Source: a virus (lineage: Duplodnaviria > Heunggongvirae > Uroviricota > Caudoviricetes). Taken from it: a stretch of 47,226 nt of DNA. The stretch lies in IMG/VR virus record IMGVR_UViG_2737471818_000007. One strand, given 5' to 3'. The position numbers and the translations under genes were made by a program. The notes below the pieces were generated by a model that was given only the letters and a program-made list of their open reading frames with translations, did not search any database and was not told where the DNA came from. This document shows, in pieces, positions 1 to 47,226 of this stretch; the first letter of the stretch is position 1, and the number at the start of each line of letters is the position of its first letter.

Positions 1-582
1 TTACTCTGCAGGTGAAGTCGGCCACTCAATATCAGGTGCAGTTGATGTATCAACACGGTTCAGCAATACCCGATACTTCTTCCAGGCTTCCAGCAACGAG
101 GTTTCTTCCTCCGTTGCAATTTCCAGATCTGCAGCATCCTGAAGTGGCGCAATATGCTCACTGGCTACCTGCATCAGGCTTTTTTTTGTTTCTTCCGCCT
201 CCCGGATCCGGAACAGTTTTTCTGCTTCCGTATCCTTCACCCAGGCTGTGCCGTTCCACTTCTGATATTCCCCTCCCGGCGATAACCAGGTAAAATTTTC
301 CGGTAACGGACCGAGTTCAGAAATAAATAACGCGTCGCCGGAAGCCACGTCATAGACGGTTTTACCCCGATGGTCTTCAACGAGATGCCACGATGCCTCA
401 TCACTGTTGAAAACAGCCACAAAGCCAGCCGGAATATCTGGCGGTGCAATATCGGTACTGTTTGCAGGCAGACCGGTATGAGGCGGAATATATGCGTCAC
501 CTTCACCAATAAATTCATTAGTTCCGGCCAGCAGATTATAAATTTTTATGGTCCGTGGTTGTTCACTCATTCTGAATGCCAT
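1..582 (-). CDS. tfa: tail fibre assembly protein (Tfa-like)
   Basis: 193-aa ORF with stop at 1-3; its ATG (580-582) overlaps the stf stop (TAATG); resembles lambda Tfa (recalled, not searched). Confidence 0.85.
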
Positions 583-2906
583 TATGCAAGCCTCACAATA
601 TAGTTAAATGCAATGTTTTTGACGGTGTTTTCCGCGTTACCCGCAGCGTTAACGGTGATGGTGTGTCCGTGTGAACCAATACTGAAAGAATGGGCATGAG
701 CACCGATAACAACCGGATGCTGGTGCGCACCAATACCAACTGTATGCGCATGTGCACCGGCACTCACGGCTGTACCGGACAATGAGTGACTGTGGCTGCC
801 CTGACTGTCCGTTTTCGATAAATAAGCAATACCCTGTGTGTTGGTTCCTTTAACTGTGGATAAACTTCCTGTAATGGTTGCTGTTCCATACTGACTCCAG
901 CCAGAACTGTTCATCCTTAAACCACTTGTGTGGGCATGAGCACCCGCGGCCCCTGTTGAACCGCTCAGACTGTGAGCATGAGCCCCCGTGTTATTCGTCG
1001 ATTTGGTGCCGTAATCGAAACTGCCTGTTGTTTTCGTCCCGTAATCAAACGACGATGTGGTTTTCGTCCCCAAATCCGTACCGGATGCACTGGCACTGTG
1101 GGTGTGCGACTTAATTCCATCCTGTTCCTGAGACAATACAGCACGACCGCTGGCGGGTTTCCCCTTGATTGTCCAGCCTCGCATATCAGGAAGCACACCC
1201 GATGGATACGCGACAGCAAGTTTTGGGTAGGCTGATTTGTCAAACGCCTGCCCCTGCATCAGGACGTAGCCAGACGGAACGATATCTGATGGCCACGGGA
1301 TCGGCGCACCTGCCGGAAAGGCCGAATTCTCTCCGGCCCCAAGGTATTCAAGAACATCTGCAACGGAATTTTTTGCCAGAATATCCCTGCCAACCTGAGT
1401 CAGTTCAGTCAGGCTGGCGGCATCATTTTCCGCAAAATACGGTAATTTATTTTTCGCCGTGGAAAGCCCTGCCAGCGCCGTCAGTGTCGCATTCTTCGGT
1501 TGTTTACCCGCAAGCGCGTTAGTCATGGTGGTAGCAAAATCTGGATCATTCCCGAGCGCTGCGGCCAGTTCATTCAGCGTATTCAGTGCGTCAGGTGACG
1601 CGTCGATAACATCTGCAATCGCGGCCAGTACAAAAGCGGTGTTCGCAATCTGGGTATTGTTTGTTCCCCTGAGCGCGGTTGGTGCTGTTGGCGTTCCGGT
1701 CAGTGCCGGACTGTCCAGTGGGGCTTTTCTGTTCGTTTCATCCATTACCACCTTAACCGCCTTTGGCGTTGCAGCAAGCGTTTCAGACGTGCTGTTGGTT
1801 GCACTGCTGAGCTGCACTATCCCCTTTCTCGTTGTGTCCGCATCCTCAAGCGCGACAGCTGAAGCTATATCTTCTGCACGTTTTGCCGAATTTTCTGCAC
1901 GTATTGCCGCCGCTTCTGCCGCACTTTTGCTCTGCGATGCTGATACCGCACTTCCCGCAGCCTCTGTCGCCTTCGTGGATGCCGTTGACGCACTCCCCGC
2001 CGCCGCTGTTTTTGCGTCTGCCGCGGCAGAGGCGCTCCGTTCCGCTGCTGTTTCAGATGACCTGGCATTCGTCTCGGACGTTTTTGCCGCCCTGGCAGAA
2101 TTTTCTGCCGCCGTTGCCGAGGAAGCTGCACGACCGGCACTTGATGATGCGTTCGTTTCTGATGATTTTGCTGCCTCTTTTGAGGCCACCGCATCTCGTG
2201 CTGAAGTGGCGGCCTCTGACGCTTTCGTGGCCGCGGTGGAGGCAGACGTGGCGGCTGATTGTTGTGACGCTGCAGCATTCGTTTCTGACGTTTTCGCCGC
2301 ACCGGCACTGGTGGCCGCCGCGTTTTTTGAGGACTCTGCGGCTGCGGCACTTTTTTCCGCTTCAGTGGCCTTTGCTGATGCCGCTTCTGCGCCGGAGGAC
2401 GCTTCCTGAGCTGACGATGCAGCCTGTCCGGCGGACGTGCTGGCGGCGCGTGCTGAGTCAGTTGCATCAGTCACAAGGGCCGCGACCTGAGCAGCTGATG
2501 CACTGGCATCGCCGGCTGATTTCTTCGCGTCTGCCGTACTCTGTGCCACCACGGACGCGTTACGCGCCACCTCTTCCACCATCAGTTCAAGACGACGCAG
2601 CACCTCCGGCCGGGCATCATCCTCCGTCATGGCACAGAGAAAATCATTCAGCGTCCCCGGTTGTGAATCTTCATACACGGTGATGGTCCCGGCGTGCGAT
2701 GGTGGAAAACCGTCAACCTGCAGGATGACACTGTACTGACCGTACTCCACATCCATGCTGTAACGCCCGGCTTCATCCGGATTCTCTGAGCCCACCGTGT
2801 TCACCACCACCGTGGTGCTGTTACGTCTGGCTTTCAGCTGAATGGTGCAGTTCTGTACCGGTTTTCCTGTGCCGTCTTTCAGGACTCCTGAAATCTTTAC
2901 TGCCAT
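582..2906 (-). CDS. stf: side tail fibre protein (Stf-like)
   Basis: Track ORF 582..2912 begins at GTG; first ATG at 2906 gives [26 protein letters not shown] as in lambda Stf; long Ala/Ser-rich middle and His-rich GAHAH repeats near the C-terminus. Confidence 0.85.
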
Positions 2907-2970
2907 ATTCACCCCACAAAAAAGCCCACCGGTTCCGGCGGGCTGTCATAACACTGTGTTACCAGGCTAA

Positions 2971-3591
2971 TCAGAATTTATAACCGACCCCAACGATGAA
3001 TCCGTCAGTACGCCAGTCGCCACTGCCGGAGCCTTCATAAGCAATATCAACAACGACGGACGCTGCCGGATTAATCTGTATACCTGCACTCCACGCCACT
3101 GAGGTATGCCGCATTGCACTTTCGTCCCTGGCGGTGGTCGTCTCTTTCATATACCCGGGAGTGATTTCCGTCTTACGGTAATCCCTTGTACTGCCGGACC
3201 ACCGACTGTGAGCCACTCCGGCCATGGCGTACGCACTGACCTGCTTACTGATTTGTAAAACCGGTCCGGCCATCACGCTCACATAACGTCCACGCAGGCT
3301 CTCATAGTGAAACGTATCCTCCCCGGTCATCACTGTGCTGCTCTTTTTCGACGCGGCGAACCCCAGGGAAGCCATCACCCCCACACTGTCCGTCAGCTCA
3401 TAACGGTACTTCACGTTAATCCCTTTCAGATGACTCACACCGGTATCCCCGCCCGACAACGACGGCAATGTACCCGGTTTCACCTGAAAATAGCCCACCG
3501 TAAACGTACCATGTCCACCTTCCGCACGGGCCGGAGTGACTGTCACCGCAAGTGCGGCAAAGACAGCAACGGCAATACACACATTACGCAT
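2971..3591 (-). CDS. lom: Lom outer-membrane protein (Ail/Lom family)
   Basis: 206-aa ORF with signal peptide (MRNVCIAVAVFAALAVTVTPARA) and C-terminal GYKF typical of 8-strand beta-barrel Ail/Lom; lambda position between J and stf. Confidence 0.9.
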   Translation of the reverse strand: MRNVCIAVAVFAALAVTVTPARAEGGHGTFTVGYFQVKPGTLPSLSGGDTGVSHLKGINVKYRYELTDSVGVMASLGFAASKKSSTVMTGEDTFHYESLRGRYVSVMAGPVLQISKQVSAYAMAGVAHSRWSGSTRDYRKTEITPGYMKETTTARDESAMRHTSVAWSAGIQINPAASVVVDIAYEGSGSGDWRTDGFIVGVGYKF

Positions 3592-3652
3592 CGTTCACCT
3601 CTCACTGTTTTATAATAAAACGCCCGTTCCCGGACGAACCTCTGTAACACAC

Positions 3653-6600
3653 TCAGACCACGCTGATGCCCAGCGCCTGTTTCTTAATCACCATAACCTG
3701 CACATCGCTGGCAAACGTATCCGGCGGAATATCTGCCGAATGCCGTGTGGACGTAAGCGTGAACGTCAGGATCACGTTTCCCCGACCCGCTGGCATGTCA
3801 ACAATACGGGAGAACACCTGTACCGCCTCGTTCGCCGCGCCATCATAAATCACCGCACCGTTCATCAGTACTTTCAGATAACACATCGAATACGTTGTCC
3901 TGCCGCTGACAGTACGCTTACTTCCGCGAAACGTCAGCGGAAGCACCACTATCTGGCGATCAAAAGGATGGTCATCGGTCACGGTGACAGTACGGGTACC
4001 TGACGGCCAGTCCACACTGCTTTCACGCTGGCGCGGAAAAGCCGCGCTCGCCGCCTTTACAATGTCCCCGACGATTTTTTCCGCCCTCAGCGTACCGTTT
4101 ATCGTACAGTTTTCAGCTATCGTCACATTACTGAGCGTCCCGGAGTTCGCATTCACGTTACCGCTGATATCGGCATTTTTCGCCGTCAGCCGCCCATCCG
4201 GTGTCAGGGAAAATGCCGGAGGATTACCGCCGCTGGTAATGGTCGGAGCCGTCAGGCGTTTCAGGAACACGTCGTTCATGAATATCTGATCGCCCTGACC
4301 AACAAACATTGGTCTTGTGTTGCCATTAGACGGATCAATAAACGCGATACGGTTAGCGGCAACCAGGAACTGGCTCAGTTTGCCTTCCTCCGTGTCCTCC
4401 ATGCTGAGGCCAATACCCGCGACATAATGTTTGCCGTCTTTGGTCTGCTCAATTTTGACGCCCCACATGGCATTCCACTTATCGTTGGCGTCCTTCCACT
4501 CTTTCGAAAACTCCTCCAGTCTGCTGGCGTTATCCTCCGTCAGCTCGACTTTTTCCAGCAGCTCCTTGCCGAGATGGGATTCGGTTATCTGGCCTTTGAA
4601 AAAATCCAGGTAACCTTCCGCATCATCGCTCGCCCGACCGACGGCCTCCACGAATGCCGATTTGCCAACGGTGTTCACACTGCGGATATAAAAGTAATAA
4701 TCATGGCCCGGTTTGATATTGATACTGGCGGCTATCCAGTACAGCCCCGTGCCAAGGTAGCGGGCTGTGGTTTCAACCTGCCTGATATCGGTAATCCGCG
4801 TTTCGGAGAACCAGAACTCAAACTGTACCGTCGGATCGTAAACCGCAAGATGCGGCGTGGCGGTTATCTGAAAATAGCCCGGCATCAGCTCAATCCGAGA
4901 CGGCGCTGCCGGTGCGGCAATCCGGAACGATACCGATGCCGGATCGCCCTGCTGTCCCCACGCATTTACCGCCCGGACTGTCAGCCTGTAGTTCCCCAGC
5001 GCCAGTTGCCTGAAGCGGTATGTGGTTTCCGTCGTCCGGGCCGTGCTGACCAGCCGCTCACTGCCGTCGTCCGCTGTTACGGTCAGGCGAAGCAGGAAGC
5101 TCACCCCCTTCACCACCTTCGGTGTGTCCCAGCGCGCCAGCACCTGATATTCCCCGCTGTCTGCGGTGACTTCTGCGGTCAGGTGCTGCACCGCTGGCGG
5201 CGTGACACCATTTACCGTGCCGCTCTGGTCGCCGTCAAAGTGCGCCCCGTTATCCACGATGGCCTCTTTTTCCGGTACATGCTGCACGGCGGTGATGGCA
5301 TACGTGCCGTCGTCGTTCTCACGGATACTCACGCAGCGGAACAGGCGCTGGCGCAACGTCGGCAGCTTCAGCCCCCATACGCTGTATTCAGCAACGCCGT
5401 CAGGAACACGGCTCACTTTCACCTTCACGCCGTCGGTGACGGACTGAACCTCCACGCTGACCGGACTCCCCTGCCCGTCAACCAGGCTTATCAGCGTGGT
5501 GCCGGAAGATGGCAGCGTGATTTCACGGTCGAGCGTCAGCGTCCGGGTCTGGCTGTTTACCGCCAGCACGCGCCCGCCGGTGCGGATACCGGCATAGTCA
5601 TCATCGCAGATTTCAATGACATCGCCCGGTACATGGCGAAGCCCTTCGGCACCCACGCTGAAGTCCACGGTCTGCGTTTCCAGCAGTTCTGTTTTAATCA
5701 GCCACAGCCCGGCGCGGTGTGCCTGCCCCCGGCTGGTACAGCCAAAGGCATCCATCTTCGTAACATTACGACCGTAACGGGCAATGGCCTGCGTATCTTC
5801 AACAAGCTCTGTCGCCGTCTCCCAGCCGTTATTCGGGTCAATCCAGTTCACCTCAACGGCATTATGGCGGTCCTTCAGGGCGCTGAAGCTGTAGCGGAAC
5901 GGCGCGCCATCATCCGGCATCACCACATTACTGCGGTTATAGGTCCACGCCTTATCCGACGGTCGGTCCTGCACGAACGTCAGCGTCTGCCCGTTCCATA
6001 CCGGCATACAGCGCATCGCCGAGCAGAAATCGCTGAGCACATCCCACGCCTTACGCTGTGTGGTCAGGTACGCATTACAGGTGATGCGCGGCTCCGTGCC
6101 GCCAAAGCCGTCCGGCACTGACTGGTCGCAGTACTGGCCGATGACATACAGCGCCCATTTATCCACATCCGCCGCACCAAGACGTTTCCCCATGCCGTAG
6201 CGCGGATGGGTCAGCATATCCCACAGACACCAGGCCATGTTATTGCTGTATGCTGGTTTAAACGTTCCGTCCCAGATACCGCTGTATTGCCGCGTCTGCG
6301 GGTTATAGTTCGACGGCACCTGCAGAATGCGCCCGCGAAGATGATAATTACGACTCACCTGCTGGCTGCCGAACTGCTCCGAGTCCACCTGTACACCGAC
6401 CAGTGCCGTGTTCGGGTAGCCCTGTTTCACATCGATGATTTCGGTGTATGACGACCAGAGCGTTTTGTTCTGCAGCTGGTCTGTAGTGCTGTCCGGCGTC
6501 ATTCTGCGCATCCGGATATTAAACGGGCGCGGCGGCAGGTTACCCACCACCACCGAGGCCAGATACTGCGAGGTGGTTTTGCCCTTAATGGTGATGTCTT

Positions 6601-7051
6601 TTTCCGTCACCCAGCCACCATTACGCTGTATCTGAACCAGCAGACGGACTTCCGACGGATTCCTGTCACCCTTTGAGGTGGTTTCCACCAGTGCCTGCAC
6701 ACCGAAGGTAAAGCGCAGACGGTCGATGTTTGCAGACGTGATGGTCCGGGTAATCGGCGTGTCGTACTTCACTTCCGTACCCAGCACCGTCTCGGAGCCG
6801 GAGGATTCAAATCCCTCCGGCGGTGTCTGCTCCTGCTCACCTGCCCGGAACACCACCGTGACGCCGGATATATTGGTATTCCCCTCACTGTCCAGCACCG
6901 GCGTACTGTTCAGCAGCACGCTTTTTAATCCATCCACCGGACCTTCAATCGGCCCTTCACTGATCGCATCAATCACGCTCAGTAACTGCGTGGATTTCAG
7001 GTTATCTTTCGCTTCGCGAGGAGTGTGCCCCTTGCTGCCACCTTTACCCAT
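3653..7051 (-). CDS. J: host specificity protein J (central tail fibre)
   Basis: 1132-aa ORF, ATG at 7049-7051; sequence is collinear with lambda gpJ throughout (recalled). Confidence 0.95.
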
Positions 7052-7111
7052 TTATCTGGCTCCATTAACAACAAAACCGCCCGCAGGCGGTTTCACATAA
7101 AACGTTTTACA

Positions 7112-7759
7112 TCAGCGACCAATCACCACAACCTGACCACCATCACCCTCATCAGCAGTACTGATACTCTGTGAAATCACACGCGACCCCACACGCATCT
7201 CACCATACAGTACCGGTAACGGATTCCCCTGGGCGATCATATTATCCAGCGAGGAAAAAAAGGTGTTCTGTTTGCCGTTATCCGCGGACTCCATGGACGG
7301 CGTTTTGATGGCCGGTGTCAGCATCTGCGCTATCCCGCCGAGGATCATACTGGCCCCGGCGGCATACATCCCCGTAAGTGCTGCCGCACCCAGCCAGCCC
7401 GCGGGATTCCACCAGGCTACCGCAACAACCACAGCCCCCAGGATGGTCTGAAAAATTCCGCCATGCTTTGCACCGGCAAGCCGGGGAACAATGTGGATCA
7501 CCGTACCGTCCGGTAACGGTTCATGGAGCTGTGCCGTTACTCCGGACTCGCTGACATCCCGCCCGGCGATACGTACCTGATACCAGCCGTCACTCAGTTT
7601 CTGACGAAACGACGGAAGTTGTGTGGCCAGCGCCCGGATGGCTTCAGCCCCCGTTTTCACACGAAGGTCGATGCGGCGACCAAATCGTTGCAAATCCCCG
7701 TAAAGGCAGAGGCGTGCCATGCCCGGTGCCGCCAGAGGGAGTGTGTGCGTCGCTGCCAT
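7112..7759 (-). CDS. I: tail assembly protein I
   Basis: 215-aa ORF resembling lambda gpI; its 5' end overlaps the 3' end of K by about 100 nt as in lambda. Confidence 0.9.
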   Translation of the reverse strand: MAATHTLPLAAPGMARLCLYGDLQRFGRRIDLRVKTGAEAIRALATQLPSFRQKLSDGWYQVRIAGRDVSESGVTAQLHEPLPDGTVIHIVPRLAGAKHGGIFQTILGAVVVAVAWWNPAGWLGAAALTGMYAAGASMILGGIAQMLTPAIKTPSMESADNGKQNTFFSSLDNMIAQGNPLPVLYGEMRVGSRVISQSISTADEGDGGQVVVIGR

Positions 7760-8400
7760 TTTTCTGTATACCTCTCTCGTTTACTCAGTTGTTCAGGAAT
7801 ATGGTGCAGCAGCTCGCCGTCACCACAGTAAATGGCGGCATGATTCGGCACCGATGAACCAAAGCAGCACAGCAGCACATCGCCCGGCTGCGCCGCTGAC
7901 AGGGTGACCGGGTAAAAGCCGGTATCTGCCATGTTGTCCAGGTAAAGATTCTGACCGTTACGCCACCAGTCATCCTCACGATGAAAATCCGGTATCTCAA
8001 TTCCTGCCAGATGATAAGCGTCCCGGAACAGCGTGTAACAGTCCGTCACCCCGTGATCAAAGCGCCTTCCGGTCAGATGTGGCACGCAGCGGAATTTATG
8101 GAGAGCCCCCCGACAGACCAGCCACCACGGCAAATCACTCTGTACCTGCAGCTGACGGTCGGCTTCACTCAGCCAGGGCAGACCACCGGGATGGCTGTGG
8201 ACCAGCGCCACCACCTCGCCCTGTATTTGTGCCCGCAGCCAGTCTTCCGGTACCATCCGGAAACACGCCTCCGGAGTACCGGAGATATTCACGCAGGGAA
8301 GATACCTTTCCCCCTCCGGCGTTCTCACCACGAAGCCGCACGACTCCGCTGGCGCACATCGCCGGGCGTGCGCCAGAATCACTGATTCAGTCTCTGTCAT
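7657..8400 (-). CDS. K: tail assembly protein K (MPN/JAB plus NlpC/P60-like)
   Basis: Track ORF 7657..8475 trimmed to the ATG giving MTETESVILAHARRCAPAESCGFVV (lambda gpK N-terminus), which lies just after the L stop. Confidence 0.85.
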   Translation of the reverse strand: MTETESVILAHARRCAPAESCGFVVRTPEGERYLPCVNISGTPEACFRMVPEDWLRAQIQGEVVALVHSHPGGLPWLSEADRQLQVQSDLPWWLVCRGALHKFRCVPHLTGRRFDHGVTDCYTLFRDAYHLAGIEIPDFHREDDWWRNGQNLYLDNMADTGFYPVTLSAAQPGDVLLCCFGSSVPNHAAIYCGDGELLHHIPEQLSKRERYTEKWQRRTHSLWRHRAWHASAFTGICNDLVAASTFV

Positions 8401-8404
8401 GGAT

Positions 8405-9103
8405 TTACTGCGAAAGTTTATTGATGGAAAGGAAACCGCCAAAGTTACCGACGTTATGACGTGACTTACAGCCACTCAGGCATTTACTGCATTTATCCTT
8501 CGTGATATCAGACGTCGGCTGGTCATATTCATCCGCGACAGCCGGACCGTGATAACCGCACTCATCACCGCGATAGGTCCAGGTACAGGTGTTGGCCAGC
8601 ATGGTACGTCCCGGGAAAACCGCACCGTCTGTCTCCGCTGGCGAGGCCAGAACAAACGTTGCCGTCACCGCCGTCAGATCGCTGCACTGTTCAATACGCC
8701 AGTAACTGATCACCTCCTGTTCCGGATCGGCTTCACTGTTTCCGTTAGTAAAATTCACCGCATCCAGAAAACGGGCGTAAACCTTACGCCGGATCACCGT
8801 TCCGCCAGCCAGACTCTGTAAATCCTCCACCATCCCGGTAACCATCCCGTACAGGTTGGACACCGTCAGGGTGGGGCGGGCGCTGCTTCCCTTGCCTTTC
8901 ATTTCAAACCCTGCTCCCTGAACAGGATACACCTCATATTTCCGGCCCTGCCAGGTGACGGCCTCCCCCTTCTCGTTAGGCTCATTACTGAAAAAATAAC
9001 GCTCCCCGCCAATCTCTGTCAGATCAATTTCCCAGAGTACCAGGCTGGCAGACTGCTCCGTACGGGTACATTCATTCAGTGTTTCCTGCCGGATATCCTG
9101 CAT
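8405..9103 (-). CDS. L: tail tip assembly protein L
   Basis: 232-aa ORF, near-collinear with lambda gpL (MQDIRQETLNECTR...GGFLSINKLSQ). Confidence 0.92.
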   Translation of the reverse strand: MQDIRQETLNECTRTEQSASLVLWEIDLTEIGGERYFFSNEPNEKGEAVTWQGRKYEVYPVQGAGFEMKGKGSSARPTLTVSNLYGMVTGMVEDLQSLAGGTVIRRKVYARFLDAVNFTNGNSEADPEQEVISYWRIEQCSDLTAVTATFVLASPAETDGAVFPGRTMLANTCTWTYRGDECGYHGPAVADEYDQPTSDITKDKCSKCLSGCKSRHNVGNFGGFLSINKLSQ

Positions 9104-9112
9104 CCGTCCTCC

Positions 9113-9445
9113 TCATACCACGACCTGTTCAAAATTTGCGGTTACCGTGACCCACAGCGCCCCCACACTGGACGACCATTTACGGCAGACCACCCGGACA
9201 GGTGTCCAGCCATAAGGCGGTGTCCACTGAAACGCCCTGACCCCACCGTGCCGGGCCAGAAACGCTTCCAGCGCCTGATGCTCCCCTTTACGGACACGGA
9301 TCGTGACACTGTACGTTGGCAACAGAGGATTCAGTCCCGCCGGACGACGCTGTTCATAACCATCACCCAGTTTAACTGTCACCACTTTGGGCTCTGAATC
9401 CACCTTCATATCCGGACGGACTTTCCAGCTAAATATCTCCATCAC
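9113..9445 (-). CDS. M: tail tip protein M
   Basis: 110-aa ORF resembling lambda gpM; ATGA overlap with the H stop. Confidence 0.88.
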   Translation of the reverse strand: MMEIFSWKVRPDMKVDSEPKVVTVKLGDGYEQRRPAGLNPLLPTYSVTIRVRKGEHQALEAFLARHGGVRAFQWTPPYGWTPVRVVCRKWSSSVGALWVTVTANFEQVVV

Positions 9446-12400
9446 CGGTATACTCCGCTTAACTGCCCGCCATCACGGGACTGTTGTTGCATAAAATCTT
9501 CTGCAGCCCTTTTCCCCAGGTTGTAAACCGCCTGCATGACTTCCGGCCCAATCTGTCCGTTCTGGCCATCATTATTGATCTCGATGTTGTACTGCGGCGC
9601 AAACATCACCATCCCCGAACCACAGGTCGCTGCCACAACACCCAGCTTACCGTCAGCCCCCCTGCGCAAGGGCAGGATAGCCTCAGGCCCCGCTTCACCC
9701 ATCACCCCCGCGCCTTTTGCAAAAGCAAAAAACGTCGGACGGTTAACCACCGTGCCACTGTAGCGACTCAAATCAGCAGACTGATAAACACCACCTTCTG
9801 CATTGGTTTTCACATCACCGAAATCAAACCCCATCACACTGCCAATCCCTTTGACAGCCTTCATCATGGTTGCCTGCGCCAGAATTTTTGCCATATCTGA
9901 CAGCACAGATGAGGTGAAAGATTTGAAATTGAGTTTGCCGGTGGTAACAAAAGTTGCCAGACCATTTCCCATACTACTGAAAGCAGACATAAACATCTGT
10001 TCTGCAGTCCCGGCAGCATTATCCGCGTCGGCAGTAAAATTCATGAACGCGCGTTTTGTACCGTTTCTCCACTCCCCCTGCGCAGCATCCATCTGTTGCC
10101 AGTAGCGGCGATTCTCATTCAGTTTCCGGTTCAGACTGTCTGTCAGCGTCTGTTCAGCCTTCCGGTATGCGTCAGAACCATACGAGCCTTTCTGCTTACT
10201 GTCCCGTTCAAGTTGCTCCAGCTGTTGCTGGTACTGCTGTCGTAGACGCAACTGCGACTGGTACCGCTGCCGTTGCTGATCGCCCATTCCTGCCATGGCA
10301 ACGTCCAGATCGTGTTGCTGACGCTGTGCGCGCTCTTCCTCAGCCAGTTGACTGGTCAGCTGAATGGTCTTTTTCTTCAGGTCATTGAGGGCAGTCTGCT
10401 TCTGCAGCTCCTGCTGTTTTGCATCCAGCAGCGTCAGTGCCTGAATCAGCTCATCCTTGTGAGCCAGTACACTTTTTTCATCTGCTGTCAGTTTTTTACC
10501 GGCTAAATCGCTGATACGCTGCTGAAGGGCCAGAAGCTGTTTATGCGCTTCTGTCATCCTTTCAGTAGCCATGCCCGCTGACTGTCTGGCGGCGGCAATC
10601 TGTCCCTCCACCTGCGCCTGTTGCTGGCTGTACTGCAGTAATAGCCGGGTGGCCTCATCATTACGGGTGGCAGGCGTTTTTTTCTTAATGGCTTTTTCGT
10701 AACGTTCATTTTCACGCTGTATCGCTGCGTCCCTGACCGCCTGATCGGCGTACTGCATGGCATTAATACGCGCAATTTCACGCTGATGTCGTGCTGCTTC
10801 CGTTTCGTTCATCCGGTTCAGCGCGGCATTTTCAGCATTCCGGCGTTTCTGCTGCTCCTGATAATTTCGCTCAGCCTGCTCTTTTGCATCCTGCAAATCC
10901 TGCTGGCGTTTTCGCTCTTGCAGCGCATCCAGTTGTTGCTGATCGTATTCCCCCGTGGTGGACGCCTTAGTCCACGGAAATTTCTTCGCCCGCTGAATTT
11001 TTTCCTGCAGCGACGCAATCTGCGCATCAAGGGAATCTTCCCGACCAATGTTCATGGCCGCATCCCAGAACTGCTTCCACCAGTCAGACAAGGTTTGCAG
11101 CGTACTGCCCAGCGCATTGAGGTTATTATCAATATCCGACGTACGTTTACCGGTTTCCTCTGCCAGTGCAGACATGGCTATCCGGGCTGCGTCACTGGTG
11201 CGCCCCTGCTCTCCGAGCACACGGATCTGTTCAAGCTGGGTGGCTGTCAGAAAATGCAGTTCATCATCCAGCGCCTTCGCAGCACTGACCGGATCATCCT
11301 TCAGCCGTTTAAACTGACTGATGGTGTCACTGACAGACTGCCCTACCGAGCGTTCCATCTGTGCGGCAGCTTTCGCCACCATACCAATATCGCTACCGTG
11401 AAATGCACCGCTCCCCACTACCTGCGCCAGTGACCCCGCCATGGCATGTTGCGTGATGCCATTACCGGAAAGATTTTTACTGAGCGCCCACAACTGCCCG
11501 GCTGTCACACCGGCATAGTGTCCGGTGAGCTCAAGCTGCCGGTTAAAGGCTTCGCCTTCTTCCTGCCCCTCCATCCAGGCTTTACCCAGACCAATAACCG
11601 CAGCAGTGATCCCTCCGATAACTCCCCCCACCGCCAGGCCTTTCGGAGTCATTAATTTATCAATCCAGCCGGCACGGTTAGCCAGGGTGATCCCGGAGCC
11701 ACGAAGCGCACCGAAATTACCTCGCGCCAGCTCACCAATCATGACCCCCAGCTCCCGACGGGCTGCCGCACTTTTCAGTCCCAGCGAATGTGTGGTGTTT
11801 CCGGCTTTCTCCATTTTACGGATGTACACCTCCGCGGCACTGCTGCACCCAAGTTGTGCCGCCTTTGCCCGAAGCAGTTCCGTCGTGGTCATTTTCTGGC
11901 GACTTGTCTGTTCTTTCAGCTGACGAATAAATGCGGTTTTCTGGCGGGTGGCCGTTTCCTCTGCCTGTGTCAGAACGCGGGTTTTCGCTGTCACCTCAGA
12001 AATCAGGGCCAGATAATCCTGCTGAGCAATCCCGCCACTGTTTCTGGCCTGTCGGATCTGCTGCTGAATACGCTGTAACTCCTGCAGCCCCGCACTGGCC
12101 TGTTTTACGCTGTCGATCTGACGATAAAATGCGGCAGCCATCTTATCCTGCGCCGCAGCCAGCGCAGCCGCCTGAACCTGCTCCTCCCGCATCTGACGAC
12201 TCAGGACCTCCATCCGCAGGCGCGCCCTTTCCACATCTTCCGCCAGCGAAACATGCCCCTGCGCATGCTTCACCACGGCCTGAGTCTGTATCACCGTCGC
12301 GCTGGCAGCCTGTTTCTGACTTTCCTCAAACCGTTTCATACGGGCTTCGGCCCGCTCCGCCTCCCTTGCTGTACCATTCAGCAGATTTTTTACACGCGGA

Positions 12401-12465
12401 AGCTGCTCTTTAAAATCGGCGGTATCAATGCTTAAATCAATGACAAGGTCAGCAATCTGGTCCAA
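9442..12465 (-). CDS. H: tail tape measure protein H
   Basis: 1007-aa coiled-coil-rich ORF; C-terminus (NNDGQNGQIGPEVMQAVYNLGKRAAEDF...RDGGQLSGVYR) matches the lambda gpH C-terminus; longer than lambda H (853 aa). Confidence 0.9.
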   Translation of the reverse strand: MDQIADLVIDLSIDTADFKEQLPRVKNLLNGTAREAERAEARMKRFEESQKQAASATVIQTQAVVKHAQGHVSLAEDVERARLRMEVLSRQMREEQVQAAALAAAQDKMAAAFYRQIDSVKQASAGLQELQRIQQQIRQARNSGGIAQQDYLALISEVTAKTRVLTQAEETATRQKTAFIRQLKEQTSRQKMTTTELLRAKAAQLGCSSAAEVYIRKMEKAGNTTHSLGLKSAAARRELGVMIGELARGNFGALRGSGITLANRAGWIDKLMTPKGLAVGGVIGGITAAVIGLGKAWMEGQEEGEAFNRQLELTGHYAGVTAGQLWALSKNLSGNGITQHAMAGSLAQVVGSGAFHGSDIGMVAKAAAQMERSVGQSVSDTISQFKRLKDDPVSAAKALDDELHFLTATQLEQIRVLGEQGRTSDAARIAMSALAEETGKRTSDIDNNLNALGSTLQTLSDWWKQFWDAAMNIGREDSLDAQIASLQEKIQRAKKFPWTKASTTGEYDQQQLDALQERKRQQDLQDAKEQAERNYQEQQKRRNAENAALNRMNETEAARHQREIARINAMQYADQAVRDAAIQRENERYEKAIKKKTPATRNDEATRLLLQYSQQQAQVEGQIAAARQSAGMATERMTEAHKQLLALQQRISDLAGKKLTADEKSVLAHKDELIQALTLLDAKQQELQKQTALNDLKKKTIQLTSQLAEEERAQRQQHDLDVAMAGMGDQQRQRYQSQLRLRQQYQQQLEQLERDSKQKGSYGSDAYRKAEQTLTDSLNRKLNENRRYWQQMDAAQGEWRNGTKRAFMNFTADADNAAGTAEQMFMSAFSSMGNGLATFVTTGKLNFKSFTSSVLSDMAKILAQATMMKAVKGIGSVMGFDFGDVKTNAEGGVYQSADLSRYSGTVVNRPTFFAFAKGAGVMGEAGPEAILPLRRGADGKLGVVAATCGSGMVMFAPQYNIEINNDGQNGQIGPEVMQAVYNLGKRAAEDFMQQQSRDGGQLSGVYR

Positions 12466-12763
12466 ATCTCATTCCTCCCGATATACCTTCCCCCAGATGC
12501 ATCAGCTCTTCATCCGTGCGTTCAGGGATCACCCTGTCATCCGTAACCAGACTGAAATCATCCGCCGGAATACGTTCACCGGACACCATCTGAACCATCA
12601 GCGACTTCAGTGTGGAAATCTGTGCATCCAGCCAGATATCCCCGAAACTCTGCTTCCGGAAGAAATCCCCCCATTCGCCCAGTTCTGACGCTGACATTTC
12701 TGATAACATCCGCCGCCAGTCTGCCCGCCGGAACTCACGGGCAAGCTGCATCACAAACTGCAT
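12449..12763 (-). CDS. T: tail assembly chaperone T segment (expressed as a G-T fusion by -1 frameshift)
   Basis: ORF in the -1 frame relative to G, open from the end of G (upstream codons DTGKVLTRE then MQFVMQLA...); lambda G-T arrangement; probably no independent start. Confidence 0.75.
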   Translation of the reverse strand: MQFVMQLAREFRRADWRRMLSEMSASELGEWGDFFRKQSFGDIWLDAQISTLKSLMVQMVSGERIPADDFSLVTDDRVIPERTDEELMHLGEGISGGMRFGPDC

Positions 12764-12771
12764 CTCCCGCG

Positions 12772-13161
12772 TCAGGACTTTTCCGGTGTCAGGGGAACCT
12801 GTTCACCGTTCTGAACATCACCGGTGGAGACCGGCATACCACTCAGGGATAAAACCAGACTGCCCCCGTCGCCAAGCGCGTCATAAGACCAGGTGTTTTT
12901 TACATCCTCATTCAGCGCATCCACATCCTGTGACGGGTCCGTATTCCACATTGACCGGGAAACCAGCCAGGCATTGATATCCATCCCCATACGCAGAAAT
13001 TCAATCTGACGATCCGCCACCGGCATGGCATCATCCAGGGCGTCAAACTCAGCTGTCCGTTTCTGGACAAACGCCAGATACTCCACCCGCTGAAGTCCGG
13101 ATAATTCTGTCAGTACCACAGACTGATTACCGTAGTTAAATGTGTCCTGTTTCAGAAACAT
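12772..13161 (-). CDS. G: tail assembly chaperone G
   Basis: Track ORF 12772..13191 trimmed to the ATG at 13161 (MFLKQDTFNYGNQ...) preceded by GGAGGGG; resembles lambda gpG. Confidence 0.85.
   Translation of the reverse strand: MFLKQDTFNYGNQSVVLTELSGLQRVEYLAFVQKRTAEFDALDDAMPVADRQIEFLRMGMDINAWLVSRSMWNTDPSQDVDALNEDVKNTWSYDALGDGGSLVLSLSGMPVSTGDVQNGEQVPLTPEKS
12778..12784 (-). other. putative -1 programmed frameshift slip site (GGAAAAG) for G-T fusion
   Basis: mRNA reads ACA CCG GAA AAG TCC TGA in the G frame; a -1 slip at G GAA AAG enters the T frame three codons before the G stop; lambda uses G GGA AAG at the same place. Confidence 0.55.
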
Positions 13162-13217
13162 GTCCCCTCCGTAAACAAAAAACCCCGGCATACCGGGGTA
13201 AAAAACAGACTGCCAGG

Positions 13218-13958
13218 TTAATCACCATTAACGGTAACACCGGCCACAGCAACCTGCGCACCACCCGCAGTCATCCCCACAATCGAGGTGCTGCCCGCTT
13301 TCACACCTTTCACCGTGGCCACCATGCCACTCAGCGTAACCGTGGCGATATCAGGAGATGATGACGCCACGCTCACCGTTTTATCAGAAGCATCTTCCGG
13401 TACTGTGCTGAATGTCAGCGTCGTCGTTGCCCCCACTCTGACACTGGCGGAAACCGGCATTACTGTCAGCCCGGTCACCCCCACAATTTCAGTCCCCTCC
13501 TCAGCCAGATACGGACGCCCCACACCGCTGATTTTAACCGTACGGGTCATCACATCTTTTGACGTAATGGTTTTACCCAGCGAACTCAGCCAGCCGCGGA
13601 ACACATCAACGGTACCGTTAGGGTATTTAATGCGGAATGCACGAACTTCACCGGAATCAAACAACTGAATCAGTTTTTTCTGTCCGCTGTCACCCGGACG
13701 CCAGGCCAGCGTCGCGGATGTATCACCAACAGATTTTTGCCCCTGAGTTGTCGTTTTCCAGTCAGCATTTTCATCATCGAGATAATCGTCATCTTCCGCA
13801 TCTGCAGTCATTTCCCCCGGCTGCAGATCCTTCACCATCGCGAGGCGCAGCCAGTCCGTATCTGACAAAGGATTCGCAAATGCGTCGCCCTTGCCGGTAT
13901 ACATCCAGAACGTCGTCCCCGCCCCTTTCATTTTTTCAAGTGGATTCGGTGTCGTCAT
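13218..13958 (-). CDS. V: major tail protein V (with C-terminal Ig-like domain)
   Basis: Track ORF trimmed to the ATG at 13958 (MTTPNPLEKMKGAGTTFWMY, cf. lambda V [20 protein letters not shown]). Confidence 0.92.
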   Translation of the reverse strand: MTTPNPLEKMKGAGTTFWMYTGKGDAFANPLSDTDWLRLAMVKDLQPGEMTADAEDDDYLDDENADWKTTTQGQKSVGDTSATLAWRPGDSGQKKLIQLFDSGEVRAFRIKYPNGTVDVFRGWLSSLGKTITSKDVMTRTVKISGVGRPYLAEEGTEIVGVTGLTVMPVSASVRVGATTTLTFSTVPEDASDKTVSVASSSPDIATVTLSGMVATVKGVKAGSTSIVGMTAGGAQVAVAGVTVNGD

Positions 13959-13968
13959 TTCCCACCCC

Positions 13969-14370
13969 TTAATTTGTATATGTGATTTGATACGTGATTT
14001 CCGCCATCGCCCATGTTGCCATATCGTTATCACGCTGATAGTTAAATCCCCGTGGGATCATGGTATCGATAAGGCCGTAAAGCGCCGGAATATCCTCCAG
14101 TGCCGGGTAAATAATGTTGTCCATCCACGTATCCAGATCAGAATCCGGTGCCTGTGCGCGGATAAAGACGGCGACATGCAGAACTGCCAGCCAGTCATCC
14201 TCATCCGTCATTTTTCCGGTGTACTGTGCATCACTCAGCCACACCGCCACGGCAGGCAGCTCCTGCGCATCAATAAAGGCAGGAAGGCCGTCAAACAGGA
14301 CGGTCTTCTCCCCGCACGTCGTTTTCAGGCGCGACAATACGGCCTGACGAATTTGTGTGTGTCGGTTCAT
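13969..14370 (-). CDS. U: tail terminator protein U
   Basis: 133-aa ORF resembling lambda gpU (..FDGLPAFIDAQELPAVAVWL..); ATGA overlap with the Z stop. Confidence 0.9.
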   Translation of the reverse strand: MNRHTQIRQAVLSRLKTTCGEKTVLFDGLPAFIDAQELPAVAVWLSDAQYTGKMTDEDDWLAVLHVAVFIRAQAPDSDLDTWMDNIIYPALEDIPALYGLIDTMIPRGFNYQRDNDMATWAMAEITYQITYTN

Positions 14371-14957
14371 CGGGTCAGATATAACCTCAGTTGGTGTTTC
14401 AGGGCATACCCCAGCTGTTTCGGCATCTCGTTATCAATGACGCTTTTACGGGCATCCTCAAATGCCTGTGTCAGCGCTCCGGCCAGCGGGATTTTCACAA
14501 CCTCCACAGGTAGACGATTTTTTTTCGGTCTGCCCTGATGGTCGCGCCCTGTTGCGAAACGCGCTTCAGGAAGACGTCTCAGAACATGCCAGCGACCATT
14601 CGCCAGTTGCCGGATAAACGCGCCACGGAAAAAATATTTCCCCACCCTCAGCCCGTCACCGGCACGCCGTCGCGTTGTGTTCAGTTTGATGGCGGGAAGG
14701 TTGCCACGGTTAATGCGGATCCTGGCATACATTTTTCCGGAAGGGCTGGCACTCAGCATCCTGACGCGCCCCCTGACCAGTTTCAGGGGGATCCCCTTCA
14801 TCTGGTTATCACCGGCTACGGTATCGCGGGCAACCTGTCGGGTAGCCTGAGAAATGGCTTTCTGTGCCACACGATTTATTGCCCAGGCGCTGGCCTGTGG
14901 CACCATACGGGTATCAAGGATGTCCAGATTACGGATGGCGTTTTCAAGACCTTTCAT
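14367..14957 (-). CDS. Z: tail completion protein Z
   Basis: Track ORF 14367..15071 trimmed to the ATG at 14957 (MKGLENAIRNLDIL...); lambda order FII-Z-U. Confidence 0.85.
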   Translation of the reverse strand: MKGLENAIRNLDILDTRMVPQASAWAINRVAQKAISQATRQVARDTVAGDNQMKGIPLKLVRGRVRMLSASPSGKMYARIRINRGNLPAIKLNTTRRRAGDGLRVGKYFFRGAFIRQLANGRWHVLRRLPEARFATGRDHQGRPKKNRLPVEVVKIPLAGALTQAFEDARKSVIDNEMPKQLGYALKHQLRLYLTR

Positions 14958-15318
14958 AATATCGCCCCGTACTGATATCACCCCGGGAACTGTCACACCG
15001 TTGCAGGCGGATATAACAGCATCCCCCGTCGTCCTGAGTAATGCGATCCACCCGAAAAAGATCCCCACCAACCTCCAGCGTATCCAGACGGCGCAGTCCC
15101 GTAATATCTGCTGTTTTCACAAACAAAGACGGTGAAGAATCTTCAAACCGTACTCCTCCGGCAACGAACGAAATTTTTTCAGGATCATCAAAAACACCCC
15201 TGAGTGTTTTTCCTTCAAGCTGACCGGACGTAATTACCGCCGTAATCCCCATATGACAAAGAATGACCTCGTCAGCCATGGCGACGGCGGCATCAAACGG
15301 ATTATCGAAATCTGCCAC
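14944..15318 (-). CDS. FII: head-tail connector protein FII
   Basis: 124-aa ORF MADFDNPFDAA... matching lambda FII; apparent GTG start preceded by GGGGGAAAG. Confidence 0.88.
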   Translation of the reverse strand: MADFDNPFDAAVAMADEVILCHMGITAVITSGQLEGKTLRGVFDDPEKISFVAGGVRFEDSSPSLFVKTADITGLRRLDTLEVGGDLFRVDRITQDDGGCCYIRLQRCDSSRGDISTGRYYERS

Positions 15319-15331
15319 CTTTCCCCCACAT

Positions 15332-15712
15332 TCAACACATTTTCACGAGGCCACTTTCTACCATGCTGGCTGCCACCACGGCAGATACACGAAACACTTC
15401 TCCCGGACGTACAAATGCCACGGGGTTATCCCGTGTGGCGTGGAGTGCATTGACATGTAACATCACCACAGCTTTGACCATGACCATATCCACAGAATTT
15501 CGGTTCTCACTCTCCCCACGTTCGGATCGTGTTTCGTTTTTTTGTTGTGGTTCTTCATCATCCTTATACAGGCCGTCTGAACCATCACTTAATTCTTCTT
15601 CCCACTCCGCCAGACGTTGTTCAAGATCAGCTTTAGAGCCTGAAATATCGGCATCGCGCCCGAGTACTGCCGCCAGCTCCTGAAGACGCGCTGTTATTTC
15701 TTCTTTTGTCAT
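15332..15712 (-). CDS. FI: DNA packaging / head assembly protein FI
   Basis: Track ORF 15332..15844 trimmed to the ATG at 15712 (MTKEEITARLQELAAVLGRD..., cf. lambda FI MTKDELIARLRSL..); AGGAGA RBS upstream. Confidence 0.88.
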   Translation of the reverse strand: MTKEEITARLQELAAVLGRDADISGSKADLEQRLAEWEEELSDGSDGLYKDDEEPQQKNETRSERGESENRNSVDMVMVKAVVMLHVNALHATRDNPVAFVRPGEVFRVSAVVAASMVESGLVKMC

Positions 15713-15762
15713 CACATCTCTCCTGTGCGATAAAGAAAAAGGCGGGAATATCCCGCCTGACC

Positions 15763-16791
15763 TTATTTCACCTGAACTACCACAAACGCGTCCGGATCCG
15801 GCAACACCATCAACGGCGCAGACTGCGTCATGGTATATTCGCACCCCGGGTCCCCCACCTCTAACCAGTGTTTCGGATAACGAATTGCAGAGGTGATCCC
15901 TTCACTCAGCGCCTGGTTATCCTGGATTGCGCCATAACAACGGACACCCTCCACCTGAGTGTTTCCAAGAATCAGTGTGCCTTCCGGCAGATAACGCTGC
16001 TCATCCCCGTTTTCATCAACATACGTTGTTTTCGCCACCATGATGGCCAGATCACCGTAATAACCTTTAAAAGAAACCACGGAACCCAGATCTTTCAGCG
16101 CGGTTTCCAGTTCAGATTTTGAGCCACGGCGGGTATCCAGTTTTTCACGAAACAGCTTAAAACCGTTCAGCATACGCCAGACAGTACCGTCCATAATCGC
16201 AATATTGATGGTACCGGAAGCAAAATCGCAGTACGCATCCAGATCATGCGTCGGATCAAAGGTGTCAGCATTCTGTTTTGACCATTCGCGTCCCCCTGCC
16301 TGCGTAATGTTATTGGCGGCAGAACGACCAAAATCCACTTCCACCGTCTCAAACTGTTCACCGCTCATGGTGTACTTACCCTGCAGAACAGCGCTGACCG
16401 CCTGCATTTCTTCCACCTGCACAATCGCTTGCTCTTCCTGTTTCAGGTTGTCAGTCAGAATACGCAGGCGACGGTAGGCCGGGTCATTAAGACGGGCCGG
16501 ATCTTCCCCCGGAAGACGCTCCACCGCCTGCTGATAATCCAGCCGGTGTTTTGGTTTAACATAGCCGGGGCGTAACACGCGGGTTTCACCACCACGACTG
16601 CGCAGTACCTTACCTGACACAACCGGAGACACATATGCCGCAACCGGTGTTTTTCCGGTGATTTTATCCAGCATCACTTCCTGAGTATGGAAAGTGACCG
16701 TACGACGAAAAAACAGCTCCAGAAACAGCGCACGGAATTTCACTTTCTGCTCGGTGTAGCCGAGCAACTGACGCGTGGTAAATAACCCCAT
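15763..16791 (-). CDS. E: major capsid protein E
   Basis: Track ORF trimmed to the ATG at 16791 (MGLFTTRQLLGYTEQKVKF.., cf. lambda E MSMYTTAQLLAANEQKFKF); collinear with lambda gpE. Confidence 0.93.
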   Translation of the reverse strand: MGLFTTRQLLGYTEQKVKFRALFLELFFRRTVTFHTQEVMLDKITGKTPVAAYVSPVVSGKVLRSRGGETRVLRPGYVKPKHRLDYQQAVERLPGEDPARLNDPAYRRLRILTDNLKQEEQAIVQVEEMQAVSAVLQGKYTMSGEQFETVEVDFGRSAANNITQAGGREWSKQNADTFDPTHDLDAYCDFASGTINIAIMDGTVWRMLNGFKLFREKLDTRRGSKSELETALKDLGSVVSFKGYYGDLAIMVAKTTYVDENGDEQRYLPEGTLILGNTQVEGVRCYGAIQDNQALSEGITSAIRYPKHWLEVGDPGCEYTMTQSAPLMVLPDPDAFVVVQVK

Positions 16792-16860
16792 AATTGACTT
16801 TCCTTTAAAAACACAAACGGGCCGCATCACGACCCGTTTTTTCAGTTAATCACTTCACCA

Positions 16861-17196
16861 TCAGGCGTGGCTGATGGCACTTCCCACAAACGCGTTGGCT
16901 TTTTTCACCGCATCCACCGAATCCGGCCAGACCAGCGATTCGGTGGCAAACGTACCGCTTTTGTAGTACGTCAGTGTGGGCTCGGTCCCGGCCAGCGCCA
17001 GTACCAGCACCCCCACAGCCGTTCCGGCTTTCTGACCATCCCATGCCACCAGTTTTCCGCTGGCGTCATCCAGCATCAGTGGCGTCAGTGAAGGCGTGGC
17101 AACACTGATACCACTGGTACCTGTTGCGGTATATACCGGATCGCTTCCGGCAAAAATGCGCCCGTCCGCGCGCTTTTCTGTGGTGGTTTTAATCAT
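16861..17196 (-). CDS. D: head decoration protein D
   Basis: Track ORF trimmed to the ATG at 17196, preceded by CAGGAGA; conserved TPLMLD..KLVAWDG..YKSGTF motifs of lambda gpD. Confidence 0.88.
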   Translation of the reverse strand: MIKTTTEKRADGRIFAGSDPVYTATGTSGISVATPSLTPLMLDDASGKLVAWDGQKAGTAVGVLVLALAGTEPTLTYYKSGTFATESLVWPDSVDAVKKANAFVGSAISHA

Positions 17197-17236
17197 TTTC
17201 TCAGTCTCCTGATTTATCTGAATCACGGATCCCCGC

Positions 17237-18853
17237 TTACGGCATACTCATCAGCAGTTCTTCTTCCCCGTTCCCGGCAGTTCCGCCACCGGAAACGGCA
17301 CTGGCGGCATGCTGTGCCATGAAGCGCTCAAAAAGTGTTACCTGTGACGGTTGCGATACTGATGGCGCAGCTGCCAGCAGCGTTTTCGCCTGCTCCACTG
17401 TCATTCCAGGTTGTTCAGCCAGCGCCTGTGCCAGTTTTTCGCGTCCTTTTGCTTCCGGCAACGCAATAATTTGATCGCCGGTACTTGCCGTACCGGTTGC
17501 CGGTGCCGCTGCCAGTAGCATTTTCGCCTGTTCCACCGTCATTCCCGGCTGTTCAGCCAGCGCCTGTGCGAGTTGTTCACGCCCTTTTGCTTCCGGAAGT
17601 ACCATAATCTGCTCGCCGGTACTTGCCGCACCGGCAACCGGTGCCGCTGCCAGTAACGTTTTCGCCTGCTCCACCGTCATTCCCGGCTGTTCAGCCAGCG
17701 TCCGTGCCAGTTGTTCACGTCCTTTTGCTTCCGGAAGTGCCACAATCTGATCGCCTGTGCTGTCAGTACCGGCAACCGGTGCTGCCGCCAGTAATGTTTT
17801 TGCCTGCTCAACTGACATTCCCTGCTGACCTGCCAGCATCTGCGCCAGTTTTTCGCGTCCTTTCGCCTCCTGACAATTCAGGATCCCCATCACGCGCTGA
17901 TTTTCCTGGGACACCGCTTCAGCAACGGTGAGATTTTTTGTTGTCATCGTATTCTCCTGTGTAACAGAGTCGTTCAGAGCAGAAACCATTACATCAACGG
18001 CATCTGCAGCATTAATCAGTTGATCAGCCAGGCCTGTATCAATGCCTGCCTGGCCGTCATAAACGGCAGCCTCGGTATTCATCACCACCTCTGAACTCAG
18101 CCCCGTATAAAGTGCCACCTTGTCGACAAACATCCGGCGGGCCTCATCAATACGGCGCTGAAAATCCGCACGCACACCTGTCGGCAACGCCTGAATACTG
18201 TTGCCGTCAACCTTGTGCTGCCCGGAGTAAATCAGCGTGATATCCACGCCTTCCTGTGCCAGTTGTTTCTCGTAACTGGTGTGCGCCATCATCACACCAA
18301 TCGAACCAATTTTTGCCGTCTGCGTGACCAGCCGACGCGTACAGGCCGCCGCCAGCAACATGGCGGCTGAACAGGCCATGTCATTACACAGCGCCCACAC
18401 GGGCTTCTGTTCCCGCAGACGGTAAATCATGTCAGCACAGTCAAACGCCCCGGCAGCCTGACCGCCCGGACTGTCGATATCCAGTAAAATGCCGCGTACA
18501 TCCGGGTCGTTCACCGCTGACTTAAGACGGGCAGTCAGACCGTCATAACCGGTCATACCGGAATATGGCCGCAGGGTACCCATTTTATGTACCAACGTGC
18601 CGCTCACCGGCAGAATGGCAATACCATTTTTCACCTGGTAACTCTTTACCGGACGCGGACCACCAGTCATATAATCGGTAACCGCCAGCTGCATACCATC
18701 GGCATCAAGCTGAACGGCCTGCTGCGGAACGGCAAGGTTGCCCGCCCCCATCTCCTTACCCAGTGCGCAAAAGAAAACCCGCGCATAGGCGGGTTCCAGT
18801 AAAAGCGGCTCATTAAATGCCATCGCGGCAATATGTGATAAATTACAGCGCAT
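17237..18853 (-). CDS. C: head maturation protease C (S49/ClpP-like) with scaffold (Nu3-like) C-terminal region
   Basis: 538-aa ORF; N-terminus and protease core are collinear with lambda gpC; C-terminal region carries four tandem copies of a ~46-aa unit; start overlaps the B stop. Confidence 0.9.
   Translation of the reverse strand: MRCNLSHIAAMAFNEPLLLEPAYARVFFCALGKEMGAGNLAVPQQAVQLDADGMQLAVTDYMTGGPRPVKSYQVKNGIAILPVSGTLVHKMGTLRPYSGMTGYDGLTARLKSAVNDPDVRGILLDIDSPGGQAAGAFDCADMIYRLREQKPVWALCNDMACSAAMLLAAACTRRLVTQTAKIGSIGVMMAHTSYEKQLAQEGVDITLIYSGQHKVDGNSIQALPTGVRADFQRRIDEARRMFVDKVALYTGLSSEVVMNTEAAVYDGQAGIDTGLADQLINAADAVDVMVSALNDSVTQENTMTTKNLTVAEAVSQENQRVMGILNCQEAKGREKLAQMLAGQQGMSVEQAKTLLAAAPVAGTDSTGDQIVALPEAKGREQLARTLAEQPGMTVEQAKTLLAAAPVAGAASTGEQIMVLPEAKGREQLAQALAEQPGMTVEQAKMLLAAAPATGTASTGDQIIALPEAKGREKLAQALAEQPGMTVEQAKTLLAAAPSVSQPSQVTLFERFMAQHAASAVSGGGTAGNGEEELLMSMP
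17360..17875 (-). repeat. four in-frame tandem repeats (~138 nt each) inside gene C
   Basis: Peptide unit LPEAKGREQLAxxLAEQPGMTVEQAKTLLAAAPxxGxxSTGxQIx repeated four times (residues ~327-498); the nucleotide repeats are visible by eye. Confidence 0.85.
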
Positions 18854-20414
18854 CGCCTTTTTCTCCCGTTGTCTGTCGGATCTGCTGTTGAAACGCGTCC
18901 TTTATCCAGACCGGACGCGGAAGACCGGCAGCCTGTCGCTCCTGAGTTTCCCGTAGCTGCTGGCGGAAAATCTCCTGATAGTCATCCCCCATCAGGGCCA
19001 GCTCTTTCTCGTATGTACTCAGGCCGCCTTCAATGCGCATCACCGCTTCCTGCACTTCCTTAAGGCCATCAATCGCCATACGACCGGCACCAATCCACTC
19101 GGCACGGCACCACCCGGAACGGGCCTCCCAGAATGAGAAACGGGATTTCGGCGGACGGATCACACCACGAATAAGGGCTTCCTCCAGCCAGCAGGCAAAC
19201 ATCTGTGACGCCAGGCGACTGGCCACAAATTTTCGTTTTCCCATAAAATACCGCCACGACTCATTGGCGGATGCCCTGGCACTGGAATAACTGACCTGTG
19301 AATAATCCCGGGAAAGCTGCTCATACGACACACCCAGTCCGGCAGCAATGTAACGTAACAGCGCCTTTTCCAGTTCAGAAAAACCATTATCCGCATTCTG
19401 GGCTGTCTGCAGATTCAGTGAATCTCCCGGGTAAAGATGCGGAATACGGACCCCGCCCAGTTTTACCGTATTGGTGGCGTAATAACGCGCGTAGCCTTTC
19501 ATGATGGTGTTCAGGGGATTTTTACCTCCATCTCCCACCCCGGCGATATATTCAAACGCTTTTTCCGAATCCAGTGTGGATTCAATCGTGGCGGCATACA
19601 TGGCGCGAACCACCGCCGACTGCAGTTGCGTGGCCTGCAGTGTGTCGAGCATCTTGAGACGCTCCATTACAGAATAAAACTGGTTGGCCCCGCGGGTCTG
19701 CCCGTCTTCCTGTGGCTGAAACACATGGATCATTCCCGGTCGTCCGGAAGGCAGTGTTGCCGTAATTCGTGTCCATTTACTGACACCGTAGCCGGGCCAG
19801 TCATCATCCTGAACATGGTAGGCCAGCGCTTTTCCGTGTCGGTTTATTTCCACCCCGGCACGCATAAAACGATCGCCGGTACCATAACCGGGTGTACTGA
19901 CACGCTTCGGGCTGATGGTTTTGAATTTCGTCCGGAATAATGACGTGGATTCCGCATCCCATACGGGCTGGACAAAAATTTCACCGTTAAACGTATGGAC
20001 CCCCACCCCTTCACGAATAAATTCGGTAAACGAACGACGCCCTTCCACATCCATCGTACCAAACACCGGATCGCAGTATTCCATCCACGCCGCCTCAACA
20101 TCTTCAATAAAAGCATGTGAATCTGCTTCCGACATCCCCAGCCAGCGCCAGTTGGGACGGTAACTCAGACGAAACATGTGCCCGACAATATGATCCTTAT
20201 GAATTTCCACTGCATTCGATGCAATACCGTTGTTACGGACCAGCTCATCCGCGCGGGCGTTACCCAGATGAATGGAAGGTAAGAGCGCCACGTCGGCACT
20301 TTCCGGTGCAGGCAGCCATTCTGCCATTTGCCCACCGAACCCGGAACCACCACCAGAATATCCCATGCTTTGCCGTAAAGGCTGCCCATGAATATCCACC
20401 AGTTCCCCGTTCAC
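18843..20414 (-). CDS. B: portal protein B
   Basis: 523-aa ORF collinear with lambda gpB (GGGSGFGG.., RGANQFYSVMERLKMLDTLQ..); track start is a GTG at 20414, so the true start is uncertain. Confidence 0.9.
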   Translation of the reverse strand: MNGELVDIHGQPLRQSMGYSGGGSGFGGQMAEWLPAPESADVALLPSIHLGNARADELVRNNGIASNAVEIHKDHIVGHMFRLSYRPNWRWLGMSEADSHAFIEDVEAAWMEYCDPVFGTMDVEGRRSFTEFIREGVGVHTFNGEIFVQPVWDAESTSLFRTKFKTISPKRVSTPGYGTGDRFMRAGVEINRHGKALAYHVQDDDWPGYGVSKWTRITATLPSGRPGMIHVFQPQEDGQTRGANQFYSVMERLKMLDTLQATQLQSAVVRAMYAATIESTLDSEKAFEYIAGVGDGGKNPLNTIMKGYARYYATNTVKLGGVRIPHLYPGDSLNLQTAQNADNGFSELEKALLRYIAAGLGVSYEQLSRDYSQVSYSSARASANESWRYFMGKRKFVASRLASQMFACWLEEALIRGVIRPPKSRFSFWEARSGWCRAEWIGAGRMAIDGLKEVQEAVMRIEGGLSTYEKELALMGDDYQEIFRQQLRETQERQAAGLPRPVWIKDAFQQQIRQTTGEKGDAL

Positions 20415-20620
20415 AGCCCCACTCCTGCCGGGCCACGACGCCGTCCGGATACACCCAGCGCACTTTCCAGCTCTTCAATATACTGACGCAGTTCACCAAT
20501 TGTCGCCCGCGAATACTGAACCTGACGCCCGTCCTTGCTGACGGAAACCACAGCACGTCCGATCATCAGTTCATGTAACGCCCGGCGGGCATCGCATAGC
20601 ATTTCATGCGTATAAATCAT
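20411..20620 (-). CDS. W: head-tail joining protein W
   Basis: ATG at 20620 immediately after the A stop (TAAGTGATG); ..ARRALHELM..RRRGPAGVGL resembles lambda gpW. Confidence 0.85.
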   Translation of the reverse strand: MIYTHEMLCDARRALHELMIGRAVVSVSKDGRQVQYSRATIGELRQYIEELESALGVSGRRRGPAGVGL

Positions 20621-20623
20621 CAC

Positions 20624-22540
20624 TTATCCTCCACTCAGAGCAGCCGCGATTTCTTCAATAGTCATTTCATCGTCGTCCTGTTCATCTCTTCTGGCGCGGG
20701 CCAGTGCATCCAGATCCAGTTGCCACCGCTGAACGGAAATGCGCAGCGCTGCATAGGCATACACCAGACAGTCCAGAGCTTCATTACGCCGTTTTCTGGC
20801 ATCCCACTGGAGTTTCACCCGCCCGTTCACAACTTTTTCAACCAGCTCTTCTGCCACGAGTTGTTTAGCTTCAACATCAGAAAAAATGTCCGGGTTATCC
20901 GGAAAACGGAAGGTATACGGTGCGACTTCACTGGCAGATACCACCGGCAGGGCAAAACGCGCATACAGCATTTCCTTGACGGTATCGGAACCCACCTCAC
21001 ACAAAAACACCCCACGCTGGTTTCGCTTTTTTGGCATGGTGATCACCGGCTTGCCGTACACCGACGCCCCTTTGATGGGGAGCACAAAAAAAGTGCCGTG
21101 TTTTCTGGATCGCTGATACACAATGTCCTGGTCAATACCACCGGTATCCCAGCAGACGCGGGAAATGGAAATTTCAGTGCCATCTGCATGACGGTATTTT
21201 TTCCGGATCACGGCATCAACGCGTTTAAGGGTGTCCTCATCTTCCGGTCTCCCCATGATGATCTGCTTGTCAATCAGAAAAGCTTCTTCGCCAGGAGCCC
21301 AGCCCCAGACATAAATCTCATAACGGTTTTTCTGAGAGTCGATCCCTGCGGTCAGGTAAACCACCCGCAGGGGAACCTGCGCATCATAGTGGCAGACTTT
21401 TTCCAGCAATAACTCAAAGCTCAGTTTTTCTGCCACAGCCTCTTCATAAGGCTCCCCCAGCGTGGTGTTAATGAACGTCTTGACGCCATTCGGATCCTTC
21501 AGTGCATCAAGCCAGTCATAAACAATCTGTACCCAGGTGGTGAACGGGCTGTATGCCGTCCAGATGTGGTACGAGATTGAGCGCGGTGGCGGGATTTCCT
21601 CATCACCGGCGCTGTAAAATGTCAGACCGTCACGCGTCCACATCCCGGTATTGTCACAAATCCACCGCCCGTCGGTCTGGTCAAGTTCCGACTGACGGAT
21701 CGCGCAGCCATTATGTTCACACAGGTAATACACCGTCTCCGGCTTGCCCTTCTCCCATTTCAGGCCAAAGGTTGTCGCATCATCGCCAAACTTCAGATAC
21801 TGGGCTTCACCACAATGAGGGCATGGCACATAAAACCGCATAAAATGTGCAGATTCGTTCGCGGCTTTTTCAATCTGGCAAAAACCTTTAATTTTGGGCG
21901 TTGAGCCGCGTATGGATTTAGGCCATACCGAACCTTCGATACGCTTATCGCCAAGCAGAGTTGGTGAACCTTCTTTTTCCACATCCGGTTCAAACGAGGA
22001 GAGTTCGTCATAGCAGACCACATCCACAGATTTTTCACGGTAGTTTTTGGCAGCAGCTCCGCCCAGACACCAGAATCCCACACCGGAGGAGAAACGTTTC
22101 AGGGTAAGCGTGTTGTCCCGATGTTTTCTGCCAAACCACGGAGCCAGCTCCAGTAATACAGGAACGTCTCTTATCGTTGGTTCGACATGGGATTTCATAA
22201 AATCTTCTGCCGCAGAATCTGTCGGCTGAAAAAGCAGGCTGTTACGGGATTTGTGTTCAATAAAATAAGCCTCCACCCCCAACAGCATTTTGGTGTAACC
22301 AACACGCGCCGATTTAATCAGATTAACGGTGCGGATCCGGTCATTCCCCATGCTGTTCATGATGGCAACCTGAAACGGCAGTGTTTCCCATTGCCCGGGA
22401 GTATATGAAGACTCTTTTGGCAGATAATAATGCTGATCAGCCCACTGAACTGTCGTCAGTGGTACCGGAATATTGAGAGATACAAGCCCTGTTGCTATCG
22501 CACCGGCTGCATTAGCTGCCTTCTGTGCGTCTGAAATCAT
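20624..22540 (-). CDS. A: terminase large subunit A
   Basis: Track ORF begins at TTG 22543, ATG at 22540; collinear with lambda gpA ([14 protein letters not shown].., [18 protein letters not shown].., CWDTGGID..). Confidence 0.95.
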
Positions 22541-23060
22541 CAATCCACCCGCCTACGTTCTCACCAGCTTTAGCTGCAACGTTGGAGGCTTTTGCGATTT
22601 CAGTTTTCACCACATCAAGGTGTGACGGTGAAATATCCGGATATTTACGCTGTAATGTCAGCGGCACACGTACAAGTATCCCCGAAATCTCCTGTGCCAC
22701 ACGTTGCAGAATGAAGGTAAACAATTCCGTTTCCAGTACCAGCCCTTCTTCGCGGGCATTTTTCAGTTCCTGTGCATCAGCCTGTGCTTTTGTGAGTCGG
22801 TAGCGCTCATAGTCAATGGTGCCGGGTTGTAAATCTGATTCCGCAGCCGCACGCAAATCCTCGGTCTCTTTGCGGAGTTTTTCGTTTTCAATATCGGCTT
22901 CGCGCTGCGCATACCACTGAATTGCCATGGCGGTATCAAATACAGATTCAACCCCCTTACTACCACCAGAGACACAAGAGAGCCCCTGAGACTGCCAGCG
23001 TTCAATCGTTCGTGGATCCACGTTGAAAATTTCCGCGAGCTTCTTTTTATTAACCTTCAT
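22512..23060 (-). CDS. nu1: terminase small subunit Nu1
   Basis: Track ORF trimmed to the ATG at 23060 ([12 protein letters not shown].., cf. lambda Nu1 MEVNKKQLADIF); overlaps the A start. Confidence 0.9.
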
Positions 23061-23214
23061 AAAACATTTCCATATCAAATGCAGGGTCCGACATGGAAGT
23101 GCTCAAAGACGTCTTTTTCGGGCACTTTCATGTCGGACCTTTTACGGATGTGATTGATGAAAAAACAATGAGTTATACACGAGAAGTACCGACACGCTTT
23201 TTCCCGAAAAATTT

Positions 23215-23265
23215 TCATAAATAGCGAAAATCCGCGCCGCTGCCGCCCCGTGGCAGGCCCCCCCA
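23215..23265 (-). other. cos site (cosN region), lambda-like
   Basis: Minus strand reads CGGGGCGGCAGCGGCGCGGATTTTCGCTATTTATGAAAATTTTTCGGG, close to the lambda left end GGGCGGCGACCTCGCGGGTTTTCGCTATTTATGAAAATTTTCCGG; lies ~170 bp upstream of Nu1. Confidence 0.7.
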
Positions 23266-23808
23266 CCGGAAGGACCCGCACAAATGAGAGCGTTTATCAT
23301 TAACATTTACAGATAAGATGACGTACATCATTGAAACGCCATTCAGCCATATACCGGCAGCATTCGGTGTTGCACTTCATAACTCTGCGACTACGGTTAT
23401 AAAAGCATTGGCTACTTTTGCCACCGGCAAATCTTCAATGGATTTCCCCTGCCGGTTTTTTATTTTCATCGATGCATAACATTGCTTTTACATCAATAGC
23501 AGCTATTGTCAGTAGTATGTTGTATCGATGCATGGGTGGTATTGGCGGTCTTCGCCGACCGGTTCTGTGTAGCTCCCTATGACCGGTTTTTTTATTTCTA
23601 AGATTATAGAAGTCCTTCACTGTATGAAGGACTTCTATAACGCTTCTTACTTTGTAATTTTCGCACCTTCCGGTAATTCCATAGGTTAAAAAAACCTCAT
23701 AATCTCTAACAATTATCATCCACACAGGATAAAGACATCTGACCAGATTGCAGTATTAAAAGCTCTCATGCAGACTACGCACCCCATATCATATACAAGG
23801 TTATACTG

Positions 23809-24219
23809 ATGGTTCAGGTTGCCATTTTTAAAGAAATATTTGATCAAGTGCGGAAAGATTTAAACTGTGACCGATTTTACTCTGAACTAAAACGTCACAA
23901 TGTCTCACATTACATTTACTATTTAGCCACAGGTAATATTCACGTTGTATTGAAAAATGATAACACAGTGTTAATAAAAGGACTTAAGGAGGTTGTGAAT
24001 GTTAAATTTCGCAGAGACACGCGACTTATAGAAAATTACTCTCATAAGTTGAAATCAAGAGAAATCACATTTCATGAATACAGGGAAAATCTGGCTAAGG
24101 CTGGAGTTTTCCGATGGGTTACAAATGTCCATGAACACAAAAGGTATTACTATACCTTTGACAACTCATTATTGTTTACCGAAAGCATTCAGAACACGAC
24201 ACAATTTTTTCCACGCTAA
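23809..24219 (+). CDS. ybcV: DUF1398-family protein (YbcV-like)
   Basis: 136-aa ORF with ATG at 23809; occupies the DLP12 ybcV position next to bor; identity from memory only. Confidence 0.6.
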
Positions 24220-24443
24220 ACCATATCGCCCGGTTTAATCCCCCTCACTATCCGGCACTCCCACACAGGAGTTACCAGTCGGTACTGTGGACATAGTTAA
24301 TCCGGGAATACAATGAAAATACAGCACATCTGGCATACTTTAATAAACATTAAAAATATGAGATTTCAACTCATTGTTTAGGTTTTGTTTAAATTTCTAC
24401 AAATACGATTCAACAACCTTAAAAACACAACGGGAATAACACT

Positions 24444-24737
24444 ATGAAAAAAACGCTACTCACTTTCACGCTGGCCCTGCTTATCTCTGGATGTGCTCAA
24501 CAGACGTTTACTGTTGAAAACCAACCGACAACAGTAACACCGAAGGAAACCATCACTCATCATTTCTTCGTTTCTGGAATTGGTCAGAAGAAAACTGTCG
24601 ATGCAGCCAAAGTTTGTGGTGGCGCAGAAAAAGTTGTTAAGACTGAAACCCAGCAAACATTCGTAAATGGATTGCTCGGTTTTATCACTTTCGGCATTTA
24701 TACTCCGCTGGAAGCTCGGGTATATTGCTCACAATAA
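24444..24737 (+). CDS. bor: Bor lipoprotein (serum-resistance, Iss family)
   Basis: 97-aa ORF MKKTLLTFTLALLISGCAQQTFTV... with lipobox LISGC; near-identical in pattern to lambda Bor; opposite strand to the late operon as in lambda. Confidence 0.92.
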   Translation: MKKTLLTFTLALLISGCAQQTFTVENQPTTVTPKETITHHFFVSGIGQKKTVDAAKVCGGAEKVVKTETQQTFVNGLLGFITFGIYTPLEARVYCSQ

Positions 24738-24745
24738 TATCATAA

Positions 24746-24769
24746 GTTGCCCATCTCGATGGGCAACTC
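24746..24769. terminator. hairpin between convergent bor and endolysin genes
   Basis: Perfect 10-bp inverted repeat AGTTGCCCAT-ctcg-ATGGGCAACT directly after the bor stop; U-rich run on the minus-strand side. Confidence 0.5.
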
Positions 24770-25054
24770 TATCTGCACTTGATGCGCAAATAACAACTTC
24801 CAAAAGAAAAATAGCAAAAGCAGACCGTGTCACATAAAGACGTGCAGTTACTTTCTTTTCTATTCCTTTCATAACGGACGGCTTTAAAAGAAGATTTATA
24901 CGATCTGCCGAGGATTTTTCTCTGTACTCACTGATTCATATTCTCCTCTTTGTTTGGTATAAAAACCGAACTCTTTCTCCAGTCGTTTTTCTTGTTCGGT
25001 AAGTCTAATAACAAGCTAACCGCAGGTTGGATTTACTGGCCTCATTAATGCCAA

Positions 25055-25600
25055 CTACACCACCACGCGCTCTTTCATCCAGCCATACACGAACGATTCA
25101 TTAGCCTCACGTTTTTCTGCCAGTTCAAGGTAGCGATCTCCCTGCGTACAGTTTAGCGCTGTCAGAATCACCAACTCACCATCCCTGCCACGTTTTGACA
25201 AATAGGCGCGTAACGCATTAATGGTACGTGGGCCGATACAACCATCTGCATCAATGTCCGGATACAACTCTCCTTTCTGGTTAAATACATTAAGCCAGCG
25301 CTGAAGCATTCTGGATGCCACTGACGGCCCCATGTTTACGCCGGTATCACACAATTCAGCAGCGATCTCCGGAGACAGGCTCGCAACCTTGTGAAAACGT
25401 GGTCCGTACCAGTAGTCCGCTTCAAGAATTTCGAGGGCCTGCCCACGCGTCAGGTCACGAATATCCCCCTGATAACCGTGTGCACGGGCAACTTTTCCAG
25501 TAATGCCCCATTTAGTCGGACCACCTTTATCATCAGGGTGGTTGACGTAGCCGCCCTCTTTGCCAAGAACAGCATCAAAAATTTCATCTTTCGACTTCAT
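25055..25600 (-). CDS. endolysin, GH108-type lysozyme with peptidoglycan-binding domain
   Basis: Track ORF begins at GTG 25648; ATG at 25600 gives MKSKDEIFDAVLGKEGGYVNHPDDKGGPTKWGIT, the GH108 N-terminal signature; starts right after the stop of the upstream membrane ORF. Confidence 0.8.
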   Translation of the reverse strand: MKSKDEIFDAVLGKEGGYVNHPDDKGGPTKWGITGKVARAHGYQGDIRDLTRGQALEILEADYWYGPRFHKVASLSPEIAAELCDTGVNMGPSVASRMLQRWLNVFNQKGELYPDIDADGCIGPRTINALRAYLSKRGRDGELVILTALNCTQGDRYLELAEKREANESFVYGWMKERVVV

Positions 25601-25601
25601 C

Positions 25602-25880
25602 TCAGCGCCTTCGTAATACAAAGATTTTTGAAACGTTCCCACGAGCACGAACCACCAGCACGCAGAACAGCAGGTTAAAAAACACTTCCAGCCAGCCCGT
25701 TGCTAACGGGCGACCACACAGATAGCTGAGGGGCGCAAAGGCATACAGCAACATCAGCAGCCAGGCCAGCCACGACATCAGCGGTTTATGTCTCGACTCA
25801 CCACGACGATAAAAAAAGAGCGTCAGCACGATAACCGTGCTTAACACCATATTCAGTAATCCGGGAAGGTTACTTAACAT
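25602..25880 (-). CDS. lysis-cassette membrane protein (second holin-like protein)
   Basis: Track ORF begins at GTG 25892; ATG at 25880 preceded by GGAGG; ~92 aa with two or three hydrophobic helices; sits between holin and endolysin. Confidence 0.6.
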   Translation of the reverse strand: MLSNLPGLLNMVLSTVIVLTLFFYRRGESRHKPLMSWLAWLLMLLYAFAPLSYLCGRPLATGWLEVFFNLLFCVLVVRARGNVSKIFVLRRR

Positions 25881-26259
25881 TACCGCCTCCACCCCGCAGA
25901 CGGGAGAACAGCCCAGATACCAGCGATGCGATATCCTGCTGGTGGATGAATGATAGAATCTTCACCGACACCACCGATACCAGTACCGCACAAAGCGCGT
26001 CGAGAGATGTGCTGTGGAGATTCAGTTTTTCAGCCAAGTAAGACGCCATCACATCCGCCCCCAGCACGCCAACAATGAACGACACCAGAAAATGCGCTGC
26101 CACACGCCAGACAGAAATCTTCTGTGGTATCGTGGCCACAAACAGCGCCCCTGCGAATGCACCAAACACAATCCCGAAATCCGTTCCGGTAAACAGCCCG
26201 AATACCGTCGCCCCGCCGAGCGCCGCAGCCGTGCCGGAACCGGATAAGGGTTCAGACAT
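25870..26259 (-). CDS. putative holin
   Basis: Track ORF 25870..26472 trimmed to the ATG at 26259 preceded by AGGAGA; 129 aa, Gly/Ala-rich transmembrane segments; first gene after the terminator-rich leader. Confidence 0.65.
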   Translation of the reverse strand: MSEPLSGSGTAAALGGATVFGLFTGTDFGIVFGAFAGALFVATIPQKISVWRVAAHFLVSFIVGVLGADVMASYLAEKLNLHSTSLDALCAVLVSVVSVKILSFIHQQDIASLVSGLFSRLRGGGGNVK

Positions 26260-26275
26260 ACTTTTTCTCCTGTAA

Positions 26276-26308
26276 ATAAAAAAGGGCCTCTGTCGGCCCG
26301 TAAAAAAA
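26276..26308 (-). terminator. rho-independent terminator just upstream of the holin (tR'-like)
   Basis: Minus strand GGGCCGACAGAGGCCC followed by TTTTTTATTT, about 20 nt before the holin RBS. Confidence 0.6.
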
Positions 26309-26426
26309 CACCCCATCAAAGGCACCCGCAGATGCCTTTTGTGTGGTGTTATCTGGTGTTTTCTGATGTGATGTGTACAGGACACAGATGTGAAAAAGGT
26401 CCGCCGGTACGAACCCTGTGTATGAA

Positions 26427-26455
26427 TAAAAAAATGCCCGTCAGGAGACGGGCCA
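26427..26455 (-). terminator. rho-independent terminator in the late leader
   Basis: Minus strand GCCCGTCTCCTGACGGGC followed by ATTTTTTT. Confidence 0.6.
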
Positions 26456-26508
26456 ACGCATTCATCATGCAAGAGTTAAGCAGGATTACTTGTATCGAAT
26501 TATCGGTA

Positions 26509-26583
26509 TCAGAATGAGTCGTCAACCTGCAACCGCAATTCTGACGAATCGTAGGTTCCGGTACAGGTGACGACTCATTCTGA
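26509..26583. repeat. large inverted repeat (stem ~20 bp, loop ~32 nt)
   Basis: ATCAGAATGAGTCGTCAACCTG ... CAGGTGACGACTCATTCTGAT. Confidence 0.7.
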
Positions 26584-26656
26584 TAACGCATACCATTAAC
26601 AATGTAAAAAACCAGCAAGCCTCAAATAAATTAGCATAATTAAAATCTCAGAATAC

Positions 26657-26762
26657 GATGCCTGATGCATTATCGGGATAAAGCATAATTACCTGATAAA
26701 TGAAATGCCTGCATTGCAAAGATCCTCACCAATAACCATGCTTTATCCCGATAAGGCATCAC
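26657..26762. repeat. 21-bp inverted repeats flanking a ~50-bp spacer
   Basis: TGCATTATCGGGATAAAGCAT ... ATGCTTTATCCCGATAAGGCA (20 of 21 match). Confidence 0.65.
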
Positions 26763-27056
26763 ATAATTAAATATGTTGCATTAAGATGACGTTCCGCCCC
26801 ATAACACCCTGATATTCACCTAACTCGCCATGAAATCAGAACGCCATCTGAATACACAGAAAAAAGCTGGCTTTACACCACCCTGCATGTGAACGCAGAA
26901 CTCACCCCACCACGTGCTTTCGCAACCAGCACACAATCTGTGTCAAAAACTGGCAGATGAGCAATGAAACTGCCAGTGCGGTCACCTGTCTTAGTTCGCA
27001 TCGCTAATTCTGCGTGATAACAAGCTTTTCGTTCTTATCTTATTGTGCACTCCTGG

Positions 27057-28106
27057 TTAACCCGCCTGCTCCATTATTTCACCAACGGTCTGTTCAAAAC
27101 GTTCTTTTTCCAGTTCCACGCCAGTCGCCCTGCGTCCCAGTGACAGTGCCGCTTTTATTGTCGCCCCCGACCCCATAAAAAAATCGGCAACCAAATCACC
27201 GGGGCGACTGCTGGCCTCAATTATCTGCCGCAACATATCGGCTGGTTTTTCACAGGGATGTTTGCCCGGATAATACTGCACGGGCTTGTGCGTCCAGACA
27301 TCCGTATACGGAACGGCAACTGATACGGAAAAATAACGCCGCAGGGATTTGTACTCCTTCAGCAGGCTGGCATATTGCCGGTTCAGTTCACTGTATGTGC
27401 TGACCAGCTGGTGGTGTGGCTTTTCCAGTTCCCCGCGTTGATGTTTTTCTGCTGCAACACGCGCAAACAACGCCTGTAATTTCAGATAATCACCTTCGTT
27501 CGGCAACTGCCACTGACTGATACCAAACCAGTGCGAAGCCATGTTTTTCTTTCCGGTGGCTTCCGCTATCTGTTTTGACGTTATTCCCAGTGATTCACGC
27601 GCATCACGAAAGTAAGAAATCAGCGGGGCCATGACGTGCTGTTTTAGCTCGCTCCCCTTTGCCGCATAGCCGTCATTTTTGGGCCGGTATGGCCCCTGAT
27701 AATGTTCTGCAAACAGAATGCGTTCTGTTGCCGGGAAATACGCCCGCAGGCTTTCCTTGTTGCATCCGTTCCAGCGTCCGGACGGCTTCGCCCAGATAAT
27801 GTGGTTCAGCACATTAAAGCGCTCACGCATCATGATTTCGATATCAGATGCCAGGCGATGACCACAGAACAGGTAGAGACTTCCGGCAGGTTTCAGTACC
27901 CGCCAGAACTGCGCCAGACACTGTTCCAGCCATTTCAGGTAATCATCGTCGCCCTTCCACTGGTTATCCCAGCCCTCGGGCTTCACTTTAAAGTATGGCG
28001 GGTCTGTGACTATCAGATCGACTGAGTTTTCCGGTAAGGTCTGGATAAATTCCAGGCAATCAGCGTTGATTAACTCACAACTGGATATTTTTACAGTATT
28101 AACCAT
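27057..28106 (-). CDS. DNA methyltransferase, beta-class N6-adenine/N4-cytosine type
   Basis: 349-aa ORF with ATG at 28106; motif IV DPPY near the N-terminus (LIVTDPPYF) and motif I FxGxG near the C-terminus (DFFMGSGAT). Confidence 0.8.
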   Translation of the reverse strand: MVNTVKISSCELINADCLEFIQTLPENSVDLIVTDPPYFKVKPEGWDNQWKGDDDYLKWLEQCLAQFWRVLKPAGSLYLFCGHRLASDIEIMMRERFNVLNHIIWAKPSGRWNGCNKESLRAYFPATERILFAEHYQGPYRPKNDGYAAKGSELKQHVMAPLISYFRDARESLGITSKQIAEATGKKNMASHWFGISQWQLPNEGDYLKLQALFARVAAEKHQRGELEKPHHQLVSTYSELNRQYASLLKEYKSLRRYFSVSVAVPYTDVWTHKPVQYYPGKHPCEKPADMLRQIIEASSRPGDLVADFFMGSGATIKAALSLGRRATGVELEKERFEQTVGEIMEQAG

Positions 28107-28256
28107 AGATCAATAAGCACTTCTCTGATAGGCTCATACCGCTTTTGCGCAAAGCAGATGGGCCTGAGGTTTGCTTGTGACCCCAAAGCATGAGCAGATG
28201 GCTGGCAGGTGCCGCTAACACCCACCAGCCGCCCATTACCACAAATTAAAAAGCCT

Positions 28257-28454
28257 TCACTGCGGAAGGCGTCTGTAACAACCGAACTGATAATCTGCCA
28301 GACCCGCCATAACAAGCTGAGTCAGTATTAACTGGCAGCGTTCGCGTGAAAGGTAAGTATTCTGCGCAATTTCCCCGACGGTCGCCGGTTCGGTGACGCG
28401 TAATTCATTAAAAACCACTCTGGCGGTTTCGGTCATATCCTGCTGTTTTAGCAT
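28257..28454 (-). CDS. small putative winged-helix DNA-binding protein
   Basis: Track ORF 28257..28634 trimmed to the ATG at 28454 (MLKQQDMTETARVVFNELRVTEPATVGEIAQNTYLSRERCQLILTQLV..., 65 aa); upstream of the methyltransferase on the same strand; function inferred only. Confidence 0.45.
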   Translation of the reverse strand: MLKQQDMTETARVVFNELRVTEPATVGEIAQNTYLSRERCQLILTQLVMAGLADYQFGCYRRLPQ

Positions 28455-28576
28455 GTCTTTTTCCCTTTTCCGGTTAACGTGACATACCAATAACTCTTGT
28501 CGAAAAAGCCAGCAAGCTGAAAGACTGGTATTCGTAACCACCAGCGCGTTTAACGTACTGTACCACTTTTCGGGCA

Positions 28577-28603
28577 CAAAAAACCCGCTCGGCGGCGGGT
28601 TTA
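28577..28603 (-). terminator. putative rho-independent terminator
   Basis: Minus strand AACCCGCCGCCGAGCGGGTT followed by TTTTTGTG. Confidence 0.4.
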
Positions 28604-28713
28604 GGCTGTGTGGCGAAGCGACTATCCTTAACACAATACAATAGTTTTTGCGTACGCGTTAATGATTTTGTAAAATTAATTGATGGGTTGATTTTAAAAC
28701 AAGGATATATTAT

Positions 28714-30117
28714 ATGGCTCGTAAAGATTTCACTCAGCAAATAGACATTCCAATTCAAAATATCCTCCTCGATACTGAAAATGCCAGAATCCGCGCAGGT
28801 AGAGATCAAAACAACTGCATTTCAAGGATATTGCGTAAAGAAAACCAGATGCTTGTATTGATGGAGGATATTGCAGAAAACGGACTTACAACCATGCCCA
28901 TATTGGTTATGCCTCACTCAGAAGGTAAATGGGTAGTTAAAGATGGTAATAGACGAATAACAGCTTTAAAACTATTAAATAACCCAGATAGTTGCCCGGA
29001 ACCACATTTAATTCCGAAAATAAAAAAAATAAAAGAAAAATATCATGACAACATACCTACTACTGTTGACTGTTTATCAAGTGACAATTTTGAAGCAGTA
29101 TTTAAAGAGATAATAGCAAGGCATTCTGGAGCACGTAATGGTGCTGGTCAATATGACTGGTTTGCATATATGCGAACAATTTATCTATTAAATAATGGAC
29201 ATCCAACTGATTATAAAAGAGCTGGTCAATATATGTGTTGGGCTGAACAAGAAGGCATTGATGTAGATGATGATTTCCCAATCACTAGTGTAGCCAGATT
29301 CTTTACTAGAGATAATCTTCTATTGTTAGGATTTGAAGTGGAAAATGATAAATTGAAGCCAATACTCTCAAAAGAAAAAATAATAAAAATGGCCTCAAAA
29401 ATTAATAGCGACTTTTCTTCAAAAATAGTTGATGTTAACACCGTCTTTAATCCTAGCGATGCAAAGAAATATCTTTGCTCGGTAAGAAAATATGCAGGAA
29501 TAATAGATGATTTTGCTTACAATAGTGATGACACAGAACAAGAAAATAATAAAAAAGAAGAAACAAATAAATGTTCCTCTCCATCTGAAGTGGATAACAA
29601 TAATGCGCAATCAGATAGTAAGAGTGACGCACCTGTACTACTAAAAAAACACGCAGGTAGAGGAGGTACACCTAAAAAAATACCAGCAGAGCGAAATAAA
29701 ATTTTTGGTAGAGGAAAGCCTGGAATTACTATTCCTGAAAATGAGACTAAAATAAGAACTATAATCTCAGAACTTAGGCAATTAGATGTAAAAAAAACAA
29801 CTCTTGCAACTGCATTTCTTCTTCGGGCACTGCTGGAGTTAAGTGATAAAGAATATAGAACAATTAACAAGTTGCAAGATAAAAAAAGCTTAGCTAAAAA
29901 TATTGCTAATAGCGCAGATCATATGTTGAAAAATAATCTAATCACTGACTCAGAACACCATATAATATCAGCTTATACTCGCGGCGAGCAAGGAACTGTG
30001 CACATTGAAACTTTACAAAAATTAATTCACAGAGAGACACATCACCCAGATTATATCTCAATTAATGTTTTTTGGGACAATATAGGTTGTTTTGTTCGAG
30101 CTTGTTGGAAAGATTAA
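28714..30117 (+). CDS. ParB/Srx-fold (DGxRR motif) N-terminal domain protein, unknown function; candidate nuclease or defence protein
   Basis: 467-aa ORF with ATG at 28714; N-terminus has ParB-like motifs (ILLDTENARIR; GLTTMPILVMP; VVKDGNRRITALKLL); Lys-rich low-complexity linker; His-rich C-terminal domain; very AT-rich. Confidence 0.65.
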   Translation: MARKDFTQQIDIPIQNILLDTENARIRAGRDQNNCISRILRKENQMLVLMEDIAENGLTTMPILVMPHSEGKWVVKDGNRRITALKLLNNPDSCPEPHLIPKIKKIKEKYHDNIPTTVDCLSSDNFEAVFKEIIARHSGARNGAGQYDWFAYMRTIYLLNNGHPTDYKRAGQYMCWAEQEGIDVDDDFPITSVARFFTRDNLLLLGFEVENDKLKPILSKEKIIKMASKINSDFSSKIVDVNTVFNPSDAKKYLCSVRKYAGIIDDFAYNSDDTEQENNKKEETNKCSSPSEVDNNNAQSDSKSDAPVLLKKHAGRGGTPKKIPAERNKIFGRGKPGITIPENETKIRTIISELRQLDVKKTTLATAFLLRALLELSDKEYRTINKLQDKKSLAKNIANSADHMLKNNLITDSEHHIISAYTRGEQGTVHIETLQKLIHRETHHPDYISINVFWDNIGCFVRACWKD

Positions 30118-30163
30118 AATAATATACCACGCTGGACTAATTTATTAGTCCAGCGTACAGTTT

Positions 30164-31018
30164 TCATTTCTTCTTCATAGAGGGAGTGCTATGAATATTT
30201 AAATTTTTATATACCATAAGTTCTGTAACTCTTGGCCTTGTCAAATGAGTTGAGTAATGTAAAGAAAACTCCACAATTTTTTCGTCTTTATATAACTTCC
30301 TGATTTCTTCACAATTATCATATGTAACAATTATCGGAGTGGAAATATCCTTAACCTTTTCAGAAATTAATTTATGATCATGAGGTTTATAATGATTTCT
30401 ATAAAGCTGGCTACCTTTTTCATAATATGGAGGATCAAGATAAATTAGAGATTTTTTTGGTAGTGTATTTTTTATACTACCAATCAACTCACAGGCATCC
30501 AAATTATAAAGATCAATAAATTTTTTCATTCCACCTATTTTTTTTACTCTTTCACATAGTTTCTTCTTATTATACCTAGCATCAATCTTATATTTACCAC
30601 TCTGTTCTTTTCCTCCTATAACCCCACCTGATAAGATTCCAGAACGATTGGTTCGATTGAGAAAAAACGTAGCAAAACCAATAGATAAAATATCATGTTT
30701 AGTATAATTGTTTATTACATCTTTTTGCTTATACCAATTATCCATTGTTACTTCTGTTTCATTTATCAATGAAATAAATTTATCATTCTCATTTAACACT
30801 GACCACCAAAATGAGTAAACAACAGGATCCAAATCATTAATAATGACATGATCTACATATCCATGCATTAGCAAATACAATGCAGCTCCTGCGCCGCCAG
30901 CATATGGCTCCACATAATACCCACCACTAATTCCGTTATACCTCAGCAGTTCTGATATCCAAGGCCCCATCCTCCCTTTTCCACCGGGATAACGTAATGG
31001 GGTAAAAAATGTAGTCAT
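30164..31018 (-). CDS. DNA adenine methyltransferase, D12 (Dam-like) class
   Basis: Track ORF 30164..31054 trimmed to the ATG at 31018 (MTTFFTPLRYPGGKGRM..); motifs YPGGK, VEPYAGGAG, FLNRTNRSG, YLDPPYY parallel E. coli Dam; AT-rich; convergent with the ParB-like gene. Confidence 0.8.
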   Translation of the reverse strand: MTTFFTPLRYPGGKGRMGPWISELLRYNGISGGYYVEPYAGGAGAALYLLMHGYVDHVIINDLDPVVYSFWWSVLNENDKFISLINETEVTMDNWYKQKDVINNYTKHDILSIGFATFFLNRTNRSGILSGGVIGGKEQSGKYKIDARYNKKKLCERVKKIGGMKKFIDLYNLDACELIGSIKNTLPKKSLIYLDPPYYEKGSQLYRNHYKPHDHKLISEKVKDISTPIIVTYDNCEEIRKLYKDEKIVEFSLHYSTHLTRPRVTELMVYKNLNIHSTPSMKKK

Positions 31019-31105
31019 GCTGAACCTCATACAAAACCAGGAAATTAAATGCATTTTACCCTAAATCACATCAATTCTAAATAACTAAATTAACAGTATT
31101 AAAAT

Positions 31106-31459
31106 TCAGTTATCTGAAAGTATAAATAGCATCCCATCAACGAACCCCAATGCTGTTTGTAGTTCTTTTCTGATTGTGCCATCTGAACACTTCCGCTTTT
31201 TTGCAATTGTACGGAGAGAAATCCCGATAACAAAGTGAGCAATGATCAGCTCATATTCTTCTGGTTTATATTTCCGCAACCGGGCCACACATCCATCAAT
31301 CATAATTCCTTCATCATCATCGCACTGGAGACGTGACATTTTACCGTGTGGTAGAAGCCCCTTGAAGCCTGCCGCTATCGACTGCCAATCAACACCACTA
31401 TTTTCTGCTGCAGCCCATGCCCCCCAGCGGTCTAAAACCTCATACATATCACGCCCCAT
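31106..31459 (-). CDS. Q: late-gene antiterminator Q (QuuD / phage 82 Q family)
   Basis: Track ORF trimmed to the ATG at 31459 preceded by AGGTG; ..LDRWGAWAA..SIAAGFKGL..CDDDEGIMIDGCVARL.. resembles DLP12 QuuD (recalled). Confidence 0.75.
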   Translation of the reverse strand: MGRDMYEVLDRWGAWAAAENSGVDWQSIAAGFKGLLPHGKMSRLQCDDDEGIMIDGCVARLRKYKPEEYELIIAHFVIGISLRTIAKKRKCSDGTIRKELQTALGFVDGMLFILSDN

Positions 31460-31820
31460 TACTAACACCTCTAATTTCGCAAATCTTCACGCCCAGCCGA
31501 CCACCAGGAACGGGCTGACCGCGCACAATATTAATTTCATCAAACTGCTCGTCGTCGATAAGCAGTCCCGCATGCGTCAGCGCATCCAGCGGTGCTTTCA
31601 GGATATTGTCCAGATCACGACGGCGCTTATCCGGTGGCTCTGCAATAATCTTTATCGCCAGCCTTCCGGACAGGTTTAATTTCAGCCGCTGCTGGCAAAC
31701 AATAAGCGCCACATCCCGGCGATAACGCTCACCGGCTTTTGATACAAAATATGTGCTGCCACGACGTCGCCAGTAGGTGTTCACCGTTGGCGGGTAAGGC
31801 AAAACAAACTCTATACGCAT
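31449..31820 (-). CDS. rusA: RusA Holliday-junction resolvase
   Basis: 123-aa ORF; PPTVNTYWRRRG..RRRDLDNILKAPLDALT.. matches RusA-family motifs. Confidence 0.85.
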   Translation of the reverse strand: MRIEFVLPYPPTVNTYWRRRGSTYFVSKAGERYRRDVALIVCQQRLKLNLSGRLAIKIIAEPPDKRRRDLDNILKAPLDALTHAGLLIDDEQFDEINIVRGQPVPGGRLGVKICEIRGVSNGA

Positions 31821-31832
31821 CCGTAACCTCTT

Positions 31833-32882
31833 TTACCCGAGCACGCCGGTTGCAAAGGCGTGATCAAGAAAACGAAAAATTAAATCAACCTGAGAACCAT
31901 GCTTTTCTTCGAACGCCAGCAGATCCGCATGAAGTTCGTTGTGATGTTCCGGGCACAACGGTAGCGTGAAAATATCGTGGGCTTTTGTTCCCATCCCTCC
32001 CTGACCGTGACCAATCAGGTGATGGGGATCGTCGGCTGGCTTACCACAACACGCACACGGCTGTGTCTTTACCCAGCGCGTGTATTTCTTATTAACCCAA
32101 CGGCGACGTTTAGGTCGTTTCATGAAAGATTCCGGAGACTCCGGATCAACGGCAATGCTGACCACCGTCTTTTCCTGTGGTGGGTTTTGTTGCTGATGGA
32201 TGTGAGGCAGTAGTGCAATATTTTTTGTGCGCTGCTTCAGTATGCTGGTGGCTGTCTGCTCTCCCGGTATGATGTCGCTCTCGCGGTACACAGAGCGGAT
32301 TTTTTCCGCACGTAACCCCAGAGAACGACGTAATACTACCTCCGGTAGTGCGTCCGCTACCTGATTACAGACCGCCCACCAGGATAATTCAGCCAGCGAT
32401 AATTCCCGCTCCTGTGTACCGCTTATTGCGTGACGTATGACGTCAATCATCCAGGCTGTCAGATTTTGTTGAGCAAGCTGCCCGAGTGATTCGGAGGTCT
32501 GGTCACGCAGCTGGTTGTCACAGTGCCAGCACAACACCATTGCGCCGGTACCGTAACGATGTATGACGGTTTCACTATGGTGATAGTCTCCATGAGGCCA
32601 CTGGCAGGATTTAACGTGGCGTAACAGCCAGTCAGACAGTGCACCAGTGCCACCAGCAGCACGAATCACCCGCTCATCGCTGAAAAATGGCAGTAATGAT
32701 TTATCTTCCGCCAGCGGCTGGCGAACGGCAGGAACGACACCGGGCGGCAGATTGCGCATGCTTTTCGGTTCAGGCTCCACCAGCACACGCCCCTGCATAA
32801 ACAAAGGCATCGCATCAGGACCGGGCCTGAAAAGTACAATCCCCAGACGGTGAGCAATTTCAGGAGTCACTAATACCCGCAC
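31833..32882 (-). CDS. DUF968 / HNH-motif protein (YdfU-like)
   Basis: 349-aa ORF (GTG start after GGAGGT); C-terminus has a Cys/His HNH-like motif (CACCGKPADDPHHLIGHGQGG..CPEHHNELH); Qin YdfU-like from memory. Confidence 0.7.
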   Translation of the reverse strand: MRVLVTPEIAHRLGIVLFRPGPDAMPLFMQGRVLVEPEPKSMRNLPPGVVPAVRQPLAEDKSLLPFFSDERVIRAAGGTGALSDWLLRHVKSCQWPHGDYHHSETVIHRYGTGAMVLCWHCDNQLRDQTSESLGQLAQQNLTAWMIDVIRHAISGTQERELSLAELSWWAVCNQVADALPEVVLRRSLGLRAEKIRSVYRESDIIPGEQTATSILKQRTKNIALLPHIHQQQNPPQEKTVVSIAVDPESPESFMKRPKRRRWVNKKYTRWVKTQPCACCGKPADDPHHLIGHGQGGMGTKAHDIFTLPLCPEHHNELHADLLAFEEKHGSQVDLIFRFLDHAFATGVLG

Positions 32883-32883
32883 G

Positions 32884-33156
32884 TTACCTCCAGATCCGTT
32901 GCTGGAATGTGCGGGACGGACGCTGTGGGCGTTCGGAGTAAGGGAGTCTGACTGAGATTATCCAGTGACGATAGTCGAGACTAAGAGCTTTCTTAACCTC
33001 GTATCCACGCCTGCGGTAGTTCTGTATCAGCCATTCGGCCTGTTCTTCAGTGCAGGGGTCATGCTGATACCAGTCATATTTGAATGTGTGAGAACGCCGC
33101 CCGTGCCTGCTGGCAGGGGCGGTATCAGAATTGTAATGTTTTGCGTGGCGTGCCAT
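32884..33156 (-). CDS. hypothetical basic protein
   Basis: 90-aa ORF tightly packed upstream of the DUF968 gene; no family recognised. Confidence 0.4.
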   Translation of the reverse strand: MARHAKHYNSDTAPASRHGRRSHTFKYDWYQHDPCTEEQAEWLIQNYRRRGYEVKKALSLDYRHWIISVRLPYSERPQRPSRTFQQRIWR

Positions 33157-33222
33157 CGGCTTTCTCCGGTGGCACGGTGTTACTCAGCAGGGGATCAGAC
33201 CTGTACCGAATTGTAGATGAAT

Positions 33223-33495
33223 TTACTCATCTTCAAAAGCAGAAAAACCAGCCTTAAACTCTGCCTCTTTCAGAACCTGCAATGATGTGACAAATTCATC
33301 TTCACGTAAAATAAAACCGTCTGTCACAAGTCCGTCCACAAAATAAATTAACGCAGCTCCACTCTTCTTTTGTTGAGATTGTAAACATTCAATACGGCAG
33401 TGACTGGCGATAACGCCATTCTCAACGCGCACAGTATAGAGGCCATCTTCACTAAAAATTTCACGCAATTCTTCGATTTTCATCAGCAGAATCAT
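33223..33495 (-). CDS. hypothetical protein
   Basis: 90-aa ORF with ATG at 33495; no family recognised. Confidence 0.4.
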   Translation of the reverse strand: MILLMKIEELREIFSEDGLYTVRVENGVIASHCRIECLQSQQKKSGAALIYFVDGLVTDGFILREDEFVTSLQVLKEAEFKAGFSAFEDE

Positions 33496-33644
33496 TCCGG
33501 ATAAATAACTCTCCCCTGTTTGGGGTCCATCCCTCTTCTCCCTGCGCGCTACTTAAGTATTTTTGATTCTATTTACCCCTAACGGCCCCTCAAGAACCAC
33601 AACCAACGGAGTACACAAAAAGCTAATCAACTACGCCGCACAAT

Positions 33645-33672
33645 AAAAAACCCGCCGAAGCGGGTTTTCATT
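33645..33672 (-). terminator. rho-independent terminator downstream of the Doc-type toxin gene
   Basis: AAAAAACCCGCCGAAGCGGGTTTTC: 7-bp stem with A-run and T-run flanks; an identical hairpin recurs at 34489. Confidence 0.65.
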
Positions 33673-33682
33673 AGAAGCATCT

Positions 33683-34168
33683 TTAGTTTTGCTGTTCTAT
33701 TTTAAGCTTGATAGTTTCATACAAAACAATAGTTGCGCCTGTTTTACATAATTCCCGACTGTCATACGCACGAGACCAATAACACAACCAATTTTCAAGC
33801 TCTTCTCGTGTATAAATTTTACAGGCCAGCCCCTCAGCCATCTCTACAACTTCATCGCCTGGCGCGGTTAATTCGTATCCATTTAACAATAAAAAAACCG
33901 CACCAGCCATCATTGCTGTGCGCTTGTTTGCATTGGCAAATGGATGATTCTGAATCAGACTTTCAATCAATACCGATGCCAGTACAAACATGTCGTTGGT
34001 TTGCTCATACCATCGAACCATACTGGGACGAGACTGAGAAGAACTTAAATTATCAACACTCAGCACACCAACAGGTTCATCTGGTGTTTGAAGCTCAATT
34101 AAAAGGCGATTGATTTCAGTAAGATCATCAACCGAGAGGTAGTGCACTCCTTCAACAATCTCAGCCAT
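33683..34168 (-). CDS. Fic/Doc-family toxin (Doc-like)
   Basis: Track ORF begins at TTG 34177, ATG at 34168; contains HPFANANKRTA matching the Doc motif HxFx(D/N)(A/G)NKR. Confidence 0.75.
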   Translation of the reverse strand: MAEIVEGVHYLSVDDLTEINRLLIELQTPDEPVGVLSVDNLSSSQSRPSMVRWYEQTNDMFVLASVLIESLIQNHPFANANKRTAMMAGAVFLLLNGYELTAPGDEVVEMAEGLACKIYTREELENWLCYWSRAYDSRELCKTGATIVLYETIKLKIEQQN

Positions 34169-34186
34169 AGAGCACAATACCCATCA

Positions 34187-34366
34187 TTACACTTTTGAAA
34201 GATCTTCCATTGCCTTCTCGTAACGAGAAAAACCGAAATCGAAAGCATTTTTCACCTGCTCACGATGAGTGCAATTTTCATCGATAGCCGGGCGCGGAGC
34301 TGCCACAACGCTTTTATCGCGAGGGGGAATAGTCAATCGCGGGTGTTTTTTTAGTGCGTAGCTCAT
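34187..34366 (-). CDS. putative antitoxin of the Doc-like toxin (59 aa, below the ORF-track cutoff)
   Basis: ORF MSYALKKHPRLTIPPRDKSVVAAPRPAIDENCTHREQVKNAFDFGFSRYEKAMEDLSKV ends 18 nt upstream of the toxin ATG; operon position of an antitoxin. Confidence 0.5.
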   Translation of the reverse strand: MSYALKKHPRLTIPPRDKSVVAAPRPAIDENCTHREQVKNAFDFGFSRYEKAMEDLSKV

Positions 34367-34484
34367 TGGTGTACCCTTACTTCTCCGTCCTGTTCTTTAA
34401 CAAAAATTAAGTCAATACAAAATTAGTCAGGCTAATGTTGTTAGCATAGCCTAATACCAATCGTATTCACAACCACAGTACGTG

Positions 34485-34510
34485 AAAAAACCCGCCGAAG
34501 CGGGTTAAGT
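34485..34510 (-). terminator. rho-independent terminator downstream of hok
   Basis: Second copy of AAAAAACCCGCCGAAGCGGGTT; on the minus strand the hairpin is followed by TTTTTT. Confidence 0.65.
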
Positions 34511-34576
34511 GCGGGTGCGTTGAGGATGCCTGACACATCAGAGGTGGCGAGGAATTTCTCCCTCGCCAGGTCACTC

Positions 34577-34732
34577 TTACTCCTCAGATTCGTAAGCTGT
34601 GAAGACAGCGACCTCCGTCTGGCCGGTTCGGATTCGTACCTCGCAGAGGTCTTTCCTCGTTACCAGTGCCGTCACTATGACGGTTAAACAGATGACGATC
34701 AGGACGATTAACATCGCCTTTTGCTGCTTCAT
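34577..34732 (-). CDS. hok: Hok/Gef-family type I toxin
   Basis: 51-aa ORF MKQQKAMLIVLIVICLTVIVTALVTRKDLCEVRIRTGQTEVAVFTAYESEE, classic Hok; below the ORF-track size cutoff. Confidence 0.85.
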   Translation of the reverse strand: MKQQKAMLIVLIVICLTVIVTALVTRKDLCEVRIRTGQTEVAVFTAYESEE

Positions 34733-34790
34733 AGCCTGCTTCTCCTTGACCTTTCGGTCCGTAAGAGGCTAACCTACATGTGTCTAGCAT
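34584..34790 (-). CDS. mok: Mok-like overlapping reading frame (translational coupling for hok)
   Basis: 68-aa ORF in another frame, starting upstream of hok and ending inside it, as in the R1 hok/mok/sok locus. Confidence 0.55.
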   Translation of the reverse strand: MLDTCRLASYGPKGQGEAGYEAAKGDVNRPDRHLFNRHSDGTGNEERPLRGTNPNRPDGGRCLHSLRI

Positions 34791-34986
34791 GAAATTGGCC
34801 TCAGATTAATGTTAAGCGTCTTGCAGGACGCGTAATGTTAACTAGGGCTTTTCTCTATCTGCCTTTGGTGTTCATGCCTGAGGCAGATAGCCTCAAGCAC
34901 CCGCAGCAATTCTACTTAAGTTAGATAAGCTTTTCTATGGTATTCTCTCAGCGTCCCGTAAATACAGTCTCGGCTCATCATTTTTA

Positions 34987-35250
34987 TCACAGGTGCGAGG
35001 AAAATATATAGCGCCCTCCATCAAGCATAACGAAATACATTTTCCATTCATCGCCATTCCTCAATTTAATACGAAGACTTTCCCCGCAAGTGTATTTATT
35101 AAACAACTGTTCCGATGTGCTAGTAAGAGGTATTTTTACCGTTATTACAACTACTGCCCCACCATTTAACTCTCGAAGTTCAGCATCCGCATCCACAAAA
35201 GATGAATAAATGTTATGATCTGGGTAATCAACAATTAACTGCATATTCAC
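34987..35250 (-). CDS. hypothetical protein
   Basis: 87-aa ORF; no family recognised. Confidence 0.4.
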   Translation of the reverse strand: MNMQLIVDYPDHNIYSSFVDADAELRELNGGAVVVITVKIPLTSTSEQLFNKYTCGESLRIKLRNGDEWKMYFVMLDGGRYIFSSHL

Positions 35251-35381
35251 TCCTTAAATATAGCAACTAAAACAAACAACGATTTAACAGTAGGAATTGT
35301 TTTTATAACATATGAACAGTGCAAGATCTATCCAGATGAAGCCTCCCCTCCCCCCCCGTCTCATTACATGCATTTACTATC

Positions 35382-35897
35382 TCACCGTAAAACATCCTCC
35401 ACGCTTATCAGTCCGTTTCGCTTCAGGTAGTCCATCGCCATCTCCGGTAATTTGCAGTCTGGATTAGCTTTTTTCAGTTGACTGACCAGTAGTTTAACCC
35501 ACATTGTTAATTCGCTAACCTGATTGCCGGAAGCTGGTGGGTTGTCGGCTTTACCCAGAATGACAGCACTGCAGGCCTCTTTGAGTACCCAATCAACAGC
35601 ATCTTTCCATGCTCCTGTTTCGACTGGTGGATTCTCACGCTTTACCTGTTCATAAAAGCGCACGGCTTTAACCAGTCCTTCTGATGTCACCGGAACTGGC
35701 GGGGCAGTGAATAAGGCCTGAATCTCATAGCTCTGCCTGTCGTTGCAATCCTCTTTTGTCGGTACATATTTCCAGTCACCAATCCACATCTTCTCCTGAA
35801 AGTCCGTAACGCCTTTTTTCACATAGCGATATCGCCATGCAACTGGTTTTGCCTGCCCTACCGTTTCATGCCCTTCCTGATAATTAATCTCGCTCAT
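35382..35897 (-). CDS. hypothetical phage protein
   Basis: 171-aa ORF; its ATG overlaps the stop of the upstream 56-aa ORF (ATGA). Confidence 0.55.
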   Translation of the reverse strand: MSEINYQEGHETVGQAKPVAWRYRYVKKGVTDFQEKMWIGDWKYVPTKEDCNDRQSYEIQALFTAPPVPVTSEGLVKAVRFYEQVKRENPPVETGAWKDAVDWVLKEACSAVILGKADNPPASGNQVSELTMWVKLLVSQLKKANPDCKLPEMAMDYLKRNGLISVEDVLR

Positions 35898-36064
35898 TCA
35901 TCGCCCCACTCATCACAATATGCTTCGACAGGTGTTTTTCCTGCTTCGTAGTCATCACGCCAGGCTTCAGCTGTACTTCCTCCACGTAACTCTGCATAAT
36001 CCATTAACAGTTCATGCCATTCTTCAAAACTGACGTTGTATTTAGTTGAACCAAAATCAGCCAT
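35894..36064 (-). CDS. small acidic protein (56 aa, below the ORF-track cutoff)
   Basis: MADFGSTKYNVSFEEWHELLMDYAELRGGSTAEAWRDDYEAGKTPVEAYCDEWGDE; strong RBS GAGGAGGAAGG; start overlaps the stop of the 60-aa ORF and stop overlaps the start of the 171-aa ORF. Confidence 0.55.
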   Translation of the reverse strand: MADFGSTKYNVSFEEWHELLMDYAELRGGSTAEAWRDDYEAGKTPVEAYCDEWGDE

Positions 36065-36239
36065 TTTGTCCTTCCTCCTCGTCTTTTATTTCGTGATATG
36101 AGTAATTGCAGTAGTTAAAGAAAATTTCTTTTGCTTCGTCATGAATTTCATCAGGTGTTGCGTCATCGTCCACTTCGAATACATCCTCAAAATCCCCACC
36201 AGCTATTCCCGTTTCAATAATTATTTTGAACTTTCGCAT
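36057..36239 (-). CDS. small highly acidic protein (60 aa)
   Basis: MRKFKIIIETGIAGGDFEDVFEVDDDATPDEIHDEAKEIFFNYCNYSYHEIKDEEEGQNG; translationally coupled to the next ORF. Confidence 0.5.
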   Translation of the reverse strand: MRKFKIIIETGIAGGDFEDVFEVDDDATPDEIHDEAKEIFFNYCNYSYHEIKDEEEGQNG

Positions 36240-36383
36240 TTCACTACCGCCCTTTCGGGTGGCCTCCTGATGTTCTGAGGGTGCAGAAATCCCTCCGGTT
36301 AAGGATTAAATTTTATTTACAGAACTGAATTTAATTATTCAGATATACGTATCTGTAACCTTACTAACCTACTCACTGGATGC

Positions 36384-36857
36384 CTATTTCATAAAAATAA
36401 TCCAGTGGGTTTTATCGTTTTTTCCTGTTCGTTGACCGATAACAGGTTTTCTGTCGGTCAGCACCAATATCTGGCGAACAGGTATTTGCGTTTCATTCCA
36501 TTTAAAAATCAGAACGCCGGATGGACGCAACACACGAAAGGCTGCTTTAAATCCCTGCCGCAAATCATCACGCCAGGTATCTTTATTCAGCCGTCCATAT
36601 TTCTTTCCCATCCAGGCGTTATCACCAACACGCTCAAGATGCGGAGGGTCGAATATAACCATCGAAAAAGATGCGTCTGCAAATGGTAGTGCACGAAAAT
36701 CAGCTATCAGATCAGGACTGATAATCAGGCATCGTCCATCACACAATGTGTGCTCTTCCTTTCTGATATCGCTAAATATCGCCCGGTCGTCATTCTTATC
36801 GAACCAGAACATACGGCTGCCACAGCACATATCAAGAATGGTTACCGGTGTACTCAC
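36384..36857 (-). CDS. small methyltransferase-like protein (phage Dam-like, DPPH motif)
   Basis: 157-aa ORF with motif-I-like ILDMCCGS and motif-IV-like VIFDPPH; nin-region position. Confidence 0.55.
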   Translation of the reverse strand: MSTPVTILDMCCGSRMFWFDKNDDRAIFSDIRKEEHTLCDGRCLIISPDLIADFRALPFADASFSMVIFDPPHLERVGDNAWMGKKYGRLNKDTWRDDLRQGFKAAFRVLRPSGVLIFKWNETQIPVRQILVLTDRKPVIGQRTGKNDKTHWIIFMK

Positions 36858-37291
36858 AGCATCACCTCCTGATAATTACCCTGATAGAACGCCAGCACAC
36901 GCTGCATAACCTCACTCTGCCGGCACTCGCTACAGATTATAATCAGACGCCTGTCATAGCGGCGTATTTCTCCGTCTGGTAATGACCAGATAAGGTCAGG
37001 ATCAACCACAACCGTTTTTTTCACCTTTGCCCTGGATAGTTTTTTGCGGGCGTTTTGCCAATCCTTACGAGCCTGTTCAGAGGGAAATAACCCATAGCCA
37101 GAGTTGTATACATCGCCACTGGCAACCAGCTCTCTGGCGAGAACGCTCATCAGATATCTTGTCGCACCTGTTTTAGCTTCCAGTTGCCGTAACGTCTCAC
37201 GACCGCTCTGGCGCACGAGTTCAACCACCTGCCCTTTAATTTTTTCCCGCTCTTCTTGTGTAAATACTTTTGCCATAAGCGCCTCCGGCAA
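36854..37291 (-). CDS. hypothetical phage protein
   Basis: 145-aa ORF, ATGA-type overlap with the downstream gene; no family recognised. Confidence 0.45.
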   Translation of the reverse strand: MPEALMAKVFTQEEREKIKGQVVELVRQSGRETLRQLEAKTGATRYLMSVLARELVASGDVYNSGYGLFPSEQARKDWQNARKKLSRAKVKKTVVVDPDLIWSLPDGEIRRYDRRLIIICSECRQSEVMQRVLAFYQGNYQEVML

Positions 37292-38062
37292 TCACTTTTC
37301 CGATGCAACACGGCGGGAAGAATCCGTAATCTGTCGGACAATATCCCGGTGCTTGTTCAGCTCCCGCAGCGCCGCGCAGACTCGCTCCCACTTCCGGACA
37401 TGATTTTTCGCCCGACGCAGTTCGCGGTTTGCCATGTGCAGCGATGGTAAAATCAGGTCATTCGCACGCGTTTCGGTAAACGATGGCAGCGACTGCACAA
37501 TGTCCGCCACAGTTTCTGTTTTAATATCTTCCTGTGTTGCAACCTCCTGTACTGGTAACACAACCCCCGCTGACTGAGGAAAGGCTTTACCATCAGTTTC
37601 CGCTACAGATGCGGCTTTCAGTTCTGCTGGTAAATTCTCGCCTGGCATGCAGTAACGAAATTTACCGTTCTGATTAACGCGTGCCAGCCGCCCTGTTGAG
37701 GTTACTACCGCCAGCGTGGAAGCAACCTTGCGAATGCTGACACCGAACTTACCCGCCAGTTCCTCACACGTTTTAGCCCCCTCCTGGCCGATAAACTCAA
37801 TCATCATGTCAGCGGTAACTTTTTGTTCGACCACCTCGGTTAGTACATCCGGTGCTTCAGATTGCACGGGCTGCTCTTCGGTTACCCCGGATTCACCTTC
37901 TCCAGCCAGAAACCAGGTGTGGCCGGTTTTATCAACTACGCCATTTCTTTTTAGTTCCCACAGCTCGTTCAGTACTTCTTCACTACTGATATCAAGTCGC
38001 ACAGCCAGTTCCACCGACGTGGCTTTTCCCATTGCTTTCAGTGCGTCAAAAACGGTCTCCAT
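37292..38062 (-). CDS. hypothetical phage protein with predicted winged-helix segments
   Basis: 256-aa ORF immediately downstream of the DnaC-like gene; no family recognised. Confidence 0.5.
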
Positions 38063-38084
38063 TAAAATTTCCTCCCGGTAAAAA

Positions 38085-38831
38085 TTACTTCACAACCCTT
38101 AAATGGCTGACATTTGAACGCCAGCTATCCCAGTTAAAATTCACCCAGCGACCACCGTTCATGGCCATGCGGTCCATCACGCGTTCGCCAAGCAGCGTAT
38201 TCATCGCCGCATGGTTCAGATTCGTCAGCATCCCGACGCTGTGCATCGAGGCCGTTCTGCGATCGAATATCTGGTTCAGTGTGACCTGTTCGTTACGCGT
38301 ATCCCGCTGCATACCGATTTCATCCAGGATAAGCAGGTCAACTTCACACAACCCCTGCAAAAATTTTTCGCCTGAGTTTTTGTTGTCGTAGTTGCCGTGC
38401 AACGCCAGCATCACATCCGCCACCGTCACAACAATCACGCTGCGACCTTTCGCCAGAAGATGGTTACCAATGGCTGCTGCCAGATGATTCTTTCCGGTAC
38501 CAGGCTTACCGCTGAACACAAAATTCGTGCACCCGCTCATCAGTTCGTCTGCAATGGACTTCGCCTGGCTGAGTGCATGACGCTGTCCGTCGTTCTGCAT
38601 CTGGTAATTCGCAAACGAACATTTCTGGTGCAACGGCTGAATACCGGAACGATTCAGGAATTTTTCCACCCGCAACTGGCGATTCTGGCGGTTAATCTCC
38701 TCGCTACGTTTTCGCTCTTCTGCAAGCTGCCACTCTCTCCACTCGTCCACTGTCCGGTACCGCGCGGTTACATGCTGCGGGGCCAGCTTACGGATACGTT
38801 CAAGAACACCACCTGCCGCAATATTTTTCAT
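38085..38831 (-). CDS. DnaC-like helicase loader (IstB-type AAA+ ATPase)
   Basis: 248-aa ORF with Walker [16 protein letters not shown] and Walker B LLILDEIG; lambda P position. Confidence 0.85.
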
Positions 38832-38837
38832 GGCCCG

Positions 38838-39857
38838 TTACCCCCTGAACCCCGGCGGAATTTCGGTGTCCGGCTCGGAAATGTGATTCACGCAACGCTG
38901 CGCGGGACCACGCCACAGTCGAATCACCAGTTCATCCCATTTTTCACGGAGTTTTGACGGGCTCTTGATGTTTTTTATCCAGAACGGATCCCGTTGTGCC
39001 CGACTAAACATTTCGCAAATTTGCCTGTGAGTTCTGCCGTCAAGCACCCGCATCATGCGCACGTCATTGGCCCACTCTGTCCAGTTAGGTTCTTTAGGAC
39101 GCGTGATCTCGCCATCATCGCTGGCAGCCTGTTCGTAAAGACTGACAACTCGCCCCCAAATCCACTGAGCGCATGCCAAATCTTCCTGGGTTCCCCACCG
39201 ACTTTTTTTCGCACTGAACACAACCGCGTCAGGATGTCGGGTTAAAAAATCCGGTTCAGTCGTCTGCGGGTCCGGTTGCGAAGCTTCCGGACGAAAAGTG
39301 TTTTTATTCTCTGTAGTAATCTCTGTTGTATTCTCTGTAAGATCATCAGGCCATTTTGACCCGATGACATTGGGTCGTTTTGAACCAATGGAGCGTTTCA
39401 TTTTGACCTCTTCCATCGTGTCATTTTGACCTGATGGAGCGGCGCATTTTGAACCGATGGATTCGTTCAATTTGCCACCATCTAAAAGCTCGCTCCCATA
39501 GTTGATCGTGTAGAAATTGGTCATATCGCGCTTTGATTTATTGAGCTTTTCACAACGCAAAAGCCCCAGCGTTTTCAGACTTGCAAACGCGCGCTTTAAC
39601 GTTGACTCTGACCAGAATGGGAACTGTTCCAGCCATTGTTCCGTTGTGTTATAAATCCAGCGAACACCATCACATTCCATACCGGAGTTGGTATCTCTCA
39701 ACCAGTAGTGCAGTTGTTGCAAAACAATGGCTTCGTTTAAGCCGATTCTCATTGCCAGCTGCGTGTTTATAACCAGTGGGCGTTCAGCAAAAAGAAGGCT
39801 CATAATTCCATCCAGCTTTTTGTTGGTATTGCTGTCGATACGCAAGTTTGAAAGCAA
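38838..39857 (-). CDS. replication initiator (O-like) containing the origin iterons
   Basis: 339-aa ORF; N-terminus ..MSLLFAERPLVINTQLAMRIGLNEAIVLQQLHYWL typical of phage replication initiators; the true start may be the ATG at 39803. Confidence 0.75.
   Translation of the reverse strand: MLSNLRIDSNTNKKLDGIMSLLFAERPLVINTQLAMRIGLNEAIVLQQLHYWLRDTNSGMECDGVRWIYNTTEQWLEQFPFWSESTLKRAFASLKTLGLLRCEKLNKSKRDMTNFYTINYGSELLDGGKLNESIGSKCAAPSGQNDTMEEVKMKRSIGSKRPNVIGSKWPDDLTENTTEITTENKNTFRPEASQPDPQTTEPDFLTRHPDAVVFSAKKSRWGTQEDLACAQWIWGRVVSLYEQAASDDGEITRPKEPNWTEWANDVRMMRVLDGRTHRQICEMFSRAQRDPFWIKNIKSPSKLREKWDELVIRLWRGPAQRCVNHISEPDTEIPPGFRG
39350..39480. repeat. origin-like iterons inside the O-like gene
   Basis: Five to six direct repeats of the form CATTTTGA(A/C)C(C/T)(G/A)ATGG at ~22-25 bp spacing, encoding repeated SIGSK peptides; as in lambda ori. 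Confidence 0.65.
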
Positions 39858-40305
39858 TTGCTTTTTCTATAAGTTCGTCAGTTTCACGATCCACTACGGC
39901 AGGATCAGCAAAAAGCAGTCCGGACTCCACCACATCGCCATATTCTTTGTTTAACCCGGCGATCATGTACGTGATGCTTTTTCCGTCACTAATTTCACGA
40001 TACAATCTGAAATCATTAATCCGGATAGCCTCCATAATTGCAGGCACTAGCGCCGTGAACTTTTCACGCTTATCCCTGGTGTCGATAGCCTTCCAGCGTT
40101 CGAATATCTTCACTCGATTAACGCCAAGCGCTCGCTGATCAACCGCGCCACCTTCATCTGTGACACGCTGAACATCGATGTTCGGGCGCTCTTTCAAAGC
40201 CCAGAATGCTTCAGTGATTAATATCGTCGCCTGCTCCTGTGTCATTCCTAGTCGACATATCCAGGCATCCAGAGCCTCACGAGCCTGTTCAGGAGTGATT
40301 TTCAT
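39784..40305 (-). CDS. hypothetical protein at the cII position (YdaT-like?)
   Basis: 173-aa ORF between the cro-like dicC and the O-like gene; family assignment uncertain. Confidence 0.5.
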   Translation of the reverse strand: MKITPEQAREALDAWICRLGMTQEQATILITEAFWALKERPNIDVQRVTDEGGAVDQRALGVNRVKIFERWKAIDTRDKREKFTALVPAIMEAIRINDFRLYREISDGKSITYMIAGLNKEYGDVVESGLLFADPAVVDRETDELIEKAIAFKLAYRQQYQQKAGWNYEPSFC

Positions 40306-40519
40306 TGTTCAACCGCCCCGCCCGCTTCGTCTTACGATATTCGTCATAAACCTTGGGATCATACTGAAGCTCGCCGCCAGATGCCTCCTGTAGACGCATC
40401 GCGCGATCTTCGGGAACTAAATCCCCTTTCCAGCTATAAAGCGAAGCCAAACGAATACCTGCTGCTTGTGCAAGTTTTGTTTTTGAACCGAAATACAAAA
40501 GAGCGTCAGTTTTAAGCAT
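40289..40519 (-). CDS. dicC: DicC, Cro-like regulator
   Basis: 76-aa ORF MLKTDALLYFGSKTKLAQAAGIRLASLYSWKGDLVPE.. matching Qin DicC (recalled); divergent from dicA. Confidence 0.85.
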   Translation of the reverse strand: MLKTDALLYFGSKTKLAQAAGIRLASLYSWKGDLVPEDRAMRLQEASGGELQYDPKVYDEYRKTKRAGRLNNENHS

Positions 40520-40602
40520 TTAAAACACCTTGATTGTTAGCCATGACTAACAAAATAGATGTTAACAAAAACATAGTCAATACGATTTAGCATTAGCTAA
40601 CT

Positions 40603-41010
40603 ATGGATACAAAAAATTTAACTATCGGCGAACGCATTAGGTATCGTCGGAAAAACCTCAAACACACCCAAAGGTCTCTTGCTAAAGCCCTGAAAATCTC
40701 CCATGTGTCTGTATCACAATGGGAACGGGATGATAGTGAACCTACAGGGAAGAACCTTTTTGCCCTCAGCAAAGTATTGCAATGCTCACCAACATGGATT
40801 CTATTTGGCGATGAAGACAAGCAACCAACACCACCTGTTGAGAAGCCAGTTGCCTTATCTCCCAAAGAACTAGAGCTCCTTGAGCTGTTTAATGCACTGC
40901 CAGAATCAGAACAGGATACCCAGCTCGCCGAAATGCGAGCTCGAGTAAAAAACTTCAATAAACTCTTTGAAGAATTACTAAAAGCCCGTCAGCGGACAAA
41001 TAAAAGATAA
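40603..41010 (+). CDS. dicA: DicA, HTH-XRE repressor (CI-like)
   Basis: 135-aa ORF MDTKNLTIGERIRYRRKNLKHTQRSLAKALKISHVSVSQWER.. matching Qin DicA (recalled). Confidence 0.9.
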   Translation: MDTKNLTIGERIRYRRKNLKHTQRSLAKALKISHVSVSQWERDDSEPTGKNLFALSKVLQCSPTWILFGDEDKQPTPPVEKPVALSPKELELLELFNALPESEQDTQLAEMRARVKNFNKLFEELLKARQRTNKR

Positions 41011-41176
41011 CATCATCAATGAGTTATCTTTTACCACATCAATTATGTTAGTCATAACATACAAAACCACTTGACCAATATGTTAGTCATGACTAATCTT
41101 GTTTGCATCAACACACCGCACGGTGTTCTCAGCAAACCGTTCCGCTACCCCAGCGTTAAGGGGAAATGAGGTCAAC

Positions 41177-41332
41177 ATGGATACTATCGATCTTGGCAAC
41201 AACGAATCTCTGGTATACGGCGTGTTCCCAAACCAGGACGGCACGTTCACCGCAATGACGTATACCAAAAGCAAATCGTTTAAAACCGAATCTGGCGCGC
41301 GTCGCTGGCTGGAAAGAAATTCAGGTGAGTGA
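41177..41332 (+). CDS. ydfA: YdfA (DUF1391)
   Basis: Track ORF 41099..41332 trimmed to MDTIDLGNNESLVYGVFPNQDGTFTAMTYTKSKSFKTESGARRWLERNSGE (51 aa). Confidence 0.75.
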   Translation: MDTIDLGNNESLVYGVFPNQDGTFTAMTYTKSKSFKTESGARRWLERNSGE

Positions 41333-41333
41333 T

Positions 41334-41462
41334 ATGGATTTCGACGCAATCATGAAAAAGGCTTATGAAGAATACTTCGAAGGCCTTGCCGAAGGCGAAG
41401 AAGCTCTCAGCTTCGGTGAGTTTAAACAGGCGCTTTCCAGTTCGACAAAATCTATCGACTAA
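41334..41462 (+). CDS. ydfB: YdfB-like small protein (42 aa)
   Basis: ATG 2 nt after the ydfA stop; MDFDAIMKKAYEEYFEGLAEGEEALSFGEFKQALSSSTKSID; below the track cutoff. Confidence 0.6.
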   Translation: MDFDAIMKKAYEEYFEGLAEGEEALSFGEFKQALSSSTKSID

Positions 41463-41473
41463 CGGGGTTAAAG

Positions 41474-41632
41474 ATGGAATTTAAAGATTTACCTCCAGAC
41501 ACTCAGAAAATCGCCGCAGAAACACTGAAATCTCTCATTTTGAACGGGGAGACAGAAAAGGTAGAGCCAGCTAAAAAACTGGCTCAAGAAATCAGAGAAG
41601 CCTTTATTGCTCTTTATCAGTCTTCTCCATAG
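41474..41632 (+). CDS. YdfC-like small protein (52 aa)
   Basis: MEFKDLPPDTQKIAAETLKSLILNGETEKVEPAKKLAQEIREAFIALYQSSP; below the track cutoff; in-operon position. Confidence 0.5.
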   Translation: MEFKDLPPDTQKIAAETLKSLILNGETEKVEPAKKLAQEIREAFIALYQSSP

Positions 41633-42099
41633 CGGCTTGTTTTTCTTCTTTTAATATATTGCGAATTGTAATAACTGAATTAGCCGCCTCTGAAGGGGAT
41701 GACATTTTGCCAGCCCGAATTAACTCAACTGTTAAGTTCAAAGCTGCAACAGATGGATAGGTAAATGGGTTAATTAACTTGTCTGACATTTTATCCTCCA
41801 TTGAGGTTCTGAGTTAAAAATGGAGACCAACACGCAGCCACATGTGGTCATGCGCCGGACACGGATAAGAATCCGGCACTGACAGTTTACTGAAAGGATA
41901 TATCACTGAAAAATCAGGGCATAACGCGAAAGCGCACGGCGAAGTTCGTCTCACTGTACGGTGTCGTTAAATTTAATTCGACCGTGCGCTTCCGGTTGTG
42001 GCACTCCGCGAAATGGCGCGGCGGTACGTATGGCGGGGTTATTCCTTCCCCCTGTTGAGGACACCGGGTTGTCAGGTTGACCATACGCCTGAGTGACAA

Positions 42100-42175
42100 C
42101 CCCGCTGCAACAACCCATGTTGATTACCTTTTGGCGGCATCAGTTTCATTGCTGGCTGATGTCCGTCCTTTTTAA
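42100..42175 (+). ncRNA. dicF: DicF-like small RNA (divergent variant)
   Basis: Located upstream of dicB; TTTGGCGGCATCAGTTTCATTGCTGGCTGATGTCCGTCCTTTTT (hairpin plus U-run) followed by the TAAAGTGAATTTTGTGATG.. sequence that I recall flanking K-12 dicF; the core differs from K-12 dicF. Confidence 0.4.
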
Positions 42176-42356
42176 AGTGAATTTTGTGATGCGGTGAATG
42201 CGGCTCAGCGCACGCGGAACAGTTAAAAAGGCCAGTTGACTTCCGTATTGGTTCTTATGGGTGGGTTCTCTGTATCCGGCGTTAATTGTTAACTGGTTAA
42301 CGTCACCTGGAGGCACCAGGCACCGCATCACAAAATTCATTGTTGAGGACGCGATA

Positions 42357-42539
42357 ATGGAAACGTTATTACCAAACGTCAATACGTCTGAAGGTTGTTT
42401 TGAAATTGGTGTCAGAATCAGTAACCCTGTATTTACTGAAGATGCCATTAATAAGAGAAAACACGAACGGGAGCTATTAAATCAAATATGCATTGTTTCA
42501 ATGCTGGCCCGTTTACGCCTGATGCAAAAAGGACGCTGA
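42357..42539 (+). CDS. dicB: DicB cell-division inhibitor
   Basis: Track ORF 42261..42539 trimmed to the ATG at 42357 after GAGGA; METLLPNVNTSEGCFEIGVRISNPVFTEDAINKRKHERELLNQICIVSMLARLRLMQKGR. Confidence 0.9.
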   Translation: METLLPNVNTSEGCFEIGVRISNPVFTEDAINKRKHERELLNQICIVSMLARLRLMQKGR

Positions 42540-42541
42540 CA

Positions 42542-42745
42542 ATGAATACAGCATTTGCACTCGTTCTGACAGTTTTTCTTAATACAGGCGAACCAGTCGA
42601 TCTTGTTATTGGTATACATGACTCAATGAAAGAATGCATGGCTGCCGCAGCGGAACAGAAAATTCCCGGCAACTGTTATCCGGTTGATAAAGTTATTCGC
42701 ATGGACAATAACGAAATCCCGGCAGGACTTAAAACAGCACCGTAA
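42542..42745 (+). CDS. ydfD: YdfD-like protein
   Basis: Track ORF 42488..42745 trimmed to MNTAFALVLTVFLNTGEPVDLVIGIHDSMKECMAAAAEQKIPGNCYPVDKVIRMDNNEIPAGLKTAP; starts 3 nt after the dicB stop. Confidence 0.7.
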   Translation: MNTAFALVLTVFLNTGEPVDLVIGIHDSMKECMAAAAEQKIPGNCYPVDKVIRMDNNEIPAGLKTAP

Positions 42746-42825
42746 TTAATATCCGGTTTCATTTTTATATGCCAGCAATGGCAGGGATTTGTTCACCCTT
42801 AAATCTGTAATGAGGTTAAAACAAA

Positions 42826-45264
42826 ATGAGTAAAGTCTTTATTTGCGCCGCCATTCCGGACGAACAGGCAATAAAGGAAGAAGGTGCAGTCGCTGTAGCC
42901 ACTGCCATTGAAGCCGGCGACGAACGCCGCGCCCGTGCCAAATTTACCTGGCAATTCCTGGAGCAATATCCGGCTGCTCAGGACTGCGCTTATAAATTTC
43001 TTGTTTGCGAGGATAAACCCGGCATGCCCCGCCCTGCCATCAACTCCTGGGATACCGAATATATGCTGGAAAACCGCTGGGATGAAGAGTCAGCCTCTTT
43101 TGTCCCGATCGAACCAGAATCCGATCCGATGAACGTCAATTTTGACAAGCTGTCCCTTGAAGTACAGAACGCGGTCCTGGTTAAGTTCGGTACATGTGAA
43201 AACATCACCGTTGATATGGTGATTAGTGCACAGGAATTGTTGCAGGAGGACATGGCAACATTCGACGGGCATATCGTTGAGGCATTGATGAAAATGCCTG
43301 AAGTTAACGTCATGTATTCAGAACTAAAGCTGTTCGCCATCGGGTGGGTTAAACATAAATGTAAGCCGGGTGCAAAATGGCCTGAGATCCAGACAGAATT
43401 ACGCACCTGGAAAAAACGTCGCGAAGCCGAACGCAAAGAAACCGGGAAATACACGTCTGTTGTTGATCTTGCCCGCGCCAGAGTCAACCGGCAGCACACT
43501 GAAAACTCAGCAGGAAAAATCAACCCCGCCACTGCCGCCATTCGTCGCGAATACAAGCAGACATGGAAAACGCTGGATGAAGAACTGGCCTACGCTCTGT
43601 GGCCTGGCGATATTAATGCCGGAAACATTGACGGCAGCATCCATCGCTGGGCAAAAAATGAAGTTATCGACAAAGATCGCGAAGACTGGAAGCGCATTTC
43701 CGCATCAATGCGCAAACAACCCGATGCCGTCCGCTACGACCGTCAGACTATTTTTGGCCTTGTCCGTGAGCGTCCGATCGACATTCACAAAGATCCCGTG
43801 GCACTGAACAAATACATCACTGAATACCTGGCGACAAAGGGCGTGTTTGAGGATGAAGAAACAGACCAGAACACTGCTGATATTCTCCAGCCGTCAGCAG
43901 CACAAACTGATGCAGTGGAAACTGAAGTATCTGATACCCAAAAAAATGAAAGCACGCTGGAAACTGAACCATCTGTAGAGCGTGAGGGGCCGTTCTACTT
44001 CCTTTTCACCGATAAGGATGGCGAAAAATATGGTCGTGCAAACAAACTTTCTGGTCTGAATAAGGCGCTGGCTGCAGGGGCTACTGAAATCACGAAAGAA
44101 GAATATTTTGCCCGCAAAAACGGCACATACTCAGGTTCACAACAAAATACTGGTGCATCTGACACGATCGCACAACCAGAGCCGGTAAAAGTTACCGCTG
44201 ACGAAGTAAACAAAATTATGCAGGCAGCCAATATCAGCCAGCCTGACGCCAATAAGTTGCTTGCTGAATCACGTGGTGAATTTGTTGCAGGGATTAGCGA
44301 CCCGAATGATCCGAAATGGGTGAAGGGGATTGAAACCCGCGATTCAGTGAATCAGAACCAGCAAGAAACGGAACAGAACGACCAGAAAGCGGAACAAAAC
44401 AGCCCAAATGCGCAACAGGAGCCGGAAAAAGCCTGCACCGCCTGCGGTCAGACCAGCGGCGGCAACTGCCCTGATTGTGGTGCGGTGATGGGCGACGCAA
44501 CGTATCAGGAAACCTTTAATGAAGAAAATCTGGATGAATCTCAGGAAAAAGATCCGGAGGAAATGGAAGGCGCTGAACATCCACACAAGGAGAATGCTGG
44601 CAGCTATCAGGACCACGCCAGCGATAGCGAAACTAGCGAGACGGCAGATCCCTTAATTGCGGTGAACGGTCATCACGTTATCACATCCACCAGCAGAGTG
44701 TGGTACCACCTGATGATCGACCTTGAAACGATGGGTAAAAAAAGTAATGCCCCCATCGTGGTTATTGGTGCTGTGTTCTTCGATCCGCAGACCGGGGAAA
44801 TCGGGCCAACATTTTATATCGTTATCAGCCTGGTTGACGCTATGGACACGGGTGCTGTTCCTGATGGTTCCACCATCGAATGGTGGCTTGCTCAGTCCAG
44901 CGAAGCCAGATCTGCAATTTTAGTTGATCAGGTAAAACTGGTTGACGCTCTTATTCAATTTCGGGAATTCATCAATGAGTACTCGGATGAAAAATTCGTT
45001 CAGGTATGGGGCAATGGTGCAACTTTCGACAACACTATTTTACGAACCTCGTACGAACGCCTGAACATCCCCTACCCGTGGCGTTACTACAACGATCGCG
45101 ATGTACGTACAATCGTTGAACTGGGAAAAACTATCGGCTTCGATGCCAGAACAGTTATTCCATTTGAAGGCGTGCGCCACCATGCGCTGGATGATGCCCG
45201 TCACCAGGCGAAATACGTTACAGCCACGATACAAAAACTGATCCCGAATCAGGCTGATTTTTAA
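42826..45264 (+). CDS. large protein with C-terminal DEDDh 3'-5' exonuclease domain and a Cys4 zinc ribbon
   Basis: 812-aa ORF; C-terminus has Exo I (MIDLETMG), Exo II (VWGNGATFDNTIL) and Exo III (HHALDDARHQAKY) motifs; CTACGQTSGGNCPDCG zinc ribbon; sits in the recombination-module position. Confidence 0.75.
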   Translation: MSKVFICAAIPDEQAIKEEGAVAVATAIEAGDERRARAKFTWQFLEQYPAAQDCAYKFLVCEDKPGMPRPAINSWDTEYMLENRWDEESASFVPIEPESDPMNVNFDKLSLEVQNAVLVKFGTCENITVDMVISAQELLQEDMATFDGHIVEALMKMPEVNVMYSELKLFAIGWVKHKCKPGAKWPEIQTELRTWKKRREAERKETGKYTSVVDLARARVNRQHTENSAGKINPATAAIRREYKQTWKTLDEELAYALWPGDINAGNIDGSIHRWAKNEVIDKDREDWKRISASMRKQPDAVRYDRQTIFGLVRERPIDIHKDPVALNKYITEYLATKGVFEDEETDQNTADILQPSAAQTDAVETEVSDTQKNESTLETEPSVEREGPFYFLFTDKDGEKYGRANKLSGLNKALAAGATEITKEEYFARKNGTYSGSQQNTGASDTIAQPEPVKVTADEVNKIMQAANISQPDANKLLAESRGEFVAGISDPNDPKWVKGIETRDSVNQNQQETEQNDQKAEQNSPNAQQEPEKACTACGQTSGGNCPDCGAVMGDATYQETFNEENLDESQEKDPEEMEGAEHPHKENAGSYQDHASDSETSETADPLIAVNGHHVITSTSRVWYHLMIDLETMGKKSNAPIVVIGAVFFDPQTGEIGPTFYIVISLVDAMDTGAVPDGSTIEWWLAQSSEARSAILVDQVKLVDALIQFREFINEYSDEKFVQVWGNGATFDNTILRTSYERLNIPYPWRYYNDRDVRTIVELGKTIGFDARTVIPFEGVRHHALDDARHQAKYVTATIQKLIPNQADF

Positions 45265-45325
45265 TGTTCAACCGTCGCCAGTTGTAGTTGGTATTCTGCA
45301 ACTGGCGCGTTCCGGAGTGATAACC

Positions 45326-45595
45326 ATGAGCGAACAGTACCTGATAACGCTCGATGAGTGGAAACCCAAACGGTTCAGTCTCCCAATAACAAACACTACC
45401 CTGGTGAAATACGGAAAACTTGGATACATCGTACCAAGACCACAAAAAATTCGTGGACGTTGGCTGATAGATCGCCGGGCAGTATTTGTTGGACCTGGTG
45501 AAACGGGAATTGCGCCGGAAATTCATACTGGCGATGATGATGCACTGAAGGAGATTTTAACTCATGTCACCGAGGCCACGAAAAAACAGCACTGA
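45326..45595 (+). CDS. excisionase-like protein
   Basis: Track ORF 45317..45595 trimmed to MSEQYLITLDEWKPKRF..; small basic protein immediately upstream of and overlapping int. Confidence 0.6.
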   Translation: MSEQYLITLDEWKPKRFSLPITNTTLVKYGKLGYIVPRPQKIRGRWLIDRRAVFVGPGETGIAPEIHTGDDDALKEILTHVTEATKKQH

Positions 45596-46682
45596 CGTAG
45601 CCGGTCTTTACGAAAAGTTTGATCGCAGAACTGGCAGAGTTTACTACCAGTATAAAAACCCTGTGACTGGAAAATTTCACGGACTCGGAACAGACAAAGG
45701 CAAAGCTGAAAGAATCGCTTCCACAGCCAATCAGCGAATAGCTGCAGCAGAAGCCGAATATTTCATGCGCAAAATTGATGAAAGTCCATCAGCAACAAAA
45801 CGTCGGGGTATCAGATTAAAGGCATGGGTTGATCGATATCTGAAAATACAGGACACGCGACTGAAAAATGGAGATATTGCAGCTACAACTCACAAAGAAA
45901 AAACTCGAATGGCTGCATACCTGGTTTCCCGTCTGGGAAACCACCCATTGAAAGAACTGGAAGTAAGAGACTTTGCATTAATACTGGATGAGTGGCTGGA
46001 TAAAGACATGGTCAGCACAGCGAGAGTAAATCGTGGATTATGGGTTGATATTTATAAAGAAGCACAGCATGCAGGGGAAGTTCCTCCTGGATGGAATCCT
46101 CCGGAGGCTACCCGTAAACCGATCCCTAAAGTAACCAGAGCCAGACTCACCCTGGAAGACTGGCAAAAAATTTACAACGCAACGCCTGAAAAACACTTTA
46201 TCCGTAACGCAATGCTTCTTGCGATTGTTACTGGTCAGCGCCGTGATGACATTTGCCATATGCGTTTTTCAGATGTGTGGAACGAACACCTGCATATTAC
46301 CCAGGGAAAAACTGGAATGCGTCTGGCGTTACCGCTGACGCTACGCTGTGATGCCATTGGGATATCGCTAAAAGAAGTGATTGATGGATGCAGGGACAGA
46401 ATATTGAGTCCATACCTGATTCATAGTCGGCACCAAAAACAACCAAAACCAATGAGTAAAGACAACCTGAGCGATTACTTTGCCAAAGCGCGGGAGCTGG
46501 CTGGAATAATTCCACCAGCAGGAAAAACTCCGCCAACATTTCATGAACAACGTTCTCTATCAGAACGGCTGTACCGTGCACAGGGTATCGATACAAAAAC
46601 ATTACTGGGACATAAAGTCCAGGCAACCACCGATCGTTATAACGATACTCGTGGTCAGGAATGGGTTAAATTGGTTGTTTGA
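45564..46682 (+). CDS. int: tyrosine integrase (lambda Int family)
   Basis: 372-aa ORF with ATG at 45564; C-terminal catalytic region ..TLLGHKVQATTDRYNDTRGQ.. including the conserved tyrosine context. Confidence 0.9.
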   Translation: MSPRPRKNSTDVAGLYEKFDRRTGRVYYQYKNPVTGKFHGLGTDKGKAERIASTANQRIAAAEAEYFMRKIDESPSATKRRGIRLKAWVDRYLKIQDTRLKNGDIAATTHKEKTRMAAYLVSRLGNHPLKELEVRDFALILDEWLDKDMVSTARVNRGLWVDIYKEAQHAGEVPPGWNPPEATRKPIPKVTRARLTLEDWQKIYNATPEKHFIRNAMLLAIVTGQRRDDICHMRFSDVWNEHLHITQGKTGMRLALPLTLRCDAIGISLKEVIDGCRDRILSPYLIHSRHQKQPKPMSKDNLSDYFAKARELAGIIPPAGKTPPTFHEQRSLSERLYRAQGIDTKTLLGHKVQATTDRYNDTRGQEWVKLVV

Positions 46683-46727
46683 CGAAATAAATACAGCTGA
46701 AAAATGTTGATATTGCTTTGCTAGTGT

Positions 46728-46756
46728 AAAAACCCCGGCATCAACCGGGGTTCGGA
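46728..46756 (-). terminator. rho-independent terminator of the flanking minus-strand gene
   Basis: Minus strand CCCCGGTTGATGCCGGGG followed by TTTTTA, directly after the stop of ORF 46759..47226. Confidence 0.6.
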
Positions 46757-46758
46757 GA

Positions 46759-47226
46759 CTAATCTTGATCAGGTTCCTGCTTAGAATAATGTTTTCCAAC
46801 AATAAACGCCGTAACCAATGCAACAAGATCTATTGAAACGAGAGTTCCGGCAAGAACTGTCTCCCCCATGACGCCAAAGACAGTGGCAGCTAAGATGATC
46901 AATATTGCCAACCAAAAAGCCTTTGTTTGACCATCTCTGGCAATATCAATGCTATCAGCCACTGTTTTATGGCGATGAGCCTGCTCTTTTTCGGTCAACT
47001 CAACAAGTCGATTTGCAAGCCCAGGCACCAGTTGATCATACTTTTTAAGCATTGAAGGTGGCGGAACAGGCCCCTGAAAATGCTGGCAAACAATAGCCCG
47101 CACCTGCGGACTATCCAAAACCCTGTTTAAGACCTCTGGATTTTCGATTACTCGAGAAACCAGTTCATTATCCTTTTGTTCTTCACAAGTGAGTTTGGTG
47201 TTCTCACTTTCTTTTTGATCTGGCAT
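46759..47226 (-). CDS. hypothetical membrane-anchored protein (probably outside the prophage)
   Basis: 155-aa ORF with ATG at the window edge (47224-47226); two C-terminal hydrophobic helices; has its own terminator; lies beyond the int 3' end. Confidence 0.55.
   Translation of the reverse strand: MPDQKESENTKLTCEEQKDNELVSRVIENPEVLNRVLDSPQVRAIVCQHFQGPVPPPSMLKKYDQLVPGLANRLVELTEKEQAHRHKTVADSIDIARDGQTKAFWLAILIILAATVFGVMGETVLAGTLVSIDLVALVTAFIVGKHYSKQEPDQD

Follow-up and report, generated by a model that had tools for sequence, protein, structure and literature searches.

DicF is a textbook prophage small RNA (sRNA), marked among other things by a 5' end generated by RNase E, by Hfq binding and by filamentation when overexpressed. 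Sequences related to dicF in prophages were reportedly described by Faubladier and Bouche in 1994 (J Bacteriol 176:1150); these probably belong to the same family of loci as the alleles of the dicF slot considered below. The 3' region of DicF is complementary to the ribosome-binding site (RBS) of the cell-division gene ftsZ and pairs with pykA, and its 5' arm pairs with xylR (PMC5069750). Published surveys considered only those DicF copies that are more than 99% identical to the K-12 sequence (PMC5069750). The locus described here lies in a Caudoviricetes record from IMG/VR (IMGVR_UViG_2737471818_000007), whose whole 47,226-nt stretch is referred to as the window. It retains a Qin-type regulatory region and a dicB operon, and its dicF slot is occupied by a different cassette, which is predicted to pair with ftsZ, pykA and xylR no better than background.

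The segment from 40289 to 42745 runs exactly from the stop codon of dicC on the minus strand to that of ydfD, as delimited in the preliminary description, and its gene order is that of the Qin prophage of K-12. Nucleotide identity to Qin is 97.2% over 40026-41460 and 86.0% over 41851-42999, and no homology to Qin was found by nucleotide alignment over 41461-41850. The regulatory genes are divergent: dicC (40289..40519, minus strand) encodes a Cro-type regulator (P22_Cro, 46.4 bits) identical to K-12 DicC at 75 of 76 residues, and dicA (40603..41010, plus strand) encodes a repressor with an HTH but without a peptidase domain (HTH_3, 58 bits), identical to K-12 DicA at 133 of 135. The control region between them (40520..40602) carries an operator-like palindrome, TGTTAGCCATGACTAACA, within a block 97% identical to K-12; judging from known DicA biology, this palindrome would act as an operator. 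These identities, together with the Qin-like control regions, bear out the Qin-type dicC/dicA immunity switch that had been proposed from the sequence. Two genes are better preserved here than in K-12. The 173-aa YdaT-family gene (39784..40305, minus strand; Pfam YdaT_toxin) is full-length, whereas K-12 ydfX is a truncated 96-aa remnant of it (90/93 identical over the part kept in K-12), and ydfE is a full-length gene here but a remnant in Qin.

Downstream of dicA, a putative promoter region for the dicB operon (41011..41176, plus strand) is 97% identical to K-12 and contains two operator-like repeats, TGTTAGTCAT(A/G)AC, at about 41046-41062 and 41079-41097. It is followed on the plus strand by ydfA (DUF1391; 41177..41332; PF07151, 97 bits; 49/51 residues identical to K-12) and ydfB (41334..41462; phrog_2061; 36/40). 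The position of ydfC is taken by a 52-aa open reading frame (ORF; 41474..41632, plus strand; phrog_9419, E 1e-21), which gives no meaningful alignment to K-12 YdfC and has no nucleotide homology to K-12, and by an antisense 61-aa ORF over its 3' end (41604..41789, minus strand; phrog_17494, E 1e-7), which PGAP annotates in the E. coli ARS-C101 prophage (WP_001305873.1). The operon ends, as far as Qin is concerned, with dicB (42357..42539, plus strand) and ydfD (DUF1482; 42542..42745, plus strand; PF07358, 80.9 bits; 46/63). By its sequence DicB is intact, matching PF05358 over residues 1-59 with 127.5 bits (cut-off 27) and K-12 DicB at 54 of 60 residues. The proposed ydfABC-dicF-dicB-ydfD operon therefore holds for ydfA, ydfB, dicB and ydfD but not for ydfC, and the near residue-for-residue match to K-12 that had been proposed does not extend to YdfD, which is 73% identical.

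The dicF slot lies in the long untranslated region upstream of dicB. Its leader (41851..42111, plus strand) is conserved and structured: it is 86% identical to K-12, its last ~150 nt are nearly invariant, its fold has a z-score of -3.45, and its consensus structure contains 64 pairs, of which 4 show compensatory changes; it has no Rfam match at E<=10. Between this leader and the downstream stem and dicB sits the variant cassette (42112..42173, plus strand), with the dicB start 184 nt downstream. Identity to K-12 falls to 56% within the cassette and returns to 97% in the next 37 nt and 98% in the last 101 nt before dicB. The cassette begins with a 21-nt segment predicted to be unpaired, here called arm B (AACCCAUGUUGAUUACCUUUU, 42112..42132, plus strand), which in the alignment stands in place of the K-12 arm that includes UUUCUGGUGACG. 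It continues with a GC-rich hairpin of 13 bp, GGCGGCAUCAG-UUUCAUUGCUGG-CUGAUGUCCGUCC, followed by U5 (42133..42173, plus strand; minimum free energy (MFE) -18.3 kcal/mol), and a terminator-like site with tail CGTCCTTTTT was detected at 42136-42163. By its architecture this hairpin is a Rho-independent terminator like that of DicF, and it is presumed to form the 3' module of an sRNA. Next comes an element resembling STnc100 (42177..42340, plus strand; 33.7 bits against an Rfam gathering score of 47), closed by a 20-bp stem between GUGAAUUUUGUGAUGCGGUG (42177-42196) and CACCGCAUCACAAAAUUCAU (42321-42340); the fold of 42105-42362, in which this long stem is formed, has a z-score of -6.04. The stem probably corresponds to the RNase III site from which the longer DicF form arises in K-12 (PMC5069750).

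K-12 dicF scores 76.7 bits with the Rfam model for DicF (RF00039; gathering score 48 bits). At this gathering score no match was found in the window, and with permissive filters the slot scored 28.6 bits (E 0.0011) at 42118-42168. The sRNA region thus adopts a terminator hairpin fold without scoring as DicF. The preliminary description had noted conserved flanks around an altered interior, which is correct; what it took for differences within the core and terminator stem is the replacement of a whole cassette (5' arm, hairpin loop and 3' side) rather than a few core substitutions, and the replacing sequence is a discrete allele found repeatedly in other places. The absence of a RefSeq dicF annotation is not valid evidence in this matter, since PGAP leaves canonical dicF copies unannotated too.

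Pairing was assessed with a simplified scheme of our own, in which the hybrid energy is combined with the opening energy so that totals are corrected for accessibility, and the values below are not IntaRNA energies. The scan recovered the published DicF-ftsZ duplex at -29..-1 with a hybrid energy of -26.7 kcal/mol, whereas the best hybrid of the window allele with ftsZ reached -15.1 kcal/mol and its best site overlapping the RBS had a positive total energy of +8.2 kcal/mol. Against dinucleotide shuffles, the canonical allele had a z-score of -1.96 for ftsZ, while 95% of shuffles paired at least as well as the window allele. Among 75 K-12 translation start regions, xylR, pykA and ftsZ ranked 1st, 2nd and 8th for the canonical allele but 20th, 51st and 59th for the window allele, whose predicted pairing of the DicF kind is lost for all three. 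K-12 is a fair proxy for the ftsZ start, because 5310 of 5425 E. coli genomes carry this region with an identity of at least 99%. A search of 41600-42360 for a relocated segment complementary to the ftsZ RBS found only background GC-rich matches, which also occur in K-12. The suspicion that the ftsZ-targeting seed might be changed is upheld, as the ftsZ-pairing sequence has been removed.

The cassette is not peculiar to this prophage. Of 5426 complete E. coli genomes, 83 (1.5%) carry it, compared with 3973 that carry the canonical form, and it is also present in about 25 IMG/VR contigs. In IMG/VR, 67 contigs contain arm B, with hairpins of two main types; the combination of this arm with the second, GGGUAUC hairpin (allele C) occurs in 157 genomes (2.9%), including STEC O121, as well as in phage vB_Apl-pPE4. 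The exact arm-B string has no match in GTDB species-representative genomes, and no mention of the arm sequence or of natural DicF variants was found in the literature searched. All of the main allele classes fold as a hairpin with a U tract (MFE -15.8 to -23.8 kcal/mol; among less common single-base variants the MFE is as weak as -12.3 kcal/mol), with inner stems that differ between classes (CAUCAG/CUGAUG, GUAUC/GAUAC and UAUCAG/CUG). A similar hairpin stem, in some cases with a similar loop, is found beside other arms, and cassettes reassort with upstream and downstream modules. The window cassette is a recurrent minority allele in this modular series of arms and hairpins. Diversity within its allele class is too low to reveal selection on the arm or the loop.

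Taken together, these observations suggest that the locus is the early-left operon of a lambdoid prophage with a non-canonical dicF allele, in which the terminator is kept, the sRNA is aimed at another target and division inhibition proceeds via DicB. On the sequence evidence, we assign this reading a probability of about one half. Position, processing scaffold and terminator architecture have been kept, given that the flanks are 86% and 97-98% identical and the hairpin with U5 is retained, and the cassette most likely still terminates transcription and gives an sRNA with a different target. Both parts through which DicF pairs, the 5' arm (xylR) and the loop with the 3' stem (ftsZ and pykA), have been replaced. 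In the proposed course of events, DicA would repress this PL-like operon as in Qin, as the near-identity of the proteins and control regions implies. Upon derepression, transcription would proceed through ydfA, ydfB, the small ORF and the structured leader into the cassette; most transcripts would end at the hairpin and be trimmed to an RNA of ~55-62 nt resembling an Hfq-binding sRNA. The arm contains an anti-start CAU and an anti-Shine-Dalgarno CCUUU, 8 nt apart, with which the RNA would cover the site of translation initiation on an mRNA target. Read-through transcripts would be cut in the conserved 20-bp stem, allowing expression of dicB, ydfD, exo, xis and int. If so, host division inhibition by this phage would rest on DicB and not on RNA silencing of ftsZ.

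None of the 75 K-12 start regions, a panel that included the dcw cluster, xyl, man and pykA, emerged as a convincing target of the window allele; ispD, kdgR and yobB, which match the arm best in this sample, look like generic translation-start matches. Within the phage, the longest complementarities (13 nt at 26960-26972 and 11 nt at 35223-35233) were both on the plus strand where the genes are on the minus strand, and were rejected because the mRNAs there have the same sense as the sRNA. The gene ftsB, guessed from AUGGGU in the arm complement, was discarded as its upstream sequence is mismatched.

The failure to find a target in these start regions or in the phage genome is compatible with another explanation, namely that the cassette is only an intrinsic terminator and processing element with no trans-acting role, the ftsZ-directed sequence having been lost or never acquired. 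We regard this as a real possibility, though less likely than not. It accommodates the outer GGCGG/CCGCC stem and U tract common to nearly all allele classes, the variation of loop sequences among them, the C-type cassettes without an Rfam DicF match at E<=1, and a 14-nt deletion that destroys the hairpin in two IMG/VR loci, which indicates that the element can decay. However, a mere terminator would not readily account for alleles that are discrete, recurrent and sharply bounded instead of drifting gradually, nor for an arm B that is unchanged across two unrelated hairpins while similar stems occur with several arms, a pattern suggesting that the modules are preserved as units. In addition, an isolated phage has a tandemly duplicated arm-B cassette upstream of kil, and the anti-SD/anti-AUG layout of the arm, read directly from the sequence, is typical of sRNA seeds.

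That the variant still lowers ftsZ through a non-canonical site is improbable. Two such sites were considered, one pairing the loop with codons 4-7 (+10..+20; GUUUCAUUGC with CCAAUGGAACU, a 9-bp match of -9.9 kcal/mol) and one pairing the arm with +32..+42 (UUGAUUACCU with CGGUGAUUAAA, -9.7 kcal/mol), but once opening costs are counted the totals shrink to -1.5 and -1.4 kcal/mol, chance alone would be expected to produce matches of this length, and the rank of ftsZ and the shuffle control given above speak against both. Finally, the idea that arm B is the RBS and start codon of a 55-aa minus-strand gene (41951-42118) running back through the leader, prompted by its reading AAAAGG-N8-ATG into a 55-codon frame with a weak match to the C-terminus of phrog_3651, is effectively refuted, as the frame is not conserved across the 67 arm-B loci (it stops after 9 codons in 25 of them and elsewhere frameshifts to unrelated tails of 25-134 aa), is interrupted in K-12 by an in-frame TAA, and has neither a PGAP annotation nor a Pfam match.

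The remainder of the prophage was also inspected. The lambda-type morphogenesis block (1..23078, minus strand) is a complete collinear set of the lambda-like siphovirus kind, with Nu1/A, W, portal, S49 protease, D, E, FI, FII, Z, U, V, G/T, tape measure, M, L, K, I, J, lom, side tail fibre (stf) and tfa. All of these are full-length ORFs whose coordinates match the PGAP annotation one-for-one in the 99.2%-identical prophage of ARS-C101, in agreement with their earlier description as apparently intact. Phage lambda covers 41% of the block at 93% identity and mEp460 ~50% at 85%. At the other end, the rest of the early-left operon (42826..46682, plus strand) comprises an 812-aa exonuclease (42826-45264; phrog_2082) and, according to the PGAP annotation of the ARS-C101 counterpart, an excisionase (about 45326-45595) and an integrase (45564-46682). 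Close relatives of the prophage sit between potB and potC, and the ARS-C101 copy lies between occurrences of a 12-nt repeat, TTTTGGAGAAAG. The gene content, with int, xis, replication, Q, lysis, head and tail functions, is that of a complete-looking prophage. The view of it as an intact relative of Qin is supported to that extent, but the mosaic of a Qin-type early region with lambda-type structural genes is not new, as isolated phages already combine these modules.

More broadly, it is conceivable, and we advance this tentatively, that the dicF slot is a swappable sRNA cassette in a conserved scaffold, with DicF as its commonest allele and arm-B/hairpin-B and arm-B/hairpin-C as separate sRNAs of the Hfq type that act on other mRNAs of the host or the phage. 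The scaffold in question consists of the leader, the terminator and the RNase III stem. If the minority cassettes are functional, prophages would re-target a host-directed sRNA by swapping a ~60-nt module in a fixed setting, and annotation by Rfam threshold would miss such RNAs; should the cassette be no more than a terminator, the locus represents ordinary lambdoid prophage mosaicism. The presence of a "dicBF operon" alone does not imply RNA-level control of ftsZ.

Among known systems, the isolated phages mEp460, PhiR42_1, HannyBb and Tritos likewise join lambda-like tails to an early-left operon containing dicB/dicF. For PhiR42_1, coverage of 40289-42745 is 84% at 91.6% identity, mEp460 matches the tail block, and the Tritos record, compared by annotation only, carries under its match to 40289-42745 the annotation "DicF antisense sRNA, inhibits ftsZ"; the window's cassette was not recovered at >=80% coverage from any record of the phage collection. 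K-12 Qin matches the sequence described here at 97% of nucleotides in dicA, dicC, ydfA and the control regions and at 90% of residues in DicB, but Qin carries ydfC in place of the two unrelated small ORFs, whereas here the region belongs to a prophage whose modules for replication, lysis, head, tail and integration are all complete. The other alleles of the slot (C, D, E, F, G and H) share the scaffold and the build of arm, hairpin and U tract; C has the window's arm, its stem recurs in D, G and H, and a loop resembling its own is also present in F and H. Otherwise their loops or arms are different, and their Rfam DicF scores range from 43.5 bits to no match. Compared with canonical DicF, the window's arm is 10 nt shorter and unrelated and its loop lacks the anti-SD CUCCG, whereas the slot and operon, the leader, the outer GGCGG/CCGCC stem, the U tract, the similar overall length, and the downstream RNase III-type stem with dicB are common to both.

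Judged from pairwise alignment and per-segment identities, the dicF slot of the window is a sharply bounded replacement relative to the Qin prophage of E. coli K-12. The untranslated leader (41851-42111) retains 86% identity to K-12, rising to about 95% in its last 150 nt, and identity amounts to 97% in the 37 nt directly after the cassette and 98% in the last 101 nt before dicB, whereas the cassette itself (42112-42168) is 56% identical and carries a 10-nt deletion. Its 5' part is an unpaired 21-nt arm, AACCCAUGUUGAUUACCUUUU (arm B, 42112-42132), followed by a hairpin, GGCGGCAUCAG/UUUCAUUGCUGG/CUGAUGUCCGUCC (hairpin B; MFE -18.3 kcal/mol), and then a U5 tract (42133-42173 together with the hairpin); a consensus scan also calls the cassette a terminator. 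DicF was not found in the window at the Rfam gathering score. With permissive filters, 42118-42168 reached 28.6 bits (E 0.0011), short of the 48-bit threshold, whereas a comparable search gave 76.7 bits for K-12 dicF. The preliminary description, which had reported conserved flanks around an altered dicF core and terminator stem, was right about the flanks and the alteration, but the altered element falls below the Rfam threshold for DicF. The cassette is a positional homologue of dicF that has kept the terminator architecture and scaffold; its sequence does not score as DicF, and it is devoid of the known DicF pairing regions.

Canonical DicF uses its 3' part to bind pykA and the ribosome-binding site of ftsZ, and its 5' end to bind xylR (PMC5069750). 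Using hybridisation energy plus opening energies (ViennaRNA) as the pairing score, the published ftsZ duplex was recovered for the canonical K-12 Qin allele (sRNA nt 26-53 with ftsZ -29..-1; hybrid -26.7, total -8.1 kcal/mol). The window allele paired best with ftsZ through 9-bp coding-region matches, with totals near -1.5 kcal/mol, and the same scan found nothing favourable overlapping the ftsZ ribosome-binding site. In a dinucleotide-shuffle control on ftsZ, the canonical allele had a z-score of -1.96; the window allele reached -15.1 kcal/mol, a value outdone by 95% of the shuffles made from it. In a panel of 75 translation start regions of K-12, xylR, pykA and ftsZ ranked 1, 2 and 8 for the canonical allele, as against 20, 51 and 59 for that of the window, and no relocated anti-RBS segment was found in 41600-42360. 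K-12 ftsZ is a reasonable target for such comparisons, given that 5310 of 5425 complete E. coli genomes share its start region at 99% identity or more. The earlier suggestion that the ftsZ-targeting seed could be changed is borne out more strongly than it was put, since the ftsZ-, pykA- and xylR-pairing sequences are all gone.

As to function, the cassette would still terminate most early-left transcripts and may release a short RNA resembling Hfq-binding sRNAs. Since the arm contains CAU and CCUUU 8 nt apart, it looks as though it could be antisense to some translation start region, and DicB, which is intact, would serve as the division inhibitor of the phage. The main rival explanation is that the cassette acts as a terminator only, in keeping with the failure to find a target for the window allele among the 75 K-12 start regions and with a within-class diversity too low to show selection on arm or loop. 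The notion that arm B serves a minus-strand ORF was rejected.

The cassette is not a one-off but belongs to a modular allele series, as observed by scanning IMG/VR with the conserved flanks and then arm B, and species-representative genomes with the downstream flank. Allele A combines the canonical arm and hairpin; allele B is the cassette of the window, including a G-C or G-U stem variant, and recurs in IMG/VR contig UViG_2737471870_000001 as well as in E. coli EC11 and ARS-C101; allele C joins arm B to an unrelated hairpin, GGCGGGUAUC...GAUACCCGCC. Alleles D and E carry the canonical arm with other hairpins, and F, G and H other arms with a B-like stem, the loops of F and H being B-like as well. 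At a query coverage of at least 80%, alleles A, C and B were detected in 3973, 157 and 83 of 5426 complete E. coli genomes, respectively. A fold of hairpin plus U tract is common to all main classes despite their differing inner stems. The Rfam DicF threshold is passed by A only (D, 43.5; G, 39.1; F, 34.7; H and B, 28.6 bits each), and C gave no Rfam DicF match. Cassette types reassort both with the upstream module (ydfC, a 52-aa ORF, or neither) and with immunity type. The phage collection contained no record of the B cassette at 80% coverage or more; the isolated phage vB_Apl-pPE4 (PP818812.1) has two tandem copies of an arm-B/hairpin-C cassette and its flank (1395-1580 of locus L187), placed 5' of a kil gene, not dicB. 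The recorded host of this phage is Actinobacillus, yet the duplicated-cassette region is E. coli-prophage-like.

Several further observations concern these loci. The C-type loop CGUUUUUUGUUUUCCCUUGU (e.g., at locus L060) pairs with K-12 ftsA +4..+25 (hybrid -18.0, total -12.9 kcal/mol), which is the top score in the panel of 75 start regions but may be due to chance. L190, L191 and related loci from E. coli, E. ruysiae and Shigella flexneri carry a third upstream sequence type (…GUAAAUAACGACAUUGCUGUGUG…) with a B-like stem; one of them shares its 8-kb locus with RalA RNA, and another has isrK and C4 antisense RNAs within about 300-400 nt downstream. No annotated feature lies under the canonical cassette in the six records listed of 3984 matching RefSeq E. 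coli records, and the variant-cassette records listed likewise lack one under the match; because canonical copies are also unannotated there, absence of a dicF annotation is uninformative.

The surrounding RNA is itself structured. The leader, about 260 nt long, is better conserved than the cassette, with a fold z-score of -3.45 and compensatory changes at four pairs; its long central hairpin is missing, wholly or for the most part, in two natural variants, and no Rfam family was found for 41851-42111. The leader may act as a processing scaffold or in antitermination. Between cassette and dicB, a perfect 20-bp stem (42177-42196 with 42321-42340) closes an STnc100-like element (42177-42340; 33.7 bits vs an Rfam threshold of 47). 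The spacers of K-12 and other alleles are likewise sub-threshold for STnc100 (29.9-39.1 bits), and the fold of 42105-42362 has a z-score of -6.04. An RNase III site is reported to generate the 72-nt form of DicF (PMC5069750), and the 20-bp stem is probably that site.

The dicC-to-ydfD region extends from the dicC stop on the minus strand to the ydfD stop (40289-42745). By BLAST, identity to K-12 Qin is 97.2% over 40026-41460 (YdaT-family gene, dicC, dicA, ydfA and ydfB) and 86.0% over 41851-42999 (leader, dicF slot, dicB, ydfD and the start of an exonuclease gene), with no Qin homology in 41461-41850. Identity to the K-12 proteins is 75/76 for DicC, 133/135 for DicA, 49/51 for YdfA, 36/40 for YdfB and 54/60 for DicB; at 46/63, YdfD does not show the near residue-for-residue match given in the preliminary description. 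Pfam and PHROGs assignments are concordant (P22_Cro, HTH_3, DUF1391, PF05358 DicB at 127.5 bits, and DUF1482). The proposed order ydfABC-dicF-dicB-ydfD must be abandoned, because the ydfC slot holds a 52-aa ORF (phrog_9419) unrelated to YdfC, overlapped by an antisense 61-aa ORF (phrog_17494) that PGAP also calls in a related genome. Within 41474-41801 of the early-left operon, the 52-aa ORF and the convergent or antisense ORF of 61-65 aa overlap by 29 nt, and a terminator-like hairpin lies on the minus strand at 41585-41564. The window has a 173-aa YdaT-family gene (39784-40305) that survives in truncated form as ydfX of K-12. DicA (40603-41010) is HTH-only, and because it lacks an autocleavage domain, induction of the prophage would probably depend on an antirepressor and not on cleavage mediated by RecA.

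On the virion side, the lambda-type morphogenesis genes are complete and collinear, running from Nu1 to tfa over 1-23078. Their ORFs agree with those annotated by PGAP in a prophage of E. coli ARS-C101 that is 99.2% identical, in agreement with the apparently intact, lambda-like genes noted earlier. Of this block, 41% aligns to phage lambda (93% identity) and about half to mEp460 (85% identity). The ARS-C101 prophage sits between potB and potC with the 12-nt repeat TTTTGGAGAAAG at both junctions. An 812-aa exonuclease gene, xis and int follow 3' of ydfD. Judged by its predicted genes, the window would represent a complete temperate phage. Between the lysis genes and Q (27057-31054) there is cargo of a defence type: PD-Lambda-5 A (28714-30117, plus strand; E 3.5e-74); PD-Lambda-5 B, which is a D12-class methyltransferase (30164-31054, minus strand; E 3.5e-115); and another methyltransferase, of type II N6/N4 (27057-28106, minus strand). 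The distance from the terminase genes to dicC is several kb shorter in ARS-C101, so that prophage may lack the cargo. A hok/sok type I toxin-antitoxin lies within 34577-34902 (sok RNA, 108 bits, 34730-34902; hok-like ORF, 34577-34732), near a Fic/DOC-domain gene (33683-34177), and an Rfam IS009 RNA match (225 bits, 41-239, minus strand) falls within the tail-fibre assembly gene.

The literature searched yielded no account of natural dicF alleles other than the canonical one, although a 1994 paper on dicF-related prophage sequences may already describe some; the published dicF survey was confined to copies >99% identical (PMC5069750). Neither the immunity switch nor the dicB operon is novel, and the same holds for their combination with lambda-type virion genes: dic-type early regions linked to lambda-like tails occur in PhiR42_1, HannyBb, Tritos and mEp460, all of them isolated phages.

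Follow-up and report, generated by a model that had tools for sequence, protein, structure and literature searches.

The closest characterised relatives of the protein analysed here are two exonucleases, DexA of phage T4 and EcD, a 189-aa DexA homologue of E. coli. Both are DNases by experiment; EcD digested T4 DNA in vitro and, when expressed from a plasmid, gave cells protection from T4 (PMC12153337). DnaQ-type nucleases encoded next to int have also been noted in lambdoid phages. The main text of Zheng et al. 2025 (PMC12315714), a broad survey of lambdoid Rec modules, explicitly leaves such int-proximal nucleases out of the Rec-module genes, accepts DnaQ-type nucleases as part of a Rec module where their genes are tightly grouped with Rec genes, epsilon34 being an example, and points out that 3′–5′ exonucleases, which destroy 3′ tails, are usually inhibitors of recombination. 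Neither this main text nor that of Bobay et al. 2013 (PMC3784561) describes a fusion of such a nuclease to a RecE-homologous scaffold or gives these nucleases a role. Our literature search on the K-12 gene ydfE returned nothing on function, and a search for Rv2179c together with phage returned nothing relevant.

The window, that is, the whole stretch of viral DNA that was analysed, is 47,226 nt long and holds a lambdoid prophage. One of its genes is an 812-aa ORF with an ATG start, exactly as delimited in the initial annotation, and a GAGG sequence lies 10 nt 5′ of the ATG. Judged by its sequence, this ORF is the intact orthologue of the Qin pseudogene ydfE of K-12, with 86% identity to K-12 YdfE over aa 1–256 and a DicB/YdfD-like neighbourhood that has the same synteny as K-12 Qin (Table 1). 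The gene family is ordinary and already catalogued. PHROG 2082 spans the whole protein (aa 1–812, 1644.6 bits), Pfam includes the families YdfE_N (PF27430) and YdfE_C (PF27432), to which membership was assigned from precomputed matches on an identical protein (P0001), and the position next to int is already in the literature. Protein P0001, 100% identical to the 812-aa protein, is found on 239 contigs, and identical copies at NCBI are labelled either 'exonuclease' or '3′-5′ exoribonuclease'. The DEDDh domain is present in 4186 of 5426 complete E. coli genomes (~77%), with a median of two and a maximum of eight copies per genome. With identical proteins at NCBI and such a distribution, the novelty that the initial annotation implied has to be given up. 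The full-length protein retrieved near-identical E. coli copies only, and family diversity was taken from a representative-sequence search; the related loci discussed below were collected with the central, RecE-like segment and are mostly close E. coli relatives rather than independent cases.

Table 1. Features of the 812-aa ORF and its immediate surroundings (positions in the window).
Feature	Position	Strand	Basis or remarks
DicB and DUF1482 (YdfD-like) genes, upstream, same operon	42261..42745	+	Pfam
Complete ORF	42826..45264	+	812 aa, 91 kDa, pI 4.75
YdfE_N/YdfE_C region, aa 1–340	42826..43845	+	confident blocks aa 1–206, 245–340
Small beta-hairpin/helix domain, aa 385–437	43978..44136	+	AF2 pLDDT ~90, two independent runs
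RecE-homologous central segment, aa 474–611	44245..44658	+	matches Rac RecE 454–591
Cys4 zinc-ribbon motif CTACGQTSGGNCPDC (C537, C540, C548, C551)	44434..44478	+	followed by GAVMGDATY
Chi octamer (GCTGGTGG antisense, coding S-T-S)	44687..44694	-	inside the ORF
Predicted DEDDh 3′–5′ exonuclease domain, DexA/Rv2179c-like, aa 626–812	44701..45261	+	Pfam, PDB, AF2, Foldseek
Excisionase and lambda-type integrase genes, downstream	45317..46682	+	Pfam

What kind of enzyme does the C-terminal domain represent? Pfam PF16473 (Rv2179c-like), with a cut-off of 27 bits, scores 226.7 bits on aa 628–800 (E 2e-67), and the match covers profile positions 2–175 of 177. The three motifs DLET, GNGATFD and HHALDDAR, which had been read as Exo I, II and III of a DnaQ-like nuclease, are real by this score and by alignment with T4 DexA. 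They supply the predicted catalytic residues D632 and E634, D735, and H785 and D790 respectively, which align with D7, E9, D119, H186 and D191 of DexA. Among 103 diverse relatives the five residues are kept in 101, 97, 99, 102 and 101 sequences in that order, and the DEDD conservation on which the initial annotation had staked its claim is thus borne out. The AF2 model of the domain (pLDDT 93–98) adopts an RNase H-like DEDD fold, for which Foldseek returned DexA (8KEL, E 6e-12) as the best match, then RNase T, REXO2 and Orn, with ERI and 3′hExo also found; a PDB sequence search with the domain likewise matched 8KEL. The domain is therefore a predicted DnaQ-like DEDDh 3′–5′ exonuclease of the two-metal-ion type with an intact catalytic pentad. 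Its polarity, predicted from the homology of the domain, would be opposite to that of lambda Exo and RecE, as had been proposed.

The N-terminal ~610 aa were described initially as acidic and unassigned. Acidic they are (pI 4.67), but they match YdfE, PHROG 2082 and 5943, the two Pfam YdfE families and the NCBIfam RecE model outside its catalytic part, none of these being of known function. The RecE equivalog NF007259 reaches 254.8 bits, below its cut-off of 1269, aligning aa 219–612 with model positions 243–603 only. Fold prediction gives an alpha/beta domain followed by helical blocks for aa 1–340, and segment charges indicate acidic disordered linkers on both sides of the small domain at aa 385–437. 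The central segment, largely disordered by prediction, has 69.6% identity to its counterpart in Rac RecE as protein and 80.8% as DNA, and both homologies end at aa 611. It also carries the Cys4 ribbon, which the initial annotation had placed in the C-terminal ~200 aa. With its position at aa 537–551, ~75 aa ahead of the exonuclease domain, the ribbon falls outside those C-terminal residues and is a feature of the RecE homology; Rac RecE has the same ribbon (CNACGQTGGDNCPDC, aa 517–531). The ribbon is missing in many long relatives, and AF2 did not model it with confidence. From the combined YdfE and RecE homologies it follows that the protein is built on a scaffold in part related to RecE, with another domain in place of the PD-(D/E)XK nuclease. 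In short, its sequence is that of a RecE relative with an exchanged nuclease domain and a boundary at aa 611.

Relatives of the protein display this exchange in other combinations. One of them (P0125) joins aa 1–592 of Rac RecE (88% identity) to the same DEDDh domain. Another (P0136) joins YdfE_N/YdfE_C to a PD-(D/E)XK domain and is followed by an overlapping RecT-family gene, which has a clear Pfam RecT match and no significant BLASTP match with Rac RecT. Altogether, at least three C-terminal modules occur on the scaffold: the DEDDh domain, a RecE-type nuclease followed by RecT, and possibly a Rad52-like module with Sipho_Gp157 after it. The Rad52-like identity of the third type, found in P0143 and its relatives, is suggestive only: the Pfam match is sub-threshold (E 0.01), and a PDB sequence search with the module gave no match.

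The gene had been assigned to the position of the recombination module, but it occupies the int-proximal end of the operon and not the canonical mid-operon Rec site. Across ~90 loci xis-int always comes directly after the gene for the DEDDh form. The absence of an exo/bet or RecE/RecT-type pair was correctly recognised, as none was found in a Pfam scan of ORFs of at least 90 aa in the 23–47 kb region and of the small early-left ORFs; the same scans detected neither an SSAP nor Gam. An annealing protein was not seen beside the DEDDh form in any of the ~90 loci, RecT matches across 80 IMG/VR loci amounted to zero, and the complete phages Tritos and HannyBb carry no annealing protein with the DEDDh form. 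The DEDDh-form gene is carried by plaque-forming phages.

The window contains 12 Chi sites where 1.76 are expected, a number reached in 0 of 100 shuffles. All 12 lie within 25.6–46.5 kb, between cos (Nu1 at 22512–23078) and att, and 8 of them have the orientation that is active when entry is from the right cos end. The related phages Tritos and HannyBb have 11 and 7 sites. One Chi site falls inside the ORF, 30 nt past the end of the RecE homology and 26 nt ahead of the Exo I codons, and 72 of 74 related loci have a Chi site there too. The excess of Chi may simply reflect long residence of prophages in E. coli.

Our preferred reading, to which we give a probability of about 50%, is that a lambdoid prophage of the Qin/DicB type encodes here, in its early-left operon, a modular protein in which a YdfE/RecE-like scaffold carries a DexA-type exonuclease effector. 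By analogy with DexA and EcD, the exonuclease domain would remove nucleotides singly from free 3′-OH ends of DNA in a Mg2+-dependent reaction. The gene position suggests that it would share a transcript with dicB/ydfD and xis/int once the prophage is induced or a cell is infected and be silent in the lysogen, and that the protein would act alone and not as one half of a two-component exonuclease/annealase recombinase. Its N-terminal scaffold would provide targeting or oligomerisation, as presumably in RecE. The weakest step concerns the role, which would most likely be 3′-end processing in the lytic cycle of a phage that depends on RecBCD/RecA of the host and on Chi, and not on a recombinase of its own, for example by trimming 3′ tails to keep ends usable by RecBCD or by degrading unwanted 3′-ended DNA. 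Such a helper function for RecBCD is speculative, because 3′–5′ exonucleases usually act against recombination in destroying these tails.

Could the protein be a recombination nuclease after all, an opposite-polarity replacement of RecE that works with a partner in trans (host RecA/RecFOR/RecBCD, or the RecT/Bet of another prophage) or through annealing of 5′ tails? We regard this as unlikely. It would fit the shared central RecE segment, the presence of the whole RecE N-terminal 592 aa in relatives, and the fact that the same scaffold bears a RecE-type nuclease with RecT, or possibly a Rad52-like module followed by Sipho_Gp157; moreover, most E. coli genomes, with their median of two domain copies, hold several lambdoid prophages. 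Nevertheless, RecT binding maps to the nuclease region of RecE, which is absent here, no annealing protein is adjacent in the ~90 loci, and 3′–5′ resection would remove 3′ tails, the usual substrates of RecA and annealases. The main text of Zheng et al. 2025 can be cited on either side, as it admits the DnaQ-type nucleases packed among Rec genes in epsilon34 but keeps the int-proximal ones out of Rec modules (PMC12315714). An RNA substrate seems very unlikely to us, although a DEDDh sequence by itself does not reveal whether DNA or RNA is the substrate. Pfam named the family for the exoribonuclease Rv2179c, many NCBI copies bear the exoribonuclease label, and RNase T, REXO2/Orn, ERI and 3′hExo rank after DexA structurally, so that an enzyme like Rv2179c, RNase T or oligoribonuclease, which would trim or degrade RNAs of host or phage, or short oligoribonucleotides, in the lytic phase, can be envisaged. 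Yet the two closest characterised relatives are DNases, the scaffold is held in common with a DNA recombination nuclease, the domain is exchanged with DNA-acting modules, and RNase T itself cuts DNA too. That the gene is a functionless, decaying remnant or an annotation artefact we consider scarcely credible, and this reading was dropped: K-12 ydfE is indeed an IS2-truncated pseudogene and fragments occur among many database entries, but the ORF here is intact and identical on hundreds of contigs, its catalytic residues are conserved, its folded domains are predicted with high confidence and plaque-forming phages carry the gene.

A defensive function is also quite unlikely in our estimation. 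In superinfection defence of the HREX/EcD type, the enzyme would degrade the 5hmC DNA of incoming T-even phages and spare host DNA. The protection from T4 conferred by EcD (PMC12153337), its 35% identity to aa 630–812, and the extreme frequency of this prophage-borne gene, with up to eight copies per genome, are consistent with such a function. However, the two DexA residues credited with recognising 5hmC, W152 and D169, are matched by Y755 and K768/T769 in the three-way and 103-sequence alignments, the alignment of the loop near D169 being uncertain, with D773 nearby; in EcD the Trp is retained, as is an acidic residue (Glu), both of which the 812-aa protein lacks. Conversely, the tetramer residue D90 of DexA is lost in EcD (A78) and retained here as D707. 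The genomic setting also argues against defence: the gene sits in the repressed early-left operon beside the lethal dicB, a consensus scan of the + strand from the repressor to the gene detected no sigma-70-like promoter, PADLOC returned no defence model except a weak generic DEDDh match (E 0.005), and the real defence cargo of the prophage, PD-Lambda-5, is in a separate low-GC moron. EcD, for its part, is a stand-alone protein whose gene shares an operon with a methyltransferase gene, on a small element that carries an integrase. Nor does anything in the analysis favour the anti-defence role suggested initially; a cyclic-nucleotide- or signal-degrading anti-defence enzyme was considered and dropped, since a DEDDh exonuclease requires a free 3′ end and the context gives no support.

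A broader and quite doubtful reading is that the RecE/YdfE N-terminus is a general scaffold that delivers interchangeable DNA-end modules (5′–3′ nuclease, 3′–5′ nuclease, Rad52-like annealase) to one target, such as DNA ends, the replisome or RecBCD, and that the DEDDh form is an adaptation of Chi-rich phages without a Rec module. If this were true, the DEDDh form would condition phage ends for the RecBCD-Chi pathway without replacing the pathway, and both the Chi site at the junction and the free-standing ribbon beside EcD would be traces of module exchange or coupling. The discovery value is small, as the family, its domains and its int-side position are already in databases and the literature. 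Still, the gene is among the most widespread E. coli prophage genes, and it could bear on the function of the N-terminal 600 residues of RecE, which are relevant to linear-linear recombineering, and inform how recombinase-less lambdoid phages run replication-linked recombination with host RecBCD and Chi.

Set beside the systems described so far, the locus combines features of several. With the high-Chi lambdoid phages, as presented in the main texts of PMC12315714 and PMC3784561, it shares the lack of an annealing protein or RecBCD inhibitor and the right-arm Chi clusters; without SSAP and Gam and with Chi clustered rightward, the prophage falls in the class with no Rec module and high Chi of PMC12315714, with a density (1 per 3.9 kb) that is lower than that of phage LLS (1 per 1.86 kb) and about that of the E. 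coli chromosome. It differs from the SynExo pairs Exo-Bet and RecE-RecT in that no annealing gene is adjacent and the predicted polarity, by homology, is the opposite. The domain is 30% identical to T4 DexA (8KEL/8KEN) over aa 626–812 with the five catalytic residues aligned; DexA is a stand-alone protein of 227 aa with extra loops from a virulent phage, whereas here a ~610-aa scaffold is fused to the domain. EcD, whose sequence we identified via the published cloning primers, is likewise a short-type DexA-like DEDDh domain borne on a mobile element, aligned over 182 aa (aa 630–812) with hardly any indels, but it stands alone as a protein of 189–196 aa, and its neighbour is a Dam-like methyltransferase bearing a zinc-ribbon motif, while in the 812-aa protein the ribbon is within the same polypeptide. 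With Rac RecE the protein shares the operon order, from a kil/dicB-type gene through the nuclease to xis-int, and a region in which RecE 294–591 corresponds to aa 279–611 (BLASTP, only part aligned), including the Cys4 ribbon and acidic linkers. Rac RecE has its own PD-(D/E)XK 5′–3′ nuclease (aa ~606–866) where the 812-aa protein has the DEDDh domain; the first ~280 aa of the latter are of the YdfE type and not the RecE type, and recT is absent after its ORF. Finally, an IS2 element interrupts K-12 YdfE (b1577) after ~256 aa, and neither the RecE-like segment nor the exonuclease domain is left in it, although the order dicA-ydfA-...-dicF-dicB-ydfD-ydfE-int is identical in both prophages.

The open reading frame at 42826-45264 (+), which starts with an ATG preceded 10 nt upstream by GAGG, is present as first described and encodes a protein of 812 aa (91 kDa, pI 4.75). 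The initial annotation had read its C-terminal part as a DnaQ-like DEDDh nuclease, and this reading is borne out. Pfam places a Rv2179c-like 3'-5' exonuclease domain at aa 628-800 (E 2e-67; 226.7 bits, cut-off 27), in which D632/E634, D735 and H785/D790 mark motifs Exo I, II and III. In an alignment of 103 sequences (101 diverse homologues, the phage T4 exonuclease DexA and the protein itself), D632, E634, D735, H785 and D790 match DexA D7, E9, D119, H186 and D191 and are kept in 101, 97, 99, 102 and 101 sequences, respectively. A sequence search of the PDB matched T4 DexA only (8KEL and 8KEN, 30% identity). In an AlphaFold2 model of aa 381-812, where aa 626-805 reach a pLDDT of 93-98, DexA is again the best structural match (E 6e-12), followed by RNase T, REXO2 and oligoribonuclease. 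Hydrolysis in the 3'-5' direction from a free 3' end would be the chemical mechanism, a prediction well supported by these comparisons.

Two other parts of the first description have to be revised. The N-terminal region, thought to be unassigned, consists of recognizable pieces: aa 1-256 share 86% identity with the product of ydfE, an IS2-truncated pseudogene of the K-12 Qin prophage, and aa 279-611 align by BLASTP with residues 294-591 of K-12 RecE, the Rac exonuclease VIII. Between aa 474-611 and RecE 454-591 identity reaches 69.6% (80.8% at the DNA level, where it stops at aa 611). The protein lacks an equivalent of RecE's own PD-(D/E)XK nuclease domain. The NCBIfam RecE equivalog model covers aa 219-612 only, with a score far under its cut-off, whereas PHROG 2082 matches the protein end to end, and for an identical copy in a public collection Pfam lists its new families YdfE_N and YdfE_C as well as the Rv2179c-like domain. 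The zinc ribbon had been located within the C-terminal ~200 aa; its four cysteines actually precede the exonuclease domain and lie in the RecE-homologous segment (see the table), their Rac RecE counterpart being CNACGQTGGDNCPDC (aa 517-531). AlphaFold2 models fold aa 1-206, aa 245-340 and a small domain at aa 385-437 with confidence, and give low confidence to aa 207-244, 344-384 and 438-625, the last range spanning the RecE-like segment and the ribbon. Judged from sequence, the protein joins a DexA-type exonuclease, brought in by a domain swap, to a scaffold with a YdfE-type and a RecE-like portion, and the putative ribbon belongs to the latter. In related loci (L119, 4465-5445 (-); L117 and L122 too), a Dam-like methyltransferase ends in the ribbon motif of RecE and YdfE (CxACGxxGGxxCPDCGxVxGDATY); its gene lies on a small integrase-bearing element, directly downstream of the stand-alone gene for EcD, an E. 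coli homologue of DexA. Ribbon and DEDDh domain are thus found together, whether in one polypeptide or in adjacent genes.

We searched 1.84 billion cluster representatives and obtained 11,579 relatives, among them many free-standing DEDDh proteins of ~180-200 aa. Several others are long fusions, which local BLAST and family scans show to be of four kinds. Relative P0125 joins Rac RecE aa 1-592 (88% identity) to a DEDDh domain, on alignment a clean nuclease-domain swap, and P0135, P0141 and P0124 combine the DEDDh domain with Exonuc_VIII, the Pfam family of the RecE N-terminus. The YdfE_N/C pair is followed by a PD-(D/E)XK (DUF3799) domain in P0136. In P0143, P0138, P0144, P0168 and P0227 it precedes a C-terminal module of a third type, which falls in PHROG 7838 (annotation 'exonuclease'). 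By eye this module (FGPVGIGWGWE ... KKSLTDAIKKCLSGLGF) looks Rad52/Sak-like, the Pfam Rad52_Rad22 match being sub-threshold (E 0.01), and proteins of the P0143 type may correspond to what PMC12315714 calls 'RecE-2 proteins without a nuclease domain'. The same arrangement is encoded in loci L010 and L011 (5001-7927). At least three types of effector module thus share the scaffold.

The gene appears to be a mosaic of recent origin, since its C-terminal allele (44701-45261) is rare among E. coli genomes (7 records with at least 95% identity; the usual allele is ~73% identical in DNA), in contrast to the N-terminal and central portions, which reach 80-99% identity with common alleles. A Chi octamer (GCTGGTGG) lies exactly at the module junction (44687-44694 (-), codons S-T-S), 30 nt past the end of the RecE homology and 26 nt ahead of the Exo I codons. 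It is kept in 72 of 74 related loci (L001, L002, L014, L017 and L024, for example), some with another N-terminal type, and was not found in K-12 recE; it could be held in place by the coding sequence or be left over from an exchange of modules.

The genes run in the order DicA-like repressor, DUF1391/ydfA, small ORFs, DicF-like region, DicB, DUF1482/ydfD, DEDDh gene, xis and int, just as in K-12 Qin. The DEDDh form was always the last gene ahead of xis-int in the contexts examined, and another prophage has a stand-alone 189-aa DEDDh gene in this position. The P0136 gene overlaps the next one, which encodes a RecT-family protein (Pfam, 2e-36), an order like that of recE and recT in Rac, and the Rad52-like fusions are followed by an overlapping Sipho_Gp157 gene. 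No annealing protein was detected beside the DEDDh gene by a Pfam scan of the window's ORFs, nor in E. coli N61, E. coli BCE049, phage Evi, the complete phages Tritos and HannyBb or four more distant contexts; 80 IMG/VR loci gave 0 RecT matches and no annealase-size + strand ORF between repressor and DEDDh gene. Because a consensus scan of that interval on the window's + strand gave no sigma-70-like site, the gene is most simply read as a member of the early-left operon, repressed in lysogens together with the lethal dicB. The DicF-like sRNA region (~42040-42300) aligns to K-12 dicF with several substitutions and ~10 nt (TTCTGGTGAC) missing in its 5' part, and contains a terminator-like hairpin (42136-42163); Rfam did not report DicF for the window at gathering score.

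Features of the window with their coordinates and supporting matches
Feature	Position	Strand	Match or location
PD-Lambda-5 gene A	28714-30117	+	PADLOC E 3.5e-74
PD-Lambda-5 gene B, D12-class adenine methyltransferase	30164-31054	-	PADLOC E 3.5e-115
Second DNA methyltransferase, N6_N4_Mtase	27057-28106	-	PADLOC MTase_II E 4e-153; near lysis genes
Fic/DOC-family protein	33683-34177	-	nin region
sok antitoxin RNA	34730-34902	-	Rfam, 108 bits; nin region
IS009 RNA family match	41-239	-	Rfam, 225 bits; within tail-fibre end of window
Cys4 motif C537, C540, C548, C551, CTACGQTSGGNCPDC	44434-44505 (ribbon motif through GDATY)		~75 aa before exonuclease domain

Might the nuclease serve in defence? The only functional data come from the study that solved the DexA structure (Kang et al. 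2025, PMC12153337), in which EcD degraded 5hmC-containing T4 DNA and, expressed from a plasmid, protected cells from T4. The published cloning primers, matched exactly against viral contigs, gave us the EcD sequence. EcD is a free-standing 189-aa protein that carries the published A78 and shares 35% identity with aa 630-812 of the DEDDh protein. The likeness does not extend to the residues assigned to 5hmC recognition in DexA, W152 being Y755 here and D169 falling at K768/T769 in a loop of uncertain alignment, and the tetramer residue lost in EcD (A78) is retained as D707. A defence role is possible, and we rank it below a role in the lytic cycle because PADLOC returned no defence model beyond a weak generic DEDDh match and because the prophage's clear defence cargo, the complete PD-Lambda-5 pair, sits in a separate low-GC island (GC 0.32-0.33 across 29-31 kb). 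The two PD-Lambda-5 genes are convergent and the island (28714-31054) lies between the Q gene and the lysis genes; the sok match implies a hok/sok-type toxin-antitoxin locus in the nin region.

There is nothing unusual about the DEDDh gene, which is extremely widespread and has been catalogued before. Megablast with the whole gene gives hits in 4797 of 5426 complete E. coli genomes, with at least 80% covered in 3221, and the DEDDh domain alone occurs in 4186 of the 5426 (median 2 copies, maximum 8); 17 phage records contain at least 80% of the gene, including Evi, mEp460_ev081, Tritos, HannyBb, PhiR42_1 and PPompW prophages. Int-proximal DnaQ-type nucleases of lambdoid phages are likewise already published: Zheng et al. 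(2025, PMC12315714) report such 3'-5' nucleases, exclude those encoded very near int from the Rec-module genes and note that nucleases of this type usually inhibit recombination. The central point of the initial annotation was therefore in the literature, with no function assigned. What is added here is a clearer anatomy (mixed scaffold, DexA-type domain and placement of the ribbon), the lack of an annealase partner and a Chi-rich genome devoid of a Rec module; the biological role of the protein is one that we infer.

Chi occurs 12 times in the window against 1.76 expected, a ~7-fold excess that none of 100 shuffles reached. All 12 copies fall within 25652-46519, in the arm that runs from cos (Nu1 at 22512-23078) to att, with 0 in the 23 kb of structural genes, and 8 are on the - strand, where, as derived from gene orientation, they would be active toward RecBCD that enters from the right cos end. 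Tritos has 11 copies (9 on the top strand) and HannyBb 7. The Pfam scan of the window's ORFs detected no Gam-like or Abc2-like protein either. Lambdoid phages without a Rec module are described as Chi-rich and appear to depend on host RecBCD (Zheng et al. 2025, PMC12315714; Bobay et al. 2013, PMC3784561), and the window, with its Chi excess and no annealase, matches this class as there described.
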